NCBI GenBank assembly: GCA_963674745.2
Contig: CAXXDV010000003.1
Location: forward strand, 2,176,001 to 2,240,000
Direction of reading: 5' to 3'
Origin: Desulfosudaceae bacterium
Lineage (GTDB): Bacteria; Desulfobacterota; Desulfobacteria; Desulfobacterales; Desulfosudaceae
Length of the DNA stretch: 64,000 nt
The position numbers and the translations under genes were made by a program. The first letter of the stretch is position 1, and every line of letters starts with the position of its first letter. The notes under the pieces were generated by a model. It had not been told where the DNA came from. It saw only the letters and a list, made by a program, of their open reading frames with translations, and did no database searches. Positions 1-64,000 of this stretch are shown here, piece by piece.

Positions 1-40
1 TGAACCAGTGCCATCAAAACAGACCCATCCGTGAACCCGT

Positions 41-1093
41 ATGACAACCTACCTGTCAAAACTGATAGAAAACCGGAATTTTCAGCAACTGGCGGCCCTG
101 AAACCGGAAGGGATCTGCCCTTTCCTAAATTATACGATCTCGCCTTATGTGTTCACCCTGGCCAATCAAGGCTGGTTTTCATGGATCAAGCGGACAACTG
201 ATCCCACTGACCGGGAACCGCCGCTGATAAAAAAACCAAAAGACAAAAAGACCAATCGCTTGTTTAAGAACGAAGTGCTGGTCAGGTGTCCCAATCCGAA
301 ACGCAATGTTATCGCCGGTATCGGGCCGTGGGAAAAGGATCAGATCGCCGTCCGTATTCTGCATGGAAGCGGTGAATGCCCTTTTCATCATCAGTCGGGC
401 CAGCTGATCATTCAGACAATTGCTGCCGGACAGCAGTCTTTGGACTACTCCCGGCTGTTTCCCGAAGTGCTGCTGGAAGCCATGTCGGAAACGTCCGCAG
501 AAGAAGCAATCGGGCTGTTTAATACCGGCCGCGTAAAATCAATCTCCCCGGTCAATATCATCAACCCCTGCCGCTTTCACAATCACCCGGTCGTTTATGA
601 CGCCCGGAGTCTGCTGCCGGACGATTGCTGCCCCCATGTCTTTCAACAGATCTATCCCCATATCCTGGCGATCATGTATGAGGCCGCTGTTCACCGGCGG
701 GTCTCCATTCAACATCCCGGAGACAGCACTGACCTGACCATAAAACTGGAAAAAAGGCTTCGAAAGCGGCCCCGCCTGATAAAACAGCTGGCAGATGGTT
801 TTTATCGTCTCTACGGTCATTTTTTTCATCCCCTGGAGCGGCTGGATTATAACTTTTTCCTGACGGTTACCGACGGTAATCCCGGTATCGGCTGTTCCAT
901 GCATCAGGGACGCCGGATGACCATTAACCTGCACAGCCCTGATTTTCTATGCCCGGCCGGACTCCACGCTGTCTACCCCTACCTGATGATGGCGGCTGCC
1001 GGCACGCAGATGGACTGGGGAGGAGATATTTCCGAAAACCGCATCCCCTGCCCGGACTGCGCCGGCATTGTTTACGGAATTGAAACCACTTAG
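41..1093 (+). CDS. Cys-rich protein with tandem TIGR04076-like domains
   Basis: Three repeats of a P-x-x-x-C-P-(x5-6)-P-[YH] helix motif (PEGICPFLNYTISPY, PDDCCPHVFQQIYPH, PDFLCPAGLHAVYPY), with CPNP/CPDC motifs downstream of two of them and additional GxCxxH motifs. Confidence 0.6.
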   Translation: MTTYLSKLIENRNFQQLAALKPEGICPFLNYTISPYVFTLANQGWFSWIKRTTDPTDREPPLIKKPKDKKTNRLFKNEVLVRCPNPKRNVIAGIGPWEKDQIAVRILHGSGECPFHHQSGQLIIQTIAAGQQSLDYSRLFPEVLLEAMSETSAEEAIGLFNTGRVKSISPVNIINPCRFHNHPVVYDARSLLPDDCCPHVFQQIYPHILAIMYEAAVHRRVSIQHPGDSTDLTIKLEKRLRKRPRLIKQLADGFYRLYGHFFHPLERLDYNFFLTVTDGNPGIGCSMHQGRRMTINLHSPDFLCPAGLHAVYPYLMMAAAGTQMDWGGDISENRIPCPDCAGIVYGIETT

Positions 1094-1140
1094 GGTTCAA
1101 AGCGTCGAGGATTCAAAGGGTTGAGGTTCGAGGTTTGGGG
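1094..1140. repeat. Degenerate 7-bp microsatellite (GGTTCAA/GGTTCGA/GGTTTGG type)
   Basis: gggttcaa...ggattcaa...ggttgaggttcgaggtttgggg; same unit family as 16573-16635. Confidence 0.6.
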
Positions 1141-1155
1141 TAACCCGGGGATATT

Positions 1156-1213
1156 GTAGGGACGGCCCCCCGTGCCTGCCCGGCAAAAGGGCACCCACAG
1201 GGGGTGCCCCTAC
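1156..1213. repeat. GTAG-type REP doublet (REPIN/BIME-like)
   Basis: GTAGGGACGGCCCCCCGTGCCTGCCC followed by inverted GGGCACCCACAGGGGGTGCCCCTAC; closely similar to 11274-11332. Confidence 0.8.
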
Positions 1214-1278
1214 GTGTGTCAAGGCCCTGGGTTTATCTTGTTAAAATTGTTCGAGGTTCGGGGATAATGGTGGGTGTT

Positions 1279-1330
1279 GTAGGAGCGACCGGCGGTCGCC
1301 CGTGGGCTCAAAAACCGGCGGGTCGCCCGG
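1279..1330. repeat. GTAG-type REP palindrome plus partial second copy
   Basis: GTAGGAGCGACCGGCGGTCGCCC hairpin, then accggcgggtcgcccg. Confidence 0.65.
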
Positions 1331-1333
1331 GTT

Positions 1334-4300
1334 TCAAAAGCGTTTGCCGCCGTTGCCCCTGAATCCGTTTCGTCTTGGTTTTCTCTTTTGGCCCCACTGC
1401 TCCGCGCCGGGTAACAACTGGCAACCGGCACGAACCGATTTATAGCCGAGCAGGGCCTCGACCCGGTCCGACAGGACCGTGCCCGGCGACAACTTCAGGG
1501 TTTCAGGCAGCGCAATCACTGTTTCCTGCTTTCCGGCAGATACCAGATGCAGAAATCCCTTACAGGTCCCCGCGTTTTCGTCAAAAATGGTTTTCAGTTC
1601 CGACAGCATTTCCCTGGTGGTAATTTCGGTATCAATCGTGCAGTGCACACTGGGCTGCCAGGCTTCACTCGCTTTTTCAATGGGCACAATACGTTCGGCC
1701 TGGAGCGTAACGGCCGACTCGGACTTTTCCAGGTTCCCTTCCACGAAAACCGGTGCGTCTTCAACCAGCAAATCTGCCACCAGCTTGAAAAGGGTGGGAA
1801 AAACAATCACCCGCAACGGGCCATAAATATCCTCAATAGAGATGTCGGCCATCAACAGGTCTTTTTTGGTCCGCTTGCGATTCACCGTGGTAATGGTGCC
1901 GCCGATGATCACATGGGCTTTGTCTTTCATCTCCCGGATGCCGACCGAATCGGCATTGGCGTATCTGGCCAGCTGATCCCTGTAATTGGAAAGCGGGTGC
2001 CCGGTCACATAAAAGCCCAGGGCTTCTTTTTCAAAAGTAAGTCGTTGTTTTTCAGACCATTCCGGGATATCCGGGAGAACCGGCGCGTTAATGGTTGTCT
2101 GGGTTTCTTCCAGATCAAAAAACGTCATCTGGGCATCCGCGCGTTCACGCTGGATTGTCTGACCGTGGGACAGGGCATCCTCGGCAGCCGCCATCATCGG
2201 TGCCCGTTCCGCACCGGTTGAATCAAAGGCGCCGCACTTGATCAGGCTTTCCACCACTTTTTTATTTACCTTGGCCAGGCTGACACGTTCACAAAAATCA
2301 AACAGTGAAAGATAGCGCCCATTATTCTCCCGTTCTTCGACCAGCACTTCGATAGCGGCTTCACCCACATTCTTGACCGCCAGCAGACCGAAACGGATAC
2401 GGCCGTCGATAACGGTAAACCGTTTCTCGCTTTCATTGATATCCGGCGGAAGAATCTCAATCCCGGCGGTACGGCACTCGGCAATAAACTTGACCACGTC
2501 ATCCGGATGGGCCATGGCACTGGTCAACAGGGCGGCCATGAATTCCACCGGAAAATGCGCCTTTAAGTAAGCTGTCTGGTAGGCGATCAGGGCGTATGCG
2601 GCGCTGTGAGACTTGTTAAACCCGTACCCCCCGAAGTATTCCATCTGCCCGTATATATCCCGGGCGATATTCTCACTGATGCCGTTCTTGACCGCGCCGG
2701 ACACAAAAATATTGCAGTGCTCGGCCATCTTTTCCATATTTTTCTTGCCCATGGCCTTGCGGAGGTCATCGGCCGAACCCATGCTGTAGCCGCCCAGCGA
2801 CTGGGCGATCTTCATCACCTGTTCCTGGTACAGGATCACACCGTAGGTTTCTTTCAGAATCGGTCCCAACTCAGGCGCGAGATATTCAACCTTTTTACGT
2901 CCGTGTTTTCTTTCAATAAAATCTTCAATCATACCGCTGCCCAGCGGGCCCGGCCGATACAACGCCACCAGGGCGACGACATCCGAGAAAACGGCCGGTT
3001 TCATCTTGACCAGGATTTCCTTCATGCCGGAACTTTCAAGCTGGAATACACCGGTGGTATCCCCCCGGGAAAGCAACTGATAGGTCAATTCATCATCCAG
3101 TTTCAGACGGGACATATCAGGCGCATCCTGGCCCTGCCCCGATATCAGGGTAAGGGCGTCCTGAATCACCGTGAGATTGCGCAACCCCAGCAGGTCCAGC
3201 TTGACCAGTCCGATGCTTTCAACGCACTTCATATCAAACTGGGTGGACACCTCCCCTTCTTTCACTGAATACAGCGGCAGGTAAGTCGACAACGGTTTGT
3301 CTCCGATCACCACCCCGGCCGCATGGGTCGAAGCGTGCCGCGGCAGCCCTTCCAAGGCTTGACCGGCTTTCATCAACTCACCGAATTCGGATTTGGATGC
3401 GATCATGTCCTTGAGCGCGGGTTCCTTTTTCATGGCATCTTCAAGGTCGTCGCTGTCAGGGGGTATCAACTTGGCAATGGCGTCGACTTCATAAAGCGGA
3501 ATATCCAGCACCCGTCCCACATCCCGGATGGCAGCCCGGCTTTTCATGGAACCGAAGGTAATAATATGGGCCACAAACTCCTCGCCCCGTATTTTTCCAC
3601 CAGGTACTTATAAACGCGATCCCGGCCGTTGATGCAGATGTCCACGTCAATATCCGGCATGCTCTTGCGTTCGGGGTTGAGAAACCGTTCAAACAACAGC
3701 CCATGCTCGATGGGATCAAGGTCGGTGATTTTCAGACAGTATGACACCAGGCTGCCTGCGGCCGACCCGCGGCCGGGACCGATGGGAATGCCATTGTTTT
3801 TGGCAAATTCGATAAAATCCGATACGATCATGAAATATCCCGGAAACTCCATATTTTTAATAACGGATATCTCATATATCAACCGCTCTTTATAAACCTG
3901 CTCGTCAGCCCCGGGATTATTGACCTGGATGCTCTTTTTCCTTTGTTCAAAACCGGCCCATACTTTTTCTTCAAAATAATCTTCGATTGATTTGTTTTCA
4001 GGGGTCTCAAAGCGTGGAAAATGGAGGGTTTTAAAATCAAGCTCGACATTGCATCGCCGTGCGATTTCTACCGTATTGTCGGCCGCCTGCGGAAAACTTT
4101 CCAGAAAAGCCCGCATTTCGTGGCCGGGCTTGAAATTAAGCTGATTGGTCTCAAACTTCATGCGATCGGTGTCATAAATGGTTTTCCCGGTCTGCAGGCA
4201 TAAAAACAATTCATGCATGCCGCTGTCCTCAGGATCCAGATAATGACAGTCATTGGTGCCCACCAGGGGTATTGAAATCCTCTGGCTCATGTCCCTTAAG

Positions 4301-4881
4301 GCATGGTTCAAGGTCTCCTGCTTGTCGATACCGTTGTTCTGGACTTCCAGAAAAAAGCGGTCTTCACCGAATATTTCGCAGAACGACCTGGCCGCGGCAT
4401 CGGCCTCATCGGTTCTGCCCTGCATCAGCAACTGGGGGACTTCTCCTCCCAGGCAGGCGGACAGACCGATCAGCCCTGAGCTGTATTCCCTCAGCACTTC
4501 CTTGTCGATCCGGGGTTTATGATAAAACCCCTTTAACGAAGAGAGGGTGACCAGACGGCAAAGGTGTCGATAGCCTTCCATATTTTCCGCCAGCAGCACC
4601 AGGTGGGAAAGTCCTTCGTGGTCCTGGGGGGTTTTATCGGCCATTGTTCGCGGTGCCAGGTAACATTCACAACCGATGATGGGCTTTATTCCGGCCTTTA
4701 CCGCCGCTTTGTAGAAATTGACCACGCCGAACATGTTGCCGTGATCGGTAATGGCCACTGACGTCATACCGTATTTTACGGCGCGTTTTACAAGGGATTT
4801 GAGACGGATGATACCGTCCAGAAGGCTGTATTCGGTATGGACGTGAAGATGGACGAAGTTCGCGGCTTCAGTTTGGGACAT
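1334..4881 (-). CDS. dnaE: DNA polymerase III alpha subunit, split into two ORFs (3544-4881 and 1334-3574) by a 1-nt frameshift at 3585-3588
   Basis: PHP domain [25 protein letters not shown] and catalytic MPDIDVD in the upstream [30 protein letters not shown] and OB-fold in the downstream ORF. One extra G in TAC GGGG CG restores [17 protein letters not shown]. Confidence 0.95.
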
Positions 4882-4927
4882 AGTTTCCACAAAAAACTTT
4901 TGGGGGTTAACGGATAGTCCGTTTTTT

Positions 4928-5492
4928 AAGGTTTTAGAGTTTTAGGGTTTTAGGGTTTTAGGGTTTTGGTGATTATGTGGTTAAGTGGTTAAGTGTTTAA
5001 GTGGTTAAGTGTTTAAGTGGTTATGGGGTTATGGGGTTATGGGGTTATGTGTTTAAGTGGTTAAGTGGTTATGTGGTTATGGGGTTATGGGGTTATGTGG
5101 TTAAGTTAAAAACGGATTCGATCGTTTTTAAGTTAATCGAACTTGATCGTCTGGATGACTATCTGCAAAAGCATTTTTCCGGACAGCCTGTGTATAGACA
5201 AAATAATTTGCCGTTTGTGCCATATTGAATTGCAGGTTGATCTTCCCTGATGCAATCCCGCCGATCTGCCACGCCCCCTTAAACACGTAATCACTTAAGC
5301 ACCTAAACACAAGACACTTTAGAACCAATTGCTTAAATGCCAGGGCTGCACGAGCGCCGAACACTTAACCACTTAATCACATAAACACTTAAACACTTAA
5401 ACACATAATCACATAACCACTTAATCACATTATCCTTAAACGTCTAAGCAACCCAACGCCCCGACGCTTAAACATTTAATCACAAAACCACC
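4928..5492. repeat. Composite element: (GTGGTTAA/GTGGTTAT/GTGTTTAA)n left arm, ~170-bp spacer, inverted (TTAACCAC/TTAAACAC/ATAATCAC)n right arm
   Basis: Octamer tandem array at 4928-5105 and reverse-complement array at ~5280-5492; the spacer is homologous to 7905-8011. Confidence 0.85.
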
Positions 5493-5504
5493 TGAGCCCG
5501 CCGC

Positions 5505-6965
5505 TTATTCAACCCGATAGTTGGGTGCCTCCTTCGTGATAATGACATCATGGACGTGGCTTTCCCGCAAGCCGGCGGCGCTGATCTTCACAAAGCGGCC
5601 TCTTTCCCTGAGTTCATCAATTGTCCTGCAGCCAAGGTATCCCATACCGGCCTTCAACCCGCCGATCAGCTGGATAATGTTGTTCCCAATGGTTCCCCGA
5701 TAGGGTACCCGGCCGACAATCCCCTCCGGGACCAGGAGCGTATCATCCACATCGTCCGTCTGATAGTACCTGTCCTTGCTGCCCTGTTTCATGGCCTCGA
5801 CCGAGCCCATTCCCCGGTACACCTTGTAACTCCGCCCCTGATAAAGGACCGTTTCCCCCGGACTTTCTTCGGTCCCGGCAAACAGGCCGCCGATCATAAC
5901 GGAATGTGCACCGGCCGCAATCGCCTTGGTCACATCACCGGAATATTTGATACCTCCGTCGGCAATCAGCGGCACACCCGACTTGTTGGATACGGATTTG
6001 CAGTTCATAATGGCCGACAACTGAGGCATGCCTACGCCCGCCACCACCCGGGTGGTGCATATCGACCCCGGGCCGACACCGATTTTAACACCGTCAACGC
6101 CGGCTTCGATCAGGGCTTCCGCCCCCTTACCCGTGCAGACATTACCGGCAATGACTTCCGCATTTTTAAAATCGCCTTTAACCATCTGAACGGTTTTAAT
6201 AACGTTTTGCGAATGACCGTGGGAAGTATCAATAACGAGGACATCCGCACCGACATTCAACAGTGCTTCCACCCGCTGGGGTGTATCTTTGCTGACGCCA
6301 ATGGCGGCACCCACGCGAAGCCGGCCCAGATTGTCCTTGCAGGCCTGGGGAAATTTTTTCACTTTTTCAATATCCTTCATGGTAATCATGCCGACCAGGC
6401 CGCCGGACTTGTCCACCACCAGCAGCTTTTCAATTTTATGCTGATGAAGCAGTTCCTTGGACTCTTCCAGGGTGATGCCTTCCGGAACGGTCACCAGGTT
6501 TTCGCTGGTCATGACTTCGGACACTTTCCTTTCAAGATCGTTTTCAAAACGCAAGTCCCGGTTGGTCACGATGCCCACCAGCCGGCTGCCCTGGGTCACC
6601 GGCACACCGGAAATGTTATACTCACGCATCGTTTTCAACACACTGCTGATCGGCAAATCCGGAGAGGTGGTCACCGGGTTGACGATCATGCCGCTTTCTG
6701 ATTTTTTCACACGGCCGACCTCAAGGGCCTGCTGTTCAATACTCAGATTTCGATGAATAAAGCCGATACCCCCTGCCCGGGCCATACTGATGGCGGTTGC
6801 CGACTCAGTGACGGTATCCATGGCCGCACTGACAATGGGAATATTCAGTGAAATATTTTTAGTCAGATGGGTGGCGGTAACAACATTTTCCGGCAGCACA
6901 TCTGAATAGCCGGGAATCAACAGAACATCATCAAATGAATAAGCTTCATCAGGGGATATTTTCAT
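5505..6965 (-). CDS. guaB: IMP dehydrogenase with CBS pair
   Basis: [18 protein letters not shown], catalytic [18 protein letters not shown] 6965 preceded by GGAGG. Confidence 0.98.
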
Positions 6966-7187
6966 AATCTTTGAACCTCCGAACATACTGTTATTATAAC
7001 GAAATCGTCGCAGAGTTGCGCGCACACAATAAAAAGCGACCTTCTGAAAGAAGCATTTTACATCAAATAACAAAAGATAATTTACTTTACAATCTTTTTT
7101 ATTTAAGGTTTTATGGCCGAATTAAAGAAAAAAGACGATAGCGCCTGGACCTGAAACAAAAAATCAACCGACAACGGACCGAACGAC

Positions 7188-7796
7188 ATGATTTTTCGTA
7201 TTAACCCGGATAACCCTCAGAAACGACTTATTAATAAAGTAGTGGAGATCCTGCGTGAAGGCGGCATAATCGCTTATCCCACGGATACCTTTTACGGCAT
7301 CGGGTGCGATATTACCTGCAAAAAAAGTGTGGAAAAAATTTACAACATGAAACAGCGCACCCGTACCAAACCATTCAGTTTTATCTGCAGTGACCTGAAA
7401 AACATCAGCCAGTACGCCAAGGTGAGCAATTACGCTTACAAAACCATGAAACGGTTGTTACCAGGGCCCTATACCTTTATCCTGGAAGGTTCACGACCAC
7501 TTCCGCGAATTATGGTTTCCAAGCGCAAAACAGCCGGTATTCGCGTGCCCAACCATAAAATATGTATTGATATTGTACGGGAACTGGGCAATCCCATTAT
7601 CTCGACCAGTGCCACCAGTCCGGATAAAACCGTGTTTGATGATCCTTCTTTTATTGATGAACACTACGGTCACCAGATCGATGTGGTCATCGACGGCGGT
7701 CCGGTACCGTCAAAGCCCTCGAGCGTTATCTCACTGATTGGTGATGAACCGGAAGTGATCCGCGAAGGGCTCGGGGATGTGAGCATATTTGTTTGA
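7188..7796 (+). CDS. Sua5/YciO/YrdC family (threonylcarbamoyl-AMP synthase-like) protein
   Basis: IAYPTDTFYGIGC, KxR, LPGPYTFIL, GIRVP, STSA motifs. Confidence 0.92.
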   Translation: MIFRINPDNPQKRLINKVVEILREGGIIAYPTDTFYGIGCDITCKKSVEKIYNMKQRTRTKPFSFICSDLKNISQYAKVSNYAYKTMKRLLPGPYTFILEGSRPLPRIMVSKRKTAGIRVPNHKICIDIVRELGNPIISTSATSPDKTVFDDPSFIDEHYGHQIDVVIDGGPVPSKPSSVISLIGDEPEVIREGLGDVSIFV

Positions 7797-7851
7797 GGCC
7801 AGGCTCCGGATAAAGTACTGCAAAGCTAGAAGCCATTATGTCATAACAAAC

Positions 7852-8088
7852 GTTTTAGGTGATTATGTGATTATGTGTTTATGTGGTTAAGGGACGGGGA
7901 AAACCGGCAGGATTGCATCAGAAAAGATTAACCGACAGATTCAATAACGGCGCAAATCATTCAGGCTATAGGCTGTCCGGAAAGGTATCTTTGCAGATAG
8001 CCATTCAGACGCCCAGGTCCTATTATTACGAATATTCCCGAACCCGGTTGCCACCTAACCACTTAATCACCTAATCACTTAACCACAT
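7852..8088. repeat. Second composite element: octamer left arm (7852-7891), conserved core (7905-8011), inverted octamer right arm (8052-8088)
   Basis: gtgattatgtgattatgtgtttatgtggttaa ... cacctaaccacttaatcacctaatcacttaaccac; core matches the reverse complement of 5148-5262. Confidence 0.8.
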
Positions 8089-8089
8089 A

Positions 8090-8995
8090 CTAAGGCTGAT
8101 ACAAATACCCGCCGTAAAAGGTTCGTTCGGCGGCAACGCGATGGATCAACTCAGCCGTTGACATGCCGGTCAGCAGTTCAATCATGGACAGACTTCTTTG
8201 CTGCGGAGGATAGACAGGAACGATTTTTCCTTTTATACCGGCCAGCCGCCCGGCCATTTCAATCGCATCTTCCAGATTGCCCAGTTGATCAACTAGGCCG
8301 ATTTCCGTTGCTGTCTTACCGGAGAATATACGGCCGTCGGCTATTTTTTTAACGGCTTCAACCGTCATACCGCGTCCCTGAGCGACATCAGAAATAAACT
8401 GACCATGCAGGTCATCGGCAAAGGCCTGAAGGAGCGCCTTCTCCTCTTCGGTCATCTTCCTGACCGGAGAGGCGATGTCTTTATACCGCCCGCTTTTGAT
8501 GACCACCGGCGAGAGACCAATTTTACCGAACAAATCTTCAAGATTGGTATAACTCATGATCACGCCGATGCTGCCGGTAATCGTTCCCGGGTTGGCCATA
8601 ATCGTATCTGCGGCCGAAGCCACATAGTAACCGCCGGAAGCGGCCAGCGAGCCCATGGAAGCCACAATTTTTTTCTTTTCTGATGCCTTGCGGATTTCCC
8701 GGTAGATTTCCTGTGATGGCCCCACACCGCCGCCCGGGGAATCAATTCTGACAACAACCGCCTTAATTGACGGGTTTTCACGAAAGGCTTTTAATTGATC
8801 AACCGTATCTTCAGCGTCCATGATGGCGCCTTCGATTTTCACCACTCCCACCTTTTCTCCCAGTTCAAAAGTGGTGGTCTTTCCTGAATAGGTAAACATG
8901 GTGGAAAAAATAGCGGATATAAGAATGATACCGCCCAGAGTCATGGCGGTAAACATCAGGATAAAAAAAAGAAAAGGATGCCTTCTGGAAAACAT
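8090..8995 (-). CDS. sppA: Signal peptide peptidase SppA (36K type, S49)
   Basis: N-terminal TM, RIDSPGG, AASGGYY, TGSIGV, KSGRYKD, ADGRIF; likely start ATG 8995. Confidence 0.95.
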   Translation of the reverse strand: MFSRRHPFLFFILMFTAMTLGGIILISAIFSTMFTYSGKTTTFELGEKVGVVKIEGAIMDAEDTVDQLKAFRENPSIKAVVVRIDSPGGGVGPSQEIYREIRKASEKKKIVASMGSLAASGGYYVASAADTIMANPGTITGSIGVIMSYTNLEDLFGKIGLSPVVIKSGRYKDIASPVRKMTEEEKALLQAFADDLHGQFISDVAQGRGMTVEAVKKIADGRIFSGKTATEIGLVDQLGNLEDAIEMAGRLAGIKGKIVPVYPPQQRSLSMIELLTGMSTAELIHRVAAERTFYGGYLYQP

Positions 8996-9031
8996 AATGA
9001 CGCTCCGTCCGGGCACTCACAGCGCTAATTA

Positions 9032-9066
9032 CAGAACCGGGAACCGCAAAACGGCTCCCGGTTCTG
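9032..9066 (-). terminator. Stem-loop between rpsA and sppA
   Basis: CAGAACCGGGA...TCCCGGTTCTG perfect 11-bp stem; no clear U-tract, so it may be a stabiliser or pause site. Confidence 0.45.
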
Positions 9067-9125
9067 AATATCAGTTCAATTATATAAATTCAAACAAATA
9101 CAAATTTTATCTGAGAGGCACCGAA

Positions 9126-11009
9126 TCAGGAAGACGCCTCATCATCATCGGTTGATTCCGGGGCTGAACCGTCTGGTTCCGTCACCTCTTCCGGAGCGGC
9201 GTCTTCAGCAGCCGGTACTTCGTTCTCTTTTTCAGCCGTTTTGGCGGCCTCGTTCAGCCCTTCCTGAAGATTTTCCCTTAACAACTCACCAAACGCCGAC
9301 CGGGCCGGCTTGGAGTTGTCCACGTAATCTTTGAGAAGACTTTTTTCGTCATCGATTTCAAGACGCTTGATGGAAAGACCGATCTTTCTTTCATCGGCAT
9401 TGACATTCATGACCCGGGCCGTTATTTCCGTGCCCACCTCATACTGTCCGACCGGTGTCTTGATCCGCTCGGCACTCACTTCGGACACATGTACCAGGCC
9501 TTCTATGCCTTCTTCAAGCTCGACAAAAATTCCGAAATCCGTCACATTGGTGATCATTCCGGATACTTTTGTGCCGATGGGATAGCGTTCCCTGACACTT
9601 TCCCAGGGATCCGCCTCAAGCTGCTTGACGCCCATGGAAAACCGTTCGTTGTCTTTATCGATCTCGAGTACGACCGCCTGAACGACATCGCCCTTTTTAT
9701 ATATCTCGGAAGGATGTTTGATGCGCTTGGTCCAGGAAATATCAGAAATATGAACCAGCCCGTCGATATCATCATCAATGCCGATAAACAGGCCAAAATC
9801 GGTGATATTCTTGATCCGGCCCTCAATAACCGTACCCACCGGATATTTTTCACTGACGACTTCCCAGGGATTGGGTTCAATCTGTTTCATACCCAGTGAA
9901 ATTCGTCTATTATCCGGCTGCACGTCCAGAACAACCGCTTCGACTTCCTCTCCGACATTAACGACACGGGAAGGATGGCGGACTTTACGGGTCCAGGATA
10001 TTTCTGAAACGTGAATCAAGCCCTCAACGCCTTCTTCCAGTTCAATAAAAATGCCGTAATTGGTAATGCTGACCACTTTTCCGGATACCCGTTTACCGAC
10101 AGCGTATTTCTCGCTGACAAAGGTCCAGGGGTCAGGTGTTAACTGTTTCATGCCCAGAGAGATCTTTTTCTTTTCCAGATCAAAGGACAGTACTTTAAGC
10201 GTAATGTTGTCCCCGACCGTAAACATCTCGGCCGGATGCCTGACCCGTCCCCAGGAGATATCCGTAATATGAAGCAGGCCGTCAACACCGCCCAGGTCAA
10301 CAAACACACCGTATTCGGTAATATTTTTGACGATACCTTCCAGGACCTGCCCTTCGGCAATATTTTCCAGCACCTCGGCCCGTTTGGCTTTCAGATCCTG
10401 TTCGAGCAGTACACGCCGTGACAGAACGATATTGTTACGACGGCGGTTGTATTTTAATACCTTGAACTCATAGGTCTGACCGACCATTTCATCAAAATTC
10501 CGGATGGGTCTAAGATCAGCCTGAGAGCCCGGCAGAAAGGCCTGAAGCCCGACGTCAACTGAAAAACCGCCTTTGACTCTGCTGACGATCACGCCTTCAA
10601 TGACACCGTCGTCATCATATGTGTCCTTGATCGTTTCCCAGACCTTGACCTTGACGGCTTTTTCCTTGGACAGAACCAGCGTCTCATGCTCTTCGTCCCA
10701 GTACTCGATCATCACATCGACAGCATCGCCGACTTTCAGTTTCACTTTACCTTCTTCATTTTTGAACTCGCTGGTTTTAATCTGGCCTTCGGATTTGTAT
10801 CCGATGTCCACCAGCACATAGTCCCTGTCCATGGAGACAATGGTTCCGGTAACCACTTCGCCTTCGGCAAACTGTTTGATACTGTCCTCATACATCTCCA
10901 TCAGCGCTTCCATGCTTTCTTCACCCGATTCGTCAAAGTCAGCTTCCTGCGCTTCTAAATCGTCCTGCTCTTCCATCGTGTTGTCATTTTCTGTTAATTG
11001 ATTAACCAT
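9126..11009 (-). CDS. rpsA: 30S ribosomal protein S1
   Basis: Six S1 repeats (VDIGYKSEG, ITEYGVFVDLGGVDGLLH, GLIHVSE etc.); downstream of cmk. Confidence 0.98.
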   Translation of the reverse strand: MVNQLTENDNTMEEQDDLEAQEADFDESGEESMEALMEMYEDSIKQFAEGEVVTGTIVSMDRDYVLVDIGYKSEGQIKTSEFKNEEGKVKLKVGDAVDVMIEYWDEEHETLVLSKEKAVKVKVWETIKDTYDDDGVIEGVIVSRVKGGFSVDVGLQAFLPGSQADLRPIRNFDEMVGQTYEFKVLKYNRRRNNIVLSRRVLLEQDLKAKRAEVLENIAEGQVLEGIVKNITEYGVFVDLGGVDGLLHITDISWGRVRHPAEMFTVGDNITLKVLSFDLEKKKISLGMKQLTPDPWTFVSEKYAVGKRVSGKVVSITNYGIFIELEEGVEGLIHVSEISWTRKVRHPSRVVNVGEEVEAVVLDVQPDNRRISLGMKQIEPNPWEVVSEKYPVGTVIEGRIKNITDFGLFIGIDDDIDGLVHISDISWTKRIKHPSEIYKKGDVVQAVVLEIDKDNERFSMGVKQLEADPWESVRERYPIGTKVSGMITNVTDFGIFVELEEGIEGLVHVSEVSAERIKTPVGQYEVGTEITARVMNVNADERKIGLSIKRLEIDDEKSLLKDYVDNSKPARSAFGELLRENLQEGLNEAAKTAEKENEVPAAEDAAPEEVTEPDGSAPESTDDDEASS

Positions 11010-11041
11010 TAAACTAAAACCCCCTTACCTATTTTTAATAC

Positions 11042-11083
11042 AGCTGTCATGGCGCCGAACAACCAACCGGCTGCCATACAGCT
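11042..11083 (-). promoter_or_regulatory. Long hairpin in the rpsA 5' leader
   Basis: mRNA reads AGCUGU-AUGGC-A-GCCG-(10-nt loop)-CGGC-GCCAU-G-ACAGCU, about 30 nt before the start codon. Confidence 0.45.
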
Positions 11084-11208
11084 AAACAATCTACGCAAAT
11101 TACCAATAAGATATTCAAAAAGCAAATAAAAAATTCGTTTATCGGGACGCGGGGGTTTTTTTGATGCGGTCAGGCGCACAGATCGTTCTGTCCGGGCAAA
11201 AAGGTAAA

Positions 11209-11241
11209 GTGATTATGTGGTTATGTGGTTAAGTGATTATG
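11209..11241. repeat. Octamer microsatellite (GTGATTAT/GTGGTTAT/GTGGTTAA)
   Basis: About four tandem units of the same family as 4928-5105. Confidence 0.75.
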
Positions 11242-11273
11242 GGAGCCATCCGCAAGGCGCAAGATGAGTACAC

Positions 11274-11332
11274 GTAGGGGCAGGCCCCTGTGCCTGCCCT
11301 GATGAAGGGCAACCACGAGGGGTTGCCCCTAC
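11274..11332. repeat. GTAG-type REP doublet
   Basis: GTAGGGGCAGGCCCCTGTGCCTGCCC...GGGCAACCACGAGGGGTTGCCCCTAC. Confidence 0.85.
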
Positions 11333-11355
11333 AACATTTACGAACGGCCTGCGTC

Positions 11356-12021
11356 CTAACCTTTGGCCTCAATATACCCCATCATGAACTCAATCACCTC
11401 ATCCGGGGTCTGGTTCGTCGAATCCACCATGATGGCGTCTTCGGCCGGCTTCAAGGGGGCGAGGGCCCGGGTACTGTCATTTTCGTCACGGCGCCGGATA
11501 TCGGCTTCCACCTGTTCCAGCGTCAACCCGTCGTCATGGGGCAGCTCGTTAAAACGCCGCCTGGCCCGTTCCTCGACAGCGGCGCTGAGGAAGAACTTGA
11601 CATCCGCTTCCGGAAAAACAACCGTGCCCATATCCCGGCCTTCAAGCACGACACGTTTTGACTCACCCAGCCGGCGTTGAAGCCCCAGAAGGAACTCTCT
11701 GACCACGGGCCTGGCCGAAACCGCCGAAGCCAGCATGGTAATTTCAGGTGTCCGGATCAGGTCGGCAATGTCCACCCCTCCGGAAATCAAACGGGAGCCG
11801 TTTTCAGCAGCCACCAGTTCGAGTTCCAGGCCGGCACATAAATCCGATAGGCCTTTGTCATCCGTGGGCTGAATGCCTTTTTCCCGGGCCGCGTGGGCAA
11901 CGCCCCGGTACAGGGCACCGGTATCCACATAACGATAACCGAGACGTCCGGCCAGCCGGCGGCTGACAGTGGTTTTACCCGCTCCGGCAGGCCCGTCAAT
12001 GGTAACAACCATATCTTTCAT
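11356..12021 (-). CDS. cmk: Cytidylate kinase
   Basis: IDGPAGAGKTT, DTGALYR, EGRDMGTVVFP, RRDENDS. Confidence 0.97.
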   Translation of the reverse strand: MKDMVVTIDGPAGAGKTTVSRRLAGRLGYRYVDTGALYRGVAHAAREKGIQPTDDKGLSDLCAGLELELVAAENGSRLISGGVDIADLIRTPEITMLASAVSARPVVREFLLGLQRRLGESKRVVLEGRDMGTVVFPEADVKFFLSAAVEERARRRFNELPHDDGLTLEQVEADIRRRDENDSTRALAPLKPAEDAIMVDSTNQTPDEVIEFMMGYIEAKG

Positions 12022-13106
12022 AACAGCACCTTTTCCAGCACTTCGATAAAACGGGCGTTTTCTTCAGGCAGGCCCGCGTTAATGCGTAAATACGTGGGGT
12101 ATCCATAAGAGGACATGGACCGTACGATAACGCCTTCTTTTAAAAAGGACTCAAAGACGTCGTCAGCGTTTTTTTTCACATCCAGGAGGAAGAAGTTGGC
12201 CTGGGTGGGAAAACAGGTTACCCCCAGCCTGGCAAGAGCGGCAAACAGATAGTCAAGCCCTTCATGAACGACCTTACGGGTTTCATTTAAAAAGGCATCA
12301 TCATCCAGTGCGGCAACTGCCGCGGCCTGGGCAATGGAGCTGACGTTAAACGGCTGCCGAACCCGATTCATGAGGCTCACCATCTCAGCCGGCATAAATC
12401 CGTAACCCACTCTCAGCCCTGCTAATCCATATATTTTGGAGAATGTCCGCAACGCCACCAGGGGCCGATTGTCATCAAGGAAATCAAGGCTGTCGGCGCA
12501 GGTTTCATCCCGCGCAAACTCCACATAAGCTTCATCCAGAACGATCACCACGTTTTCCGGGACCTGCTCCAGAAAATGGCCGAACCGGGCCGAAGAAAAA
12601 ACGGTCCCCGTGGGATTATGCGGGTTGGTCAGAAAAATCATCCGGGTCTTATCGGTAATCGCACCGATTATCGTATCAAGATCAACGGCCAGTGATTGCA
12701 GGGGCACATAAACCGTCTTGGCATTGGATATACGCGTCATGATGTCGTACATGGCAAAAGACGGTTGCGTCATGATCACTTCGTCACCGGGATAGAGCAA
12801 AGCCCGGGTCAACATGCCGATTATGTCGTCGGACCCGCTGCCTAAAACAATATTTTCCGGCTTGACACGGAATTTTTCGGAAAGCTTTCTGACCAGGTAA
12901 TATCCGCTGCCGTCCGGATATCGATTCAGCCGTGAAAGGACCTGACCGATCGCGTCCAAAGCCCGGGGTGACGCGCCCAGCGGATTTTCATTGGAGGCCA
13001 GTTTTATGGTACCGCTCAGGCCGTATTCTCTTTCCAGTTCCTCTATCGGTTTACCCGGCGAATACGGCTTGACGGATAGTATATAGGGCGGGGGTTTCAA
13101 GTCCAT
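12018..13106 (-). CDS. hisC: Histidinol-phosphate aminotransferase
   Basis: KLASNENP, NRYPD, NPHNPTG, DEAY, RTFSKIYGLAGLRVGY; likely ATG 13106 with a GGAG RBS. Confidence 0.93.
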   Translation of the reverse strand: MDLKPPPYILSVKPYSPGKPIEELEREYGLSGTIKLASNENPLGASPRALDAIGQVLSRLNRYPDGSGYYLVRKLSEKFRVKPENIVLGSGSDDIIGMLTRALLYPGDEVIMTQPSFAMYDIMTRISNAKTVYVPLQSLAVDLDTIIGAITDKTRMIFLTNPHNPTGTVFSSARFGHFLEQVPENVVIVLDEAYVEFARDETCADSLDFLDDNRPLVALRTFSKIYGLAGLRVGYGFMPAEMVSLMNRVRQPFNVSSIAQAAAVAALDDDAFLNETRKVVHEGLDYLFAALARLGVTCFPTQANFFLLDVKKNADDVFESFLKEGVIVRSMSSYGYPTYLRINAGLPEENARFIEVLEKVLL

Positions 13107-13298
13107 CTGTCTCCACTCCATGACGGTTTTGCAAAAGCTCACCTTGGTTTTGAACTTTTCCCGAACCATCTAAAATATTTTTTTACAAATAAATCAATTA
13201 TGATACCATTTTAAAAATTTTAACGAAGCCATCGCGTTTGAAACAGGTTATAATATGCCCGACTTTCTTTGTAAATATTTTTTACCGGAGCCGAACCC

Positions 13299-14471
13299 AT
13301 GCGAACCCGAACCGGTTTAGACGTTTTTTGTGAAAATCCTTCCAGATTTCAACCGGGTAAACGACTTGGTATCCTGGCCAACCCCGCTTCGGTAGATGGC
13401 CGCTTTCGACATATCCGTGACCGGATCAATGAATTATTTCCCGGCAAAGTGGTTGCCCTGTACGCGCCCCAACACGGTTTTTTTGCTGAAAAACAGGACA
13501 ATATGAAGGAATCGGACGATTTTACGGATCCGGACCTGAAAATTCCCGTTTACAGCCTGTACGGTAAAACACGCGCCCCCACCCCGGAAATGATGGCCCC
13601 CATCGACACCCTGATCATCGACCTGCAGGACGTCGGCACCCGCGTTTACACGTTTATATATACCATGGCCTATTGCATGGAAGCCGCCGCGTCACACGGC
13701 GTCCGGGTTGTTGTACTGGATCGGCCCAACCCGGTTGGCGGTGCGATTGTAGAAGGCAACCTCCTGCGTCCCGACTTCGCCTCGTTCGTCGGCCGGTTTC
13801 CCATTCCCATGCGCCATGGCCTGACCATCAGTGAGTTGGCACTTTTGTTCAATGACCATTTTCATATCGGCTGTGACCTGACGGTTGTGCCCATGGATAA
13901 CTGGCGGCGGGATATGTTTTTTACGCAGACCGGGCTGCCCTGGGTGGCACCGTCACCGAACCTGCCCACCCCCATGTCCGCCATGGTATATCCGGGACAG
14001 GTGATCTGGGAAGGAACGAACGTGTCGGAAGGCAGGGGCACCACCCGGCCGTTTGAACTTTTCGGCGCGCCGTTTATTGATCCCCGGAAAATCATGGCGC
14101 ATATCGGGCCCGAAGGGGTTCCCGGAGCCATCTTACGGCCGGTTTTATTCGAACCGACCGCCAACAAATGGGCGGGACAGTCCTGCCGGGGCTTTCAGAT
14201 TCATCCGGTTGAACCGGAACGCTACCGGTCTTACGCCACCTCTCTCCTGCTGCTGCAGGCCATCATCAAGCTTTATCCCGATTGTTTCGCGTGGAGTGAG
14301 CCACCCTATGAATATGAATACCACAAAAAACCCGTTGACCTGATCCTGGGGAACCCGGAAGTCCGCCAGCGGCTGGAAAACATGGAACCGATCAACAGTC
14401 TGGAATCATCATGGCAAAGGGAACTGGCGGAATTTCAACGCCTCTCCGGAAAGTACCATCTATACAAATAA
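13299..14471 (+). CDS. namZ: Exo-beta-N-acetylmuramidase NamZ family (DUF1343)
   Basis: APQHG, VYSLYG, DLQDVGTRVYTF, LDRPNP, RHGLT, PSPNLP, SEGRGTTRPFE. Confidence 0.88.
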   Translation: MRTRTGLDVFCENPSRFQPGKRLGILANPASVDGRFRHIRDRINELFPGKVVALYAPQHGFFAEKQDNMKESDDFTDPDLKIPVYSLYGKTRAPTPEMMAPIDTLIIDLQDVGTRVYTFIYTMAYCMEAAASHGVRVVVLDRPNPVGGAIVEGNLLRPDFASFVGRFPIPMRHGLTISELALLFNDHFHIGCDLTVVPMDNWRRDMFFTQTGLPWVAPSPNLPTPMSAMVYPGQVIWEGTNVSEGRGTTRPFELFGAPFIDPRKIMAHIGPEGVPGAILRPVLFEPTANKWAGQSCRGFQIHPVEPERYRSYATSLLLLQAIIKLYPDCFAWSEPPYEYEYHKKPVDLILGNPEVRQRLENMEPINSLESSWQRELAEFQRLSGKYHLYK

Positions 14472-14484
14472 AGGCAGGCAAGTT

Positions 14485-15162
14485 GTGACGGATACGAAAC
14501 CGGGCTGGAAACGAATGGGGTTCAAGGGCAACAAGGTCTGGATGGCGGTTGATGAAAACCGGCAGCCGATTGAAAAGGACGGCAAGGTGCTCATTAAATA
14601 CCAGACCGAACAGGATTATGAGTACTGGGTGTATCAGAGCAGCCTCGTCACCGTCGATCAGCTCGGCACGAAAGACAAACCCGGGAAAGGGAAAAAACCG
14701 GGGCAAAAGAAAAAGGCGCAGCCGGAAAAGTCCGCCAAAGACATAAAAGCAGATATCCCCGATGACGCCGTTCTGGTGTACACGGACGGTGCGTCTTCCG
14801 GAAATCCGGGCCCTTCCGGCATCGGTGTGCTGCTGTTGTACAAAGAAAACGAAAAACGCATTTCCAGGTTTATCGGCCAGGCAACGAACAATATCGCCGA
14901 GCTCGAAGCCATAAAGGCCGGCCTGATGGAAATTAAAAACAAAAAGCTGCCGGTAAGGGTGTTCACGGACAGCAGCTATGCGCTCGGCCTGCTGTCACTG
15001 GGATGGAAAGCCAAAAAAAACGTTGCCTTAGTCCAGGAAATACAAAAAATCCTGGCCACCTTCAGGGATGTGAAGCTGATTAAAGTCAAGGGCCATGCCG
15101 GCATTCCGGAAAACGAAATTGCAGACAGGCTGGCCGTGACCGCCATTGAAAAAGCCACCTGA
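14485..15162 (+). CDS. rnhA: Ribonuclease HI with N-terminal extension
   Basis: VYTDGASSGNPGP, TNNIAELEA, FTDSSY, KVKGHAG, NEIADRLA. Confidence 0.92.
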   Translation: MTDTKPGWKRMGFKGNKVWMAVDENRQPIEKDGKVLIKYQTEQDYEYWVYQSSLVTVDQLGTKDKPGKGKKPGQKKKAQPEKSAKDIKADIPDDAVLVYTDGASSGNPGPSGIGVLLLYKENEKRISRFIGQATNNIAELEAIKAGLMEIKNKKLPVRVFTDSSYALGLLSLGWKAKKNVALVQEIQKILATFRDVKLIKVKGHAGIPENEIADRLAVTAIEKAT

Positions 15163-15179
15163 AATCGCACCAGCAGGGC

Positions 15180-15212
15180 AAAAAAAAAGCCCGCGTTTTA
15201 AACGCGGGCTTG
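15180..15212 (-). terminator. Rho-independent terminator (possibly bidirectional)
   Basis: AAGCCCGCGTTT/AAACGCGGGCTT stem followed on the minus strand by a long T-run; lies between convergent genes. Confidence 0.8.
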
Positions 15213-15311
15213 TAAAGCAATATTGCAAGATACCCTTAAGTCTTCATGCCGCAACGAAGACGGCTGTCAGTTACATGATATGGATAACACCTTTTTAAGC
15301 TTGCCGCCTGT

Positions 15312-15524
15312 TTACTGGTCTTCATCCTCGGCAGCCATGCTTTTGCCCTCATTTCTCCAAGTATCTTTCAATTCATCAAACCCGAGGTAAAGGGCCAGGC
15401 AACCAACCAGCAGGAGTACCAACGGAATGGTTCCCGCCAGGATCTGCAAAAAAGCGCCAAACCAAACGGCCAGCAGAATAAGACCAATTACCGCCGCAAT
15501 CGCACCGCCAACAAGAGTTTTCAT
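15312..15524 (-). CDS. Small two-TM membrane protein
   Basis: Two hydrophobic helices, acidic tail, AGGAGG RBS upstream. Confidence 0.75.
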   Translation of the reverse strand: MKTLVGGAIAAVIGLILLAVWFGAFLQILAGTIPLVLLLVGCLALYLGFDELKDTWRNEGKSMAAEDEDQ

Positions 15525-15712
15525 CAAATGCCTCCTTTTTTCCTTCTTATTTGTCTGTTAACCTTTATGATAATTCAATATCTTTTAAACGCCTTCATGA
15601 AACAGGATTTTGAATTATAGCATAACGGAAATCACTTACAAGGCAAAAATCGCTTTTTGCCGCAAAAAATTTTATAATCAGATTTGTCACCAACCCTTTC
15701 GAGGAGGATATC

Positions 15713-16567
15713 ATGCCACAGCCCAAAAAACGCGTCAGCCTGATTTTGGCTGCCCTGTCCATTATCCTGTTAATCTCGGTTACCGCCGGTTCCGGGTATT
15801 TCCAGACAACCAGCGAAAAATACATGGCCGACACATTAAAAAAAGCCTCTATTACCTTTGCCGGGGCCCGGGCCATTAATGCCCTCGTATCCGTTGCCCA
15901 GAAGATTGAGACCGGCGGTTCCCTGAAGCTGCTCGGAACGGGAGGTTCGGCTTCTCTTGCGCCTTTTGAATGGTTGGACCCGCTAAACGACCTGGTGGAA
16001 CGTTTTTCCCTGGTCATGCTGGTCTGCTGCGTGGCCATGGGGATCCTGCTGTTTTTAAACCAGAGTATGCCCTGGTTCGGCTTGACGGTGCTGCTGCCGG
16101 CTTCGGTCCTGCTGTTGCTGATGTCTCTGGGGATACGAAAAAGCCGGCTGGGAAGCGGGCGTCGATTGTTCAGAACCGGTTACAAGCTCCTGATCATCAC
16201 CGCCATCGCGACAATAATGGTGCCGGTGATGGCGGCGGTGAACTTTTGGGTCTACTCGTTCTTTCTGGAGCCGTCATATGAAACGGCTTCAATTTCCATG
16301 GACGACACCCGAAAGACCCTTTCGGCCTTAAAACCGGAAGGCGGCCTAATGGATACGGTTGAAAAATTACAGCAGCAGGTCAGCTCATTGAAAGGAAAGA
16401 CAGAAAGGGTGATCGACCACATGCTTGACCTGATCACCGTGTTTCTGATTCAGACCATCCTGCTGCCACTGGTGATGTTCTGGCTGGTCACCAGGCTCAT
16501 CTCATATATTGCCGCCGGTAAGGCACCACTGCCGGCGGAATCGTTTTTTTCCGATGCAGCCGTTTAA
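15713..16567 (+). CDS. Hypothetical multi-pass membrane protein
   Basis: GAGGAGG RBS, several TM segments, LDPLNDLVERFS motif; family not recognised. Confidence 0.75.
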   Translation: MPQPKKRVSLILAALSIILLISVTAGSGYFQTTSEKYMADTLKKASITFAGARAINALVSVAQKIETGGSLKLLGTGGSASLAPFEWLDPLNDLVERFSLVMLVCCVAMGILLFLNQSMPWFGLTVLLPASVLLLLMSLGIRKSRLGSGRRLFRTGYKLLIITAIATIMVPVMAAVNFWVYSFFLEPSYETASISMDDTRKTLSALKPEGGLMDTVEKLQQQVSSLKGKTERVIDHMLDLITVFLIQTILLPLVMFWLVTRLISYIAAGKAPLPAESFFSDAAV

Positions 16568-16572
16568 ATATG

Positions 16573-16635
16573 GGTTCAAGATTCAAGATTCAAGATTTGA
16601 GGTTTGAGGTTTGAGGTTCAGGGTTCGGGGTTCGA
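16573..16635. repeat. 7-bp microsatellite x9
   Basis: GGTTCAA GATTCAA GATTCAA GATTTGA GGTTTGA GGTTTGA GGTTCAG GGTTCGG GGTTCGA. Confidence 0.85.
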
Positions 16636-16644
16636 GATGACGCT

Positions 16645-16715
16645 GTAGGGGCACGGCGTGCCGTGCCCGATTGCGAATCACATCGATTCAAGGCAACCCT
16701 GCGGGTCGCCCATAG
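16645..16715. repeat. GTAG-type REP plus degenerate inverted partner
   Basis: GTAGGGGCACGGCGTGCCGTGCCC (exact reverse complement of 38278-38301), then ggcaaccctgcgggtcgcccatag. Confidence 0.8.
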
Positions 16716-16740
16716 GCATTCGCGAGCATGTTGCAACAGA

Positions 16741-17496
16741 TCAGATGGTGCCGATCGTGTCTTTACTAACCCAACCCACCTTATCCTTTCCGAACCGGAT
16801 ACGGTAAAAATCATTTCTTTGCTGCTCGATGGTCACCCGGCTTCCGGCGTGCAGCACAAACAATTCCGTAGACGGGTCTGAAAGCCCCGATTTGGCGGAT
16901 ATGGACTCGGACAAAACAACGCCCTGGCGGCTATTCTGATCAAAATAGAAATTGCCGGAAGCCGTCAGGGCAAAAAGAAGGAAAAATAACAGGGCACCAT
17001 AACGAACAAATGCCGGCACATTTAATGACAGGTGTTTTTTGACAAACATCACGAGACAGAAGATCAGGCCGAATGCTGCCGCCAGAAAGATCACCGTCTT
17101 TCGACCCAGCCAGTAGCGCCAGAAAAAAAGCATCTGCGGCAGTGAAACCAGGTCCGGTGCCTTATCTTTCACCCGGGTGCGGGCATATTCCAGATTAAAC
17201 CGCAAATCCGGGTCATTGGGCATCAGGCGGAACGCTTTTTCATACCACAAAACAGCCCGGCCGATATCCCCTGCCTTAAAACAGGCATTGGCAATGTTAT
17301 AGTACAGCTTGCCGTTGACAATGCCCTCTTGTGCGATGGAAAGAAAACCATCGGCCGCGGCCTGATAATGCCCCTGCTCATAATCTTTTACGGCGTCCAG
17401 AAACACGCGCGCCCGCTCCTGGGCCAAAGCCGTATACGGCAGAAGCATAACGGTCAACAGCAGAAAAATCGTTACCATCCTGATGGGCTTATTCAT
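16741..17496 (-). CDS. batE: BatE-like TPR + SH3 protein
   Basis: Signal peptide, YYNIANACFKAGDIGRAVLWYEKA TPR, TM pair, C-terminal SH3-like LHAG...VGWV; operon position. Confidence 0.8.
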   Translation of the reverse strand: MNKPIRMVTIFLLLTVMLLPYTALAQERARVFLDAVKDYEQGHYQAAADGFLSIAQEGIVNGKLYYNIANACFKAGDIGRAVLWYEKAFRLMPNDPDLRFNLEYARTRVKDKAPDLVSLPQMLFFWRYWLGRKTVIFLAAAFGLIFCLVMFVKKHLSLNVPAFVRYGALLFFLLFALTASGNFYFDQNSRQGVVLSESISAKSGLSDPSTELFVLHAGSRVTIEQQRNDFYRIRFGKDKVGWVSKDTIGTI

Positions 17497-19262
17497 GGCA
17501 TGATCCTCCTTATCAACCGTCCTGTTGATGCCAGTGCCCTGTCAAAAAAATCGGTATTAACGTCCCGGCCGCCGTAACGGGCCTGCTCAATTTCCTCGAG
17601 CAGCCGGCAGATCTCATCCGTCAGCGATTGGTCACAACCGTTATCCAAAAGCACCTGCCGGGCTTCACGGTAGGTCAGGGACTCGCCCCTTCTGCCCGCC
17701 CTGGCGTAAACCGCGTAAACGACCGCCTTGAACAAATGATCCAGACGGGTCTCAGGGGCTAATTTATCCTGTCCGGCCGATTTCAAAGCGGTTTTCGATT
17801 TTCTGGACATCAGGGTTGTATCGTCTATCTGCCGCCGGATCCGGGTTATCATGACCGCAGCCAGAAAGTACAGCAGAAACGGGCCACCGACCAGAAGGAT
17901 AAAAACGTTCAGCGGGACAGGTCCCTGATGATTCAGTGCCGAAAGGTCCTGTTGAATCGGAAAAATGTCATGGCCAGTGAATTCAACCGCCTGCTTGCGC
18001 ACGGGCAGGGGGAGATGCTCTTGCTTGCCGGTGTTTGTCCCGGTGAGATCTACCGTCTGACTTTTGTCGGAAGGGTTGACCGTTACTTCGATAGGCACCG
18101 TGGAAATGGTAATATAGGATTTACGGCTGACGTCAAAATAGGTCAGTGAAAAAGGACCGACGGTATAAGATCCGGGTGTCAGGGCCACCAGTGCCGCCGG
18201 GAACCGTTTCTTGCCGGACACGCCGGCATCACTGGCGGCGATATCTTCAACCGGCGCGTCTTCATATATTTTAAAGGCATCCGGGAGATTGAACCCGGGA
18301 TTTGATGCCGACTGGATGTTGCCCCGGCCGCTGATAATGATGGCCATATTGGCGGATTCACCTTCGACAAGGGTTGTCTGATCTATTTCAGCTGAAATGG
18401 CGAACTCTCCCACCAGGCCGGAGAAGGGGTCTTTACCGGTATATTCCGGCAGAGGCCGGACCGTCACTTTAACGGGATCGGCGGTCAGTCGCCGGGACTC
18501 GAGATTAAGTCCCCTTCCTAAAAAAGGATCATTAAAAAAAGAGTCAAACATGGACCGGCCCCGGGACGTTTTGCGGGAAACCACATCGCAGGAAATCACG
18601 GCCGGGCCGATGGCCTGCTCCCCGGCCTGCTCCGGCGTCAACACATAAACGATTTCGGTCACGTCGAACCGCCGACCGCCCACTACTCTTGAATAACTCC
18701 GGTTATCCTCCAGTTGCTCCGCCGAAAACCCGGGAAATTTCGGGGCCAGGGTAAGGCTGGCATTGGTGATACGGACAGCATTGTACAGGCTCAACCGGCA
18801 GGTGATCTGTTCGCCCAGCCAGGGTGAGTCATCCGAGACCGACAGCCGGATGAAAATGTCGGCGTCTTTTGGGCCACTGTCCGTTTGCGGGCTGTCGGAA
18901 ACTTCGATGGTAATCATTTCGGTGTAAAGCGTCTTATGGCCGATCGTCACCGGCAGGGCCGGGATCACCAGCGGTCCTTTTTTTAACGGTATCAGGGAAT
19001 AGGTATATTCGGTCCTGCTGGACACATTGCCGTTAATGATGTTGTAGGACGAGGAAGTGCCCCTGGAGGCCACCTGGAAATCGCGTATGCCGGCGACATT
19101 GACCTCTCCTTTACTCCCTTCTACGGTAACCGTCAGGGTCAGACTTTCGCCGCCAACCACACGGGTCCTGTCGACCGTGGCGCTGACACTGGCGGCCCGG
19201 ACCGGGGCAGCCGCAACCGTCACCCATAGCAGTAACGTTATTATTATGGCAAGGCGCTTCAC
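17493..19262 (-). CDS. batD: BatD family protein
   Basis: Signal peptide, ATVDRT, SSYNIING, beta-sandwich repeats, C-terminal TM, IEQARYG. Confidence 0.85.
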   Translation of the reverse strand: MKRLAIIITLLLWVTVAAAPVRAASVSATVDRTRVVGGESLTLTVTVEGSKGEVNVAGIRDFQVASRGTSSSYNIINGNVSSRTEYTYSLIPLKKGPLVIPALPVTIGHKTLYTEMITIEVSDSPQTDSGPKDADIFIRLSVSDDSPWLGEQITCRLSLYNAVRITNASLTLAPKFPGFSAEQLEDNRSYSRVVGGRRFDVTEIVYVLTPEQAGEQAIGPAVISCDVVSRKTSRGRSMFDSFFNDPFLGRGLNLESRRLTADPVKVTVRPLPEYTGKDPFSGLVGEFAISAEIDQTTLVEGESANMAIIISGRGNIQSASNPGFNLPDAFKIYEDAPVEDIAASDAGVSGKKRFPAALVALTPGSYTVGPFSLTYFDVSRKSYITISTVPIEVTVNPSDKSQTVDLTGTNTGKQEHLPLPVRKQAVEFTGHDIFPIQQDLSALNHQGPVPLNVFILLVGGPFLLYFLAAVMITRIRRQIDDTTLMSRKSKTALKSAGQDKLAPETRLDHLFKAVVYAVYARAGRRGESLTYREARQVLLDNGCDQSLTDEICRLLEEIEQARYGGRDVNTDFFDRALASTGRLIRRIMP

Positions 19263-21136
19263 CAGTCCTGTTCAACCTCCCGTTTGTGATAGTCGGGCAT
19301 CAAGATAGCCGATCCCGGGATATCCTGCAACCGGTCCAGCCGCTTTTGCCCATGGTCGGGCAAACGTGACAACGCCCCTTTCTGCCCCTTTTGCTGATCG
19401 TCCTGATTGGCCGCTTGCCCGGCTGCCTGCTGTTGCTGCTGTTCCCGGTCTTCTTCACGCTTTTTCGCAGCGCTGTCACCCTGTTCATCCGGTTGTTTCT
19501 TTCCGGCTGCGGAAGATTTTTTCTGTTGCTGTTCATCCTTTGTTTGGTCGGTGCTATTGTCTTTGGACGTCTGACCGCTGTCCTGCTTCTGCTGTTGATC
19601 GCCCCGGGCCTGGTCCTGATTCTGGCCCTGCTGTTTCTGATCGCTTTGCTGCTGTTGATCGCTCTGCTGCTGCTGATCGCTTTGCTGCTGCTGCTGTTTT
19701 TTCTGCTCTTCAAGTGCTTTTTTGGCCAGGGCCAGATTTTCTTCGGCTTCCTTGTCGGCCTTATCGATATCCAGGGTCTTCTGGTAAGCGTCAATCGCGT
19801 TTTTAAAATCACGCTGCCGGAAGTAAGCATTACCCAGATTGTACCAGGCGTCTTTTTTCAAAGACTTATCCGGTTGCGCGTTATCCTTGAGCAGTTCCAG
19901 GGCCCTTTTATAATTACCGGCCGCTTCGTCATATTTTTCCGCCTTGTAATAAGCGTTACCGATATTATAATACAGCTCACCATTGTCAGGGTCGGCCAGT
20001 TGCGCGTCGATAAAGTGTTTGAGGGCTTTTTCATACGCTCCGCCATCATAAGCCGTCCGCCCCTTTTCCACATCATTGTAGACGTTGCCCGCCCGGGCAT
20101 CCGGCGTGCCGATTCCGAGTATCAGTAAAACCAGCAGCGTCGTCACCATCCGGCCTCTTGGGATCAGCATTTCTACTGCCAGAAAAACCAGGGCCAGGGC
20201 CAGGAACCATTGAAAACGGTCTTCTAAAATTTTTTTCCTGCCGCTTTCGAGGGTGGTCTGCTCCATTGTTTTCCTGATTTTATCTTTGTAAATCATCTCC
20301 AGGTCCATGTCACCGGCCACTGAACGGACATAAATCCCGCCGGTGACGGCCGCCATCTGCCGCAGGGTTTCCTCGTCCAGTCGGGTGAGCACGATTTTCC
20401 CGTCCCGGTTTTTCGTAAATCCCCCGCTGTTCTCAGGAACCGGTGCGCCCTGGTCGTTGCCGACACCGATGCAGAATATCTTGATATTCTTTTCAGCCGC
20501 CTTGCGGGCGGCCTCAACCGGGTCGGGACCGCTGGTCTGCTCACCGTCGGTGATCAGAATAATCGCCTTGTCGGAAGTATCGGCTTCATTAAAACCGGAA
20601 ACAGCCGTCATCACCGCATCACCCAGATTGGTACCGCCCACCGGCAGCATGTCCGGCGACAGGGATTCCAGGAACAGGTGAAAAGCGCTGTAATCCATTG
20701 TCAGGGGGCACTGCATAAAGGCGCTTCCGGCAAATGCCACCAGCCCGATACGGTCTCCGGTCAGCATGCCCAGAAGGTCGATAATTTCATATTTGGCCCG
20801 GGTCAACCGGGTGGGCTTAATGTCCTCAGCCAGCATGCTCCGGGAACAGTCCAGGGCCACGACGATATCAACCCCTTTGCGTTCGATCTTTTCCCAACGA
20901 AAACCGTAACGCGGACCGGCCAGCGCGATCAGGGCCATGGCCGCGGCCAGAACCAGCAGGATCGCGCCGATTGTTCTCCGGAAAGGAGAGGCCTCGGCAA
21001 TCAGCCGGGTCAGCCCTTCACCGCCGGCAAATCCGGTCAAAATTTTATTTCGCCGGGATATACCCCAGTAAACCGCCAGCAGCAAGGGTAAAACCGCCCA
21101 TAAGAACAAGAGCATATAAGGATAGGCAAAAGTCAC
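19259..21136 (-). CDS. batB: BatB-BatC fusion (VWA + TPR + Gln-rich tail)
   Basis: DCSRSM MIDAS, PTRL, PLTMD, ITDGE; TPRs YYNIGNAYY / WYNLGNAYF; QQQQSD repeats; ends in DW. Probable GTG start at 21136 overlapping the batA stop. Confidence 0.85.
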   Translation of the reverse strand: MTFAYPYMLLFLWAVLPLLLAVYWGISRRNKILTGFAGGEGLTRLIAEASPFRRTIGAILLVLAAAMALIALAGPRYGFRWEKIERKGVDIVVALDCSRSMLAEDIKPTRLTRAKYEIIDLLGMLTGDRIGLVAFAGSAFMQCPLTMDYSAFHLFLESLSPDMLPVGGTNLGDAVMTAVSGFNEADTSDKAIILITDGEQTSGPDPVEAARKAAEKNIKIFCIGVGNDQGAPVPENSGGFTKNRDGKIVLTRLDEETLRQMAAVTGGIYVRSVAGDMDLEMIYKDKIRKTMEQTTLESGRKKILEDRFQWFLALALVFLAVEMLIPRGRMVTTLLVLLILGIGTPDARAGNVYNDVEKGRTAYDGGAYEKALKHFIDAQLADPDNGELYYNIGNAYYKAEKYDEAAGNYKRALELLKDNAQPDKSLKKDAWYNLGNAYFRQRDFKNAIDAYQKTLDIDKADKEAEENLALAKKALEEQKKQQQQQSDQQQQSDQQQQSDQKQQGQNQDQARGDQQQKQDSGQTSKDNSTDQTKDEQQQKKSSAAGKKQPDEQGDSAAKKREEDREQQQQQAAGQAANQDDQQKGQKGALSRLPDHGQKRLDRLQDIPGSAILMPDYHKREVEQDW

Positions 21137-22128
21137 GGTACCTCCAGGTAAACCGTATTTTCCAGCACGATCCGCATGACCAGCAACAACAGGGCCAGCG
21201 ATACCAGCCACGGATACAGGTCATTATAAACCGCATAAACATTCGATTTGGCTTCGGTTTTTTCCATGTCATCAATGGTGTCATAAATCCGTTTCAAGGC
21301 TTCTGTGCTTTTAGCGTTGAAATAAAGGCCGCCGGTCTTCTGGGCGATGTCTTTTAAGGCCGCTTCGTCCATATCGACTATGCCATATTCATAATGAGGG
21401 ATCGGGCGTTCGATCAGAAACGGTACCTTTTTCCCGGCCGTGCCGACGCCGATGGTGTAAATTTTAACCCCCTGCTCGGCGGCAAAGGCGGTGGCGTCTG
21501 TCGGCGACAGCTCACCGGTGTTACTATCACCATCGGTCAGCAGAATAATCACATTGGATTTGCTTTCAATGTCCCGCAGGCGTTTTAATGAAATGCCGAT
21601 GGCATCACCGATGGCGGTACTCTGGCCGGCGGCACCGATCCGCAATCGGTCCAGAATGAATTCAACGGTGCTGTAATCCCGGGTCAAAGGCACCTGGGTA
21701 TAGGCGTTGGTGCCGAAAACAACCATGCCGATACGGTCGCCGTTTCTTCCGGCGATAAACTCGGACACCACGCTTTTCACCGCCTCCAGCCGGTTGACCA
21801 TTTCGCCTTTGAGCTTAAAGTCAATGGCGGCCATACTGCCGGAAAGGTCAACCGCCAGTATGATGTTGATGCCCTCGGTAATGGTTTCAACTTTCTTTTC
21901 CCCCCACTGGGGACGACAGAGCCCGACGACCATGGCAGTAAAGGCAAGTCCCGAAAGCATGGGGATAATCCAGCGGGTTTTCACCCGGAATGAAACCGGC
22001 ATACGGCTGATCGAAATCGTCTCGGAAACCGCCAGCGACGGCTGTCGGTCCCGGCGCTTTTTCCAGTAATAAGCCGCCGGCAGCAGAATCAGCAACAGCG
22101 CGAACCATGGATCGGCAAAGCGGAACAT
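21133..22128 (-). CDS. batA: BatA VWA-domain protein
   Basis: MFRFADPW N-terminus, DLSGSM MIDAS, DRIGMVVF, TAIGDA, LLTDG. Confidence 0.9.
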   Translation of the reverse strand: MFRFADPWFALLLILLPAAYYWKKRRDRQPSLAVSETISISRMPVSFRVKTRWIIPMLSGLAFTAMVVGLCRPQWGEKKVETITEGINIILAVDLSGSMAAIDFKLKGEMVNRLEAVKSVVSEFIAGRNGDRIGMVVFGTNAYTQVPLTRDYSTVEFILDRLRIGAAGQSTAIGDAIGISLKRLRDIESKSNVIILLTDGDSNTGELSPTDATAFAAEQGVKIYTIGVGTAGKKVPFLIERPIPHYEYGIVDMDEAALKDIAQKTGGLYFNAKSTEALKRIYDTIDDMEKTEAKSNVYAVYNDLYPWLVSLALLLLVMRIVLENTVYLEVP

Positions 22129-22865
22129 CAGTGTTCACCCCCGGTTTCCGCGGTTGCGTCCACCGCTTTGTAGTGGTTGACAATATTTTTAACCAACCCC
22201 AGATGCCCCATCATGTCGGCCGTATCAGGTAATACCCGGGCGAACTTGACCCGGTCACCGAAGGTCAGAAACTTTTTAATACCGGCCCGGTTTTCCCGAT
22301 CAAATTCCAGGCGCCCCAGACAGGGCAGAAGCTCTTCGGTGGTCATCTCCATCGCGTCTATGTCAAACCGCCGCTCCAGGTAACGACGGAAAATGGCCGA
22401 CAGGCGGAAATAAAAAACGGCCGGTTGATCGGGCGGGGTGGTTTCAAGCAATGCCAGGTCATCCAGGGCTTCGGCTTCCGGTGTCTTGAATACCGTGGCA
22501 GACACATGCGGCATATCTTTGTCCCGCATTTTTTTCCGGCGGCGGATGAGCCACCACAGCCCTGAGGCTGCGATCAATAACGCCACACCTCCTGCTATCC
22601 AGTAATATATGGCCGGATTGACACCGACCTGCACCGGATCACGAATATCATGAATATCCGTGGCCCCGGCAGAGGCCGGCTGAGCGGTCATAGCGGAACC
22701 CGGGGGCACGACCGTGGCCGGCTGACCGGTTATGCCGGAACCCTGGAGCACGGCGCCGGACGCCGGAGGGCCGGTTGTTGCCGCCGAAACGGCCATACAG
22801 AGACCGAAAACAACAGCCGCTGTCAAAAGAAGTTTTTTTATACCGGACAAAACCATTTTAAACAT
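22128..22865 (-). CDS. DUF4381-like membrane protein of the bat operon
   Basis: DIHDI, TM followed by RRRKK, RRYLERRF, EMTTEE, DRVKFA. Confidence 0.75.
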   Translation of the reverse strand: MFKMVLSGIKKLLLTAAVVFGLCMAVSAATTGPPASGAVLQGSGITGQPATVVPPGSAMTAQPASAGATDIHDIRDPVQVGVNPAIYYWIAGGVALLIAASGLWWLIRRRKKMRDKDMPHVSATVFKTPEAEALDDLALLETTPPDQPAVFYFRLSAIFRRYLERRFDIDAMEMTTEELLPCLGRLEFDRENRAGIKKFLTFGDRVKFARVLPDTADMMGHLGLVKNIVNHYKAVDATAETGGEH

Positions 22866-23762
22866 TTATCGAATCCGCCTTTCCCGCATGCGGAAATAAG
22901 CGGTCAGGGCATCGGCCACGTGGGTTTCCCGACCGGCGGCCGTATCCGCCGAAAGCGTCATGCAATCGATATCACTTTTTTTCAGCATATCAAAAACAGC
23001 CTGCCGTTTTTCCGTTTTGATCCCGGCCAGCGCCCGGCGGCCGGCAGCCGACGAAGCATCAAAGACCACCTTTTGGCCGGTTTCCAGATCCCGCATATGA
23101 ATAAGGCCGCCCGTCGGCGGCTCCAGGTCGCCCTTATCGGAGACGAACAGGCTGACCAGTTCATGCCGCCGCGAAACCGTACGCAACCCCCTGGCACTGT
23201 CATGGGCAAAAAAATCGGAAATCAGAAACGCCACTGTTTTCCTGGGGCAGACATTGCCCAGATAGGTCAGGGCCGCCTGGATATCGGTACCTTCATGTTC
23301 GGGACGATAGGTAAAGATTTCCCTGATCAGCCGCCATATATGAGCCGATCCTTTTTTGGGGGGAATGTATTTTTCCACCCGGTCACTGAACAGGATAGCC
23401 CCGACGCGGTCATTGTTCCTGATGGCGTTGAAAGCCAGAATGGCGGCGGCCTCAGCAGCCAGGTCCCGCTTGCGGACACCGGTGGTGCCGAAAGACATGG
23501 ATCCGCTGACATCGATCAGCAGCATCACCACCAGTTCTCTTTCTTCCCGGTAAAGCTTGATAAAGGGCCGGCCCATGCGGGCCGAGACATTCCAGTCGAT
23601 GCTCTTGACATCATCACCGATGGCGTATTCCCGGACTTCTTCAAACTCGATCCCGGAACCGCGGAACACCGAGCGGTAGTTGCCGGCCATGACGGCATCG
23701 ACCATCCGGCCGCTCTTGATGTGGATCCGTTTTATTTTTTTTATGACTTCAGGCGAAAACAT
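22866..23762 (-). CDS. DUF58 domain protein
   Basis: GSGIEFEEVREY.GDD..IDWNVSAR, DVSGSM, ISDF. Confidence 0.93.
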   Translation of the reverse strand: MFSPEVIKKIKRIHIKSGRMVDAVMAGNYRSVFRGSGIEFEEVREYAIGDDVKSIDWNVSARMGRPFIKLYREERELVVMLLIDVSGSMSFGTTGVRKRDLAAEAAAILAFNAIRNNDRVGAILFSDRVEKYIPPKKGSAHIWRLIREIFTYRPEHEGTDIQAALTYLGNVCPRKTVAFLISDFFAHDSARGLRTVSRRHELVSLFVSDKGDLEPPTGGLIHMRDLETGQKVVFDASSAAGRRALAGIKTEKRQAVFDMLKKSDIDCMTLSADTAAGRETHVADALTAYFRMRERRIR

Positions 23763-23789
23763 TGGTCAGATACCCGGTCAGCAGGATTG

Positions 23790-24770
23790 TCAGGGAACTT
23801 CCACGCCGTCAAAAATATGACCGATAATATCGTCGGTGGTCAAATCCTCGGCTTCGGCTTCGTAGGTCAGGATGATCCGATGCCGCAGAATTTCAGGAGC
23901 GATGGATTTTATGTCCTGGGGCGTGACATAGGCCCTGCCATGAAGAAAGGCGTAGGCCCTGGCGGCCAGGCTCAGGTAAATGGTGGCCCGGGGAGAGGCG
24001 CCATAGCGGATATACGGGGCCACATCGATCTTATAATCAGCCGGGTTGCGGGTGGCGAAGATCAAATCCACGATATAATCCCGCAATTTCTCCTCCATAT
24101 AGATATCCTTGACCAGTTGGACAAGGCTGTTCAGCTCTTCAGGACGGAGAATGCGGTTGACCGCGGCTTCCTGTTCGAACCCCACCCGGCGCATGATCTC
24201 CTTTTCTTCATCCCGGCTGGAATAATTAACCGTTACCTTGAGCATGAACCGGTCCACCTGGGCCTCCGGAAGCGGATAGGTACCTTCCTGTTCAATGGGG
24301 TTCTGGGTGGCCAATACCAGAAACGGATCATCCAGCTTAAAGGTATTATCCCCGATGGTAACCTGCCGTTCCTGCATGGCCTCGAGCAGGGCGGACTGCA
24401 CTTTGGACGGTGCCCGGTTGATCTCGTCGGCCAGAATGATATTGTTGAATACAGGCCCTTTTTTAATGGTAAAGTCGCCGGTCTTGGGGAGATAAACCTC
24501 GGTACCGATCAAATCCGCCGGAAGCAGGTCCGGCGTGAACTGAATCCGTTTAAAAGAGGCATCCACCGTTCCGGCCAGGGCCTTGACGGCACTGGTTTTG
24601 GCCAGTCCCGGCACCCCTTCTATCAGAATATGCCCCTTGGTGAACAGCCCGATCAATAACCCGTCGATCATATCGTTCTGGCCCACAATCACCCGGGCGA
24701 TTTCCTGACGGATACTGCTGACAAGGGAATGGGCCTCTTCAACCCGGCTTTTCAATTCTTCGACAGTCAC
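23790..24770 (-). CDS. moxR: MoxR family AAA+ ATPase
   Basis: GVPGLAKT, RIQFTPDLLPAD, DEINRAP, ATQNPIEQEGTYPLPEAQ. Confidence 0.96.
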   Translation of the reverse strand: MTVEELKSRVEEAHSLVSSIRQEIARVIVGQNDMIDGLLIGLFTKGHILIEGVPGLAKTSAVKALAGTVDASFKRIQFTPDLLPADLIGTEVYLPKTGDFTIKKGPVFNNIILADEINRAPSKVQSALLEAMQERQVTIGDNTFKLDDPFLVLATQNPIEQEGTYPLPEAQVDRFMLKVTVNYSSRDEEKEIMRRVGFEQEAAVNRILRPEELNSLVQLVKDIYMEEKLRDYIVDLIFATRNPADYKIDVAPYIRYGASPRATIYLSLAARAYAFLHGRAYVTPQDIKSIAPEILRHRIILTYEAEAEDLTTDDIIGHIFDGVEVP

Positions 24771-24861
24771 GGCTCCTCCTTCTATTCAGTCATTCTTTAT
24801 CAAATCAACCCCTTAGAAACAACCCGGTTCAAACAATAAGACCGGTGCCGGGGCTTGTCAA

Positions 24862-24897
24862 GTCATGGGATTCCTGTTGCGACAGGAACCCCATGAC
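24862..24897. terminator. Stem-loop between yfdX-like gene and moxR
   Basis: GTCATGGG-ATTCCTGT-TGCG-ACAGGAAC-CCCATGAC near-perfect palindrome. Confidence 0.45.
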
Positions 24898-24905
24898 ACA
24901 GAAAT

Positions 24906-25913
24906 TCAGCCGTTAACCGGTTTGTCGATAACGTGTGCCTGCCCGGATTCCTTTTTGAAAAGGTTCACCGTACGTTCCCAATAATCACGGATCTTTTGGG
25001 CCGTGTCTTTTTCGCCGGTTTTACTCATCAGGCCATTTATATCATCCTCAAGTTGCTTAATCCTGCTGTCGTTTTCCCGGCCGAGAAGCTCACGATAAAG
25101 TTCCAGCTGGGCCCTGGCAATTTTCAAATTTTCCCGGGCAGCCGTTTCATTACCTTCGGCAGCCATCCGTTCAGCTAAACGCAAGGCCTGCTGAACCTGC
25201 ACCAGGGGCGCGTCGGTCGGATTGGCCACAAACTCAACCCCTCTGGACTGGGCCAGGAGCAACTGGTTCAGGGCGGCTTCGGGGTTTTCAATCAGCGCGG
25301 CGGCCCGGTTCATTTTCCGTTCAATATAGTTCAAATCCGCCAGGACAGCCGTATTGATAACTTCCGTTCTGTCCATACGCAGTCCTTTTAAATCAGCCTC
25401 GTCCTTTTTGGCTTTTATGATCGGCTCGACAACTTCCATTGCGATCATCCCCTGATACAAGGGAATGCGATCGTCCTGGACCTTGTCCATCTCGCGATAA
25501 ATTTCTTTTCCCTTGGCATCCTTAACAATGGTCGTCACTGTCGTTACGGGCAGCAGGTCCCTGACCAGTTTAACCAGTTTTTGAGCATTTTCCAGTTCAT
25601 TTACGGCCCCCCGGGTATTTTGATCAAACAGTTTTTGCACGGCCGCGTTGATATGTTTCACGACATGCGATGTCAGCAGAGAAGCCTGGTTTAAATCCGC
25701 TTCCGACAGTTGGCCTTCGGTTCGTCGTTCGACCACCGTCTGATAGGTGCTTCCGCTACCGGTCGTAATTGTTGATTTCGCTTTTTGGGGCCTGTCGGCA
25801 ATCCTGGTTGCCGCAGCAAAGGCTTTGCCGCCCCCTGCGATGGACAGCACCAGGGCCAGTACAAGAGCGGTTCGCGCCCATTTTTCCCTGTAAAAAAAAG
25901 TAACCGTTTTCAT
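24906..25913 (-). CDS. yfdX: YfdX family secreted protein
   Basis: Signal peptide (AFA), helical repeats with QASL...HINAA...A..L pattern, D.IP beta-insert; AGGAGG RBS. Confidence 0.6.
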   Translation of the reverse strand: MKTVTFFYREKWARTALVLALVLSIAGGGKAFAAATRIADRPQKAKSTITTGSGSTYQTVVERRTEGQLSEADLNQASLLTSHVVKHINAAVQKLFDQNTRGAVNELENAQKLVKLVRDLLPVTTVTTIVKDAKGKEIYREMDKVQDDRIPLYQGMIAMEVVEPIIKAKKDEADLKGLRMDRTEVINTAVLADLNYIERKMNRAAALIENPEAALNQLLLAQSRGVEFVANPTDAPLVQVQQALRLAERMAAEGNETAARENLKIARAQLELYRELLGRENDSRIKQLEDDINGLMSKTGEKDTAQKIRDYWERTVNLFKKESGQAHVIDKPVNG

Positions 25914-25956
25914 GGCTTATTCCTCCTTTTAATCTGCCGATTTAAAATCGCAATTG

Positions 25957-26376
25957 TTATTGAAGGATCGATTTTACCGTCCCCAACAGATCATCAAGAT
26001 CAAACGGTTTATCAAACATGGCGGCGGCGCCTAATGCCGCCGCCATGTCGTGGGTTTCATCGTCCCCGAAGGCGGTAATCAATATCATTGGGGGAAAGGT
26101 TTTCTGTCTGGGTTTGCCTTCCAGTACCTCCATTCCGGAAATACCAGGCATACGGATATCGGAAATGATCAGATCAAACTGCTCGGGGCCGAGTTCTTCA
26201 GGTAACAAAAAATCGGCCAGATGGGTCAGCATGGCCATACCATCCGGACATGCCACAACGTCGTATCCGCAATTACGCAACGCCTGGGCCAGCAAACGCC
26301 TCATCTCTTTATCATCTTCAGCCAATAGGACACGAAATTGGGTGTTGTCATCCCGGTTAACCCTTTGTGCATTCAT
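25957..26376 (-). CDS. Single-domain response regulator (receiver only)
   Basis: VLLAEDD, DLIISDIRMPGISG, ITAF, DKPF; GGAGG RBS. Confidence 0.9.
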   Translation of the reverse strand: MNAQRVNRDDNTQFRVLLAEDDKEMRRLLAQALRNCGYDVVACPDGMAMLTHLADFLLPEELGPEQFDLIISDIRMPGISGMEVLEGKPRQKTFPPMILITAFGDDETHDMAAALGAAAMFDKPFDLDDLLGTVKSILQ

Positions 26377-26429
26377 CGCCACACCTCCATTTTGTATTAA
26401 TTGCCCCGGTCATTTATGCCATGGCAATT

Positions 26430-26446
26430 ATCAAATTTCGTGCCAA
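26430..26446 (-). promoter_or_regulatory. Sigma-54 (-24/-12) promoter
   Basis: TTGGCACGAAATTTGAT versus consensus TGGCAC-N5-TTGC (one mismatch at -12). Confidence 0.7.
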
Positions 26447-26463
26447 CATAAATTATACTTTAA

Positions 26464-26476
26464 AATCAATATGTTG
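26464..26476 (+). promoter_or_regulatory. IHF binding site
   Basis: AATCAATATGTTG is an exact match to WATCAANNNNTTR; located between the sigma-54 site and the upstream palindromes. Confidence 0.65.
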
Positions 26477-26508
26477 ATCCTTTTAAAGGAAACAAGGGTG
26501 GCTCATTG

Positions 26509-26558
26509 TGGGTAAAAAATACCCGATCAAGAAGGCTGGGGTGGAAAAAAATACCCAC
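26509..26558. promoter_or_regulatory. Tandem palindromic upstream activator sequences
   Basis: TGGGTAAAAAATACCCGA (26509) and GTGGAAAAAAATACCCAC (26541), 32 bp apart. Confidence 0.6.
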
Positions 26559-26614
26559 CATTAAAGGGGCAAAAGACAGCTCGAATACACTTTTTAAAAT
26601 TTTAACCCGAGTGG

Positions 26615-28078
26615 CTACGATGGGCTGTCGAGCGGGAGAAAAACAGTGAAACAGGCGCCCTTCCCGGATCGGTTTTCCGCCTCAATCCATCCCCCATGCT
26701 CCTGGATGATGCCATATGCAATGGAAAGTCCCAGGCCGGTTCCCTCGCCCACATCCTTGGTCGTGAAAAAAGGTTCAAACAGGTGAGAAAGATGTTCCAA
26801 CGATATACCGGGGCCTTCATCTTGAACATGGATTGCCAGATATGACTTTTCATCCATATCCGCTTCCGGATGCTGCTTTTTCTCTTCGGCCAGCACCACC
26901 TCCAGGCAGCCGCCGGCAGCCATGGCCTGAATCCCGTTTAAAACCAGGTTGGTCAGCACCTGCTGAATCTGTAGCACGTCAACTGAAACAGATGATATTT
27001 GGCCCTGCCTGATGATTTTAAAGACGACTTTTGACTTATCCGCAGCCTCCCTCAACATATCCAGCACCTGATTTACAATGACTTCCATATCCTGAAGAGA
27101 CCGTTTCGGTTTTCTGCGCCGGGCAAAGGCCAGCAGATTGTTCACAATTTTTGTGATACGCTGCGCCTGCTCATCAATAATATTAGAAAATTCAATAACT
27201 TCAACAGACCCAAGCGCACCGGAGCGAATCTGTTTGGCCCGTCCGGAAATGACATTCAAGGGTGTTCCCAGTTCATGGGCCATACCGGCGGACAGCCGGC
27301 CAAGCACTGCCAGCCGTTCAGAATGGCGCAACTGCTCCATGGCCTCGATACGCCGTTCATTTTCCAGGCGTACCGCCTCCCGGCTGGCAGACAGATCCCT
27401 GCACATGGAATTCAGTGTCTGCCCGAGCGTGGCGAACTCATCGTGCCCCTTGACCACCAGGTCCGGAGCCAGGTCCCCCTGCCCTATTTTCCGTGATTTC
27501 TCAATAAACTGCATCAACGGACGATTTATCCAGTGACGGAAATGGAACCATAGAAGTCCGCCGGCCGCCAGCATGATCATTAGCCCTGTTATCAAATGAT
27601 ACCGCAGGGTATTTCTGGTGTAAGCCGTCAGGGGCATTAATGACTCACAAAGCTCTATGGCACCCTGAAAATCATCACCTGTTTTAACCGGTACATAGGT
27701 AAGGCGGCAGGGTGATTGTTCCCCGCTTTTAACAACCAGGGATATGGAACGGCCCTGTAAAACCGGCTTGAGTCTTTCCGGAGGGGCTATGGGCACATGG
27801 GATCCGTTCACCGAAGGCGTCAGGTTTACCCAGCGAATACTGATACTTTCCGCCTTTGAATTGGCGTCACGAATGAGTGCGACGGCTTTCTCCGGGCCCG
27901 AGTGTTTCCAGGCATGCCCGACCATGCCGGACATGGCCTCTCCAAGAATCTGTGCGTCCTTTATCATATCATTATGAAAAAGTTTGGTTTCACGATGGTA
28001 ACTGAAATAGCCGGCGCCAGCCAGGATGAACACGAGCAGGACAATTAAAAAAGCGTATATTTTATAAAAAAGTTTCAT
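26615..28078 (-). CDS. Membrane sensor histidine kinase (HAMP-HisKA-HATPase)
   Basis: Two TMs, DEFATL HAMP, AHELGTPL H-box, NLVLNG, DEGPG, EPFFTTK, GTGLGL. Confidence 0.95.
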   Translation of the reverse strand: MKLFYKIYAFLIVLLVFILAGAGYFSYHRETKLFHNDMIKDAQILGEAMSGMVGHAWKHSGPEKAVALIRDANSKAESISIRWVNLTPSVNGSHVPIAPPERLKPVLQGRSISLVVKSGEQSPCRLTYVPVKTGDDFQGAIELCESLMPLTAYTRNTLRYHLITGLMIMLAAGGLLWFHFRHWINRPLMQFIEKSRKIGQGDLAPDLVVKGHDEFATLGQTLNSMCRDLSASREAVRLENERRIEAMEQLRHSERLAVLGRLSAGMAHELGTPLNVISGRAKQIRSGALGSVEVIEFSNIIDEQAQRITKIVNNLLAFARRRKPKRSLQDMEVIVNQVLDMLREAADKSKVVFKIIRQGQISSVSVDVLQIQQVLTNLVLNGIQAMAAGGCLEVVLAEEKKQHPEADMDEKSYLAIHVQDEGPGISLEHLSHLFEPFFTTKDVGEGTGLGLSIAYGIIQEHGGWIEAENRSGKGACFTVFLPLDSPS

Positions 28079-28149
28079 GTGTTTCCCGTTCCAACCATAG
28101 GTTAACCCGAAACACACCCGGGGTGATCAGATCATCTCAGGGACTGTGC

Positions 28150-29157
28150 TCAATTGCCGGGCATATAAATCACCCACCAGAGGGTAATGATCCACAGCAG
28201 CACAAAAATCTGCAACGGCCTGTCCCTTAAAAGAACGGAAACAGGCGAGCAGTCATCGACCGGTTTGGGTTTGATCCGTAGATACCGGAAAAGGCCCGGG
28301 GCCACCCAGACAAAGGTCAGGTAAAGGTACGGTGCGTTGTGCTCCCGGATCACAGCCGGCCAAAGGGTATAGGCCAGATAACCCGCCAGGCAGGCCAGGG
28401 CCAGAAGATACACTGCCAGTCCGGAAAAGAGGTGTTTATCATGCGTGGCCACCCCGCCCATAATTTCACACCGGCGTTTTGAAACGGACAGGAATAGGGC
28501 CAGCAGGAAAGTCAACCCCGCCAGCCAGCATGAAACCGGAACATCGATTATCGCGGCACCGGCAAAAACGCGCAGGACAAATCCCATGGCCACGCTGACG
28601 GCATTAATACCCGGTATTTTTTGAAGCTTAAAAGAATAAAGCAGGTTTAGAACGATATAAAGCCCAACAACCAGGCAATATTCCAGTCGAAACACCAGCA
28701 GGCAGAACAGGCCGGTCATGGCCAGCAAAAGAAGACAAAATACCACTGCCTCGTGAATACTGACCGTGCCTTCCGCTATCGGCCGGGCACGCTTAACCGG
28801 ATGAGCCGCGTCTTTTTTTCTGTCCGCGATATCGTTTACCACATAGACAACGCTGGCCGCCATGCAGAATCCAACAAAACCCATGAAAACCATCGCCAGG
28901 GGCATCAAATCGGTCAGCCGATGGGCAAAAAACAGGGGCACAAAAACAAAACCGTTTTTGATGTAATGGCTTGGCCGGGCCAGTAAAATGAACCGTTTCG
29001 TTTTTGCCCGGAACGTCTGGCCGTGTTTTAATTGCTGGTTGATAAATTGCCCCCATTGCCTGTTGTTACAAGAAGCTATATAGTAGAGAGAATCTAACGC
29101 TTTTTCAAGCCTGATGGTTTTAAAACAAGTTTGACGCTTCGGGGAAAGGCTTGGCAT
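28150..29157 (-). CDS. UbiA-family prenyltransferase (decaprenyl-phosphate phosphoribosyltransferase-like); start uncertain
   Basis: RPSHYIKN, YVVNDIADRKKDAAHPVKRARPIA, LYSFKL, GFVLRVFAGA, KRR. Confidence 0.85.
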   Translation of the reverse strand: MPSLSPKRQTCFKTIRLEKALDSLYYIASCNNRQWGQFINQQLKHGQTFRAKTKRFILLARPSHYIKNGFVFVPLFFAHRLTDLMPLAMVFMGFVGFCMAASVVYVVNDIADRKKDAAHPVKRARPIAEGTVSIHEAVVFCLLLLAMTGLFCLLVFRLEYCLVVGLYIVLNLLYSFKLQKIPGINAVSVAMGFVLRVFAGAAIIDVPVSCWLAGLTFLLALFLSVSKRRCEIMGGVATHDKHLFSGLAVYLLALACLAGYLAYTLWPAVIREHNAPYLYLTFVWVAPGLFRYLRIKPKPVDDCSPVSVLLRDRPLQIFVLLWIITLWWVIYMPGN

Positions 29158-30244
29158 GCAGCAAAACATCGTAAACGCGTTGCGCGGATACCGCCAGACG
29201 GCAGAAACCATCCGCCGGCTTCTGTTGTACAGGCAGATGGCATTTCACAAGCTGACCGGCATCCCCGTCAACCTGGCGGCCTATCTCCTCAACCGGCCGC
29301 CGCCCTGCCCGCCGCCGGTGCTCCAGTTGGACATCACCGACATGTGCAACCTCAAATGTCCGGGATGCCTGACGGGTATGGGGTATAACCGGGGAAGGCA
29401 GGGCATGATGTCTTTTGAGGTCTTTCAGACCTTGATAGACGAAGCCGCCCGCTCCACGGCGCTGGTGGTGCTTTACAACTCCGGTGAACCGCTGCTTCAT
29501 CCGGATGCGCCGAAAATGATCCGCTACCTTTCTCAAAACCGTATTGCATCCATCATCAGCACCAACGGTCATTTCATCAATTCCCGCCGGCAGGCGGAAG
29601 CACTTGTAGAAGCCGGCCTGTCGGTCATGGTGGTGTCACTTTCCGGCGCCACCCAGGCGACATATGAACGATATCATCGGGGAGGACGACTCGGCCAGGT
29701 CCTTGAAGGCGTCCGGTTAATAAGAGACGCCAGGGCTCGCCTGCAGAGAAGAACCCCGATCATCATTTTCCGGTTTCTGATCATGGATCATAACATAAAC
29801 GAAACAGCGGCCATGAAATCGCTGGCCAAAAACGCCGGCTGCGACTGGTTTGAATTCAGAAAAGTAAACTGGCAGGCGCGCCTGGTCGAGAGACCGTCAG
29901 ACATTTCGGGCCATGGCATGGGGCCGCCGAACCGGGAACGACCCGGGCGCTGCCTGTGGCCCTGGTTGATCTCCGTTGTCAACTGGAACGGGGATGTCTA
30001 CCCCTGCTGTTTCTACCGGCTGAACCTGCCGGACATGGGCAACACCATTACCGGTAAAGGGATAAAATCGATCTGGAAAAACAAAGCCTACAACCTGTTC
30101 CGGAGAAAAATGAGAACCGGCCGCAACCGGCCGGCGGCCTGTCTTGAATGCCCGGCGGAAACAGGGTTTCAAACCCGGTTCAGCCGCCAGGACAGGACCG
30201 TATATGTTTATCCCAGGAGCACCGGAACCACCCCTGACAGGTAA
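29156..30244 (+). CDS. Radical SAM protein with SPASM/twitch domain
   Basis: CNLKCPGC, GEPLLH, STNG; C-terminal CLWPW...GDVYPCC...CLEC. Confidence 0.92.
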   Translation: MQQNIVNALRGYRQTAETIRRLLLYRQMAFHKLTGIPVNLAAYLLNRPPPCPPPVLQLDITDMCNLKCPGCLTGMGYNRGRQGMMSFEVFQTLIDEAARSTALVVLYNSGEPLLHPDAPKMIRYLSQNRIASIISTNGHFINSRRQAEALVEAGLSVMVVSLSGATQATYERYHRGGRLGQVLEGVRLIRDARARLQRRTPIIIFRFLIMDHNINETAAMKSLAKNAGCDWFEFRKVNWQARLVERPSDISGHGMGPPNRERPGRCLWPWLISVVNWNGDVYPCCFYRLNLPDMGNTITGKGIKSIWKNKAYNLFRRKMRTGRNRPAACLECPAETGFQTRFSRQDRTVYVYPRSTGTTPDR

Positions 30245-30276
30245 TAATGGTTATACGACATTACTATCTATAAAAG

Positions 30277-30320
30277 GTGGTTAAGTGGTTATGTGGTTAT
30301 GTGATTATGTGGTTATGTGA
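30277..30320. repeat. Octamer microsatellite
   Basis: gtggttaa gtggttat gtggttat gtgattat gtggttat. Confidence 0.8.
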
Positions 30321-30338
30321 ATATGGTCGGGTGATAAT

Positions 30339-30361
30339 GTTGCGGAAGGCTTTAGCCTTCC
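30339..30361. repeat. Degenerate REP-like palindrome
   Basis: GTTGCGGAAGGCTTTAGCCTTCC (GTAG-like foot plus hairpin). Confidence 0.45.
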
Positions 30362-30416
30362 AGAGCTAAGGGCAGGTTCAGGTACCAGATGTTTGGGCAG
30401 TAGTGCAGCAACAACG

Positions 30417-31979
30417 TCAATCAAATTTCCTGATCACTGCCATGACCGGTTTTGTCAAAAGCGCCGCCAGCAAGCTGATCAGGGCCAGGAGGCTGTAATT
30501 ACCCAGTGGGATATGCTGCAGCAGAAAAGGGCCGCGGCGGGCTTCCAGCAAAAAAAGCAACGGCGAGGCACGCCAGTTAAAATAGATACGGTTATCCGAT
30601 ATAATGGAAACGCCTCTTTCCAGATAATGCTGTTTGATTAAATAATAAAACGAAATCGGTTCTCCCAGGCAGAAATAAATCTGCTGGACAATGCAAGCCA
30701 GAAAAAACAAGGCCCACAGACGGCGACCCCACCTTCCAGATTCTTGTTGGTGGTCCGTAACAGCCTGTTCGGATAAAAAAGTCGCAACCGGCAGCAACAG
30801 AAAGGGCACAACCGGCATCAGGTATCTCGGCCCCAGGCAGAACCCGCCGTGCCAGTCACTTCGGCAGGCGAGAAACACCCAATGAAACACGATTGTGTTG
30901 GCCAGCACCCAGGACAGGAGCCGATTAGTGACATGAAGGCGGCGCCACCATATAAGGCAAACGAGAACGATCGGGCAATACCATAATAGCCCTTTTCCGG
31001 GACTGACCAGAAGACCGGACAGCCCTTCCCAGGGCGAAACAAATGTGCCGTAAGTAACAGGAGAGATCAACCGCCCGGTTTTCAGAATATGACCGAACCG
31101 GGCGTAGTTCAACCAGCAGAAAACAGCAGCAAAAACAGAAAATCCACCGGTAAATACCAGGGCAGCCGCCAGCCCTTTTTTTATCCGCCTCATCCCCTTG
31201 CCTGTTTTAACGCTGGGATAAACACCATACACAAGAAAAAAGGGTACAAAAAGAACGGCCCTTAGATGAACAAAAAAGCCCAGGCCGATAAACAAACCAG
31301 CCCCTGCTAACCACAAATATCCCTTCATTTCTTCGCCATCAGAGGCGGCATTGCGCATGAGGCAGTAAAAAGAAATCAGCGTCCAGAGCATGGTCAACGG
31401 CTCTCTAAACATGGTCCCGGAATAACTCCAAAAAGGCGTCGCCAGGGCCAGGAGTAGCGTAGTAGTCAGTGCGACGGAAAGGGAGGGGACAAGCTGTCGG
31501 ACAATAAAAAAGAACACCACCATTACAAACGCGCTGACAAGCGGTGTAAAAAAAGAGACGAGAAAACGCAGGGCATGTTTTTCCGGATATTCCGGTAGGG
31601 TTTCATGAATGTAGTCTTTCAACGAATCCCCACTGACCGCAAAACTGATCGGAATACTAAAGGTCTCCGTTTCAAACCATCGGGACCGGTTAATCTTCAT
31701 GGCCAGCTTGATCATCGGGACCATTAATATGGATTGACCCGGTGCGTAACCTGTATAAAGTTGACCGTCGAGCCCGCGGGCGACACCGAATCCCCGCCAT
31801 GCGGCCAGATCATATTTCAGGGCCATGGAACCGTTTGCTGCCAGCGCCTCACCGGTTCGAAAGATAATTTCCCCATCGGGACTTCGTATCCCGCCATAGG
31901 CCATCAAACAATACGCCCCTATGCAAAACGTAAAAAGCAGTAACGCCCCGGCCATCTGTCTGTATCGTACAGAACTCAT
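30417..31979 (-). CDS. GT-C fold multi-pass glycosyltransferase (ArnT/PMT_2-like)
   Basis: SPDG after TM1, PGQS loop, EP motif, SPGKGL, WHGG.CLGPRYL; about 11 TMs. Confidence 0.7.
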   Translation of the reverse strand: MSSVRYRQMAGALLLFTFCIGAYCLMAYGGIRSPDGEIIFRTGEALAANGSMALKYDLAAWRGFGVARGLDGQLYTGYAPGQSILMVPMIKLAMKINRSRWFETETFSIPISFAVSGDSLKDYIHETLPEYPEKHALRFLVSFFTPLVSAFVMVVFFFIVRQLVPSLSVALTTTLLLALATPFWSYSGTMFREPLTMLWTLISFYCLMRNAASDGEEMKGYLWLAGAGLFIGLGFFVHLRAVLFVPFFLVYGVYPSVKTGKGMRRIKKGLAAALVFTGGFSVFAAVFCWLNYARFGHILKTGRLISPVTYGTFVSPWEGLSGLLVSPGKGLLWYCPIVLVCLIWWRRLHVTNRLLSWVLANTIVFHWVFLACRSDWHGGFCLGPRYLMPVVPFLLLPVATFLSEQAVTDHQQESGRWGRRLWALFFLACIVQQIYFCLGEPISFYYLIKQHYLERGVSIISDNRIYFNWRASPLLFLLEARRGPFLLQHIPLGNYSLLALISLLAALLTKPVMAVIRKFD

Positions 31980-32064
31980 GAATGGATGATCTCTTATGAC
32001 TTGATTAAAGCCATAGTATTACCGGAAACCCTTGGTTGTCTATCCTTTTTAGTATCACGTATTA

Positions 32065-32208
32065 AGGGCACCTCTAAAAATTGCCTTTTGGCCCGATCTC
32101 GGCGTTGTGCTCAAATTTTAATCCTCGAAATACGTCTATGTATTCCTCCGGTTAAAATTTTCGCACGCCTTGACCTCGAACCAAAATTCTAATTTTTAGA
32201 GATACCCT
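32065..32208. mobile_element. MITE-like element, 144 bp, with 18-bp imperfect TIRs
   Basis: AGGGCACCTCTAAAAATT ... AATTTTTAGAGATACCCT; internal palindrome (aattttaatc...aatac/gtatt...ggttaaaatt). Confidence 0.75.
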
Positions 32209-32320
32209 GAAGTTTATACGATTTGACAAACCCTCCGACTGGCTGTAAAAAGTAGAATGATTTGCCCGGCGACACACTTGCCATGATTTGCCGGATAACG
32301 GAAACCGACAACAAAAATAT

Positions 32321-32392
32321 AGGGTGTTTCTAAAAATTGGAACCTGAGCACAATCCCGACATCGGGCAAAAGGGATTTTTTAGAGGTGCCCT
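32321..32392. mobile_element. Internally deleted, inverted copy of the same MITE
   Basis: AGGGTGTTTCTAAAAATT ... TTTTTAGAGGTGCCCT; its last ~48 bp match the reverse complement of 32065-32113. Confidence 0.7.
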
Positions 32393-32405
32393 GAAGAGAG
32401 CGTTC

Positions 32406-33128
32406 ATGAAAAAATCAGTTGGATTGTATATTTTAGCTTTTTTTATGTGCCACATATTTGCCTGTTCTGATGAAAACAGGGATATTAAACTTGACACCAC
32501 CGATAAAAAATTCAGCTATGTCATGGGCTATGAAGCAGTTGGCGTGATCGACAATCTTGAAGCCGTAGCCATCGACAAAGACGCTTTCATAAAAGGCATC
32601 AGGGATGCTTTTGATAATGAACTGCCTCTTTTGACCCAGCAGGAAGGCCTGGAAATCAAGGCGCTGGTCTTTGAAAAGGAGCGCGCCCTTAAAAACCAGC
32701 AGATCATGAAAGACACGAAAAAAAATCTGGATGAGCAGAAGGCGTTCCTGGAGCACAATAAAACGCTGGACGGGATTGAGGCGACCGCCGGTGGGTTGCA
32801 ATACAAAATACTTGAAAAAGGAGACGGCCCGCGGCCCTCACCAGAAAGTGCCGTCCGTCTTCACTCCCGGGCAAGGCTTCTGGATGGTACATTGGTTGAA
32901 TCCCTGTCCACCCGGGACACATCTGTTGTTGTTCCGGTTAAAGGCAATCTGCCTTTCTGGGAAAAGGTACTCGCGGTCATGCCCGCAGGAAGCCGGTACC
33001 GTTTTTTTGTCCCCTCAGCCCTTGCCTATGGCGAGATGGGTAATTTCGTTGACGGCGGCCGCGTCGGCCCAAACCAGTTGATCATTATTGACATTGAATT
33101 GCTGGAGATTATCAAACCAGCAGGTTAA
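32406..33128 (+). CDS. FKBP-type peptidyl-prolyl isomerase (FkpA/Mip-like), probable lipoprotein
   Basis: IFAC lipobox, SYVMG N-domain, GLQYKILEKGDG, FVPSALAYG, IELLEI. Confidence 0.85.
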   Translation: MKKSVGLYILAFFMCHIFACSDENRDIKLDTTDKKFSYVMGYEAVGVIDNLEAVAIDKDAFIKGIRDAFDNELPLLTQQEGLEIKALVFEKERALKNQQIMKDTKKNLDEQKAFLEHNKTLDGIEATAGGLQYKILEKGDGPRPSPESAVRLHSRARLLDGTLVESLSTRDTSVVVPVKGNLPFWEKVLAVMPAGSRYRFFVPSALAYGEMGNFVDGGRVGPNQLIIIDIELLEIIKPAG

Positions 33129-33171
33129 TGAGTCAGATGACAACCACATCGGCTATAAATGGCAGGCGGCT

Positions 33172-34608
33172 GTGAAACGACCTCGACTATTTCTGACAAA
33201 TATCGGCAAAAGACAGTACGAATTTTCGTTAATCACGCCGCCCCTCGGCATTATGTACCTGGCGGCTTATATCCGGTCCCGGTTCGATGCCGATATCATG
33301 CTGGTCAATCAAAAGGTCGCCGGCTATTCCAATGACCAGCTCATCAGTAAAGCGATTGAATTCAAAGCGGATATAATCGGCTTAAGCGTGTTGACGCCCA
33401 CTGCGCACAATCTTCCCTACCTGACCCGCATACTGAAAAAAATGATGCCCCGGGCACTGGTCATTATCGGTGGCCCTCATGTGTCTGCCTTTGAGGCGAG
33501 GTCACTTGAAAACAACATGGCCGACATCGCCGTTCCCAGAGAGGGTGAACTGGCCCTGGAGCAGATCGTGCGGGCTTATCTGGAAGGCGACTCTAACGCC
33601 TTTGAAGCAATACCGGGAATATTCCGACGATGCCCGGACGGTCAGGTTATCACCAATCCGGGCAGCATCCCTTTTATCAAGGATATTGATTCACTGCCGC
33701 CACCGGCCTACGACCTGATAGACCTTAAACCATACTGGAAAACACAGTCCATGCCGCCGCTGCCGCACCGGAGATACGCCTCCCTTTTTTCCAGCCGCGG
33801 ATGCCCCTACCATTGCATTTACTGTCACAGGGTCTTCGGAGATGCCTTCCGCAGCCATTCAGCCGAGCGCATTGCCGATGAAATGGCCTGGCTGCAGAAA
33901 AAATTTAACGTCCGGGATTTCGAATTTCTGGATGATATTTTCAATCTGAATAAAAAACGAATACGGCGTTTGTCCGAACAGATTTCAAAAAAACAAATCA
34001 AAACAAAACTGGTCTTCCCCAACGGGGTTCGAACCGATATCCTTGATAAAGAAGATATTGACTTGCTTTTTCGTATGGGTATGTATTTCGCCAGTTTTGC
34101 CCTGGAGTCAGGATCGCCCCGGATTCAAAAGCAGATCGGCAAAAACCTGAATATCGACAAATATATCGAAAATGTGAATTACGCAGCCTCTCTGGGGGTC
34201 GTCTGCAACGGATTTGCCATGATGGGGTTCCCCACAGAGACCGAAGAAGATCTCCGGATGACAATAGATGTAACCTGCGGATCCCGACTCCACACGGTGT
34301 CTTTTTTTACCACCACCCCGTTTCCCAACACGGAAATGTATCGCCTGGCGCAGGAGAAATTCCCGGAACGATTACAGGGACTGGTCTATAATGACATGGA
34401 ATATGCCGGCCTGGCCGTCAACCTGTCGGATGTGCCGGACCGGGTACTGTTTGCTTATCAGCGTCAGGCCAACAGACGCTTTTTCCTCAATCCCAATCGA
34501 TTGGCCCGGTTAATAAAAGACTATCCTCAACCCTATAAATTGCCGCTCTACCTTCCGGTTTTTGCCCGTCGCGCCCTGAAAGGCCTTTATCGACACCGGC
34601 CTGAATGA
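33172..34608 (+). CDS. Cobalamin-binding radical SAM protein (class B)
   Basis: PPLGIMYLAA, IIGGPHVS, EGE, SRGCPYHCIYC, DDIF, ESGS, GFPTET; probable GTG start at 33172. Confidence 0.92.
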   Translation: MKRPRLFLTNIGKRQYEFSLITPPLGIMYLAAYIRSRFDADIMLVNQKVAGYSNDQLISKAIEFKADIIGLSVLTPTAHNLPYLTRILKKMMPRALVIIGGPHVSAFEARSLENNMADIAVPREGELALEQIVRAYLEGDSNAFEAIPGIFRRCPDGQVITNPGSIPFIKDIDSLPPPAYDLIDLKPYWKTQSMPPLPHRRYASLFSSRGCPYHCIYCHRVFGDAFRSHSAERIADEMAWLQKKFNVRDFEFLDDIFNLNKKRIRRLSEQISKKQIKTKLVFPNGVRTDILDKEDIDLLFRMGMYFASFALESGSPRIQKQIGKNLNIDKYIENVNYAASLGVVCNGFAMMGFPTETEEDLRMTIDVTCGSRLHTVSFFTTTPFPNTEMYRLAQEKFPERLQGLVYNDMEYAGLAVNLSDVPDRVLFAYQRQANRRFFLNPNRLARLIKDYPQPYKLPLYLPVFARRALKGLYRHRPE

Positions 34609-34692
34609 ACTATGGCTTAACAGATTTTTTTTACTGCCTTAGGGCAACGGCCTGATTTTGAACAATAACGCAAAAAAATTATCAGCCTCGCG

Positions 34693-35673
34693 TCAGCGCT
34701 CCTGATCCTGAAGACCGGCCACAACCGCAGGATAAATTTTACTGTAAATCGCTTTGGCCACCAGGTTATGACCGGCCGGAGACCAGTGATGGTCATCGTA
34801 ATATAATGACGATGGGGCATGACCACTGGCACTGAGTACTGAAAAAATATCGATTCGTGGATTTTTCGACCAACCCGACAACTGGAACAATTTTCCTTCC
34901 AGGCACCAGGTCGGCGTAATAAAAAAAGTTTTAATACCGGATCGCCATGCGCATTTCTCAATTTCCTTTAAATTATTATAGCAATCCCAGAGAGAAGCGC
35001 GTTCCACTTTTTCTCGATATGTTTTGCTCTGGTCATAAAAGAATTTTTTGAACCCAAAATACAGGCCATACATGGTCTGGTAAAACTCGGATTTCAACAG
35101 AATCGGATGAGCCCGGAGAAAAAACCCGGAAAAAGACTGCCGGTGATTATTTCCGCCTTCCCCGTCGTTTTCTCCGTATTGGACGATCAGCATATCCGGA
35201 TCGAACCCGAGGATATTTTCCTTTAAATAACGCAACTCCTGGAGCGAAGAATATCCGGGCACACCGGCGTTAATCACTTCAACCGTCCCCTGACCGAAGG
35301 CGGTATCAAACATCTGTTGTAATCGAGCAGGATAAGTGGATTCGTATGGACACCCCACGCCAAACGTACAGGAATTACCCAGGCAAAATATTTTGTATGC
35401 ATTATTCGTTTTCTTTTCATACAAATCCGGCCCCCGGAACCCCTGGGCGTTAACCTCCGTCTGGGCACAAGACGGCGTCAGGCGCCAGAACCGGGTCGAA
35501 TGAGGCTCAAAAAGGCCCAGTTCAACCGTCCTGTGGCCGACACCGATAAGGGGTTTTGGAAAATCAATATCGGAAACTCTCAAGCCGACTTCGCACAACA
35601 CAAGGGCAATCAACAGAACCAAACAGACAGAACCTGTTTTTTTAATCATTCTCATACGCCCGCAACTGTTCAA
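34693..35673 (-). CDS. SGNH/GDSL-family protein (membrane anchored)
   Basis: LCEVGLR anchor, NAQGFRG, LGNSCTFG, NAGVPGYSS, GEND, DDHHW. Confidence 0.85.
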   Translation of the reverse strand: MNSCGRMRMIKKTGSVCLVLLIALVLCEVGLRVSDIDFPKPLIGVGHRTVELGLFEPHSTRFWRLTPSCAQTEVNAQGFRGPDLYEKKTNNAYKIFCLGNSCTFGVGCPYESTYPARLQQMFDTAFGQGTVEVINAGVPGYSSLQELRYLKENILGFDPDMLIVQYGENDGEGGNNHRQSFSGFFLRAHPILLKSEFYQTMYGLYFGFKKFFYDQSKTYREKVERASLWDCYNNLKEIEKCAWRSGIKTFFITPTWCLEGKLFQLSGWSKNPRIDIFSVLSASGHAPSSLYYDDHHWSPAGHNLVAKAIYSKIYPAVVAGLQDQER

Positions 35674-35833
35674 AACATGAATATAAATGCTGTTCCTGCA
35701 GCCCCAGGGCGATCTTTCGCCACATATAAAAGCCGGTCAAACAAAGATTGCCTTCTGATTTTAACACGTATATAGTATTTTTCATTATTTTGAACGAAGG
35801 GGCAACACATTCCTCTTTTTTGAGAAAAACACC

Positions 35834-36625
35834 ATGACGGGGAGAAATGAAATTATCCGGTTGACCATATTGATTACCGTCTATTCCGAAGAGACTGCGC
35901 TGCAACAGACAATTCAACGGCTGACACAAAATGACTGCGGCTACATTCACGAAATTCTCCTGGTTGTATCCCCCTTATCGTCTCTGAAGTGCCTGGAAAT
36001 CTGCCGCAACCTGGCCGAAGAAAATACGCTGGTCAAATTTATGCTTCAAAAAAATGCCGGCGTGGGGCACGCGGTTCGGGAAGGATTCGCCGTCGCTAGC
36101 GGTGACTACATCACCCTTATGTCGGCTGATCTTGAGAATGATCCCGATACCGTCGATCGAATGGTCAGCCGGATCGAACAGACCGGCTGTCAGGCGGTTC
36201 TTGCCAATCGCTGGCTGAAAAACGGCGGGTTTCAAAACTATCACCCGCTGAAACTGGCCTTAAACTTTTGTTTTCAGCAGGTATTCAAACGCATATATGC
36301 CACCGATGTAGGCGATTTGACGTTTGGTTTCAAGACCTTGAAAAAAGACATGGTCGATGCCATCAACTGGGAAGGGACCTTCCATGAAATTTTCATTGAA
36401 ACGACCTTGAAACCGTTGCTTCAGAATGCATCCATTTACCAGGTCCCCACGGTCTGGACGGGACGAAAAGAAGGGGTCAGTAAAAACAGTTTTTTTATTA
36501 ATTGCCGATACGTCTGGCTGGCCGTCAAGCTGATCCGTCACATTCCGGCGCAACGAAAAAAAGCGCACGAGGCGACAGGAAAACCCGCCATTGCCGTTCC
36601 CCGGCGGGAACACAACGAACTGTAG
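35834..36625 (+). CDS. Glycosyltransferase family 2 (DPM-synthase-like)
   Basis: ITVYSEE, GVGHAVREG, MSADLE, DLTFGFK, REGVSK-like C-terminal motif. Confidence 0.85.
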   Translation: MTGRNEIIRLTILITVYSEETALQQTIQRLTQNDCGYIHEILLVVSPLSSLKCLEICRNLAEENTLVKFMLQKNAGVGHAVREGFAVASGDYITLMSADLENDPDTVDRMVSRIEQTGCQAVLANRWLKNGGFQNYHPLKLALNFCFQQVFKRIYATDVGDLTFGFKTLKKDMVDAINWEGTFHEIFIETTLKPLLQNASIYQVPTVWTGRKEGVSKNSFFINCRYVWLAVKLIRHIPAQRKKAHEATGKPAIAVPRREHNEL

Positions 36626-36687
36626 CACATGCGGTTCCAACAAGACCGGTTGGCAAAAGACGGATCTTCAGGCATAGGAGTGCCGAT

Positions 36688-38193
36688 GTGCATGTTACCC
36701 TGATTAACCCGCCGGCTCTTGTCGGGCGGTTTAATTATTCCGCTTTTACCCACCCGCCAATGGGACCGGCCTACCTGGCCGCCTGCCTGCGGCAGAAAGG
36801 GCACACGGTAAGCATTATTGACGCCGTAGGCGAGGCGATATCAGAGTTCGCTCCCTATCCGCCTTCAAACCGTTTCCTGGTACAGGGATTGCGATTTGAT
36901 GACATTATCCACCGGATCCCCCCCGAGAACGCGCTTACCGGTATTTCCTGCATGTTTTCACATACCTGGCCGCTGGTCAGGGGACTGATCCGGCAAATAA
37001 AATCCGCTTTCCCCGATGTGCCCGTTATTGCAGGCGGTGAACACCCCACCGCCCTGTACGCGTATTGTCTCCGCCAGGCGCCCCTGGAGGCCTGTGTTCT
37101 GGGGGAAGCAGAAAATACGATCGTCGAAATCGCCGACGCCCTGGAAAACGGATGCCCCCTGTCTGAAATCGAAGGGATCGCCTGGATAAACAAGGAAACC
37201 CGGGAAGTGGTGAGAACCGGAGAGAGAAAGGTGATTACCGACCTTGACACCCTGCCCTCACCGGCCTGGGACCTGATTCCCTGGAAAGAATACAGGCTTT
37301 TTGACGGGCCGGTGCTGTCGCAGCCTTTTGCCATTTTGGCGTCCCGAGGATGCCCTCACAATTGCGCCTTCTGTTCTGCCCCGAACATGTGGCAACGGGT
37401 ATGGCGGAAACGGACACCGGAGAACATCATTCAGGAGATGATGGATTATATCTCAGCCCACCGGATTGCGGAGTTCCAATTCAGGGACATCAGTCCGCTG
37501 ATCCAACAAGAATGGATCCAGGATTTATGTATGACGATCCGTGAGCAACTCCCGGGCATCCGCTGGCAGATGCCGGTCGGCGGCCGGCCGGAAGTGATAG
37601 ACGAAACAACGGCCGGGTTACTGGTCAGTTCCGGATGCCGGCATATCCAGTTCGCCCCGGAAAGCGGCAGTCCGGCCGTATTGGCGGCCATGAACAAACA
37701 TTTGGATTTAAACCGGTTCAAACAGGCCGTGGTAGTGGCAAAAAATGCGGGCATGCGCATCAGCGTGCTGTTTATCATCGGTTTTCCCGGTGAAACCCGT
37801 CGGGACATCATGCTGACCTACCGCCTGATACGCTGGCTGGCAAGACATGACGTCGAAGAAATCGCGGTTTCCTCTTTTGTACTGCTGCCGGGAACACAGA
37901 TATTTAATCGAATAACCGCTTCACGGACATTAAAAATAGACGATGCCTTTTTTTATCAAGCGGCGGGCGCAACTGCCTTTACCCCCTCGGCTTCCTGGAA
38001 CCCGGATATGGGGAAATTTTCCCTGCTGATATACAAATGGCTGGGACTGATTCAATTTTACGCCATTGCTTTTTTCCGCCACCCCTCGAGGCTGACACGG
38101 ATACTATCAAACCTGAGAAGGGGGCGGCAGGAGACCAAAATCGACCGTGTTATGGCGGAAATCGTCACCAAAATCAAACGACGTGCTTTTTAA
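36688..38193 (+). CDS. Cobalamin-binding radical SAM protein (class B)
   Basis: LINPP, PMGPAYLAA, AGGEHPT, SRGCPHNCAFC, PESGS, IGFPGET; GTG 36688 with AGGAG RBS. Confidence 0.92.
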   Translation: MHVTLINPPALVGRFNYSAFTHPPMGPAYLAACLRQKGHTVSIIDAVGEAISEFAPYPPSNRFLVQGLRFDDIIHRIPPENALTGISCMFSHTWPLVRGLIRQIKSAFPDVPVIAGGEHPTALYAYCLRQAPLEACVLGEAENTIVEIADALENGCPLSEIEGIAWINKETREVVRTGERKVITDLDTLPSPAWDLIPWKEYRLFDGPVLSQPFAILASRGCPHNCAFCSAPNMWQRVWRKRTPENIIQEMMDYISAHRIAEFQFRDISPLIQQEWIQDLCMTIREQLPGIRWQMPVGGRPEVIDETTAGLLVSSGCRHIQFAPESGSPAVLAAMNKHLDLNRFKQAVVVAKNAGMRISVLFIIGFPGETRRDIMLTYRLIRWLARHDVEEIAVSSFVLLPGTQIFNRITASRTLKIDDAFFYQAAGATAFTPSASWNPDMGKFSLLIYKWLGLIQFYAIAFFRHPSRLTRILSNLRRGRQETKIDRVMAEIVTKIKRRAF

Positions 38194-38277
38194 CGACAAT
38201 GTCCCTCAAAAAATCAGTTATCATTTTATAGTGAAAGGGCACAAACGGGGGGGGGCGAGTGGACGTGACGCACAAGC

Positions 38278-38301
38278 GGGCACGGCACGCCGTGCCCCTA
38301 C
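38278..38301 (-). repeat. GTAG-type REP
   Basis: GGGCACGGCACGCCGTGCCCCTAC, exact reverse complement of 16645-16668. Confidence 0.8.
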
Positions 38302-38333
38302 ATGAATTCGTAACCAGCACCGTGAAGAAGGGA

Positions 38334-40643
38334 TCAAAAGCCCGGGCCCTCATCAACCCGTGAGATATTCAGGTCAATCCGCTTGAGCATGTTTTTGAAT
38401 TTCGCATTATCCGGTTCGTATGCCATGGCTCTGCGAATAAAAGCCAGAGACCGTTCCGGATTGTCCAGCCATAACATCAAATCCGCGGCCCGATAGTACG
38501 CCTCACCATCGGGCAGACCGATTGTAAGGGCCTGCTGCATCAGTTTCATTGTCATACGCCGATCTCCCGCAGACAGCCATTTTTCGGCCCTGTTCATCGT
38601 CTGAATGGCATAGTCAATGCGTTCGGTTACGGTCCGAACGTGTGTATCGTTAAACCAGCCATCCGACGGTCCTGCAGGCTCCTTGAACAGCACGGGATCA
38701 TAAACGGGAAAATAAGGCACGATATATCCGGCGCAGGCCGCTTTTTCCTTGTCTGAGTCCAGGACCTGAAAAATCTGATAATACCTGTTCCGGTACACCA
38801 GCCTCAGCCGCCGGAAACTGTCCGGCGCAAAGTGCAGCCGGTAGGTCAGGTTGTTCCGGGGTACTTTAGACAGCCCCGCCAGATAACGTTTACCGTCAGG
38901 GTCGGCCTTTAAGAGGTTCCGGATGGGATAAAGATAATAATCGGTCTCCAGATCATCAAGCATTCGGTAAAGGGCATCTTCATCCTGGCCGAAAAGGGTC
39001 AGCAATATTTTCCGGTGCTTTTCCCTGATATCTTCGGCTTCCATCTTGGGATGCTGATTAATGGCCCGTCCGGTATAGGCCAAAATCGAGGGGCTGTTCT
39101 CTATATTACTTAAAAATACGGCCGTATCAGGGGTATGATGCCTTATCCAGTCCAGCATGTGCTTCTCATCTCCGGCATAAACCGCCAGACGCGGTCGTGA
39201 ATTATCGGCGCCAAGTTGTCTGGCCGTTTTCGCCAGATATGTGTTGTCCCACAACACCGCTTCCCGAACCTGAAAAATCAGGCACGCGGCCAGCATGATA
39301 CCCGATAGCCGGTTTTGATTAAAATAAACAGCCCGGTCCGGGGCAGCCCCTGTTTTTGTCCTGTCGGAGAGGAAAAGAAAGGCAACCGCCGTTCCCAGAA
39401 AAAAGGCGCTGAAGATAATCAGCCGCTGCGCCATGATGTTTGCCCCCAGAAACATGACGGCCAGAAAAATGACCATGAGCTCATCAAAACGGGCTTGACG
39501 CCGTTTGGTTTTAATAAAGCAGGCAAATGCCATCAGGGCCAGCGGCAGCAGCAGGCCGAAACGATAAATCAGAAAAAAAAACGGCGGGCTATTAAACGGA
39601 CCGTTCCAGAGAATGCGCCCTTCAAAGGGTAACATCCCCGGATTGTCGGGCTTGACCAGGAGGTTGGACAATTTGTATTTAAACAGCGCCCAGACATGGC
39701 CATAAACGGAATTTTCGGTTCCCAGAGAAAAGATCAGAAGGATGAGAACAACACCGGACGCCAGCAAAAACAGGCGAGAAAAAAAATTCAGGCCGATTTT
39801 CGTATCAATGAACAATACGATTACCACCAGAACGCCGGTCAGCACGGCCGGTGAAAAAAGCAGCGCGCTGGTTCGCATGACCGGTGACACCACACCGGCC
39901 GCCGCGACAAACACCAGGACCACAACCGCCGTGTTAAATTGATGCCGTTTGCCGCCGGTAAAAAGAAAGGCCCAGGCCATGGCGGCCCAGAACATCAACA
40001 GATAAAAGCGGGTAAAATGCCAGCAGACCAGGGCGGCGGTCAGGCAGACACCGGACAAGGCGGCCGAGACCATTGGATATGGCCGGCCCCGCAGGGCATA
40101 CAGGCAGGCGGCAAAAGACAGTGCCATCAACGGAAAAGCCGTGGCCTCGAGTTCATAAAACTGCACCCGCCCGAATGCCGCACCGGAAAAGGCATACAGG
40201 GCGGAAATATACAGGGCCGGCCAGGACCGGCCGCCAAGCGCCCGTACACACAAAAACACCGCCGGAACCGTCAGGCAGGAAAAAAAAGCGATAAAATAAA
40301 CCAGAAACGTGTACAGGGAAACATTTGGGAAAAAACCGGAAAACAGGCGGAAGGACAGGCCATGCAGATATTCCTGAAACAGCGTCAGCTCCCGGAAAGG
40401 GGTTATCCCTTCCGGCCATTGCGGTTTTTTATCAAACAGAGGGATCGGTTCGTCATCGGCCACCATCCGGGTATGCCGGAATTGAAACGCCTCTTCGGTA
40501 TAAAATGACCCGATATCCGCATCAATGTCATAATATGACAGTTCTTTGAACCGTTCCGCCCGATGAAACGCGGCACCGGTGATGATAACCGCCAAACACA
40601 GCCAAACAAAAAATGGCCGGTATTTTTCCTGGGGTATATTCAT
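38334..40643 (-). CDS. DPY19-like GT-C glycosyltransferase (C-mannosyltransferase homologue) with C-terminal TPR
   Basis: SFYTEE after TM1, D..PQWP loop, E..AFP, WHFTRF, HVW, DWIRHHT...AVF, GRAINQHPKME. These match DPY19 motif order as recalled. No STT3 WWDxG. Confidence 0.7.
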   Translation of the reverse strand: MNIPQEKYRPFFVWLCLAVIITGAAFHRAERFKELSYYDIDADIGSFYTEEAFQFRHTRMVADDEPIPLFDKKPQWPEGITPFRELTLFQEYLHGLSFRLFSGFFPNVSLYTFLVYFIAFFSCLTVPAVFLCVRALGGRSWPALYISALYAFSGAAFGRVQFYELEATAFPLMALSFAACLYALRGRPYPMVSAALSGVCLTAALVCWHFTRFYLLMFWAAMAWAFLFTGGKRHQFNTAVVVLVFVAAAGVVSPVMRTSALLFSPAVLTGVLVVIVLFIDTKIGLNFFSRLFLLASGVVLILLIFSLGTENSVYGHVWALFKYKLSNLLVKPDNPGMLPFEGRILWNGPFNSPPFFFLIYRFGLLLPLALMAFACFIKTKRRQARFDELMVIFLAVMFLGANIMAQRLIIFSAFFLGTAVAFLFLSDRTKTGAAPDRAVYFNQNRLSGIMLAACLIFQVREAVLWDNTYLAKTARQLGADNSRPRLAVYAGDEKHMLDWIRHHTPDTAVFLSNIENSPSILAYTGRAINQHPKMEAEDIREKHRKILLTLFGQDEDALYRMLDDLETDYYLYPIRNLLKADPDGKRYLAGLSKVPRNNLTYRLHFAPDSFRRLRLVYRNRYYQIFQVLDSDKEKAACAGYIVPYFPVYDPVLFKEPAGPSDGWFNDTHVRTVTERIDYAIQTMNRAEKWLSAGDRRMTMKLMQQALTIGLPDGEAYYRAADLMLWLDNPERSLAFIRRAMAYEPDNAKFKNMLKRIDLNISRVDEGPGF

Positions 40644-40659
40644 AAAATATAAATTCAGC

Positions 40660-42210
40660 CTATTGCGTCTCAGGGACGGCTTGACCCGCCCCCCCCCGGT
40701 TGTCCGGCGGCCGGGTCAGCACCTTTTGTTTCAGGTACAGATTAACCAGGTTGTTTTGTGCCGGCGTAAAACCGGGTGACAGCGCTAAAGCCGCTTTAAA
40801 ATGATTTTCCGCCCCCGCCCGGTCGCCCTTAGCTGCCAGAACCAGGCCCAGGTTGTTGTGAGCACCGGGTGAATCGGGCTTGATGGTAACCGCTTTTCTG
40901 AAATATCTTTCGGCCAGGTCCATGCGCGACTGCTTGCGCCAGGCATTTCCCAACCCGATAGCGGCCAGAAAATTCTGCGGATTCAATGACAGGGCCCGGG
41001 AAAACAGGGTCACACTGTTTCTGTAGTCGGCAACATGGAAATAAGCGGTTGTCGCAAAAAAAGCGACCAGCGTAAGGGCTGTCACCGTCATGACGCTTCT
41101 GCCCCCCGGTGAAACGACCCTTCTTGCCGGAACGATCCAGACCAGGGCGGACATCAGTCCCATCAGCGGTATATACATGTAGTGATCGGCCCGGGCCGGC
41201 CAGGGCCCGGATCTGACCACCCCGAAGGAAGGGATTAAAAATACCAGGAACCAGATCCATCCTAAAAAAACCATCGGCCGGCGATGACGATACCGGATGG
41301 CCGCCACCGTTAACAGCAGGATAAGAGTGCCGGAGACAACCGGCTGCCAGAGGGGAATGGACTCGGGGAAAGGGTAATAAACGGACAGTTGAAAGGGGCA
41401 TAAAACCTGGATCAAATAAATGCTAAACGAAACCAGAGCGTTGGCTGCCAGCATCCCGAATGTCATGACACCGTCGGACACCACCGGGCTGCCCCCCTGC
41501 CTTGCGGCCAGCACAGCCAGCAAACGGAGTATGGACAGCATAATGAACGGCAACAGGGTCATCATTTTTTGGCGGGCATTGGCGTCTAGGCATACGGGCA
41601 CGGGCGGGCTGTTGTCCTGAGCGTTAACCAGAAAAAAAAGGATAACCGGAACCATTACCGCCGTTGGTTTGGCCAGCAGCGCCAGGACAAACAGCACCAG
41701 GCTGAGCCCATACCCGCTTTTTCTCCGAGCCGTCAAGTAGCGCCTGAAGGCCAGCAGGGTAGCAATGATCAGCAGGGCGCACAGAAGGTTGGAGCGTTCC
41801 GCCACCCAGGCCACCGAATCCACGCCCAGGGGATGAACGGCAAAAAAGCCGGCCGCCAGCCCCGGCCGCCAGAACGCGCCGGTCAGTTGTACCAGCAGAG
41901 CGAAAAAAGACAACGTCACCAGGGCGTGAACAGCAACGCTGGTCAGGTGATGACGGCCGGCATTAAAGCCGGCCCAGGTCACATCGGCCATGTGGGAGAT
42001 TAAAGACAGGGGATAAAAGAAGACATTCTCCCGCCAGGCGGATGAGACGGCCCACTTTAAACCTTGCCGGGTTAAGCCCTGCCGGACATGAATATTTTCA
42101 GTCACCAGTTGGGGATCATCAAATCCCACAAATTCGAATTGCCGGGTCTGAAAATAAACCACCGCCACCAGCATCGCCAGGCAGGCGCTCATCAACAGGT
42201 ATCGCGTCAT
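40660..42210 (-). CDS. TMTC-like GT-C membrane protein with short TPR tail
   Basis: FVGFDD..LV.EN, HPL.VDSVAWVAER, LLAKP, ADHYMYIP, 2-3 TPRs (AHNNLG). Confidence 0.8.
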   Translation of the reverse strand: MTRYLLMSACLAMLVAVVYFQTRQFEFVGFDDPQLVTENIHVRQGLTRQGLKWAVSSAWRENVFFYPLSLISHMADVTWAGFNAGRHHLTSVAVHALVTLSFFALLVQLTGAFWRPGLAAGFFAVHPLGVDSVAWVAERSNLLCALLIIATLLAFRRYLTARRKSGYGLSLVLFVLALLAKPTAVMVPVILFFLVNAQDNSPPVPVCLDANARQKMMTLLPFIMLSILRLLAVLAARQGGSPVVSDGVMTFGMLAANALVSFSIYLIQVLCPFQLSVYYPFPESIPLWQPVVSGTLILLLTVAAIRYRHRRPMVFLGWIWFLVFLIPSFGVVRSGPWPARADHYMYIPLMGLMSALVWIVPARRVVSPGGRSVMTVTALTLVAFFATTAYFHVADYRNSVTLFSRALSLNPQNFLAAIGLGNAWRKQSRMDLAERYFRKAVTIKPDSPGAHNNLGLVLAAKGDRAGAENHFKAALALSPGFTPAQNNLVNLYLKQKVLTRPPDNRGGAGQAVPETQ

Positions 42211-42302
42211 GAAAAAAGGGTAACAGATCTTGTTAAGAAGGAACAGGATAAAATTCAGGCGCTTTTCATATCAGGAAGGGCTCATGTGCTTGAGGCCGAC
42301 GG

Positions 42303-44012
42303 CTATCGCCAGGTAGAACCGGCACGGTTAATATCCGTGCCGAAATTAGACTGGGGGTTAGCGGCAGTACCGTTAAACGGCGTGGCGATGTTCATGCTCC
42401 GGGTCCTGCAGGAGGCCGGAGAAGCACTAAACGTCAATCGCGCGTTACTGCCAGCGGTGCCATTATCGCCATAATCGAGATTGGGGATGATCCATTCTTC
42501 ACTGGCAGAGGATACTTCATCCACCAGGCTGCGGTTGCCGCAAAGCACGATTTTCGTGTAGGGAACGGATATATCATTTATAGCCCAGCCACCGGTATGA
42601 TCCGCCCCAGCAACGTCGGCGAAGCCGTCCGCATCCCTGTCCGGATCGGCCTCCCGGAAGCGGCCGACACGCAGCTCACCGAGAATATATTCTTTCCTTG
42701 ACGGGGTCGTGCGCACGGCTCCTGAGGTCGATGTTCCCATGGACGATACCCCGCTGTCCGGATAATAAACCGTCCGGGAATAATGGCCGCAGAGATAAGC
42801 GATCAGATAGGTATCATTACCGTTTCTGCCATCGCAGTTTCTGCTAGACGTGGCCACTTCAATACGCATGGGGCGGGTGGGGCTGGTATAGCCGATCTGA
42901 TTTTGAATGTAATTTTGGGTATTCATGTTAAAGTTACCGCCTCCGGCGCTGGCGGCGTACTGTCCGATATAATTGGCGCGGGTATAGCTTCGTTGATGAT
43001 GAACACCCTGAACAAATTCTCCCGAGATATTCCAGTCCGTGAGAAAAGCATCCGGATCGGTGGTATCGGTATATGTATAATAATACGTGGAATTAAAAGA
43101 TTTCCAGTTGGGGTATGGCGTTGTCGAATCGCCTTTGTCGATGATGTCGCCGGCAAACATAACGCCGTTGGCCGTGGCCTCCTGGCCCTGTAAACCGAAA
43201 AAGCCCAGGGTACCGCCGCCGGGCCGCAACCCCAGCTCGCCCCCGATACCGGTATTGCCGCGGATAATATCTGAGGTATAAGGGTTATAAACAGCATTTC
43301 CGGCGGTGCGATGCCAGTTTAACCCATCGCCGTTCATGTCGGCATTGGAGTCAACAAAGGGACTGGCGCTGGCGGAGCCAACAAAAAAAAGGCGCTGAAA
43401 AGATGAAAGGGGTGAAATAATGGAGTACATGAATTTGTGTTTGTTCGGATCGACATATTTTTCCGCCCAGAAAAGCTCGCCCAATTTTAAACCAAACACA
43501 TCGTAGGCCGTATCGCCGGCCGTGCCGGGCACCACGAACTGACATAAATCCCAGTTCCAGAACATGGCGGTACTACCGTAACCTGTCATGGAAATAATAA
43601 CGGCATCCGTCGCAAGGCCGGTTAAAGCAGTTGCCTGGCTGCCGACATCTATGTCAAAACCCAGCCAGTTCACGTTAATCGGCGTGTTCTCATCTTCAAA
43701 ACTGCCGCAGAAGGCCATGGAATGGGCACCGGCATCATTAGTGCCTAAATTCAGATATTGGGCATTGCTGTCATCGGTAATCACAAACTTGGCATCCCAG
43801 GTCGTATCGGGGGTCAGGTCCAGCAGGAAATCATCGACCTGTAACAGGGTGGCGTCAAGGTCCGTGAAGTAAAGGTTGACGCCGCTCTGGCCCATTACAC
43901 TCCCCAGGTCCTCGTTGGACAGGGGCTTCATGGCGTCAGCCCGGTTAACGGTAACGGCAACCGTGAACACCATCATTCCCACCATGATAAGTCTTTTGAA
44001 TAAACCAGTCAT
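42303..44012 (-). CDS. Secreted DUF6160/FilA-like protein
   Basis: Signal peptide ending ADA, then MKPLSNEDLGSVMGQSG; Gly/Ser/Thr/Asp/Trp-rich beta-type body. Confidence 0.65.
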   Translation of the reverse strand: MTGLFKRLIMVGMMVFTVAVTVNRADAMKPLSNEDLGSVMGQSGVNLYFTDLDATLLQVDDFLLDLTPDTTWDAKFVITDDSNAQYLNLGTNDAGAHSMAFCGSFEDENTPINVNWLGFDIDVGSQATALTGLATDAVIISMTGYGSTAMFWNWDLCQFVVPGTAGDTAYDVFGLKLGELFWAEKYVDPNKHKFMYSIISPLSSFQRLFFVGSASASPFVDSNADMNGDGLNWHRTAGNAVYNPYTSDIIRGNTGIGGELGLRPGGGTLGFFGLQGQEATANGVMFAGDIIDKGDSTTPYPNWKSFNSTYYYTYTDTTDPDAFLTDWNISGEFVQGVHHQRSYTRANYIGQYAASAGGGNFNMNTQNYIQNQIGYTSPTRPMRIEVATSSRNCDGRNGNDTYLIAYLCGHYSRTVYYPDSGVSSMGTSTSGAVRTTPSRKEYILGELRVGRFREADPDRDADGFADVAGADHTGGWAINDISVPYTKIVLCGNRSLVDEVSSASEEWIIPNLDYGDNGTAGSNARLTFSASPASCRTRSMNIATPFNGTAANPQSNFGTDINRAGSTWR

Positions 44013-44046
44013 GCGATTATCCTGTTTTCGGCCATCAAAGCCGGCT

Positions 44047-45282
44047 TTAATCGACGCTATTCAACCGCCAGGTGATGAACTCGTTTTCAAAATAGTGGTC
44101 GGGATCCTGCTCCAGGGGCGGCCAGTTGCGGTATTCGTTTACGCCGGCAATAACGTTCCAGCCGGAAAACCGCCGGTCGGTAATATCGACCATCAAAAAA
44201 AAGCCATGGTTCTTGTCCTGGAAATTACCCACAATGTTGTTGATCGATGTACCGTCGCCTCCGGACTGGATCTGGTTCATGTTGGTGTTGAACCAGAACT
44301 GTCGAAACGACCCCTGACTGGAGGTATCGGGATTAAACTGAAAACTTGAAAGCGACCAGAATTGATCAAGAATGGGATCCCGCTGCAATTGAAAACACAC
44401 CATATTGGTCAGGTCCGTGGCCTCGGGGGACAGCTTGGACATTTCGGCGTTCATCCAGCCGCTGGAAACAAGTGGCCTGACCGAAGAGTAACCATAAAGG
44501 CAGTTGGAGCCGAGGGCAAACCGCCTCAGCAGCTGGTCACTTTCCCCCCAGTTACTGAACTCGGCCCGGAGCACAAGGCCGTATATCCGCATGGGGTACT
44601 CTTCGCTGAAACCCATTTTGAGATTTTCCCAGTTAATGTCCCATTGGGTTTCCGGATGGTCACTGCATTGGGTTGAACCGAAATAATTCCATGGGCGAGT
44701 GGCTGACAAATTAACATATTGACCCAGAGTGATCCGGTTGCCGGTGCGGGCAGAGGAACTATAACGATCATGGATCCTGTCTTCCCGGTTACTGTTTGTA
44801 GATTCATATGGGTTATCACCAGCTGAGCCACCATAAGTAGCTGATATCTCTTGATTACCTCTGGTGTTTGATCTGTTCTGGGGGCCATAGACCATGGTGT
44901 AATCGGAATCCATGGAAGCCATATCACCCAGTTCCGAGACGGTCCGGGGATAATTCCCCATCTTGAGGGCGCCGATTTCGCCATAATTTTCAAGGTAGAT
45001 ATCACTGGAAAAACGGACTACGGTAACACTCTCGCCCATACCGGTATTTACGGAATCGTAAAAATCGTCCTGGCTGATGGCCATTTCAAGGAGATGTCCG
45101 CCTTCAAGCTCGCCCAGCTCGTGGTTGGTCATGGCATTAAGACCGGCCGATACTGGTAGAGACGAAAAAATCATCATCAAAATACCCAGAAGCGCCAGCA
45201 AACCGGGCTGAACGCTGCAACGGGCACATACGACATGTTTCTTTTTTACTGCACGACCTTCGATCTGAACCCCCATATTCAA
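44047..45282 (-). CDS. Secreted protein with DUF6160-like N-terminal motif; start uncertain
   Basis: Signal peptide ending VSA, then GLNAMTNHELGELEGG; Asn/Ser/Trp-rich; WDINWENL. Confidence 0.6.
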   Translation of the reverse strand: MNMGVQIEGRAVKKKHVVCARCSVQPGLLALLGILMMIFSSLPVSAGLNAMTNHELGELEGGHLLEMAISQDDFYDSVNTGMGESVTVVRFSSDIYLENYGEIGALKMGNYPRTVSELGDMASMDSDYTMVYGPQNRSNTRGNQEISATYGGSAGDNPYESTNSNREDRIHDRYSSSARTGNRITLGQYVNLSATRPWNYFGSTQCSDHPETQWDINWENLKMGFSEEYPMRIYGLVLRAEFSNWGESDQLLRRFALGSNCLYGYSSVRPLVSSGWMNAEMSKLSPEATDLTNMVCFQLQRDPILDQFWSLSSFQFNPDTSSQGSFRQFWFNTNMNQIQSGGDGTSINNIVGNFQDKNHGFFLMVDITDRRFSGWNVIAGVNEYRNWPPLEQDPDHYFENEFITWRLNSVD

Positions 45283-45321
45283 CCGCCTGAAATTGTATCC
45301 GCAAACAGTGTTTACTAAAAG

Positions 45322-45349
45322 AATCTACCAGATATGGAACCAATGTCAA
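45322..45349 (-). promoter_or_regulatory. Sigma-70-type promoter for the secreted-protein/TMTC/DPY19 transcription unit
   Basis: TTGACA-16 nt-TAGATT with an extended -10 TG. Confidence 0.5.
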
Positions 45350-45396
45350 GTATAATTTAGCCGTCCATCAGAAATGTTGACAAGGAATATGATTCA

Positions 45397-45717
45397 GTGG
45401 TTATGTGATTATGTGGTTATGTGATTATGTGGTTTCAGGGCCATGAGCCTTGTTTACGATTCCGTTATTATTCTATTCATATTGCTCATCACATAGACAC
45501 AAACTCGTAAATATCTTAAATCATAAAATTTAGGAAAAAATTCTGGCTGCGAAACGAAGATGACAAGATCAAAGCGTCACGAATCTAATACCGTGCGCTA
45601 AACAACATTGAGATTTCAAGGGACGCGGCGCAACACTGACATGGGGCTTTTTGTGAAGCCATCAAGAGCACTAACGATAGCACCTAAACACTTAATCACA
45701 TAACCTCCTAATCACAT
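45397..45717. repeat. Octamer inverted arms (45397-45434; 45681-45717) enclosing unrelated DNA, including a degenerate MITE-like segment (~45543-45665)
   Basis: gtggttatgtgattatgtggttatgtgattat ... cacctaaacacttaatcacataacc; inner segment ends ggctttttgtgaagccatcaa. Confidence 0.65.
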
Positions 45718-45731
45718 TTGTTGTCCGAAAT

Positions 45732-47981
45732 ATGTCGCACTGGCTTCACAAACATACCGGGGCATTGATCAAGGTCCGCGATCCATGGCGGACCTTGCTG
45801 GTGCTGTCAGTGTTGGGGATGATATGTGTAACTGTTTACGGCAACACGTTAAACGCGCCGTTTATGTTTGACGATGTGACCAACATCACCAAAAATCCCC
45901 GGATTTACATCCAGGCGCTGACCTTGGATTCCCTATCAGATTTTCTCAAGGATGATACGCTGAACCGTCCCCTGGCATATTTTACCTTTGCCCTGGATTA
46001 TTACGTTCACCGTTTTGACGTCACCGGATATCACATCGTTAACTGGCTGATCCATCTTGCAAGCGGTCTGCTGGTCTATTTTCTGACACGTCAGACGCTG
46101 CGGTTAATGAACAAAAACATTCCGGGCGCCCCATTTCTGGCAGCAGCCCTATGGATGACCAATCCCGTGCATACCCAGTCGGTCACCTACATCGTTCAGC
46201 GGATGAACGCCTTGTCGGCCATGTTCTACCTCGCCTCCCTGGTGTTTTACATCCGGGCCCGGACCGGCCAATTGATGGGTAAACGTCCGAAAAAAAAGTC
46301 ATTTATCTTATTTTTCCTGAGCGCGGGAGCGGGCATCTGCTCGCTGGCGTCAAAACAGATTGCCGTCACCCTGCCGCTGGTCCTGTTTCTGTATGAGTGG
46401 TTTTTTATCCAGGACCTGCGCAAAACCTTTGTTAAAAAGCAAACGGCCTGGATATTAACCATCGTTGCGGGCATCACCCTTTTGGCACTGATTTTTTTGA
46501 AAGGCAACCCGGTCTCGGCCATCATGTCCGACTATGACAAGCAGCCCTTTACCATGGGCGAACGTCTGCTGACCCAGCCCCGGGTGATTGCTCAATATCT
46601 TTCATTACTGCTGCTGCCCTTGCCGGAGCGCTTGAGCCTCGAGCACTGGGTGCCCGTCTCGAGAACCCTGACAAGCCCCGCCACCACCTTGCCGGCCCTC
46701 GGCCTGTTGATGCTGATAACGCTCACAGCCGTTCTCAGAGCCAAAAAAAACCGCCTGTTCGCCTTTACCGTGTTCTGGTTCCTGATCACCCTGGCCGTGG
46801 AATCTTCTTTTATCGGCCTGGCCTTAATGTTTGAACACCGCACCTATCTGCCCTCGGTCTTTCTGTTCATCACCATCACCTGCGGCCTGCGGCAACATGT
46901 CCGGCCCGGCTGGCTGGCAACGGCAACAATGATCGTGCTGATCGCTGTCTCCGGGTTTTGGACCCGGCAGCGAAATGATGTCTGGGCCGATGAGGTCCGG
47001 TTCTGGCAGGACAACATCAAAAAATCGCCCAAAAGCATCCGGCCCTACAACAATCTGGGTGTCGCCCTGGCTGTAAATGGCCGTTATGAGGAAGGTATCG
47101 CCGCCTGCCTGCAATCCATCGCCCTGTCGTCGCCGGCGACCAACACCGCCAACGCCTACAACAACATCAGCAGGATGTATCAAAAACAGGGCGACAGCAC
47201 CAGGGCCATTGCCTACGGCAGGCGGGCCATCGAGATTGATCCGGGTCTGGGCGAGGCGCACCTGAACCTGGGTAAAGCGCTGCTGGCAGAGAACGATCTG
47301 GACGAAGCCGTCACCCACCTTGAAAAAGCGATTGAACTGGCACCCCTTTTGACACCGGCATACACCATACTGGCGCAGGCGTATTACAGCAAGGATGGTA
47401 ATGTGGACAACGCCATCAATATCTGCCGCCAGGCCCTTCTGACTGATCCCGAAAATGCGGCTGCTGAAGTTTTCATGGCCGGCCTGTTACAGCAATCAGG
47501 GAAACCGCAGCAGTCACTGGCACACCTGCAGCGCGTTCTTGACAAGCACCCGGTAAATCCGCAGGCCAATCTCTATGCCGGCATAGCGTTCAATATGATG
47601 GGAAAACCGGACCGGGCGATCGCCCATCTCCTCCGGGCCGCAAAGGCCATACCGGACAACGCCCGGATTGAAAATGAGCTGGCATCGGCCCTGACGGCCG
47701 TCAACCAGCAGGCCATGGTGCTTGCCGGTCAAGGGCAGTTCAAAAAAGCCGCCGGCATTCTGGAAACGCTTGAAGCGCTAATGCCGGGGTCACCGACCGT
47801 CTCTTACAACCTGGCCTGCCTCTATGCCCTGCAAAATCAGGTTGATCAGTCGGTCCGTCATCTGAAAAAAGCACTAAAAAAAGGATACGACGACTGGGAA
47901 ACCCTGCGGACGGACTCAGACCTGGAGACTATTCGGGGGACAGCGATCTATCAGGAACTGGTTTCGCCCCAGGAGAGATAA
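45732..47981 (+). CDS. TMTC-like GT-C + TPR protein, paralog 1
   Basis: PFMFDD..NI..NP, RPL, NPVHTQSVTYIVQR, ASKQ, FEHRTYLPS, multiple TPRs, YNLACLYAL..GY.DW C-terminal cap. Confidence 0.85.
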   Translation: MSHWLHKHTGALIKVRDPWRTLLVLSVLGMICVTVYGNTLNAPFMFDDVTNITKNPRIYIQALTLDSLSDFLKDDTLNRPLAYFTFALDYYVHRFDVTGYHIVNWLIHLASGLLVYFLTRQTLRLMNKNIPGAPFLAAALWMTNPVHTQSVTYIVQRMNALSAMFYLASLVFYIRARTGQLMGKRPKKKSFILFFLSAGAGICSLASKQIAVTLPLVLFLYEWFFIQDLRKTFVKKQTAWILTIVAGITLLALIFLKGNPVSAIMSDYDKQPFTMGERLLTQPRVIAQYLSLLLLPLPERLSLEHWVPVSRTLTSPATTLPALGLLMLITLTAVLRAKKNRLFAFTVFWFLITLAVESSFIGLALMFEHRTYLPSVFLFITITCGLRQHVRPGWLATATMIVLIAVSGFWTRQRNDVWADEVRFWQDNIKKSPKSIRPYNNLGVALAVNGRYEEGIAACLQSIALSSPATNTANAYNNISRMYQKQGDSTRAIAYGRRAIEIDPGLGEAHLNLGKALLAENDLDEAVTHLEKAIELAPLLTPAYTILAQAYYSKDGNVDNAINICRQALLTDPENAAAEVFMAGLLQQSGKPQQSLAHLQRVLDKHPVNPQANLYAGIAFNMMGKPDRAIAHLLRAAKAIPDNARIENELASALTAVNQQAMVLAGQGQFKKAAGILETLEALMPGSPTVSYNLACLYALQNQVDQSVRHLKKALKKGYDDWETLRTDSDLETIRGTAIYQELVSPQER

Positions 47982-47985
47982 ACGT

Positions 47986-50145
47986 ATGATTACCGTAAAT
48001 CATAATGAAGAATTAACCTTCCGCAAAACGGCCCTGGCTGTTTTTCTGCTGATCTACGCCATTGGCGCCCTGATTTACGGCCATTGTCTTTCAGCCCCGT
48101 TTTATTTCGATGACATGGAAAGCATCGTTGAAAACCCCCACGTTCGAATTACCCGGCCGGTCTCATCCGAAAAACTGGAAAAAATCGTGAAAGAGGAACC
48201 CGGCAGTCGCCTGCTGCCCATAATAACCTTTGGTCTCAACCACTATTTTGATCAATACCAGCCCGGCGGCTATCGCCTGGTCAACATGATCATTCATTTA
48301 ATAAACAGCTGGCTGGTTTTCTGTCTGGCATGGCAGACATTACGTCTATGCGGTAAGGCCCCTTTTTTCATTTCCCTGGCGTCAGGCCTGATCTGGCTGA
48401 CCATACCGGTACATACCCAGTCCGTTACCTACATCGTTCAACGCATGAACAGCCTGGCCGCCATGTTTTATCTGCTGGCCCTCTTATGCTATATTCAGGC
48501 CCGTCAGCACCGGCTTAATGGCACCGGGGTACGCGTTATACTATTCTGGTCCGGCGGATGCCTGCTGGCCGGTATCCTGGGATTGGCCTCCAAGGAAACA
48601 ACCGCCACCCTGCCCCTGTTTATTCTTCTGTATGACCGGTACTTCTTTTACGGCAGTAAGCGTTCCGGGCTGACAAAGAACTGGCGTATCCCGGCACTGG
48701 TGGTCTTACTGTTCGGTTTAATCGCCATTGTCTACCTTGGCTGCGACCCCGTGGAGAAACTTGCCGCCACCTATGCCGACAAGCCTTTTTCGCCGGTTCA
48801 GCGGCTTCTGACCGAACCCCTCGTTATTGTTTACTATCTTTCATTGCTGGCTTTTGCCCATCCGGACAGGCTCACCCTGGATTACGATTTTCCCCTTTCC
48901 AATGCAGTGACGGACCCCACCGTCAACCTGTTGGCGTATACCGCCCTGACGTTTCTGTTCATAATGATGTTTTACGCAACACGTAAAAACCGGTTGATAT
49001 CTTTTGCGCTTTTATGGTTTTTCGGCAATCTGCTCATCGAATCTTCGGTTGTCGGCCTGGCCCTGATTTTCGAACACCGGACCTATCTTCCCTCGATCTT
49101 CCCCGTTATTGCCCTGGTTGTTTACCTGACGGACCGTCTTTCTCCCCGCCCGCTGGCAATAGCCGTTATCAGCGCCATCATCATCTGCAACAGTTTCTGG
49201 ACATTTCAGCGCAACATTACCTGGCAGAACCGAACCGCTTTCTGGGAAGACGGGTGCAAGAAAGCCCCGATGCTGACCCGTCCTCATAATAATTTCGGAC
49301 TGGCACTGGCTAAAGCAGGCGACCAGGAAGCGGCAAAGGTTGAATATCAAAAAGCCATCGCCCTGAGCGGCGGAAAAAAAGCACCGCCTTATAACAATCT
49401 GGGAATGCTTTTATACCTTGCGGGGAATACGGACAATGCCATTGAGCATTTTTTAAAGGCCATAGAAACGGAACCGGATTTTGCCAAGGCATACATGAAC
49501 CTGGGCGTCATCAGGGGTGAACAAAAAAGCTACCGACAGGCCATCCGGTTGTTGGAAACGGCCATTGCGCTGCACCCCGACAATTCGGAAGCGCATAATG
49601 CCCTGGGAAAAATCTACTATGAGTCCGGACAGACGCATGACGCCATCCGACACTGTCAACTTGCGCTTAAGCTCGACCAGAGCAATGCCAATGCTGAGAA
49701 CAACCTGGGCGCTATTTTGCTGGGTACCGGCCGCGCTGAACAGGCCCTGCCGCATTTAACCCGGGCCATTTCCCTGTCACCCGAGGTCCCGGAAACCAAT
49801 ATCAATATCGGCCTTGCGTATAAGCAGCTGGGCAATCCGATCATGGCCGTTTTTCATCTTTTCCGAGCGGTTTACCTGGCGCCGGAATACGCGGCGGCCA
49901 GGGCCGAACTCGGGCTCTTCCTGCTGGATGAAGGCAAATACCAGGACGCACGAACGCATCTTGAAAAAGCGATAGCGCTTCAACCCGACCTTGTCAAGGC
50001 GCGTCTGGGACTGGCATCCGTTTTTGAAAACCAGAACCTGACGGATGAAGCGATCAGGCAATATCAAAAAATTATTGCCGACCATCCGGATATTGATATT
50101 GCGCATGAACGATTAAAAGCGCTGGAGAAGAAAACGGAAAACTGA
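47986..50145 (+). CDS. TMTC-like GT-C + TPR protein, paralog 2
   Basis: PFYFDD..SI.ENP, PVHTQSVTYIVQR, ASKE, FEHRTYLPS, about 8 TPRs. Confidence 0.85.
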   Translation: MITVNHNEELTFRKTALAVFLLIYAIGALIYGHCLSAPFYFDDMESIVENPHVRITRPVSSEKLEKIVKEEPGSRLLPIITFGLNHYFDQYQPGGYRLVNMIIHLINSWLVFCLAWQTLRLCGKAPFFISLASGLIWLTIPVHTQSVTYIVQRMNSLAAMFYLLALLCYIQARQHRLNGTGVRVILFWSGGCLLAGILGLASKETTATLPLFILLYDRYFFYGSKRSGLTKNWRIPALVVLLFGLIAIVYLGCDPVEKLAATYADKPFSPVQRLLTEPLVIVYYLSLLAFAHPDRLTLDYDFPLSNAVTDPTVNLLAYTALTFLFIMMFYATRKNRLISFALLWFFGNLLIESSVVGLALIFEHRTYLPSIFPVIALVVYLTDRLSPRPLAIAVISAIIICNSFWTFQRNITWQNRTAFWEDGCKKAPMLTRPHNNFGLALAKAGDQEAAKVEYQKAIALSGGKKAPPYNNLGMLLYLAGNTDNAIEHFLKAIETEPDFAKAYMNLGVIRGEQKSYRQAIRLLETAIALHPDNSEAHNALGKIYYESGQTHDAIRHCQLALKLDQSNANAENNLGAILLGTGRAEQALPHLTRAISLSPEVPETNINIGLAYKQLGNPIMAVFHLFRAVYLAPEYAAARAELGLFLLDEGKYQDARTHLEKAIALQPDLVKARLGLASVFENQNLTDEAIRQYQKIIADHPDIDIAHERLKALEKKTEN

Positions 50146-50222
50146 AGTGACAATTGATCGTCATCCCGGTTTTGCCGAAAAACCCTTTTTACATCTTTGC
50201 CGACTTCGACTAAAATAGCCGC

Positions 50223-52496
50223 ATGCTAAAATACTGTTGCTCTAAATCCGGGTATCTCTTTGCCGCAGCCATCCTCGCCGTTGTCGGCTGGTACCTGTAT
50301 GCCCCCGCTTTCCATGCGCCGTTCGTGTTTGACGATCTGCCCCAGATCATTGAAAACCCCCATATCCGAATAACCGGATATTCATCGGATATTCCGGCAC
50401 GTTTGATGAACTGCCGCAATCCCAACCGGTTTCTGGCCTATGCCACCTTTGCCCTGAACTATTATGTTCATCAATACGACGTAGCCGGATACCGTGTCGT
50501 CAACGTCGTTATCCATATCATTACGGCTTTCCTTGTTTTTCTGACCGCCAGACTGACCTTAGACCCGGATGGCCGCAAGCGGTCCGTGTTACTGCCGTTT
50601 CTGGCCGCCGCCCTGTGGATGGTCAACCCGGTCCACACCCAGTCGGTGACCTATATCGTTCAGCGCATGAACGCCATGGCCGCCATGTTTACCCTTCTGG
50701 CGCTGTGCTGCTTTGTCCGGGCAAGATTAATGCAGAGGTCCGGCAAACACGGTCTCAAGCCGATCCTGTTTTATGCCGGGGCCGGGGTTTCCGGCCTGTG
50801 CGGCCTGGCCGCCAAGGAAACCACCGCCATCCTGCCGGTCGTGATGATGCTTTACGAATGGTATTTTTTCCAGGACCTGAGCCGTAACTGGATGAAAAAA
50901 CAGCTGGCCCGGATAAGTATCGTACTGGTATTGCTGGTCATCATCAGCCTGGTGTACATGGGCGGACATCCCGTTGACAAGCTGACAGGCATATATGAAA
51001 GTCAGGACTTCACCCCGGGCCAGCGCCTGCTGACCGAGCCGCGGGTGGTCCTGTACTACCTGACCCTGCTTTTTTTCCCTCATCCGACCCGGCTCAACCT
51101 GGATTATAACTTCCCCCTGTCCCTGTCCCTGCTCAATCCGGCCACGACCCTGCCGGCCATCCTGGCCCTGCTGGGCCTGGTCGTTGCCGCCGCCTACACG
51201 GCCAAAAAGCACCGGCTGTGTTCATTTGCCATTGCCTGGTTTCTGGTTACCCTGGTCATTGAATCATCGTTTATCGGGCTGGCCCTTGTTTTTGAGCACC
51301 GCACCTACCTGCCATCCGTGTTCCCGGCCATAGCCGTCACCTGTTTTCTCGTCCGCCAGGTCAAACCGCTCCCGGTGGGCGTCATGATCGTTATCGCGGC
51401 CATTATTTTATGCGGTTACAACACCTACCAGCGAAACCGTGTCTGGGACAGCACCCTGGCTTTCTGGCAGGATTGCCGTGCCAAATTCCCCAACAAACCC
51501 CGTATCCTCAACAATCTGGGGATGGCATACAAAGAAATCAATAAAACCGTTGAAGCCCGCCGGGCATTCGAAGCTGCCCTCGCCAGTGATCCCGAATGGA
51601 TATATGCACTTAACAACCTGGGTACGATTGTGCTCGAAGAGGATAACCCCGAACAAGCCGCAGGATTTTTTGAAAAAGCAATTCTAATTGAACCGGGTTA
51701 TTACGAAGCCCATTATAATCTTGGATTGGCCCTGATGGAAATGAATCGGGTCGGACCGGCGATCCAGTCGTTTAAGAAGGCACTGGAATTCAACCCCTTT
51801 TACGAAAAAGCACACAACAATCTGGGAGCAGCCTTGATACAGCGACTTGACCTTGACCTGGCAATTGAGCATTTTCAGCGCACCCTTTCCCTGGATCCGT
51901 TCTTTAGCCAGGCATACAGCAATTTGGGCGTCGCTTTTTATAAAAAAGGCATGGTTGACAAGGCCATTGAGTGCTTCAACAAGACTCTGGATATCGACCC
52001 CTTTCATCTTGACGCTTATAACAATATGCGATGGGTAAAATCAAAATCAAAAAAATACCGGGATACCATTATCGGCCTCAAAAAACGCCTTGCCCGCGAT
52101 CCGGATAATCCCCGGTTGTGTTTCCGTCTTGCCGAAACCTATAACCGGGCCGGCATGACCGGACTCGCCCTGGAATACTATGAGAACGCCTTAGCCCTGC
52201 AACCGAATGCGATCGACGCCCTGCTCATCATGGGCGATTTCTACGCCGCCCATTATCGATACCAGCTGGCAGCCGATATTTATGAACGGCTGGCGGACCT
52301 GCGGCCGGAGTCCGCGAATGTGCATTATAATCTTGCATGCCTTTATGCGCTTCAAAACAAGCCGGAGAAAGCCGTAGCCGAACTGAAAGCGGCCGTTAAC
52401 AAGGGTTATGGCGACTGGGGGAAAATCGCCTCGGATAAAGATCTTGAAAATATCCATGACACAGCGTATTTTAAAAAAATTGTGAATAACCTTTAA
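50223..52496 (+). CDS. TMTC-like GT-C + TPR protein, paralog 3
   Basis: PFVFDD..QI.ENP, NPVHTQSVTYIVQR, AAKE, FEHRTYLPS, TPRs, YNLACLYAL..GY.DW cap. Confidence 0.85.
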   Translation: MLKYCCSKSGYLFAAAILAVVGWYLYAPAFHAPFVFDDLPQIIENPHIRITGYSSDIPARLMNCRNPNRFLAYATFALNYYVHQYDVAGYRVVNVVIHIITAFLVFLTARLTLDPDGRKRSVLLPFLAAALWMVNPVHTQSVTYIVQRMNAMAAMFTLLALCCFVRARLMQRSGKHGLKPILFYAGAGVSGLCGLAAKETTAILPVVMMLYEWYFFQDLSRNWMKKQLARISIVLVLLVIISLVYMGGHPVDKLTGIYESQDFTPGQRLLTEPRVVLYYLTLLFFPHPTRLNLDYNFPLSLSLLNPATTLPAILALLGLVVAAAYTAKKHRLCSFAIAWFLVTLVIESSFIGLALVFEHRTYLPSVFPAIAVTCFLVRQVKPLPVGVMIVIAAIILCGYNTYQRNRVWDSTLAFWQDCRAKFPNKPRILNNLGMAYKEINKTVEARRAFEAALASDPEWIYALNNLGTIVLEEDNPEQAAGFFEKAILIEPGYYEAHYNLGLALMEMNRVGPAIQSFKKALEFNPFYEKAHNNLGAALIQRLDLDLAIEHFQRTLSLDPFFSQAYSNLGVAFYKKGMVDKAIECFNKTLDIDPFHLDAYNNMRWVKSKSKKYRDTIIGLKKRLARDPDNPRLCFRLAETYNRAGMTGLALEYYENALALQPNAIDALLIMGDFYAAHYRYQLAADIYERLADLRPESANVHYNLACLYALQNKPEKAVAELKAAVNKGYGDWGKIASDKDLENIHDTAYFKKIVNNL

Positions 52497-52513
52497 CAGA
52501 TTCGGGGGTGCAA

Positions 52514-53509
52514 ATGAAAGTACTGGTAACCGGTGGAGCAGGCTATATCGGGAGTCTGGTCGTAGAGGAGTTATTGAAAAGCGGTCACCGACCGGTTATA
52601 TTTGATCTTTTTAACTGGGGTCGTGAATCCATTGGATCCTTCGGCGACAAAATCGATATTTATGAAGGGGATTGTCGCAACTCCAGGGATATTATTTATG
52701 CCCTGGAGGGGGTCGATGCCATCATTCACCTGGCCGGTATCGTGGGGGAGTTCGCCTGCCAGAGCAACCATAAAGCTCACTTTTCCATCAATGTGGAAAG
52801 TACCCGCACGCTCATCAACTGCTGTACCGACCCGGAACTGGATCTTGTAAGGGATTTTATTTTTGCCTCTTCCTGTTCAGTATACGGAAATGTTAAGGGC
52901 CTATATCGGGAAGTAACCGAAGACACGCCGACAGCCCCTCTTTCCGAGTACGCCCATGCCAAACTCCGGGCGGAAAAAATCATTTTTGACAGGGCCGCAG
53001 AAATACCGCACTTCCATCCTACCGTGCTGCGGCTGACCACCGTTTTCGGCTGGTCGCCCCGGCCCCGACTGGACCTGGTAACCAACCTGTTTGCATACAA
53101 GGCATGGAAAGAAGGGAAAATGACCATCTTCGGAGACGGTCAGCAGTATCGTTCGTTGATTCATGTGCGCGACATCGCCTGCGCCCTGGTACAGACATTA
53201 AATGCCCCCCGGTTCATGCGGGATCGGAAAATTTTTCACCTGGGCGAAGAAAAAAACAACAAAACGGTCCGGGAAGTAGCTGAAATCGTTCAGCAACGTA
53301 TCCCTCAGGCAACTATTGAAATCAGTGAAGCCAAACCGACCGACCGACGGGATTACCAGATCAACTGTCAACGGCTTAAAAACACCATCGGTTGGGAAGC
53401 GCAATACAGCGTGGCGGACGGCATTAATGAACTGGTGGAAAAATTTGAAACCATGAATCTGGATTGGGATTCGTGGAAATATCGAAACAATAATTTTAAA
53501 TATGTATAA
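52514..53509 (+). CDS. NAD-dependent epimerase/dehydratase (extended SDR)
   Basis: VTGGAGYIG, HLAGIVG, ASSCSVYG, YAHAK, SPRPRLDLV. Confidence 0.92.
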   Translation: MKVLVTGGAGYIGSLVVEELLKSGHRPVIFDLFNWGRESIGSFGDKIDIYEGDCRNSRDIIYALEGVDAIIHLAGIVGEFACQSNHKAHFSINVESTRTLINCCTDPELDLVRDFIFASSCSVYGNVKGLYREVTEDTPTAPLSEYAHAKLRAEKIIFDRAAEIPHFHPTVLRLTTVFGWSPRPRLDLVTNLFAYKAWKEGKMTIFGDGQQYRSLIHVRDIACALVQTLNAPRFMRDRKIFHLGEEKNNKTVREVAEIVQQRIPQATIEISEAKPTDRRDYQINCQRLKNTIGWEAQYSVADGINELVEKFETMNLDWDSWKYRNNNFKYV

Positions 53510-53518
53510 GGCACAGCT

Positions 53519-54628
53519 ATGAACAAACCGCTCGTCAAAGTAGCCGAACCCATTGTCGGCGAAGCGGAAGTCGAGGCCGTGCGGCAGGTACTGCTCTCAG
53601 GCAACTATGTCTCTGGAGCTACAGTTGCTGCATTTGAAGCCGCTTTTGCCAAATATATCGGTACCGAATATGCCGTGGCCGTCAGCAACGGAACGTCGGC
53701 CCTGCATATTGCCCTGGAGGCCATGGGCATCGGTAAAGGTGACGAAGTCATCGTGCCGCCGTTGACCTTTTTCGCCACGGTATCTTCAGTATTATACCTT
53801 GACGCCATACCCGTCTTTGCCGATCTTGACCTGGACGATCTCTGCCTGTCCCCGGACGGCGTCAGAGATAAAATAACATCCCGAACCAGGGCTATCCTAC
53901 CGGTGCATCTGTTCGGCGCAGCAGCCAAAATGGACCAATTGCTGGGACTTGCCGATCAGCACGGCATATCCATCCTGGAAGACTGCGCTCAGGCCCACGG
54001 CACGGAATATAAAAACCGGAAAGTGGGCGGCATCGGCCGGGCCGGCGCCTTTTCCTTTTTCGCGACCAAACATATGACCACCGGTGAAGGCGGCATGATC
54101 ACCACCAATGACGAAACAATCGTCGAGACCGCTAAAATCCTTCGCAGTCATGGCATGTCCGGCCGTGACGATCATGTCCGGCTGGGCTACAACAACCGCA
54201 TGACTGAACTGGAGGCGGCTATGGGCCTTGTTCAGCTTCAAAAACTCGATGATTTGAACCGTCGGCGGATCAAAAATTCCGAGTACCTGTTAAGTAAGGC
54301 GAGAGAATTACCCTGGGCCCATATTCCGGTACCTGAAAACAATGTCACACATACTTATTTCTGGTGTCCGATAATGGTGAAAGCGGCTTCCGGTAAGACC
54401 ATCGATGATCTGAAAAACCATTTGAAGCAACACAAGATCGGCTTTCGCCAACGTTATCAGGAACCGCTCTACAAACAAACCGTATTAAAAAAAATAAACC
54501 CTGATTACGCCGATCTTCATCTGCCCAACGTGGAACAGGTCGCCGGCCAGGTCATCGGTCTGCCCAACCATCCGGGACTGGATACAGAAACGCTGGAACA
54601 TATCTTGACGGTGTTGCAAAAATTCTGA
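53519..54628 (+). CDS. DegT/DnrJ/EryC1/StrS sugar aminotransferase
   Basis: SNGTSAL, PVHLFG, EDCAQAHG, SFFATKHMTTGEGG, GYNNRM. Confidence 0.95.
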   Translation: MNKPLVKVAEPIVGEAEVEAVRQVLLSGNYVSGATVAAFEAAFAKYIGTEYAVAVSNGTSALHIALEAMGIGKGDEVIVPPLTFFATVSSVLYLDAIPVFADLDLDDLCLSPDGVRDKITSRTRAILPVHLFGAAAKMDQLLGLADQHGISILEDCAQAHGTEYKNRKVGGIGRAGAFSFFATKHMTTGEGGMITTNDETIVETAKILRSHGMSGRDDHVRLGYNNRMTELEAAMGLVQLQKLDDLNRRRIKNSEYLLSKARELPWAHIPVPENNVTHTYFWCPIMVKAASGKTIDDLKNHLKQHKIGFRQRYQEPLYKQTVLKKINPDYADLHLPNVEQVAGQVIGLPNHPGLDTETLEHILTVLQKF

Positions 54629-54652
54629 CCCATCAAAATTATTCGCTGACTC

Positions 54653-55300
54653 ATGAAACATACCGATACACGTCATATCATCATTGGATGCGGTGCACAG
54701 TGCAAATACATTCTTGATATTTTTTCCAAAACAGGGGCTATTGTAGAGACAATCCTGGACCCGATCGGCAGAAAAGTCGGCCACGAGATTAATGGACTGC
54801 CGATCCAAAGCTTTAACAGGGAAAGAATACAAAAATGGCTCAAAACTGGTAATTATTCCGTTATCATCGGCATCAGCGACAATTTACTAAAACGAAAGAC
54901 ATATAAACTTTTGGAATTTGATGTTCAATTCGAAAATGCCATTCACCCTGCCGGTGTCATTTCCACCTTTGCGGTTATCGGCCGCAATGTCATTATCAAC
55001 TCCGGCGCGATCATTCAGCCATTCGCCACGATAGGTAACGGTGTCATGGTTCATGCCAACGTCATCGTTGAGCACGACAATCATATCGCCGACTTTGTCA
55101 ACCTGGCGCCAGGAGTAATACTGGCCGGCGGCGTCAAGGTTGGAGAAGGAACAACTATTTATTCCGGTGCGGTTGTGGCACCCAACGTCTCCATTGGCGC
55201 CAACACAATCGTTGGCGCAGGATCTTTAGTACTCAACGACCTTGCCGACAATATTGTCGCTTATGGGGCTCCGGCTAAATACGTTAGGAAAAGAGATTAA
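54653..55300 (+). CDS. PglD/NeuD-family sugar acetyltransferase
   Basis: IIGCGAQ Rossmann-like N-terminus, AIHP, VEHD, hexapeptide repeats, GAPA. Confidence 0.9.
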   Translation: MKHTDTRHIIIGCGAQCKYILDIFSKTGAIVETILDPIGRKVGHEINGLPIQSFNRERIQKWLKTGNYSVIIGISDNLLKRKTYKLLEFDVQFENAIHPAGVISTFAVIGRNVIINSGAIIQPFATIGNGVMVHANVIVEHDNHIADFVNLAPGVILAGGVKVGEGTTIYSGAVVAPNVSIGANTIVGAGSLVLNDLADNIVAYGAPAKYVRKRD

Positions 55301-56022
55301 TGAAAGTCATTGTTACCCTGACGGCCCTCAATGAGGCCCAGAATATCGGCCCATTAATCACGACAATTATGGAAAAAGGTTATGGGTGCATCCTGGTGGA
55401 CGACGGATCTACTGACGGAACTCCGCAAATCGCGACCTCACTTGGGGCTTCAGTGATTAGCCATAGCACCAACCTTGGCCAAGGATACGCCGTTCTGACA
55501 AGTTTTAAAGCCGCACTGAAGGAGGATTGCGATATTATAATTGAAATGGATGCCGATGGACAGCATAACCCCGATCAAATCCCCCTGTTTATTGAAAAGA
55601 TGCGAGAAACTGGATCGGATATTGTTGTGGGTTCCAGGATACTCGGTTCAAACTACGAAAATGCGCCGTTTTTTCGAAAAACGTTTCTTCCTCACTTTAC
55701 CTGGATCATCAACAGCCTTACCGGATATCATATGACAGATTCCATGTGCGGTTTCAGGGCCTTTAAAAAGGAATCATTATTGCGGGTAGGCCACCTGCTG
55801 GATGACATGCTGGAACCGCAGTACCTGGCAGCCGAAATGTTTCTGCGATTCGCTAAAGCCGGATTGACCATAACAGATGTTCCCATCCATCTTAAAGAAC
55901 GCACCAGCGGTAAATCTTATAAAGGGCTGGCGCGCTATGGGTTCGGCGTTATGAAAGCCATCACCCGCGTGCTGGTTGATAAATCTTACCGAAAATCCTA
56001 TCGAAATTTGAGGCAACCATGA
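55300..56022 (+). CDS. GT2 polyprenyl-phosphate glycosyltransferase (DPM1-like)
   Basis: ALNEA, VDDGSTD, NLGQG, MDADGQH, VVGSR, DSMCGFRA, RTSG.S. Confidence 0.92.
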   Translation: MKVIVTLTALNEAQNIGPLITTIMEKGYGCILVDDGSTDGTPQIATSLGASVISHSTNLGQGYAVLTSFKAALKEDCDIIIEMDADGQHNPDQIPLFIEKMRETGSDIVVGSRILGSNYENAPFFRKTFLPHFTWIINSLTGYHMTDSMCGFRAFKKESLLRVGHLLDDMLEPQYLAAEMFLRFAKAGLTITDVPIHLKERTSGKSYKGLARYGFGVMKAITRVLVDKSYRKSYRNLRQP

Positions 56023-56384
56023 AAATAACACCACTCTCGATCTTTTTTACCTTTTTTGCCGTATTCATGATCTTTGTTATTCTCTCTGGGATCAAAAAAG
56101 AAACCATTGGTCTCCGCTCTGCTCTAATGTGGGTTTGCCTGATGCTCGGCATTGGGTTCTTTAGCCTTTTCCCCGAATGTCTGGACGGCGTCATACGTTT
56201 CTTCCGAATGAAAGAACGCATGATATTCATCCTCCTGACAGCTGTCTTTGTTCTGCTGGCGTTAATCTTTAATTTGAATGCCAAGCATGAACGGTTGCAA
56301 CGGGACTTGGCAAAAACCATCCAGGAACTGGCGTTGATAAAATACCGCCTGGATAAAGAAAAGAAAGGACAGGAGGCTTCGTGA
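56019..56384 (+). CDS. DUF2304-like small membrane protein
   Basis: Three TMs with ALMW and SLFP, coiled tail ...TIQELAL; overlaps the GT2 stop. Confidence 0.75.
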   Translation: MKITPLSIFFTFFAVFMIFVILSGIKKETIGLRSALMWVCLMLGIGFFSLFPECLDGVIRFFRMKERMIFILLTAVFVLLALIFNLNAKHERLQRDLAKTIQELALIKYRLDKEKKGQEAS

Positions 56385-57829
56385 AAATTTTATTGGTTGT
56401 TAATGGTGTATTTTTCAATGAGAACATGGGTGTTTTATCTCTGTCTGCTGTTCTTAAAAAAGCCGGCCATCAGACAAAGCTCATGATTCTTAATGCCCAT
56501 AATATATTAAATATGCTAAGCGATTATTGTCCTGATGTGATTGCCTACAGCGCAATGACCCCGAATATTTCCAATTTTGAAGAAGCCGATCTCATTGTTC
56601 AGAAATGGATAAAATCTCAAAAAAAACAAGTTATCAGAATAATGGGGGGGCCTCACCCGACATATTTTCCTGAGATACTGAACACCATGGGATTAGATGC
56701 CATTTGTGTAGGTGAAGGCGAATTTGCTTTACTCAAACTGGTTACAGCTTTTGAAAAAAGCAGCCCTTTCCAGGGGATCAATAATATCGTGCCACGTGGC
56801 GCTTCAATTAAAGACATCACGCTTGAAATAATTAATGATTTGGATGAATTGCCATGGATTGACAGAGACCTGTTTTATGATGCGGTGCCTTCTTTCAGGT
56901 ACTTTAAAATCAGGGGATTTATGACGACGCGCGGATGCCCATATAATTGTGCGTATTGTTTTAATAACGTTTTTAATAAAATGTTTGCAAAATGCGGTAA
57001 GATTGTGGGACGGCGTAGATCTGTCGATGACGTAATTAAAGAAATTTTACATGTCATAAAAAACTATGGGCCCGTGAAAATGATACGTTTTTCAGATGAT
57101 ACCTTTGTCTATCGAGTAGATGATTGGTTGCGCAGCCTGTTGAAGAGGTACAAAAAGGAGGTTGGCTTGCCTTTTTTATGCCATTTGCGCTCTAACCTGG
57201 TAACGGATGAAATGGTCAGGCTCTTAAGAGAAGCCGGATGTTGCAGTGTTGGAATGGCCATTGAGACCGCCGATGAAAAATACCGCATTGATGTTTTAAA
57301 TCGAAAAATTACCGATGAGGACATTTTCAGATCATATAACATACTAAAAAAATACGGGATCCGTTTTCAAGCCAACTGCATGCTGGCACTCCCCGGCACC
57401 ACACTTGATGATGATATGAAAACTTTTGAGTTCAGTAAAAAAATCCGGCCCGACATTGCCACATTTGGTATATTTACACCCTTTCCCAGCTTACAACTTA
57501 CGGAGCACGCGCTAAGCATCGGGGTGCTTGACAAAGACTATAAATTCAGTGGGTTCAGAAAAAAAAGTGTTTTAAATGCCTATCAGGAGGAAGAGAAAAA
57601 AATTCAGCAGAATATGGTTCGACTGGGCTCTATTTTTTGCCATTTACCAGATTATTGTATGCCGCTTTTTAAAAAACTAATTCGTTTACCCAATAATCCA
57701 TTTTATTTTGTTGTTGGGATGAGTTACATGTTTTATTGCTACTACCGGCATCTTTATTGGCCCGCCGTCCCGAAGAGCCCCTTTCAAATCATTTCATTCT
57801 GGCGTGCTTCACTGAAATATACGGATTAA
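56381..57829 (+). CDS. Cobalamin-binding radical SAM protein (class B), AT-rich
   Basis: MGVLSLSAVLK, MGGPHPT, GEGE, TRGCPYNCAYC, DDTF, IETAD, LPG. Confidence 0.92.
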   Translation: MKILLVVNGVFFNENMGVLSLSAVLKKAGHQTKLMILNAHNILNMLSDYCPDVIAYSAMTPNISNFEEADLIVQKWIKSQKKQVIRIMGGPHPTYFPEILNTMGLDAICVGEGEFALLKLVTAFEKSSPFQGINNIVPRGASIKDITLEIINDLDELPWIDRDLFYDAVPSFRYFKIRGFMTTRGCPYNCAYCFNNVFNKMFAKCGKIVGRRRSVDDVIKEILHVIKNYGPVKMIRFSDDTFVYRVDDWLRSLLKRYKKEVGLPFLCHLRSNLVTDEMVRLLREAGCCSVGMAIETADEKYRIDVLNRKITDEDIFRSYNILKKYGIRFQANCMLALPGTTLDDDMKTFEFSKKIRPDIATFGIFTPFPSLQLTEHALSIGVLDKDYKFSGFRKKSVLNAYQEEEKKIQQNMVRLGSIFCHLPDYCMPLFKKLIRLPNNPFYFVVGMSYMFYCYYRHLYWPAVPKSPFQIISFWRASLKYTD

Positions 57830-57885
57830 ATTATGTCATAGGCACGCGAAGAACAATTTCTACTCTATCAGGACAAAAAGCTATA

Positions 57886-58794
57886 ATGAAATATAAAGTC
57901 GATTTTTTTATAGCTGGATTCAGTTCCAGCGGTTCCACGGCAATAGCCCATTATCTCTCGCTGCATCCGGAAATCTGTTTTTCTATTCCGAAGGAAACAC
58001 ATTTTTTTCTACCACGCACTTCGAATCGGATAAAAAATATTTTAACCTGGCGTCAATATGAAAATTGTTTTTCGCATACCAAAGACAATCAAATCTTAGG
58101 TGAAGCCTCTATTTACTATGTCCATTTTCCCGAATCATTCAATAAAATATTACAACACAACAAAAATGCAAAATTTATCATATTATTAAGGCATCCTATT
58201 GAAAATCTCATTTCCTCCTATGAACAGCTTGTATTTACAGGGAATGAAAATGCGTCATCTTTTGAAGAAGCATGGCAATTACAGGAAAAGCGCTTCCAGA
58301 GCAACAAATTCCCACCGTTCTGCAGGGATCCGATTCAATTAAATTATAGAAAACGAGTCCATCTGGGGCAAGCTGTGGAAGACATGCTTCAAATTGTTCC
58401 TCGGGATCAGGTTTTATTTATTAATTTTGATGAAATCCGGAATAACATAGAAACGGTCTACAATAAGATTCAAAATTTTCTTGGGGTTTCCTTGTTTCGC
58501 TTGAAGGAATACCCTGTTATTAACTCGAGGGCAAAACAAAGGAATGTCATTTCAAAATACACCTATTTGGTATTAAGGCGTAACCGATATTTTATGAGTG
58601 GTGTTTATAAAATTCTAAGGACCTTAAAAAAATTTGATCTGGACATTCCGGAAGTCAATCGAATGTTTAAATCCCGTAATTATGCAAAAGTCACAATTGA
58701 TGAAAAATTAAAGGATTGCATTTTTGATGAATTAAAAAGTGACATAAAACTTTTAGAAAAGTTAAGCGGCATCAGTTTTTCTCAGAGGGATTGA
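57886..58794 (+). CDS. Sulfotransferase-family protein
   Basis: FIAG...SG.TA...YL..HPEI, KETHFF, GEAS..Y, LLRHP..S; likely ATG 57886. Confidence 0.8.
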   Translation: MKYKVDFFIAGFSSSGSTAIAHYLSLHPEICFSIPKETHFFLPRTSNRIKNILTWRQYENCFSHTKDNQILGEASIYYVHFPESFNKILQHNKNAKFIILLRHPIENLISSYEQLVFTGNENASSFEEAWQLQEKRFQSNKFPPFCRDPIQLNYRKRVHLGQAVEDMLQIVPRDQVLFINFDEIRNNIETVYNKIQNFLGVSLFRLKEYPVINSRAKQRNVISKYTYLVLRRNRYFMSGVYKILRTLKKFDLDIPEVNRMFKSRNYAKVTIDEKLKDCIFDELKSDIKLLEKLSGISFSQRD

Positions 58795-58883
58795 TTACGG
58801 TAAAATTTGAAAATCCAGAGATCACCGGCAGTCTTACTGAAACAAACTGAATATCTGAAAAACCACTTCCGATAAAACAATCC

Positions 58884-59819
58884 ATGGCCAAACACGTAAA
58901 CCGCATATTGTTTTCAATCCTGCTCCTCGTATATGTCGGTCTGAAGGTTGACCGACAGACCATGGTTGAGGCTTTTGGGGGAATCAGTATTGGCTGGTAT
59001 CTTTTATCCACGGCCATCACCCTTTCCAGTAGTGTTTTCATGGCCATCAAATATCATCTTCTGATACGCGATACGACGTTGTCTCTTAGCCTGTCCCGTC
59101 TGCTGGTGATTCAGTATATCAGCCGCTTTTATGCCCTGATCCTGCCGACGGCTCTTGGAACGGAAGCGGTTCGCTGGTATAAAATCACCCGGGACAAACA
59201 GGGGAAAAGTTTCTTTCTGGCTGTTACAGCCTATGAACGCATGCTATTTCTTTTAACGTTAGTCTGTTGCGGCATGATCCCGCTGCTGCTAAGCCGGAAC
59301 CACCCGGAAATCAATGATCTGCGTAACCGGCTCTGGCCGATGGCATCTATCTGTGTGGCTGCCTTATTGGCCGGGATACTCTATTTGCTTAACGAAAAAA
59401 CACATACCACGGTTTTTTCTTTTCTAAAAAACCATTTACGGTTAAATAAATACGTCAGACTGAATTTATTACTCAATAATATTGCGCTTAAAGACAGATC
59501 CCCGGCATTACTCGCCCAACTTGTTTTTTATACGCTCTGCTGGCAACTGTTCTTCATCACCCGGATTTATTTTTTGTTCCGATCAATGGCGCTTCCCCTC
59601 GACATCGTTGAAGCTGCCTGGATGGGGTCCCTGGTTATGCTGCTGCAGGTATTACCGGTTTCCTTTGCCGGGCTGGGCATCCGCGAAGGTGCTTACGCCT
59701 ACTTATTTACTCTTTGCGGATTGCCGGCTGAAAAAGGTGTCGTCCTGGGCTTGCTATTTTTCTCTCAGATGCTCATCCTGTCCGGTATCGGTGCCATATT
59801 GAACGTGTTTGAGAAATAG
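58884..59819 (+). CDS. Lysylphosphatidylglycerol-synthase-TM / flippase-like protein
   Basis: ILPTALGTEAVR, ER, LPVSFAGLGIREG. Confidence 0.85.
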   Translation: MAKHVNRILFSILLLVYVGLKVDRQTMVEAFGGISIGWYLLSTAITLSSSVFMAIKYHLLIRDTTLSLSLSRLLVIQYISRFYALILPTALGTEAVRWYKITRDKQGKSFFLAVTAYERMLFLLTLVCCGMIPLLLSRNHPEINDLRNRLWPMASICVAALLAGILYLLNEKTHTTVFSFLKNHLRLNKYVRLNLLLNNIALKDRSPALLAQLVFYTLCWQLFFITRIYFLFRSMALPLDIVEAAWMGSLVMLLQVLPVSFAGLGIREGAYAYLFTLCGLPAEKGVVLGLLFFSQMLILSGIGAILNVFEK

Positions 59820-59900
59820 TAGCCGGCTGCCTGCTTTAAAACTGAGAAACCTGGCTTGCGAAAAAGAATAAGCCACCACCGCCATCCCAAACACATGAAC

Positions 59901-60902
59901 TTACAGGAACGCTTCTTTGCGGGGGAGTTTTATGAAGGGGACAAATATCCCCCCTAACAAAAGGCCCCAATATGAAAACAAAAAACGGTCCAAAAAAACG
60001 GCGGGGAAAGCTATTTCCGGTGAGATACCAATAGCTTGAAGAACAATGATACCACTCAGCTCGGCTACGCCCAGACCACCCAGGCTGACCGGCAAAACAG
60101 TTACCGAATAAATCAGGCTGGGGACTATTAAAATAAGCCAAAAATTGAAAGAAACGCCGAAAGCAAAAAGCACAAGCCACAACCTGAAGCCTTCCAGCAG
60201 AACATCAGATATGATCAATAAGACTAGTAAAAGATATGTTTTTTTGTTTTTGAGAAACAAACGGAAGCTTTCCCTGATTTTATCCGGGAAAGACTTCATT
60301 TCAGGAGAAATCCTTTTTTGAATAAAGCCTTTGAACAATTTATCAAAAATCAAGGCGAATGGTTTCAGGGAAAAGACCGGTATGCGGTCATGAAAAACAA
60401 GCAGCACGAAAATGACTGTATATGCGATATAAACCAAAAGCGCCAAACCAATAACGCCTATATATTCTTTGGGAAGCAATCTATAAAAAAGCATCAAAGC
60501 GCCTACCGACAACACGATACGCCTGACATTTTGCATAATTGTCGATAGAATAACAAGAGCCAAACCTTTGGACAGGGGGATTGCTCCCCGGCTGAAACTG
60601 TAAAAGCCCCAGGGCTCTGCAAGCAGTCCACCCACATTTGCCGGTATAATGTTATTGATATAATTGGCCGTAAAATTTGATTTGAGAATTATCGCAAAAG
60701 ATACTTCTGAAATTATATTCAACAGGTGTTTCCTTAACCACAAAAGCCAGAATAATCCGCCGAAAGAAACTGCCGCCGCAGCCATCAGGAGAACAAACTC
60801 GCATCCTTTAATATTTTCTAAAATCTTATGAAAATCGATGGTGAACAGTGCAATAAATAAAAGGATACCCCCGAGGGTACCCCTGATGATGATATTTTTC
60901 AT
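59901..60902 (-). CDS. Second LPG-synthase-TM / flippase-like protein
   Basis: NNIIPANVGG, LPVSLGGLGVAE, DR. Confidence 0.85.
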   Translation of the reverse strand: MKNIIIRGTLGGILLFIALFTIDFHKILENIKGCEFVLLMAAAAVSFGGLFWLLWLRKHLLNIISEVSFAIILKSNFTANYINNIIPANVGGLLAEPWGFYSFSRGAIPLSKGLALVILSTIMQNVRRIVLSVGALMLFYRLLPKEYIGVIGLALLVYIAYTVIFVLLVFHDRIPVFSLKPFALIFDKLFKGFIQKRISPEMKSFPDKIRESFRLFLKNKKTYLLLVLLIISDVLLEGFRLWLVLFAFGVSFNFWLILIVPSLIYSVTVLPVSLGGLGVAELSGIIVLQAIGISPEIAFPAVFLDRFLFSYWGLLLGGIFVPFIKLPRKEAFL

Positions 60903-61046
60903 CCTGCATTCTCGTTTCGTGCTTATGCCATAGCAGGGGAGGCTGACGCTATGGCCATAGCTTCATTTTTTAACGATTTTATCTTTGGGCATGAATATTG
61001 TTCGGTTCACTCACCGTGTGTGTTCTTACGCGTCTTGAGCTTTTTT

Positions 61047-61532
61047 TCAACCGCCCACAGAACTGACGATCATCTGACGGATTGCATGTATCAACTCATC
61101 CCTGGTTTGCGCCCTTGGTGATGGAACCGGAATCGTTTCTATCTGACGAACAAGATCATCCAGTTCATTAATGTCGTAGACGACTTTTATACCCAGCCGC
61201 TCGCCCCACCCTTTTATATGCTCGAGCTGATGGTCGTTAAGATGCTCTCTGAACTTTTTCATCCTGGGGACGAGTATGCACCGCTTTTGACTTAATATCA
61301 AATCCATTGTTGTGCCGGCGCCGGCATGACTGACCACCAGGTCCGCCTGCTGCATATACGTCAAATATTCTTTCCGGGTTAATATGGGCACATGTTGCGC
61401 GTTCCTCGGCTTATAACCGTTATAACCGGTTTGCATAAAAACCGGGGCCCGATAAGTGGCTGCGATCTCGTCCATTTTTTTGATCAGGCGATCAAAAGGG
61501 ATGGATGAAACACCGGTCGTCACAAAAATCAT
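61047..61532 (-). CDS. Alg13/PssE-like GT28 C-terminal subunit
   Basis: MIFVTTG...PFDRL, QTG, VVSHAGAGT, VPR...EH..DHQ. Confidence 0.9.
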   Translation of the reverse strand: MIFVTTGVSSIPFDRLIKKMDEIAATYRAPVFMQTGYNGYKPRNAQHVPILTRKEYLTYMQQADLVVSHAGAGTTMDLILSQKRCILVPRMKKFREHLNDHQLEHIKGWGERLGIKVVYDINELDDLVRQIETIPVPSPRAQTRDELIHAIRQMIVSSVGG

Positions 61533-62014
61533 ATCACGGCTCCATGATATTCCGCTTTTTTCCCGTAGCAACGCAACAACGCCTTGCTCTGCACAAAAAA
61601 TCGATCAGAAAGATAGTAAAGAACCTTACCGGTTGAAGAGGGGGTGAAAAAGCGGCCGACATTCTCAATATACAATAATTTAACACGAAGCAGTCGTCCC
61701 ACAAGAAAAAAGGGGATGGCCAGATCCCCCCCCCCGGTAGACACCATCAAGGTCGGCTGCTGTTCCTGAACAGTATTGTATGCGATAACAAGACATCGAA
61801 AAAACCAAGTTGTTTTTTTCAGAATCGAATAGTCACTGTTATATCTGGGCAAAAAGTGTACATCAGGAATAATTCGTGTATTGTCAGATTCGTAGGTCAC
61901 AAAAAAATGAGAAAAATCCTGATATGCTTCTCTTAAAAGATTCATCTCCGTCAAATGCCCTCCCGGGGAACAGATTAACCCTACTTTTGGTGTTCTTGCT
62001 AAACGCTTTGCCAT
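61529..62014 (-). CDS. Alg14/PssD-like subunit
   Basis: CSPGGHL.E, FFVT, STGGG, YIE, PSSTG, FFVQ. Confidence 0.9.
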   Translation of the reverse strand: MAKRLARTPKVGLICSPGGHLTEMNLLREAYQDFSHFFVTYESDNTRIIPDVHFLPRYNSDYSILKKTTWFFRCLVIAYNTVQEQQPTLMVSTGGGDLAIPFFLVGRLLRVKLLYIENVGRFFTPSSTGKVLYYLSDRFFVQSKALLRCYGKKAEYHGAVI

Positions 62015-62176
62015 ACTGATTTAAACCCTTAACTCCGTAAATCCATTAAATGTTCGCGAACAGTCCATATTCAAAACATTGAATCAAATTCAAGGTCCGT
62101 CCCATCGCCTGACAGTCGATTAACAGGATTTCATTCCGGGAGTCGCCACAGACACGGCAAAAAGAGGCTCCCATTT

Positions 62177-63154
62177 TCATATCTGCCAGTCAAAAAAAGA
62201 AAGGGTTTCAATCATCGGTTTTCGAATTGCTTGTGCTCTCTTATTTCTGTAAATCCAGTAGGGTATTAAGATAACAAATAATGGGCATGTCATGGCCGCC
62301 ACAAGCATGGCCTTCCGCTTCATTTTCTCAGGCATGGATAAAAAATTAATTTTTTTGAAAATTCCGTAAAAGAGGCGTGGCAGGGCCAGCAGGAAACAGG
62401 TAGATGACAGATTGCCGGCATAAACCGAAATCCGGTTGACGCTTACCCGGACAAATTTTTTTACTTGCTCCCAACCTGTCGTCTGGATCGAACGCTGATT
62501 ATGATAAAGAATTGCCCCGGGTTCAAAAAACAGCCGCCACCCCTTGGCCAGCAATCGCAAGGAAAGATCCAGGTCCTCGCAATAAGCGGTTCCCCCCCAA
62601 AGATCTTCAGTAAACGGATCTTCTTTACTAAGAGCCTCCCGACGCACAAAACAACCGCCACCGCTCAAAAACGTGGTTTCACAAGGATATGGTCTTACCT
62701 CCCGGTAGTATGCAAAACCCGATTTGTTCAACAGGTAAGCATACCCGGAGGATGTTCTTTTCCCTTCAAGAAAGTCACCGACATCCATCACCCTTGGCAT
62801 TATTGTATTGGTATTCAATCCACCCACATGGGAATTTTTGTCAAAAACTGCCAGCCCCACGGCAATAAACCCTTGATCCAGAATCGTATCGGCATTAATA
62901 AAAACAAAGATGTCGCCGGTTGCCCGGCGAACGGCAATATTGTTGCTTCTGGAAAAGCCGACATTCTCTCCCGCAATGACCGTAATCCAGGGATAATGCA
63001 TTTTTACCCAGGCACAGGTGCCGTCATGGGAGCCGTCATCCCGCATAATGACTTCCATTTCATAGTCGCCCAACGTCTGTTGTGCCAGGCTTGGCAGCAG
63101 CAGAGCGAGATCGTTCAGATTGTTATACACCGAAATAATCACGCTGGCCTTCAT
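62177..63154 (-). CDS. Glycosyltransferase family 2
   Basis: SVIISVYN, DDGSHDG, NVGFSRSNN, FINAD, SGG, YCEDLDL. Confidence 0.9.
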   Translation of the reverse strand: MKASVIISVYNNLNDLALLLPSLAQQTLGDYEMEVIMRDDGSHDGTCAWVKMHYPWITVIAGENVGFSRSNNIAVRRATGDIFVFINADTILDQGFIAVGLAVFDKNSHVGGLNTNTIMPRVMDVGDFLEGKRTSSGYAYLLNKSGFAYYREVRPYPCETTFLSGGGCFVRREALSKEDPFTEDLWGGTAYCEDLDLSLRLLAKGWRLFFEPGAILYHNQRSIQTTGWEQVKKFVRVSVNRISVYAGNLSSTCFLLALPRLFYGIFKKINFLSMPEKMKRKAMLVAAMTCPLFVILIPYWIYRNKRAQAIRKPMIETLSFFDWQI

Positions 63155-63156
63155 GT

Positions 63157-63999
63157 CTATCTACACCAGCTTTTAATTACGATTTTGGCAAAGCTCAATC
63201 CGTAACGCCAGTTTCTGCCCTTTTTACTTTTGCCGTATTTTCGTTTCAGGATGGTAATGGGCACCTCTTGAATGCGAAAACCGCCTTTGGCGGCGTTGAT
63301 GATTAACTCACTGGTATGAAACTGATCTTCATCCAGCGGGATCCGCCGCACCACATCCATTTTAAAGGCCCGGAATCCGCTGGAAGGGTCGGTGATGCTC
63401 AAACCGGTCAGCCGGTTAATGACAAAGCTGAAAAAATAGACGCCGGCCAACCTGAAAAGGCTGTCTTTTTCCCGCCCACCGATAATGCGCGATCCGATAA
63501 CAATATCAGACTGATCTTTCAACAGGGGCGATAAAATAAGCGAAAGCTCTTCAGGATTATGCTGACCGTCGGCGTCCATGGTAATACAGATATCAATATC
63601 GGCCTTTTGAAGAATATCATATCCTAATCTCAAAGCGGCTCCGCCTCCGCGGTTAATCAGGCTGCGAACCGCGACAGCCCCGGACGAAATCGCGCAATCA
63701 TAGGTTTCATCATCGCTGCCGTCATCCACCACGACGACGCCCAGGCTTACACCATCAATTTCTTCAGGGATGCGGGGAAGTACCTCACGCAGGTTATCTG
63801 CCTCATTGTAGGCCGGAATAATGACAGCAGCGTCGCAGTCCGCAAGTTCTTGTCGAATCTTCTCAAAATACCCGTCCACAGAAACAGCCCGCACAAACCG
63901 GTCAAATTGGTACTTGTGTTTCAGGAAAGAGGATCGCAAAAGGATAAGCGAAAACCAGACAATCAGAACGGAAAAAATCAGCAGAGCCAAGATTCGGCC
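63157..63999 (-). CDS. GT2 DPM1-like glycosyltransferase with N-terminal TM region (probably DUF2304 fusion); 5' end beyond the window
   Basis: IIPAYNEA, VDDGSDD, NRGGG, MDADGQH, IGSR, DPSSGFRA; frame is open to the window end (GRILALLIF...). Confidence 0.88.
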   Translation of the reverse strand, partial: GRILALLIFSVLIVWFSLILLRSSFLKHKYQFDRFVRAVSVDGYFEKIRQELADCDAAVIIPAYNEADNLREVLPRIPEEIDGVSLGVVVVDDGSDDETYDCAISSGAVAVRSLINRGGGAALRLGYDILQKADIDICITMDADGQHNPEELSLILSPLLKDQSDIVIGSRIIGGREKDSLFRLAGVYFFSFVINRLTGLSITDPSSGFRAFKMDVVRRIPLDEDQFHTSELIINAAKGGFRIQEVPITILKRKYGKSKKGRNWRYGLSFAKIVIKSWCR

Positions 64000-64000
64000 C

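Follow-up and report, generated by a model that had tools for sequence, protein, structure and literature searches.

In a bacterial genome where membrane-bound GT-C glycosyltransferases are encoded side by side with secreted proteins, do these proteins receive the sugars, and is the system dedicated to them? The question is raised by a locus of a Desulfosudaceae bacterium (genome G000), found in a stretch of 64,000 nucleotides, here referred to as the window. DPY19 is an animal enzyme that places mannose on tryptophan, and a preliminary description of the locus reported a DPY19-like enzyme and four TMTC-like enzymes around two secreted, DUF6160-like proteins, taken to form a dedicated, eukaryote-like system with no described bacterial counterpart. 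Bacterial precedents are, however, on record. According to the accessible text of its report (bioRxiv 10.1101/2020.04.19.049825), TfpW of Pseudomonas aeruginosa is a group IV pilin O-arabinosyltransferase, i.e., an 11-TM GT-C enzyme with TPRs which glycosylates a filament subunit, and the accessible part of another paper already lists full-length prokaryotic TMTC homologues, one of them deltaproteobacterial (PMC7801869).

Organization and extent of the locus

All seven open reading frames were found where the preliminary description had placed them, in two divergent gene runs. The minus-strand run encodes proteins of 411, 569, 516 and 769 aa, separated by gaps of 34, 92 and 16 bp, while the plus-strand run (749, 719 and 757 aa) occupies positions 45732-52496 and is followed by sugar genes. 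The intergenic region between them (45283..45731, 449 bp) contains promoter-like sites which are consensus matches only, as are the results of promoter and terminator scans of the locus. The spacing suggests that the four minus-strand genes form one transcription unit, and the earlier claim of such a unit derives entirely from this spacing.

The boundaries originally drawn, 38334..52496, proved too narrow. The locus continues for ~20 kb beyond the end of the window, and the initial finding covered about one-third of it. The TMTC array picks up again 581 bp after the window end, with another four TMTC-like genes and the genes for three FilA/DUF6160 subunits, FilB (C39), FilC and FilD. On balance, the two gene runs appear to belong to the left part of a Fil-type (DUF6160/FilA) locus for a little-studied surface fibre, ~45-55 kb long, in which a glycosylation island is embedded.

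Several sugar-related segments surround the two gene runs. The left flank (28150..38193) encodes a UbiA protein, a radical SAM/SPASM protein, a further GT-C (30417-31979), an FKBP, two B12 radical SAM proteins, a GDSL protein and a GT2, and is largely syntenic in genome G129. Its UbiA resembles decaprenyl-phosphate phosphoribosyltransferase (186 bits, below the cut-off of 234). A probable donor pathway identified with Pfam follows the plus-strand run on the same strand (52508..56384), composed of an NAD-dependent epimerase/dehydratase, a DegT aminotransferase, a PglD-like acetyltransferase, a GT2 and a DUF2304 protein; epimerase, DegT and GT2 occur in the same order in G129. The last segment (56381..63990) is an insertion inside the TMTC array and harbors, according to Pfam, a B12 radical SAM protein, a sulfotransferase, two LPG_synthase_TM proteins, an Alg13/Alg14-like pair and two GT2s.

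Fil genes and secreted proteins

The genes past the window match FilB (E 1e-55), FilC (6.6e-55) and FilD (7.3e-94), and two FilA proteins score over the Pfam cut-off; none of the Fil matches reaches its own NCBIfam cut-off. The arrangement corresponds to that of the putative Fil pilus system FilA-D (NCBIfam NF050077-80) and of Fap amyloid export (FapD, FapF), with FilA/DUF6160, a C39 peptidase, a FapF-like pore and a FadL-like barrel in the same order; filA (DUF6160), filB (C39), filC and filD lie in one cluster (L001). The locus differs from these systems in its shorter FilA (~178 aa), its extra large minor subunits and the embedded GT-C array. The small FilA-type subunits contain 12-22% Ser+Thr. 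A FilA model is all-beta (pLDDT 73.6, pTM 0.50), with a best structural Z of 4.0 and no Foldseek match at E<=0.001; a weak likeness to the "pilus-like-alpha" structure PDB 9XFV (E 0.081, Z 3.3) found no support in sequence profiles. The Fil filament is itself described as only putative in the accessible text of its report (PMC3203104). In a literature search which had most subscription papers outside its scope, a glycosylated Fil fibre was not described, and one paper among the results named DUF6160.

The two secreted proteins are encoded on the minus strand. The 569-aa protein (42303..44012) has a signal peptide and a FilA-type leader, 17% Ser+Thr and a Trp near the C-terminus. The 411-aa protein (44047..45282) has a FilA-type leader ending in GG, and its true start is probably downstream of the annotated TTG. 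Their designation as DUF6160-like holds for the leader, to which the resemblance is limited: Pfam DUF6160 gives 18.6 bits for the 569-aa protein, below the cut-off of 27, and Pfam finds no match in the 411-aa protein. In profile-profile comparison with FilA, the 569-aa family reaches a probability of 94% across 28 columns and the 411-aa family 5.6%; Atlas places the 411-aa protein weakly (0.92-0.93) near DUF6160-bearing clusters. The 411-type gene is present in 12 of the family's 13 genomes, and distant relatives of it adjoin filB. At the level of the order, filB is found in 30 genomes, which include all 17 with a 411-type match. Both proteins are probably minor subunits of the Fil fibre, in line with the earlier view that they are filament parts.

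The TMTC/TfpW-like array

The four array genes in the window encode predicted GT-C+TPR proteins named A (516 aa, 40660..42210, minus strand), B (749 aa, 45732..47981), C (719 aa, 47986..50145) and D (757 aa, 50223..52496), the latter three on the plus strand. All four combine an N-terminal membrane domain with a TPR tail (Pfam) and retain DD, K and ERxxY-type motifs; the claim that the GT-Cs face the periplasm is supported. A copy of D, with a 95% identical membrane domain, is found on contig C1. Among the 26 TMTC-like paralogs of G000, DD in EL1 is present in all, the EL3 Lys in 24, and the ERxxY-like motif of EL5 retains E/D in 25 and Y in 25.

The tails, the membrane domain and the DD motif thus bear out the TMTC-like identity, but 15 members yielded no match to Pfam DUF1736 (PF08409) at E<=0.1. 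Atlas features of A reach a DUF1736 cluster (0.94, rank 21), PMT_2 matched one of the 15 members, and a PDB sequence search with the TMTC-like domain returned no matches. The animal O-mannosyltransferases TMTC1-4, as presented in the accessible part of PMC7801869, share the membrane domain with TPRs and the DD, xRP, HP.H, K(E) and ERxxY-like elements; here, in contrast, SHKSYRP is cut to xRP or xPL and the locus has no cadherin-like substrate. TfpW, compared through its paper's description of the architecture alone, is similar in its ~11 TM segments, a DD(X) located in periplasmic loop 1, TPRs at a periplasmic C-terminus, its polyprenyl-phosphate donor and its location beside a filament subunit gene, and the UbiA in the window resembles the TfpW donor synthase. 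Unlike TfpW, a single enzyme serving type IV pili, the array comprises eight paralogs at one locus with a Fil/DUF6160 filament; its sugar genes suggest an amino sugar, and none of the 26 paralogs contains the strict YX6PFX7P motif, A carrying YX6PFX6P.

What does the array modify? Gene A is co-inherited with the secreted genes: the gene order 411-type, 569-type, A recurs in G129, G202, G067, G205, G207, G204 and G209, where the one-to-one ortholog lies directly behind the 569-type gene, and in a quick tree the A orthologs form one clade of 8 rows with a support of 98. G207 carries the two secreted genes together with six TMTC-like genes and filA-filD as a contiguous block. Fil loci with TMTC-like genes number 10 of the 22 fetched (6 of 18 outside the host family), and at nine of these the distance to filB is within 6.6 kb; they come from 5 of 11 families, a post hoc count in which kin are not independent. 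Also in favor of the fibre as target, only 6% of G000 lies within 10 kb, and 11.5% within 20 kb, of a non-island paralog. Because the fetched stretch of the other 12 loci holds no TMTC-like gene, the fibre does not need these enzymes. Two metagenome scans confirmed no locus.

These data bear on a rival reading, in which the array is a general island for glycosylation of envelope proteins and the Fil genes are neighbors rather than main targets. Eighteen of the 26 paralogs lie outside the island, five of them dispersed members of the island-type clade (quick tree). Many paralogs adjoin radical SAM, GT or sulfotransferase genes where no fibre gene is found, and the family is present in 146 of the 201 genomes of the order, most of them without filB. 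The claim of a dedicated system is weakened by these 18 paralogs. A general island would, however, not account for the tracking of the two secreted genes by A across the family, nor for adjacency to filB in five families, and we regard it as rather unlikely.

Very unlikely is another alternative, that lipids, LPS or polysaccharide, and not proteins, are the acceptors of the GT-Cs, in the manner of ArnT or Gtr enzymes. Among solved structures, ArnT comes closest to TMTC N-domains (accessible text of PMC7801869), three-component GT-C systems decorate O-antigens (PMC11127046), and the island holds many sugar-modifying genes. Nevertheless, all four TMTC-like proteins bear TPR tails, and the 769-aa protein finds its best structural matches exclusively among enzymes with protein acceptors (Z 23-33, as compared to 21 for ArnT). 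TfpW-like glycosylation of Fil subunits by the TMTC-like array is the best reading, one that we hold to be somewhat favored by the evidence.

The DPY19-like enzyme

The 769-aa protein (38334..40643, minus strand) was assigned from Pfam, a structure model, Foldseek, profiles and slot use. It is composed of an STT3/DPY19-type membrane module, a periplasmic dome and a short TPR tail. The earlier identification is upheld by Pfam Dpy19 (PF10034; 58.7 bits, cut-off 27.2). The predicted structure (pLDDT 93.7) retrieves CeDPY19 in all top three Foldseek rows; E values favor DPY19 over STT3 both in Foldseek (2.5e-16 vs 1.3e-14) and in profile searches (1.7e-20 for CeDPY19 vs 7.8e-18). Structural alignment with VIA-align gives a tie (DPY19: Z 32.3, rmsd 3.0, 580 aligned; STT3: Z 33.0, 3.3, 564). 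STT3/AglB/PglB enzymes also share the fold and the catalytic Arg and acid residues, but the 769-aa protein has no WWDYG motif, the STT3A SWWDYG aligning to an unrelated profile stretch. By sequence homology, it is a GT-C of the DPY19/STT3 fold with DPY19 as its nearest relative and most catalytic residues kept.

CeDPY19 (PDB 7ZLG/H/I; accessible text of PMC10154233) shares ~15% identity, the fold and the dome motif (HPxxE..R) with the 769-aa protein, in which the TPR tail is an addition. R211, E220, W262 and R471 correspond to R159, E166, W208 and R407; equivalents of F264, H575, P576, E579 and R584 are also present, and E71, the EL1 acid, maps to E50 indirectly, i.e., through STT3A D49. Among 128 DPY19-like family members, R211, E220, W262, R471, E579 and R584 equivalents are kept in 120-127 and the EL1 acid in 127. 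In contrast, K473 of the Trp(+3) pocket is replaced by I409, and Y578, which stacks on Trp(0), by M534 (Leu in G129), a position that is aromatic in 118 of the 128 relatives. Y395 and F401 are unmapped, as the profile leaves EL5 unaligned; W346, invariant in 128/128, is a candidate Trp(0)-stacking residue.

Do these features indicate C-glycosylation of Trp in the 569-aa protein or FilA, at a non-WxxW sequon? Such a reaction would be compatible with glycosylation of the fibre by the array and is favored by the retained residues, the EL1 acid and a dome like that of DPY19 rather than STT3. In addition, Trp columns W154, W182 and W476 of the 569-aa protein are found in 5/5 orthologs of the two gene-bearing genera and in 0/9 others. 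This pattern is, however, confined to one clade and thus amounts to one event. R211, E220 and R471 are common to STT3 and therefore no mark of C-linkage; the fold ties as well. Neither secreted protein contains WxxW (one WxxC is found at 154 of the 569-aa protein, its Cys not conserved in orthologs), K473 and Y578 are changed as described above, and the donor is unlikely to be Dol-P-Man. A C-terminal Trp of FilA was rejected as a marker of the gene: G202, which has the gene, carries Tyr in its best-scoring FilA, and G204 carries Trp where the gene was not found. We consider Trp C-glycosylation improbable, and the combined scheme, in which the DPY19-like enzyme C-glycosylates subunit Trp (e.g., W154, W182, W476) while the array O-glycosylates the same fibre, is equally doubtful.

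A conserved DPY19+TMTC+DUF6160 system across bacteria, as first envisaged, was rejected, as a co-occurrence survey of distant DPY19-like loci found Fil genes beside 0/33 and a TMTC-like gene beside 1/33. The DPY19-like gene fills this slot in two genera only, i.e., it is outside the conserved core, a lineage-specific addition to the slot. Bacterial-type DPY19-like clusters number at least 572; bacterial homologues were not described in the literature search defined above. Of two reviews of protein C-mannosylation, one names in its accessible text animals, apicomplexans and a virus only, and that of the other is silent on bacterial enzymes.

Proposed pathway and implications

From the observed gene content, homology, retained active-site residues and co-inheritance we infer a pathway, including its substrates, donor, leader cleavage and order of steps. 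The fibre subunits, i.e., FilA together with the minor ones of 411, 569 and 369 aa, would be moved across the inner membrane by the Sec pathway. GT2 enzymes would charge undecaprenyl phosphate with a sugar, probably an N-acetylated amino sugar made by the epimerase, DegT and acetyltransferase gene products; UbiA may also supply a pentose. After flipping of the loaded sugar into the periplasm, the TPR tails of the TMTC/TfpW-like enzymes would bind unfolded subunits, sugars being transferred to Ser/Thr, and some of the enzymes may lengthen the glycan. A complex prediction for the TPR of A (380-500) with the 569-aa protein scored 0.00, the fold of the partner being uncertain. The DPY19-like enzyme, gained in the slot by one lineage, would most likely act on the same unfolded subunits. 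FilB (C39) would cut the Gly-Gln/Gly-Gly leader, and FilC/FilD would export the subunits. Glycosylation of the Fil subunits is thus a prediction from genes, with the odds slightly on its side.

Should Trp C-glycosylation take place, it would be the first instance of a bacterium C-glycosylating a protein, and together with the array it would yield a fibre to which sugars are attached through O- as well as C-linkages. For the bacterial DPY19-like family, which has so far lacked candidate substrates, the locus offers a handful of co-encoded secreted proteins as candidates, and a natural comparison is at hand between relatives that have the gene in this slot and relatives that lack it there. Pilin glycosylation shields P. 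aeruginosa from phages (accessible text of 10.1101/150227); by analogy, phage protection could explain the fast turnover of TMTC-like paralogs. Beyond type IV pili, the locus links a second type of filament to a GT-C+TPR family that is very common and unstudied; another TMTC-like paralog lies directly behind a type IV pilin gene, i.e., in the TfpW arrangement.

Extent and layout of the locus

All seven open reading frames reported in the preliminary description were found at the positions that it gave, and the locus continues past the window end. Starting at 581 bp beyond it are four further TMTC-like genes, and the same region encodes three FilA/DUF6160 proteins, a 369-aa protein with a leader, a C39 peptidase, a FapF-like pore with a SPOR domain, a FadL-like barrel and a beta-propeller protein. 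The peptidase, pore and barrel match the NCBIfam families FilB (E 1e-55), FilC (6.6e-55) and FilD (7.3e-94) of the putative Fil pilus system, all with scores below the family cut-offs; the filB match is the only one in this genome. The TMTC-like array is composed of seven genes on one strand, with sugar genes (52.5-64 kb) inserted within it. In G207, a genome of the same family, a relative of the 411-aa secreted protein (411-type), six TMTC-like genes and filA-filD form a contiguous run, and in G129, also of this family, a 411-type gene and filA are separated by eleven TMTC-like genes and by sugar genes.

In FilC (L001:14143-16092, in the stretch past the window end) a long, repeat-containing N-terminal extension, with the SPOR domain, precedes the FapF-like barrel. 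In G111 (L071:12319-18894) and G158 (L073:12691-19356), genes for proteins of ~2200 aa with Ig-like repeats, possible tip adhesins, separate the minor subunits from filB.

Secreted proteins as candidate substrates

The 411-aa and 569-aa proteins each have a single N-terminal hydrophobic segment, followed by the leaders LSNEDLGSVMGQ and MTNHELGELEGG, respectively, which are of the kind found at the start of FilA/DUF6160 subunits. The earlier designation of these proteins as DUF6160-like applies to the leader, outside of which no likeness to DUF6160 was seen. Twelve of the family's 13 genomes encode a 411-type protein, as do 17 of the 201 genomes of the order, and these 17 are all among the 30 that carry filB; many of the distant matches are located only a few kb from filB. 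The gene order 411-type, 569-type, TMTC-A is repeated in G129, G202, G067, G205, G207, G204 and G209. In another family (G150 and G019), the genes after filA are those of a 444-446-aa leader protein and a 411-type protein, then two TMTC-like genes. We infer that the two secreted proteins are most probably minor Fil subunits. All ten listed orthologs of the 569-aa protein (window 42303-44012) from the family have a Trp among the last five residues, possibly an export or assembly signal.

The predicted structure of FilA is all-beta, with moderate confidence. The model (L001:11426-11893) displays a weak likeness (Foldseek rank 2, E 0.081; Z 3.3) to PDB 9XFV, an environmental "pilus-like-alpha" cryo-EM filament, which sequence comparison did not confirm; if real, it could provide the first structure of a Fil fibre.

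TMTC-like enzymes and their association with Fil loci

The four TMTC-like window proteins (516-757 aa) are composed of a multi-pass membrane domain followed by a TPR tail. This genome harbors 26 such paralogs, eight at the locus and 18 elsewhere, in which the DD motif is kept in 26, the EL3 Lys in 24, and the acid and the Tyr of the ERxxY-like motif in 25 each; PMC7801869 lists these motifs for animal TMTCs and also mentions full-length prokaryotic homologues. Pfam DUF1736 matched none of 15 members, and language-model features reached a DUF1736 cluster at 0.94. The TMTC-like family is found in 146 of 201 genomes of the order. In a quick tree (78 of 79 rows) TMTC-A belongs to an eight-row clade (support 98), every row of which comes from a 411/569-type locus. 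Another clade, of 33 rows (support 99) and confined to this family among the sampled rows, contains TMTC-B, C and D together with the four downstream genes; five of its members are encoded elsewhere in this genome.

We examined 22 Fil stretches, i.e., 21 of 34 other filB matches, picked for longer contigs, and G207. TMTC-like genes are present in ten, nine of them at most 6.6 kb from filB and one at 14.7 kb; the fraction is 6/18 outside this family and 5/11 when counted by family. The remaining 12, some on short or cut contigs, show no TMTC-like gene. Coordinates give two further cases, G091 and G185. As a chance background, 6% of this genome lies at most 10 kb, and 11.5% at most 20 kb, from a paralog outside the locus, and the binomial P is 0.006 at 0.12 and 0.05 at 0.2, values that are post hoc and involve non-independent kin. 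B12 radical SAM genes beside the TMTC-like array recur in G150 and G005.

A described parallel is TfpW, the Pseudomonas aeruginosa pilin O-arabinosyltransferase, which according to its report (bioRxiv 10.1101/2020.04.19.049825) is a 646-aa protein with 11 TM segments, a DDX motif and a periplasmic TPR domain, encoded behind pilA, the pilin being O-glycosylated by it. The TMTC-like enzymes fit the same description (membrane domain, DD, TPR), and elsewhere in this genome (L007:4373-13126) a type IV pilin gene is directly followed by a TMTC-like gene, as in the TfpW-type arrangement, and by VKOR-DsbA, a second TMTC-like, GT9 and PMT_2 genes. The window array differs from the TfpW system in its filament, Fil, and in its many paralogs. 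By this analogy, the locus may well work like TfpW, glycosylating Fil subunits. The enzymes are likened to TfpW by architecture and to TMTC and DPY19 by sequence and architecture, and their functional membership is putative.

The DPY19-like enzyme

What the window contributes is a DPY19-like enzyme inside a Fil and TMTC-like locus, together with candidate substrates. The 769-aa protein matches Pfam Dpy19 with 58.7 bits (cut-off 27.2) and has relatives in at least 572 clusters at E<=1e-10 (50%-identity clusters). Its model (pLDDT 93.7) retrieved CeDPY19 at Foldseek ranks 1-3 (E 2.5e-16), followed by STT3A (1.3e-14); VIA-align gave a tie between STT3B (Z 33.0, rmsd 3.3, 564 aligned) and CeDPY19 (Z 32.3, rmsd 3.0, 580 aligned), and comparison of a profile with little TPR gave 1.7e-20 for CeDPY19 and 7.8e-18 for the best STT3. 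The dome motif HPKME resembles HPHYE of DPY19, and WWDYG of STT3 is absent.

CeDPY19 residues described in PMC10154233 were mapped in an alignment of 128 rows (the query and 127 of the best 150; 23, mostly partial or oddly long, were dropped). Kept are R159 (R211 in CeDPY19; 120/128), E166 (E220; 123/128), W208 (W262; 127/128), R407 (R471; 121/128), E535 (E579; 124/128) and R540 (R584; 123/128), as well as E50 (E or D in 127/128), mapped to E71 indirectly via STT3A D49.

C-glycosylation of Trp in the 569-aa protein or FilA, at a non-WxxW sequon, nevertheless appears improbable: CeDPY19 K473 has no kept equivalent, the position of Y578 is occupied by Met in this protein, by Leu in G129 and by Trp in G202, the equivalents of R211, E220 and R471 are common to STT3 as well, and WxxW is absent from both secreted proteins. 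At three columns of the 569-aa family alignment (W154, W182, W476), Trp is present in 5/5 rows from the two genera with the DPY19-like gene and in 0/9 others, a pattern that represents one lineage and is a lead, not a test.

Within the TfpW-like system proposed here, the DPY19-like gene is an add-on to the locus. It was found in 2/201 genomes of the order with a single query and in 3/301 of the class, all of this family, with a profile (three candidates scored per genome); 7 of 13 family genomes have a member. The gene lies behind TMTC-A in this genome, G129, G202 and G201 (two genera), and that of G208 is carried by a 2.5-kb contig. This slot, or a position near it, is taken instead by a second TMTC-like gene in G067, G205, G209, G204 and G207, so that relatives with and without the DPY19-like gene offer a natural comparison set. 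A second, stand-alone clade, with Asp at the EL1 acid position, is found in this genome, G207 and G209; the copy here (646 aa, Pfam 51.3 bits; L003:8840-10777, G000:C3:830837-832777) has neither Fil nor TMTC-like genes in its neighbourhood. Among 33 distant DPY19-like loci (1.6-22 kb) from Elusimicrobiota, Eisenbacteria, Gemmatimonadota, Verrucomicrobiota and others, none had Fil genes and one had a TMTC-like gene. A conserved system of DPY19, TMTC and DUF6160 is not borne out in these genomes and loci.

Sugar donor

The sugar genes in the array encode an epimerase/dehydratase, DegT, a PglD-like acetyltransferase, GT2, DUF2304 and LPG_synthase_TM proteins, the last presumably flippases. Their content suggests an N-acetylated amino sugar on undecaprenyl phosphate as the putative donor. 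A UbiA protein (window 28150-29211) is close to decaprenyl-phosphate phosphoribosyltransferase, and an FAD oxidase encoded away from the locus (C3:852712) we take to be DprE1-like. Because of these two genes a pentose donor is possible (cf. PMC11127046). No specific pointer to mannose was seen among the genes examined. The GC content drops to 40-43% at 56001-62000, compared to ~51% elsewhere, suggesting that the sugar-gene cassette was swapped recently.

Other features of the window

A further GT-C protein without TPR (30417-31979, minus strand; PMT E 8.9e-7, NCBIfam LA_3751 family E 2.7e-15) is retained near the locus in G129, G202, G204 and G207. The dnaE gene (1334-4890, minus strand) is split into frames of 448 and 746 aa, compared to a single 1183 aa in G129; contigs of both public runs, which may be the source sample, have one additional base at position 3584, and the split is therefore probably an assembly error. 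Genes for MoxR, DUF58, two VWA proteins, BatD and a TPR-SH3 protein form a Bat-type operon at 16741-24770 on the minus strand.
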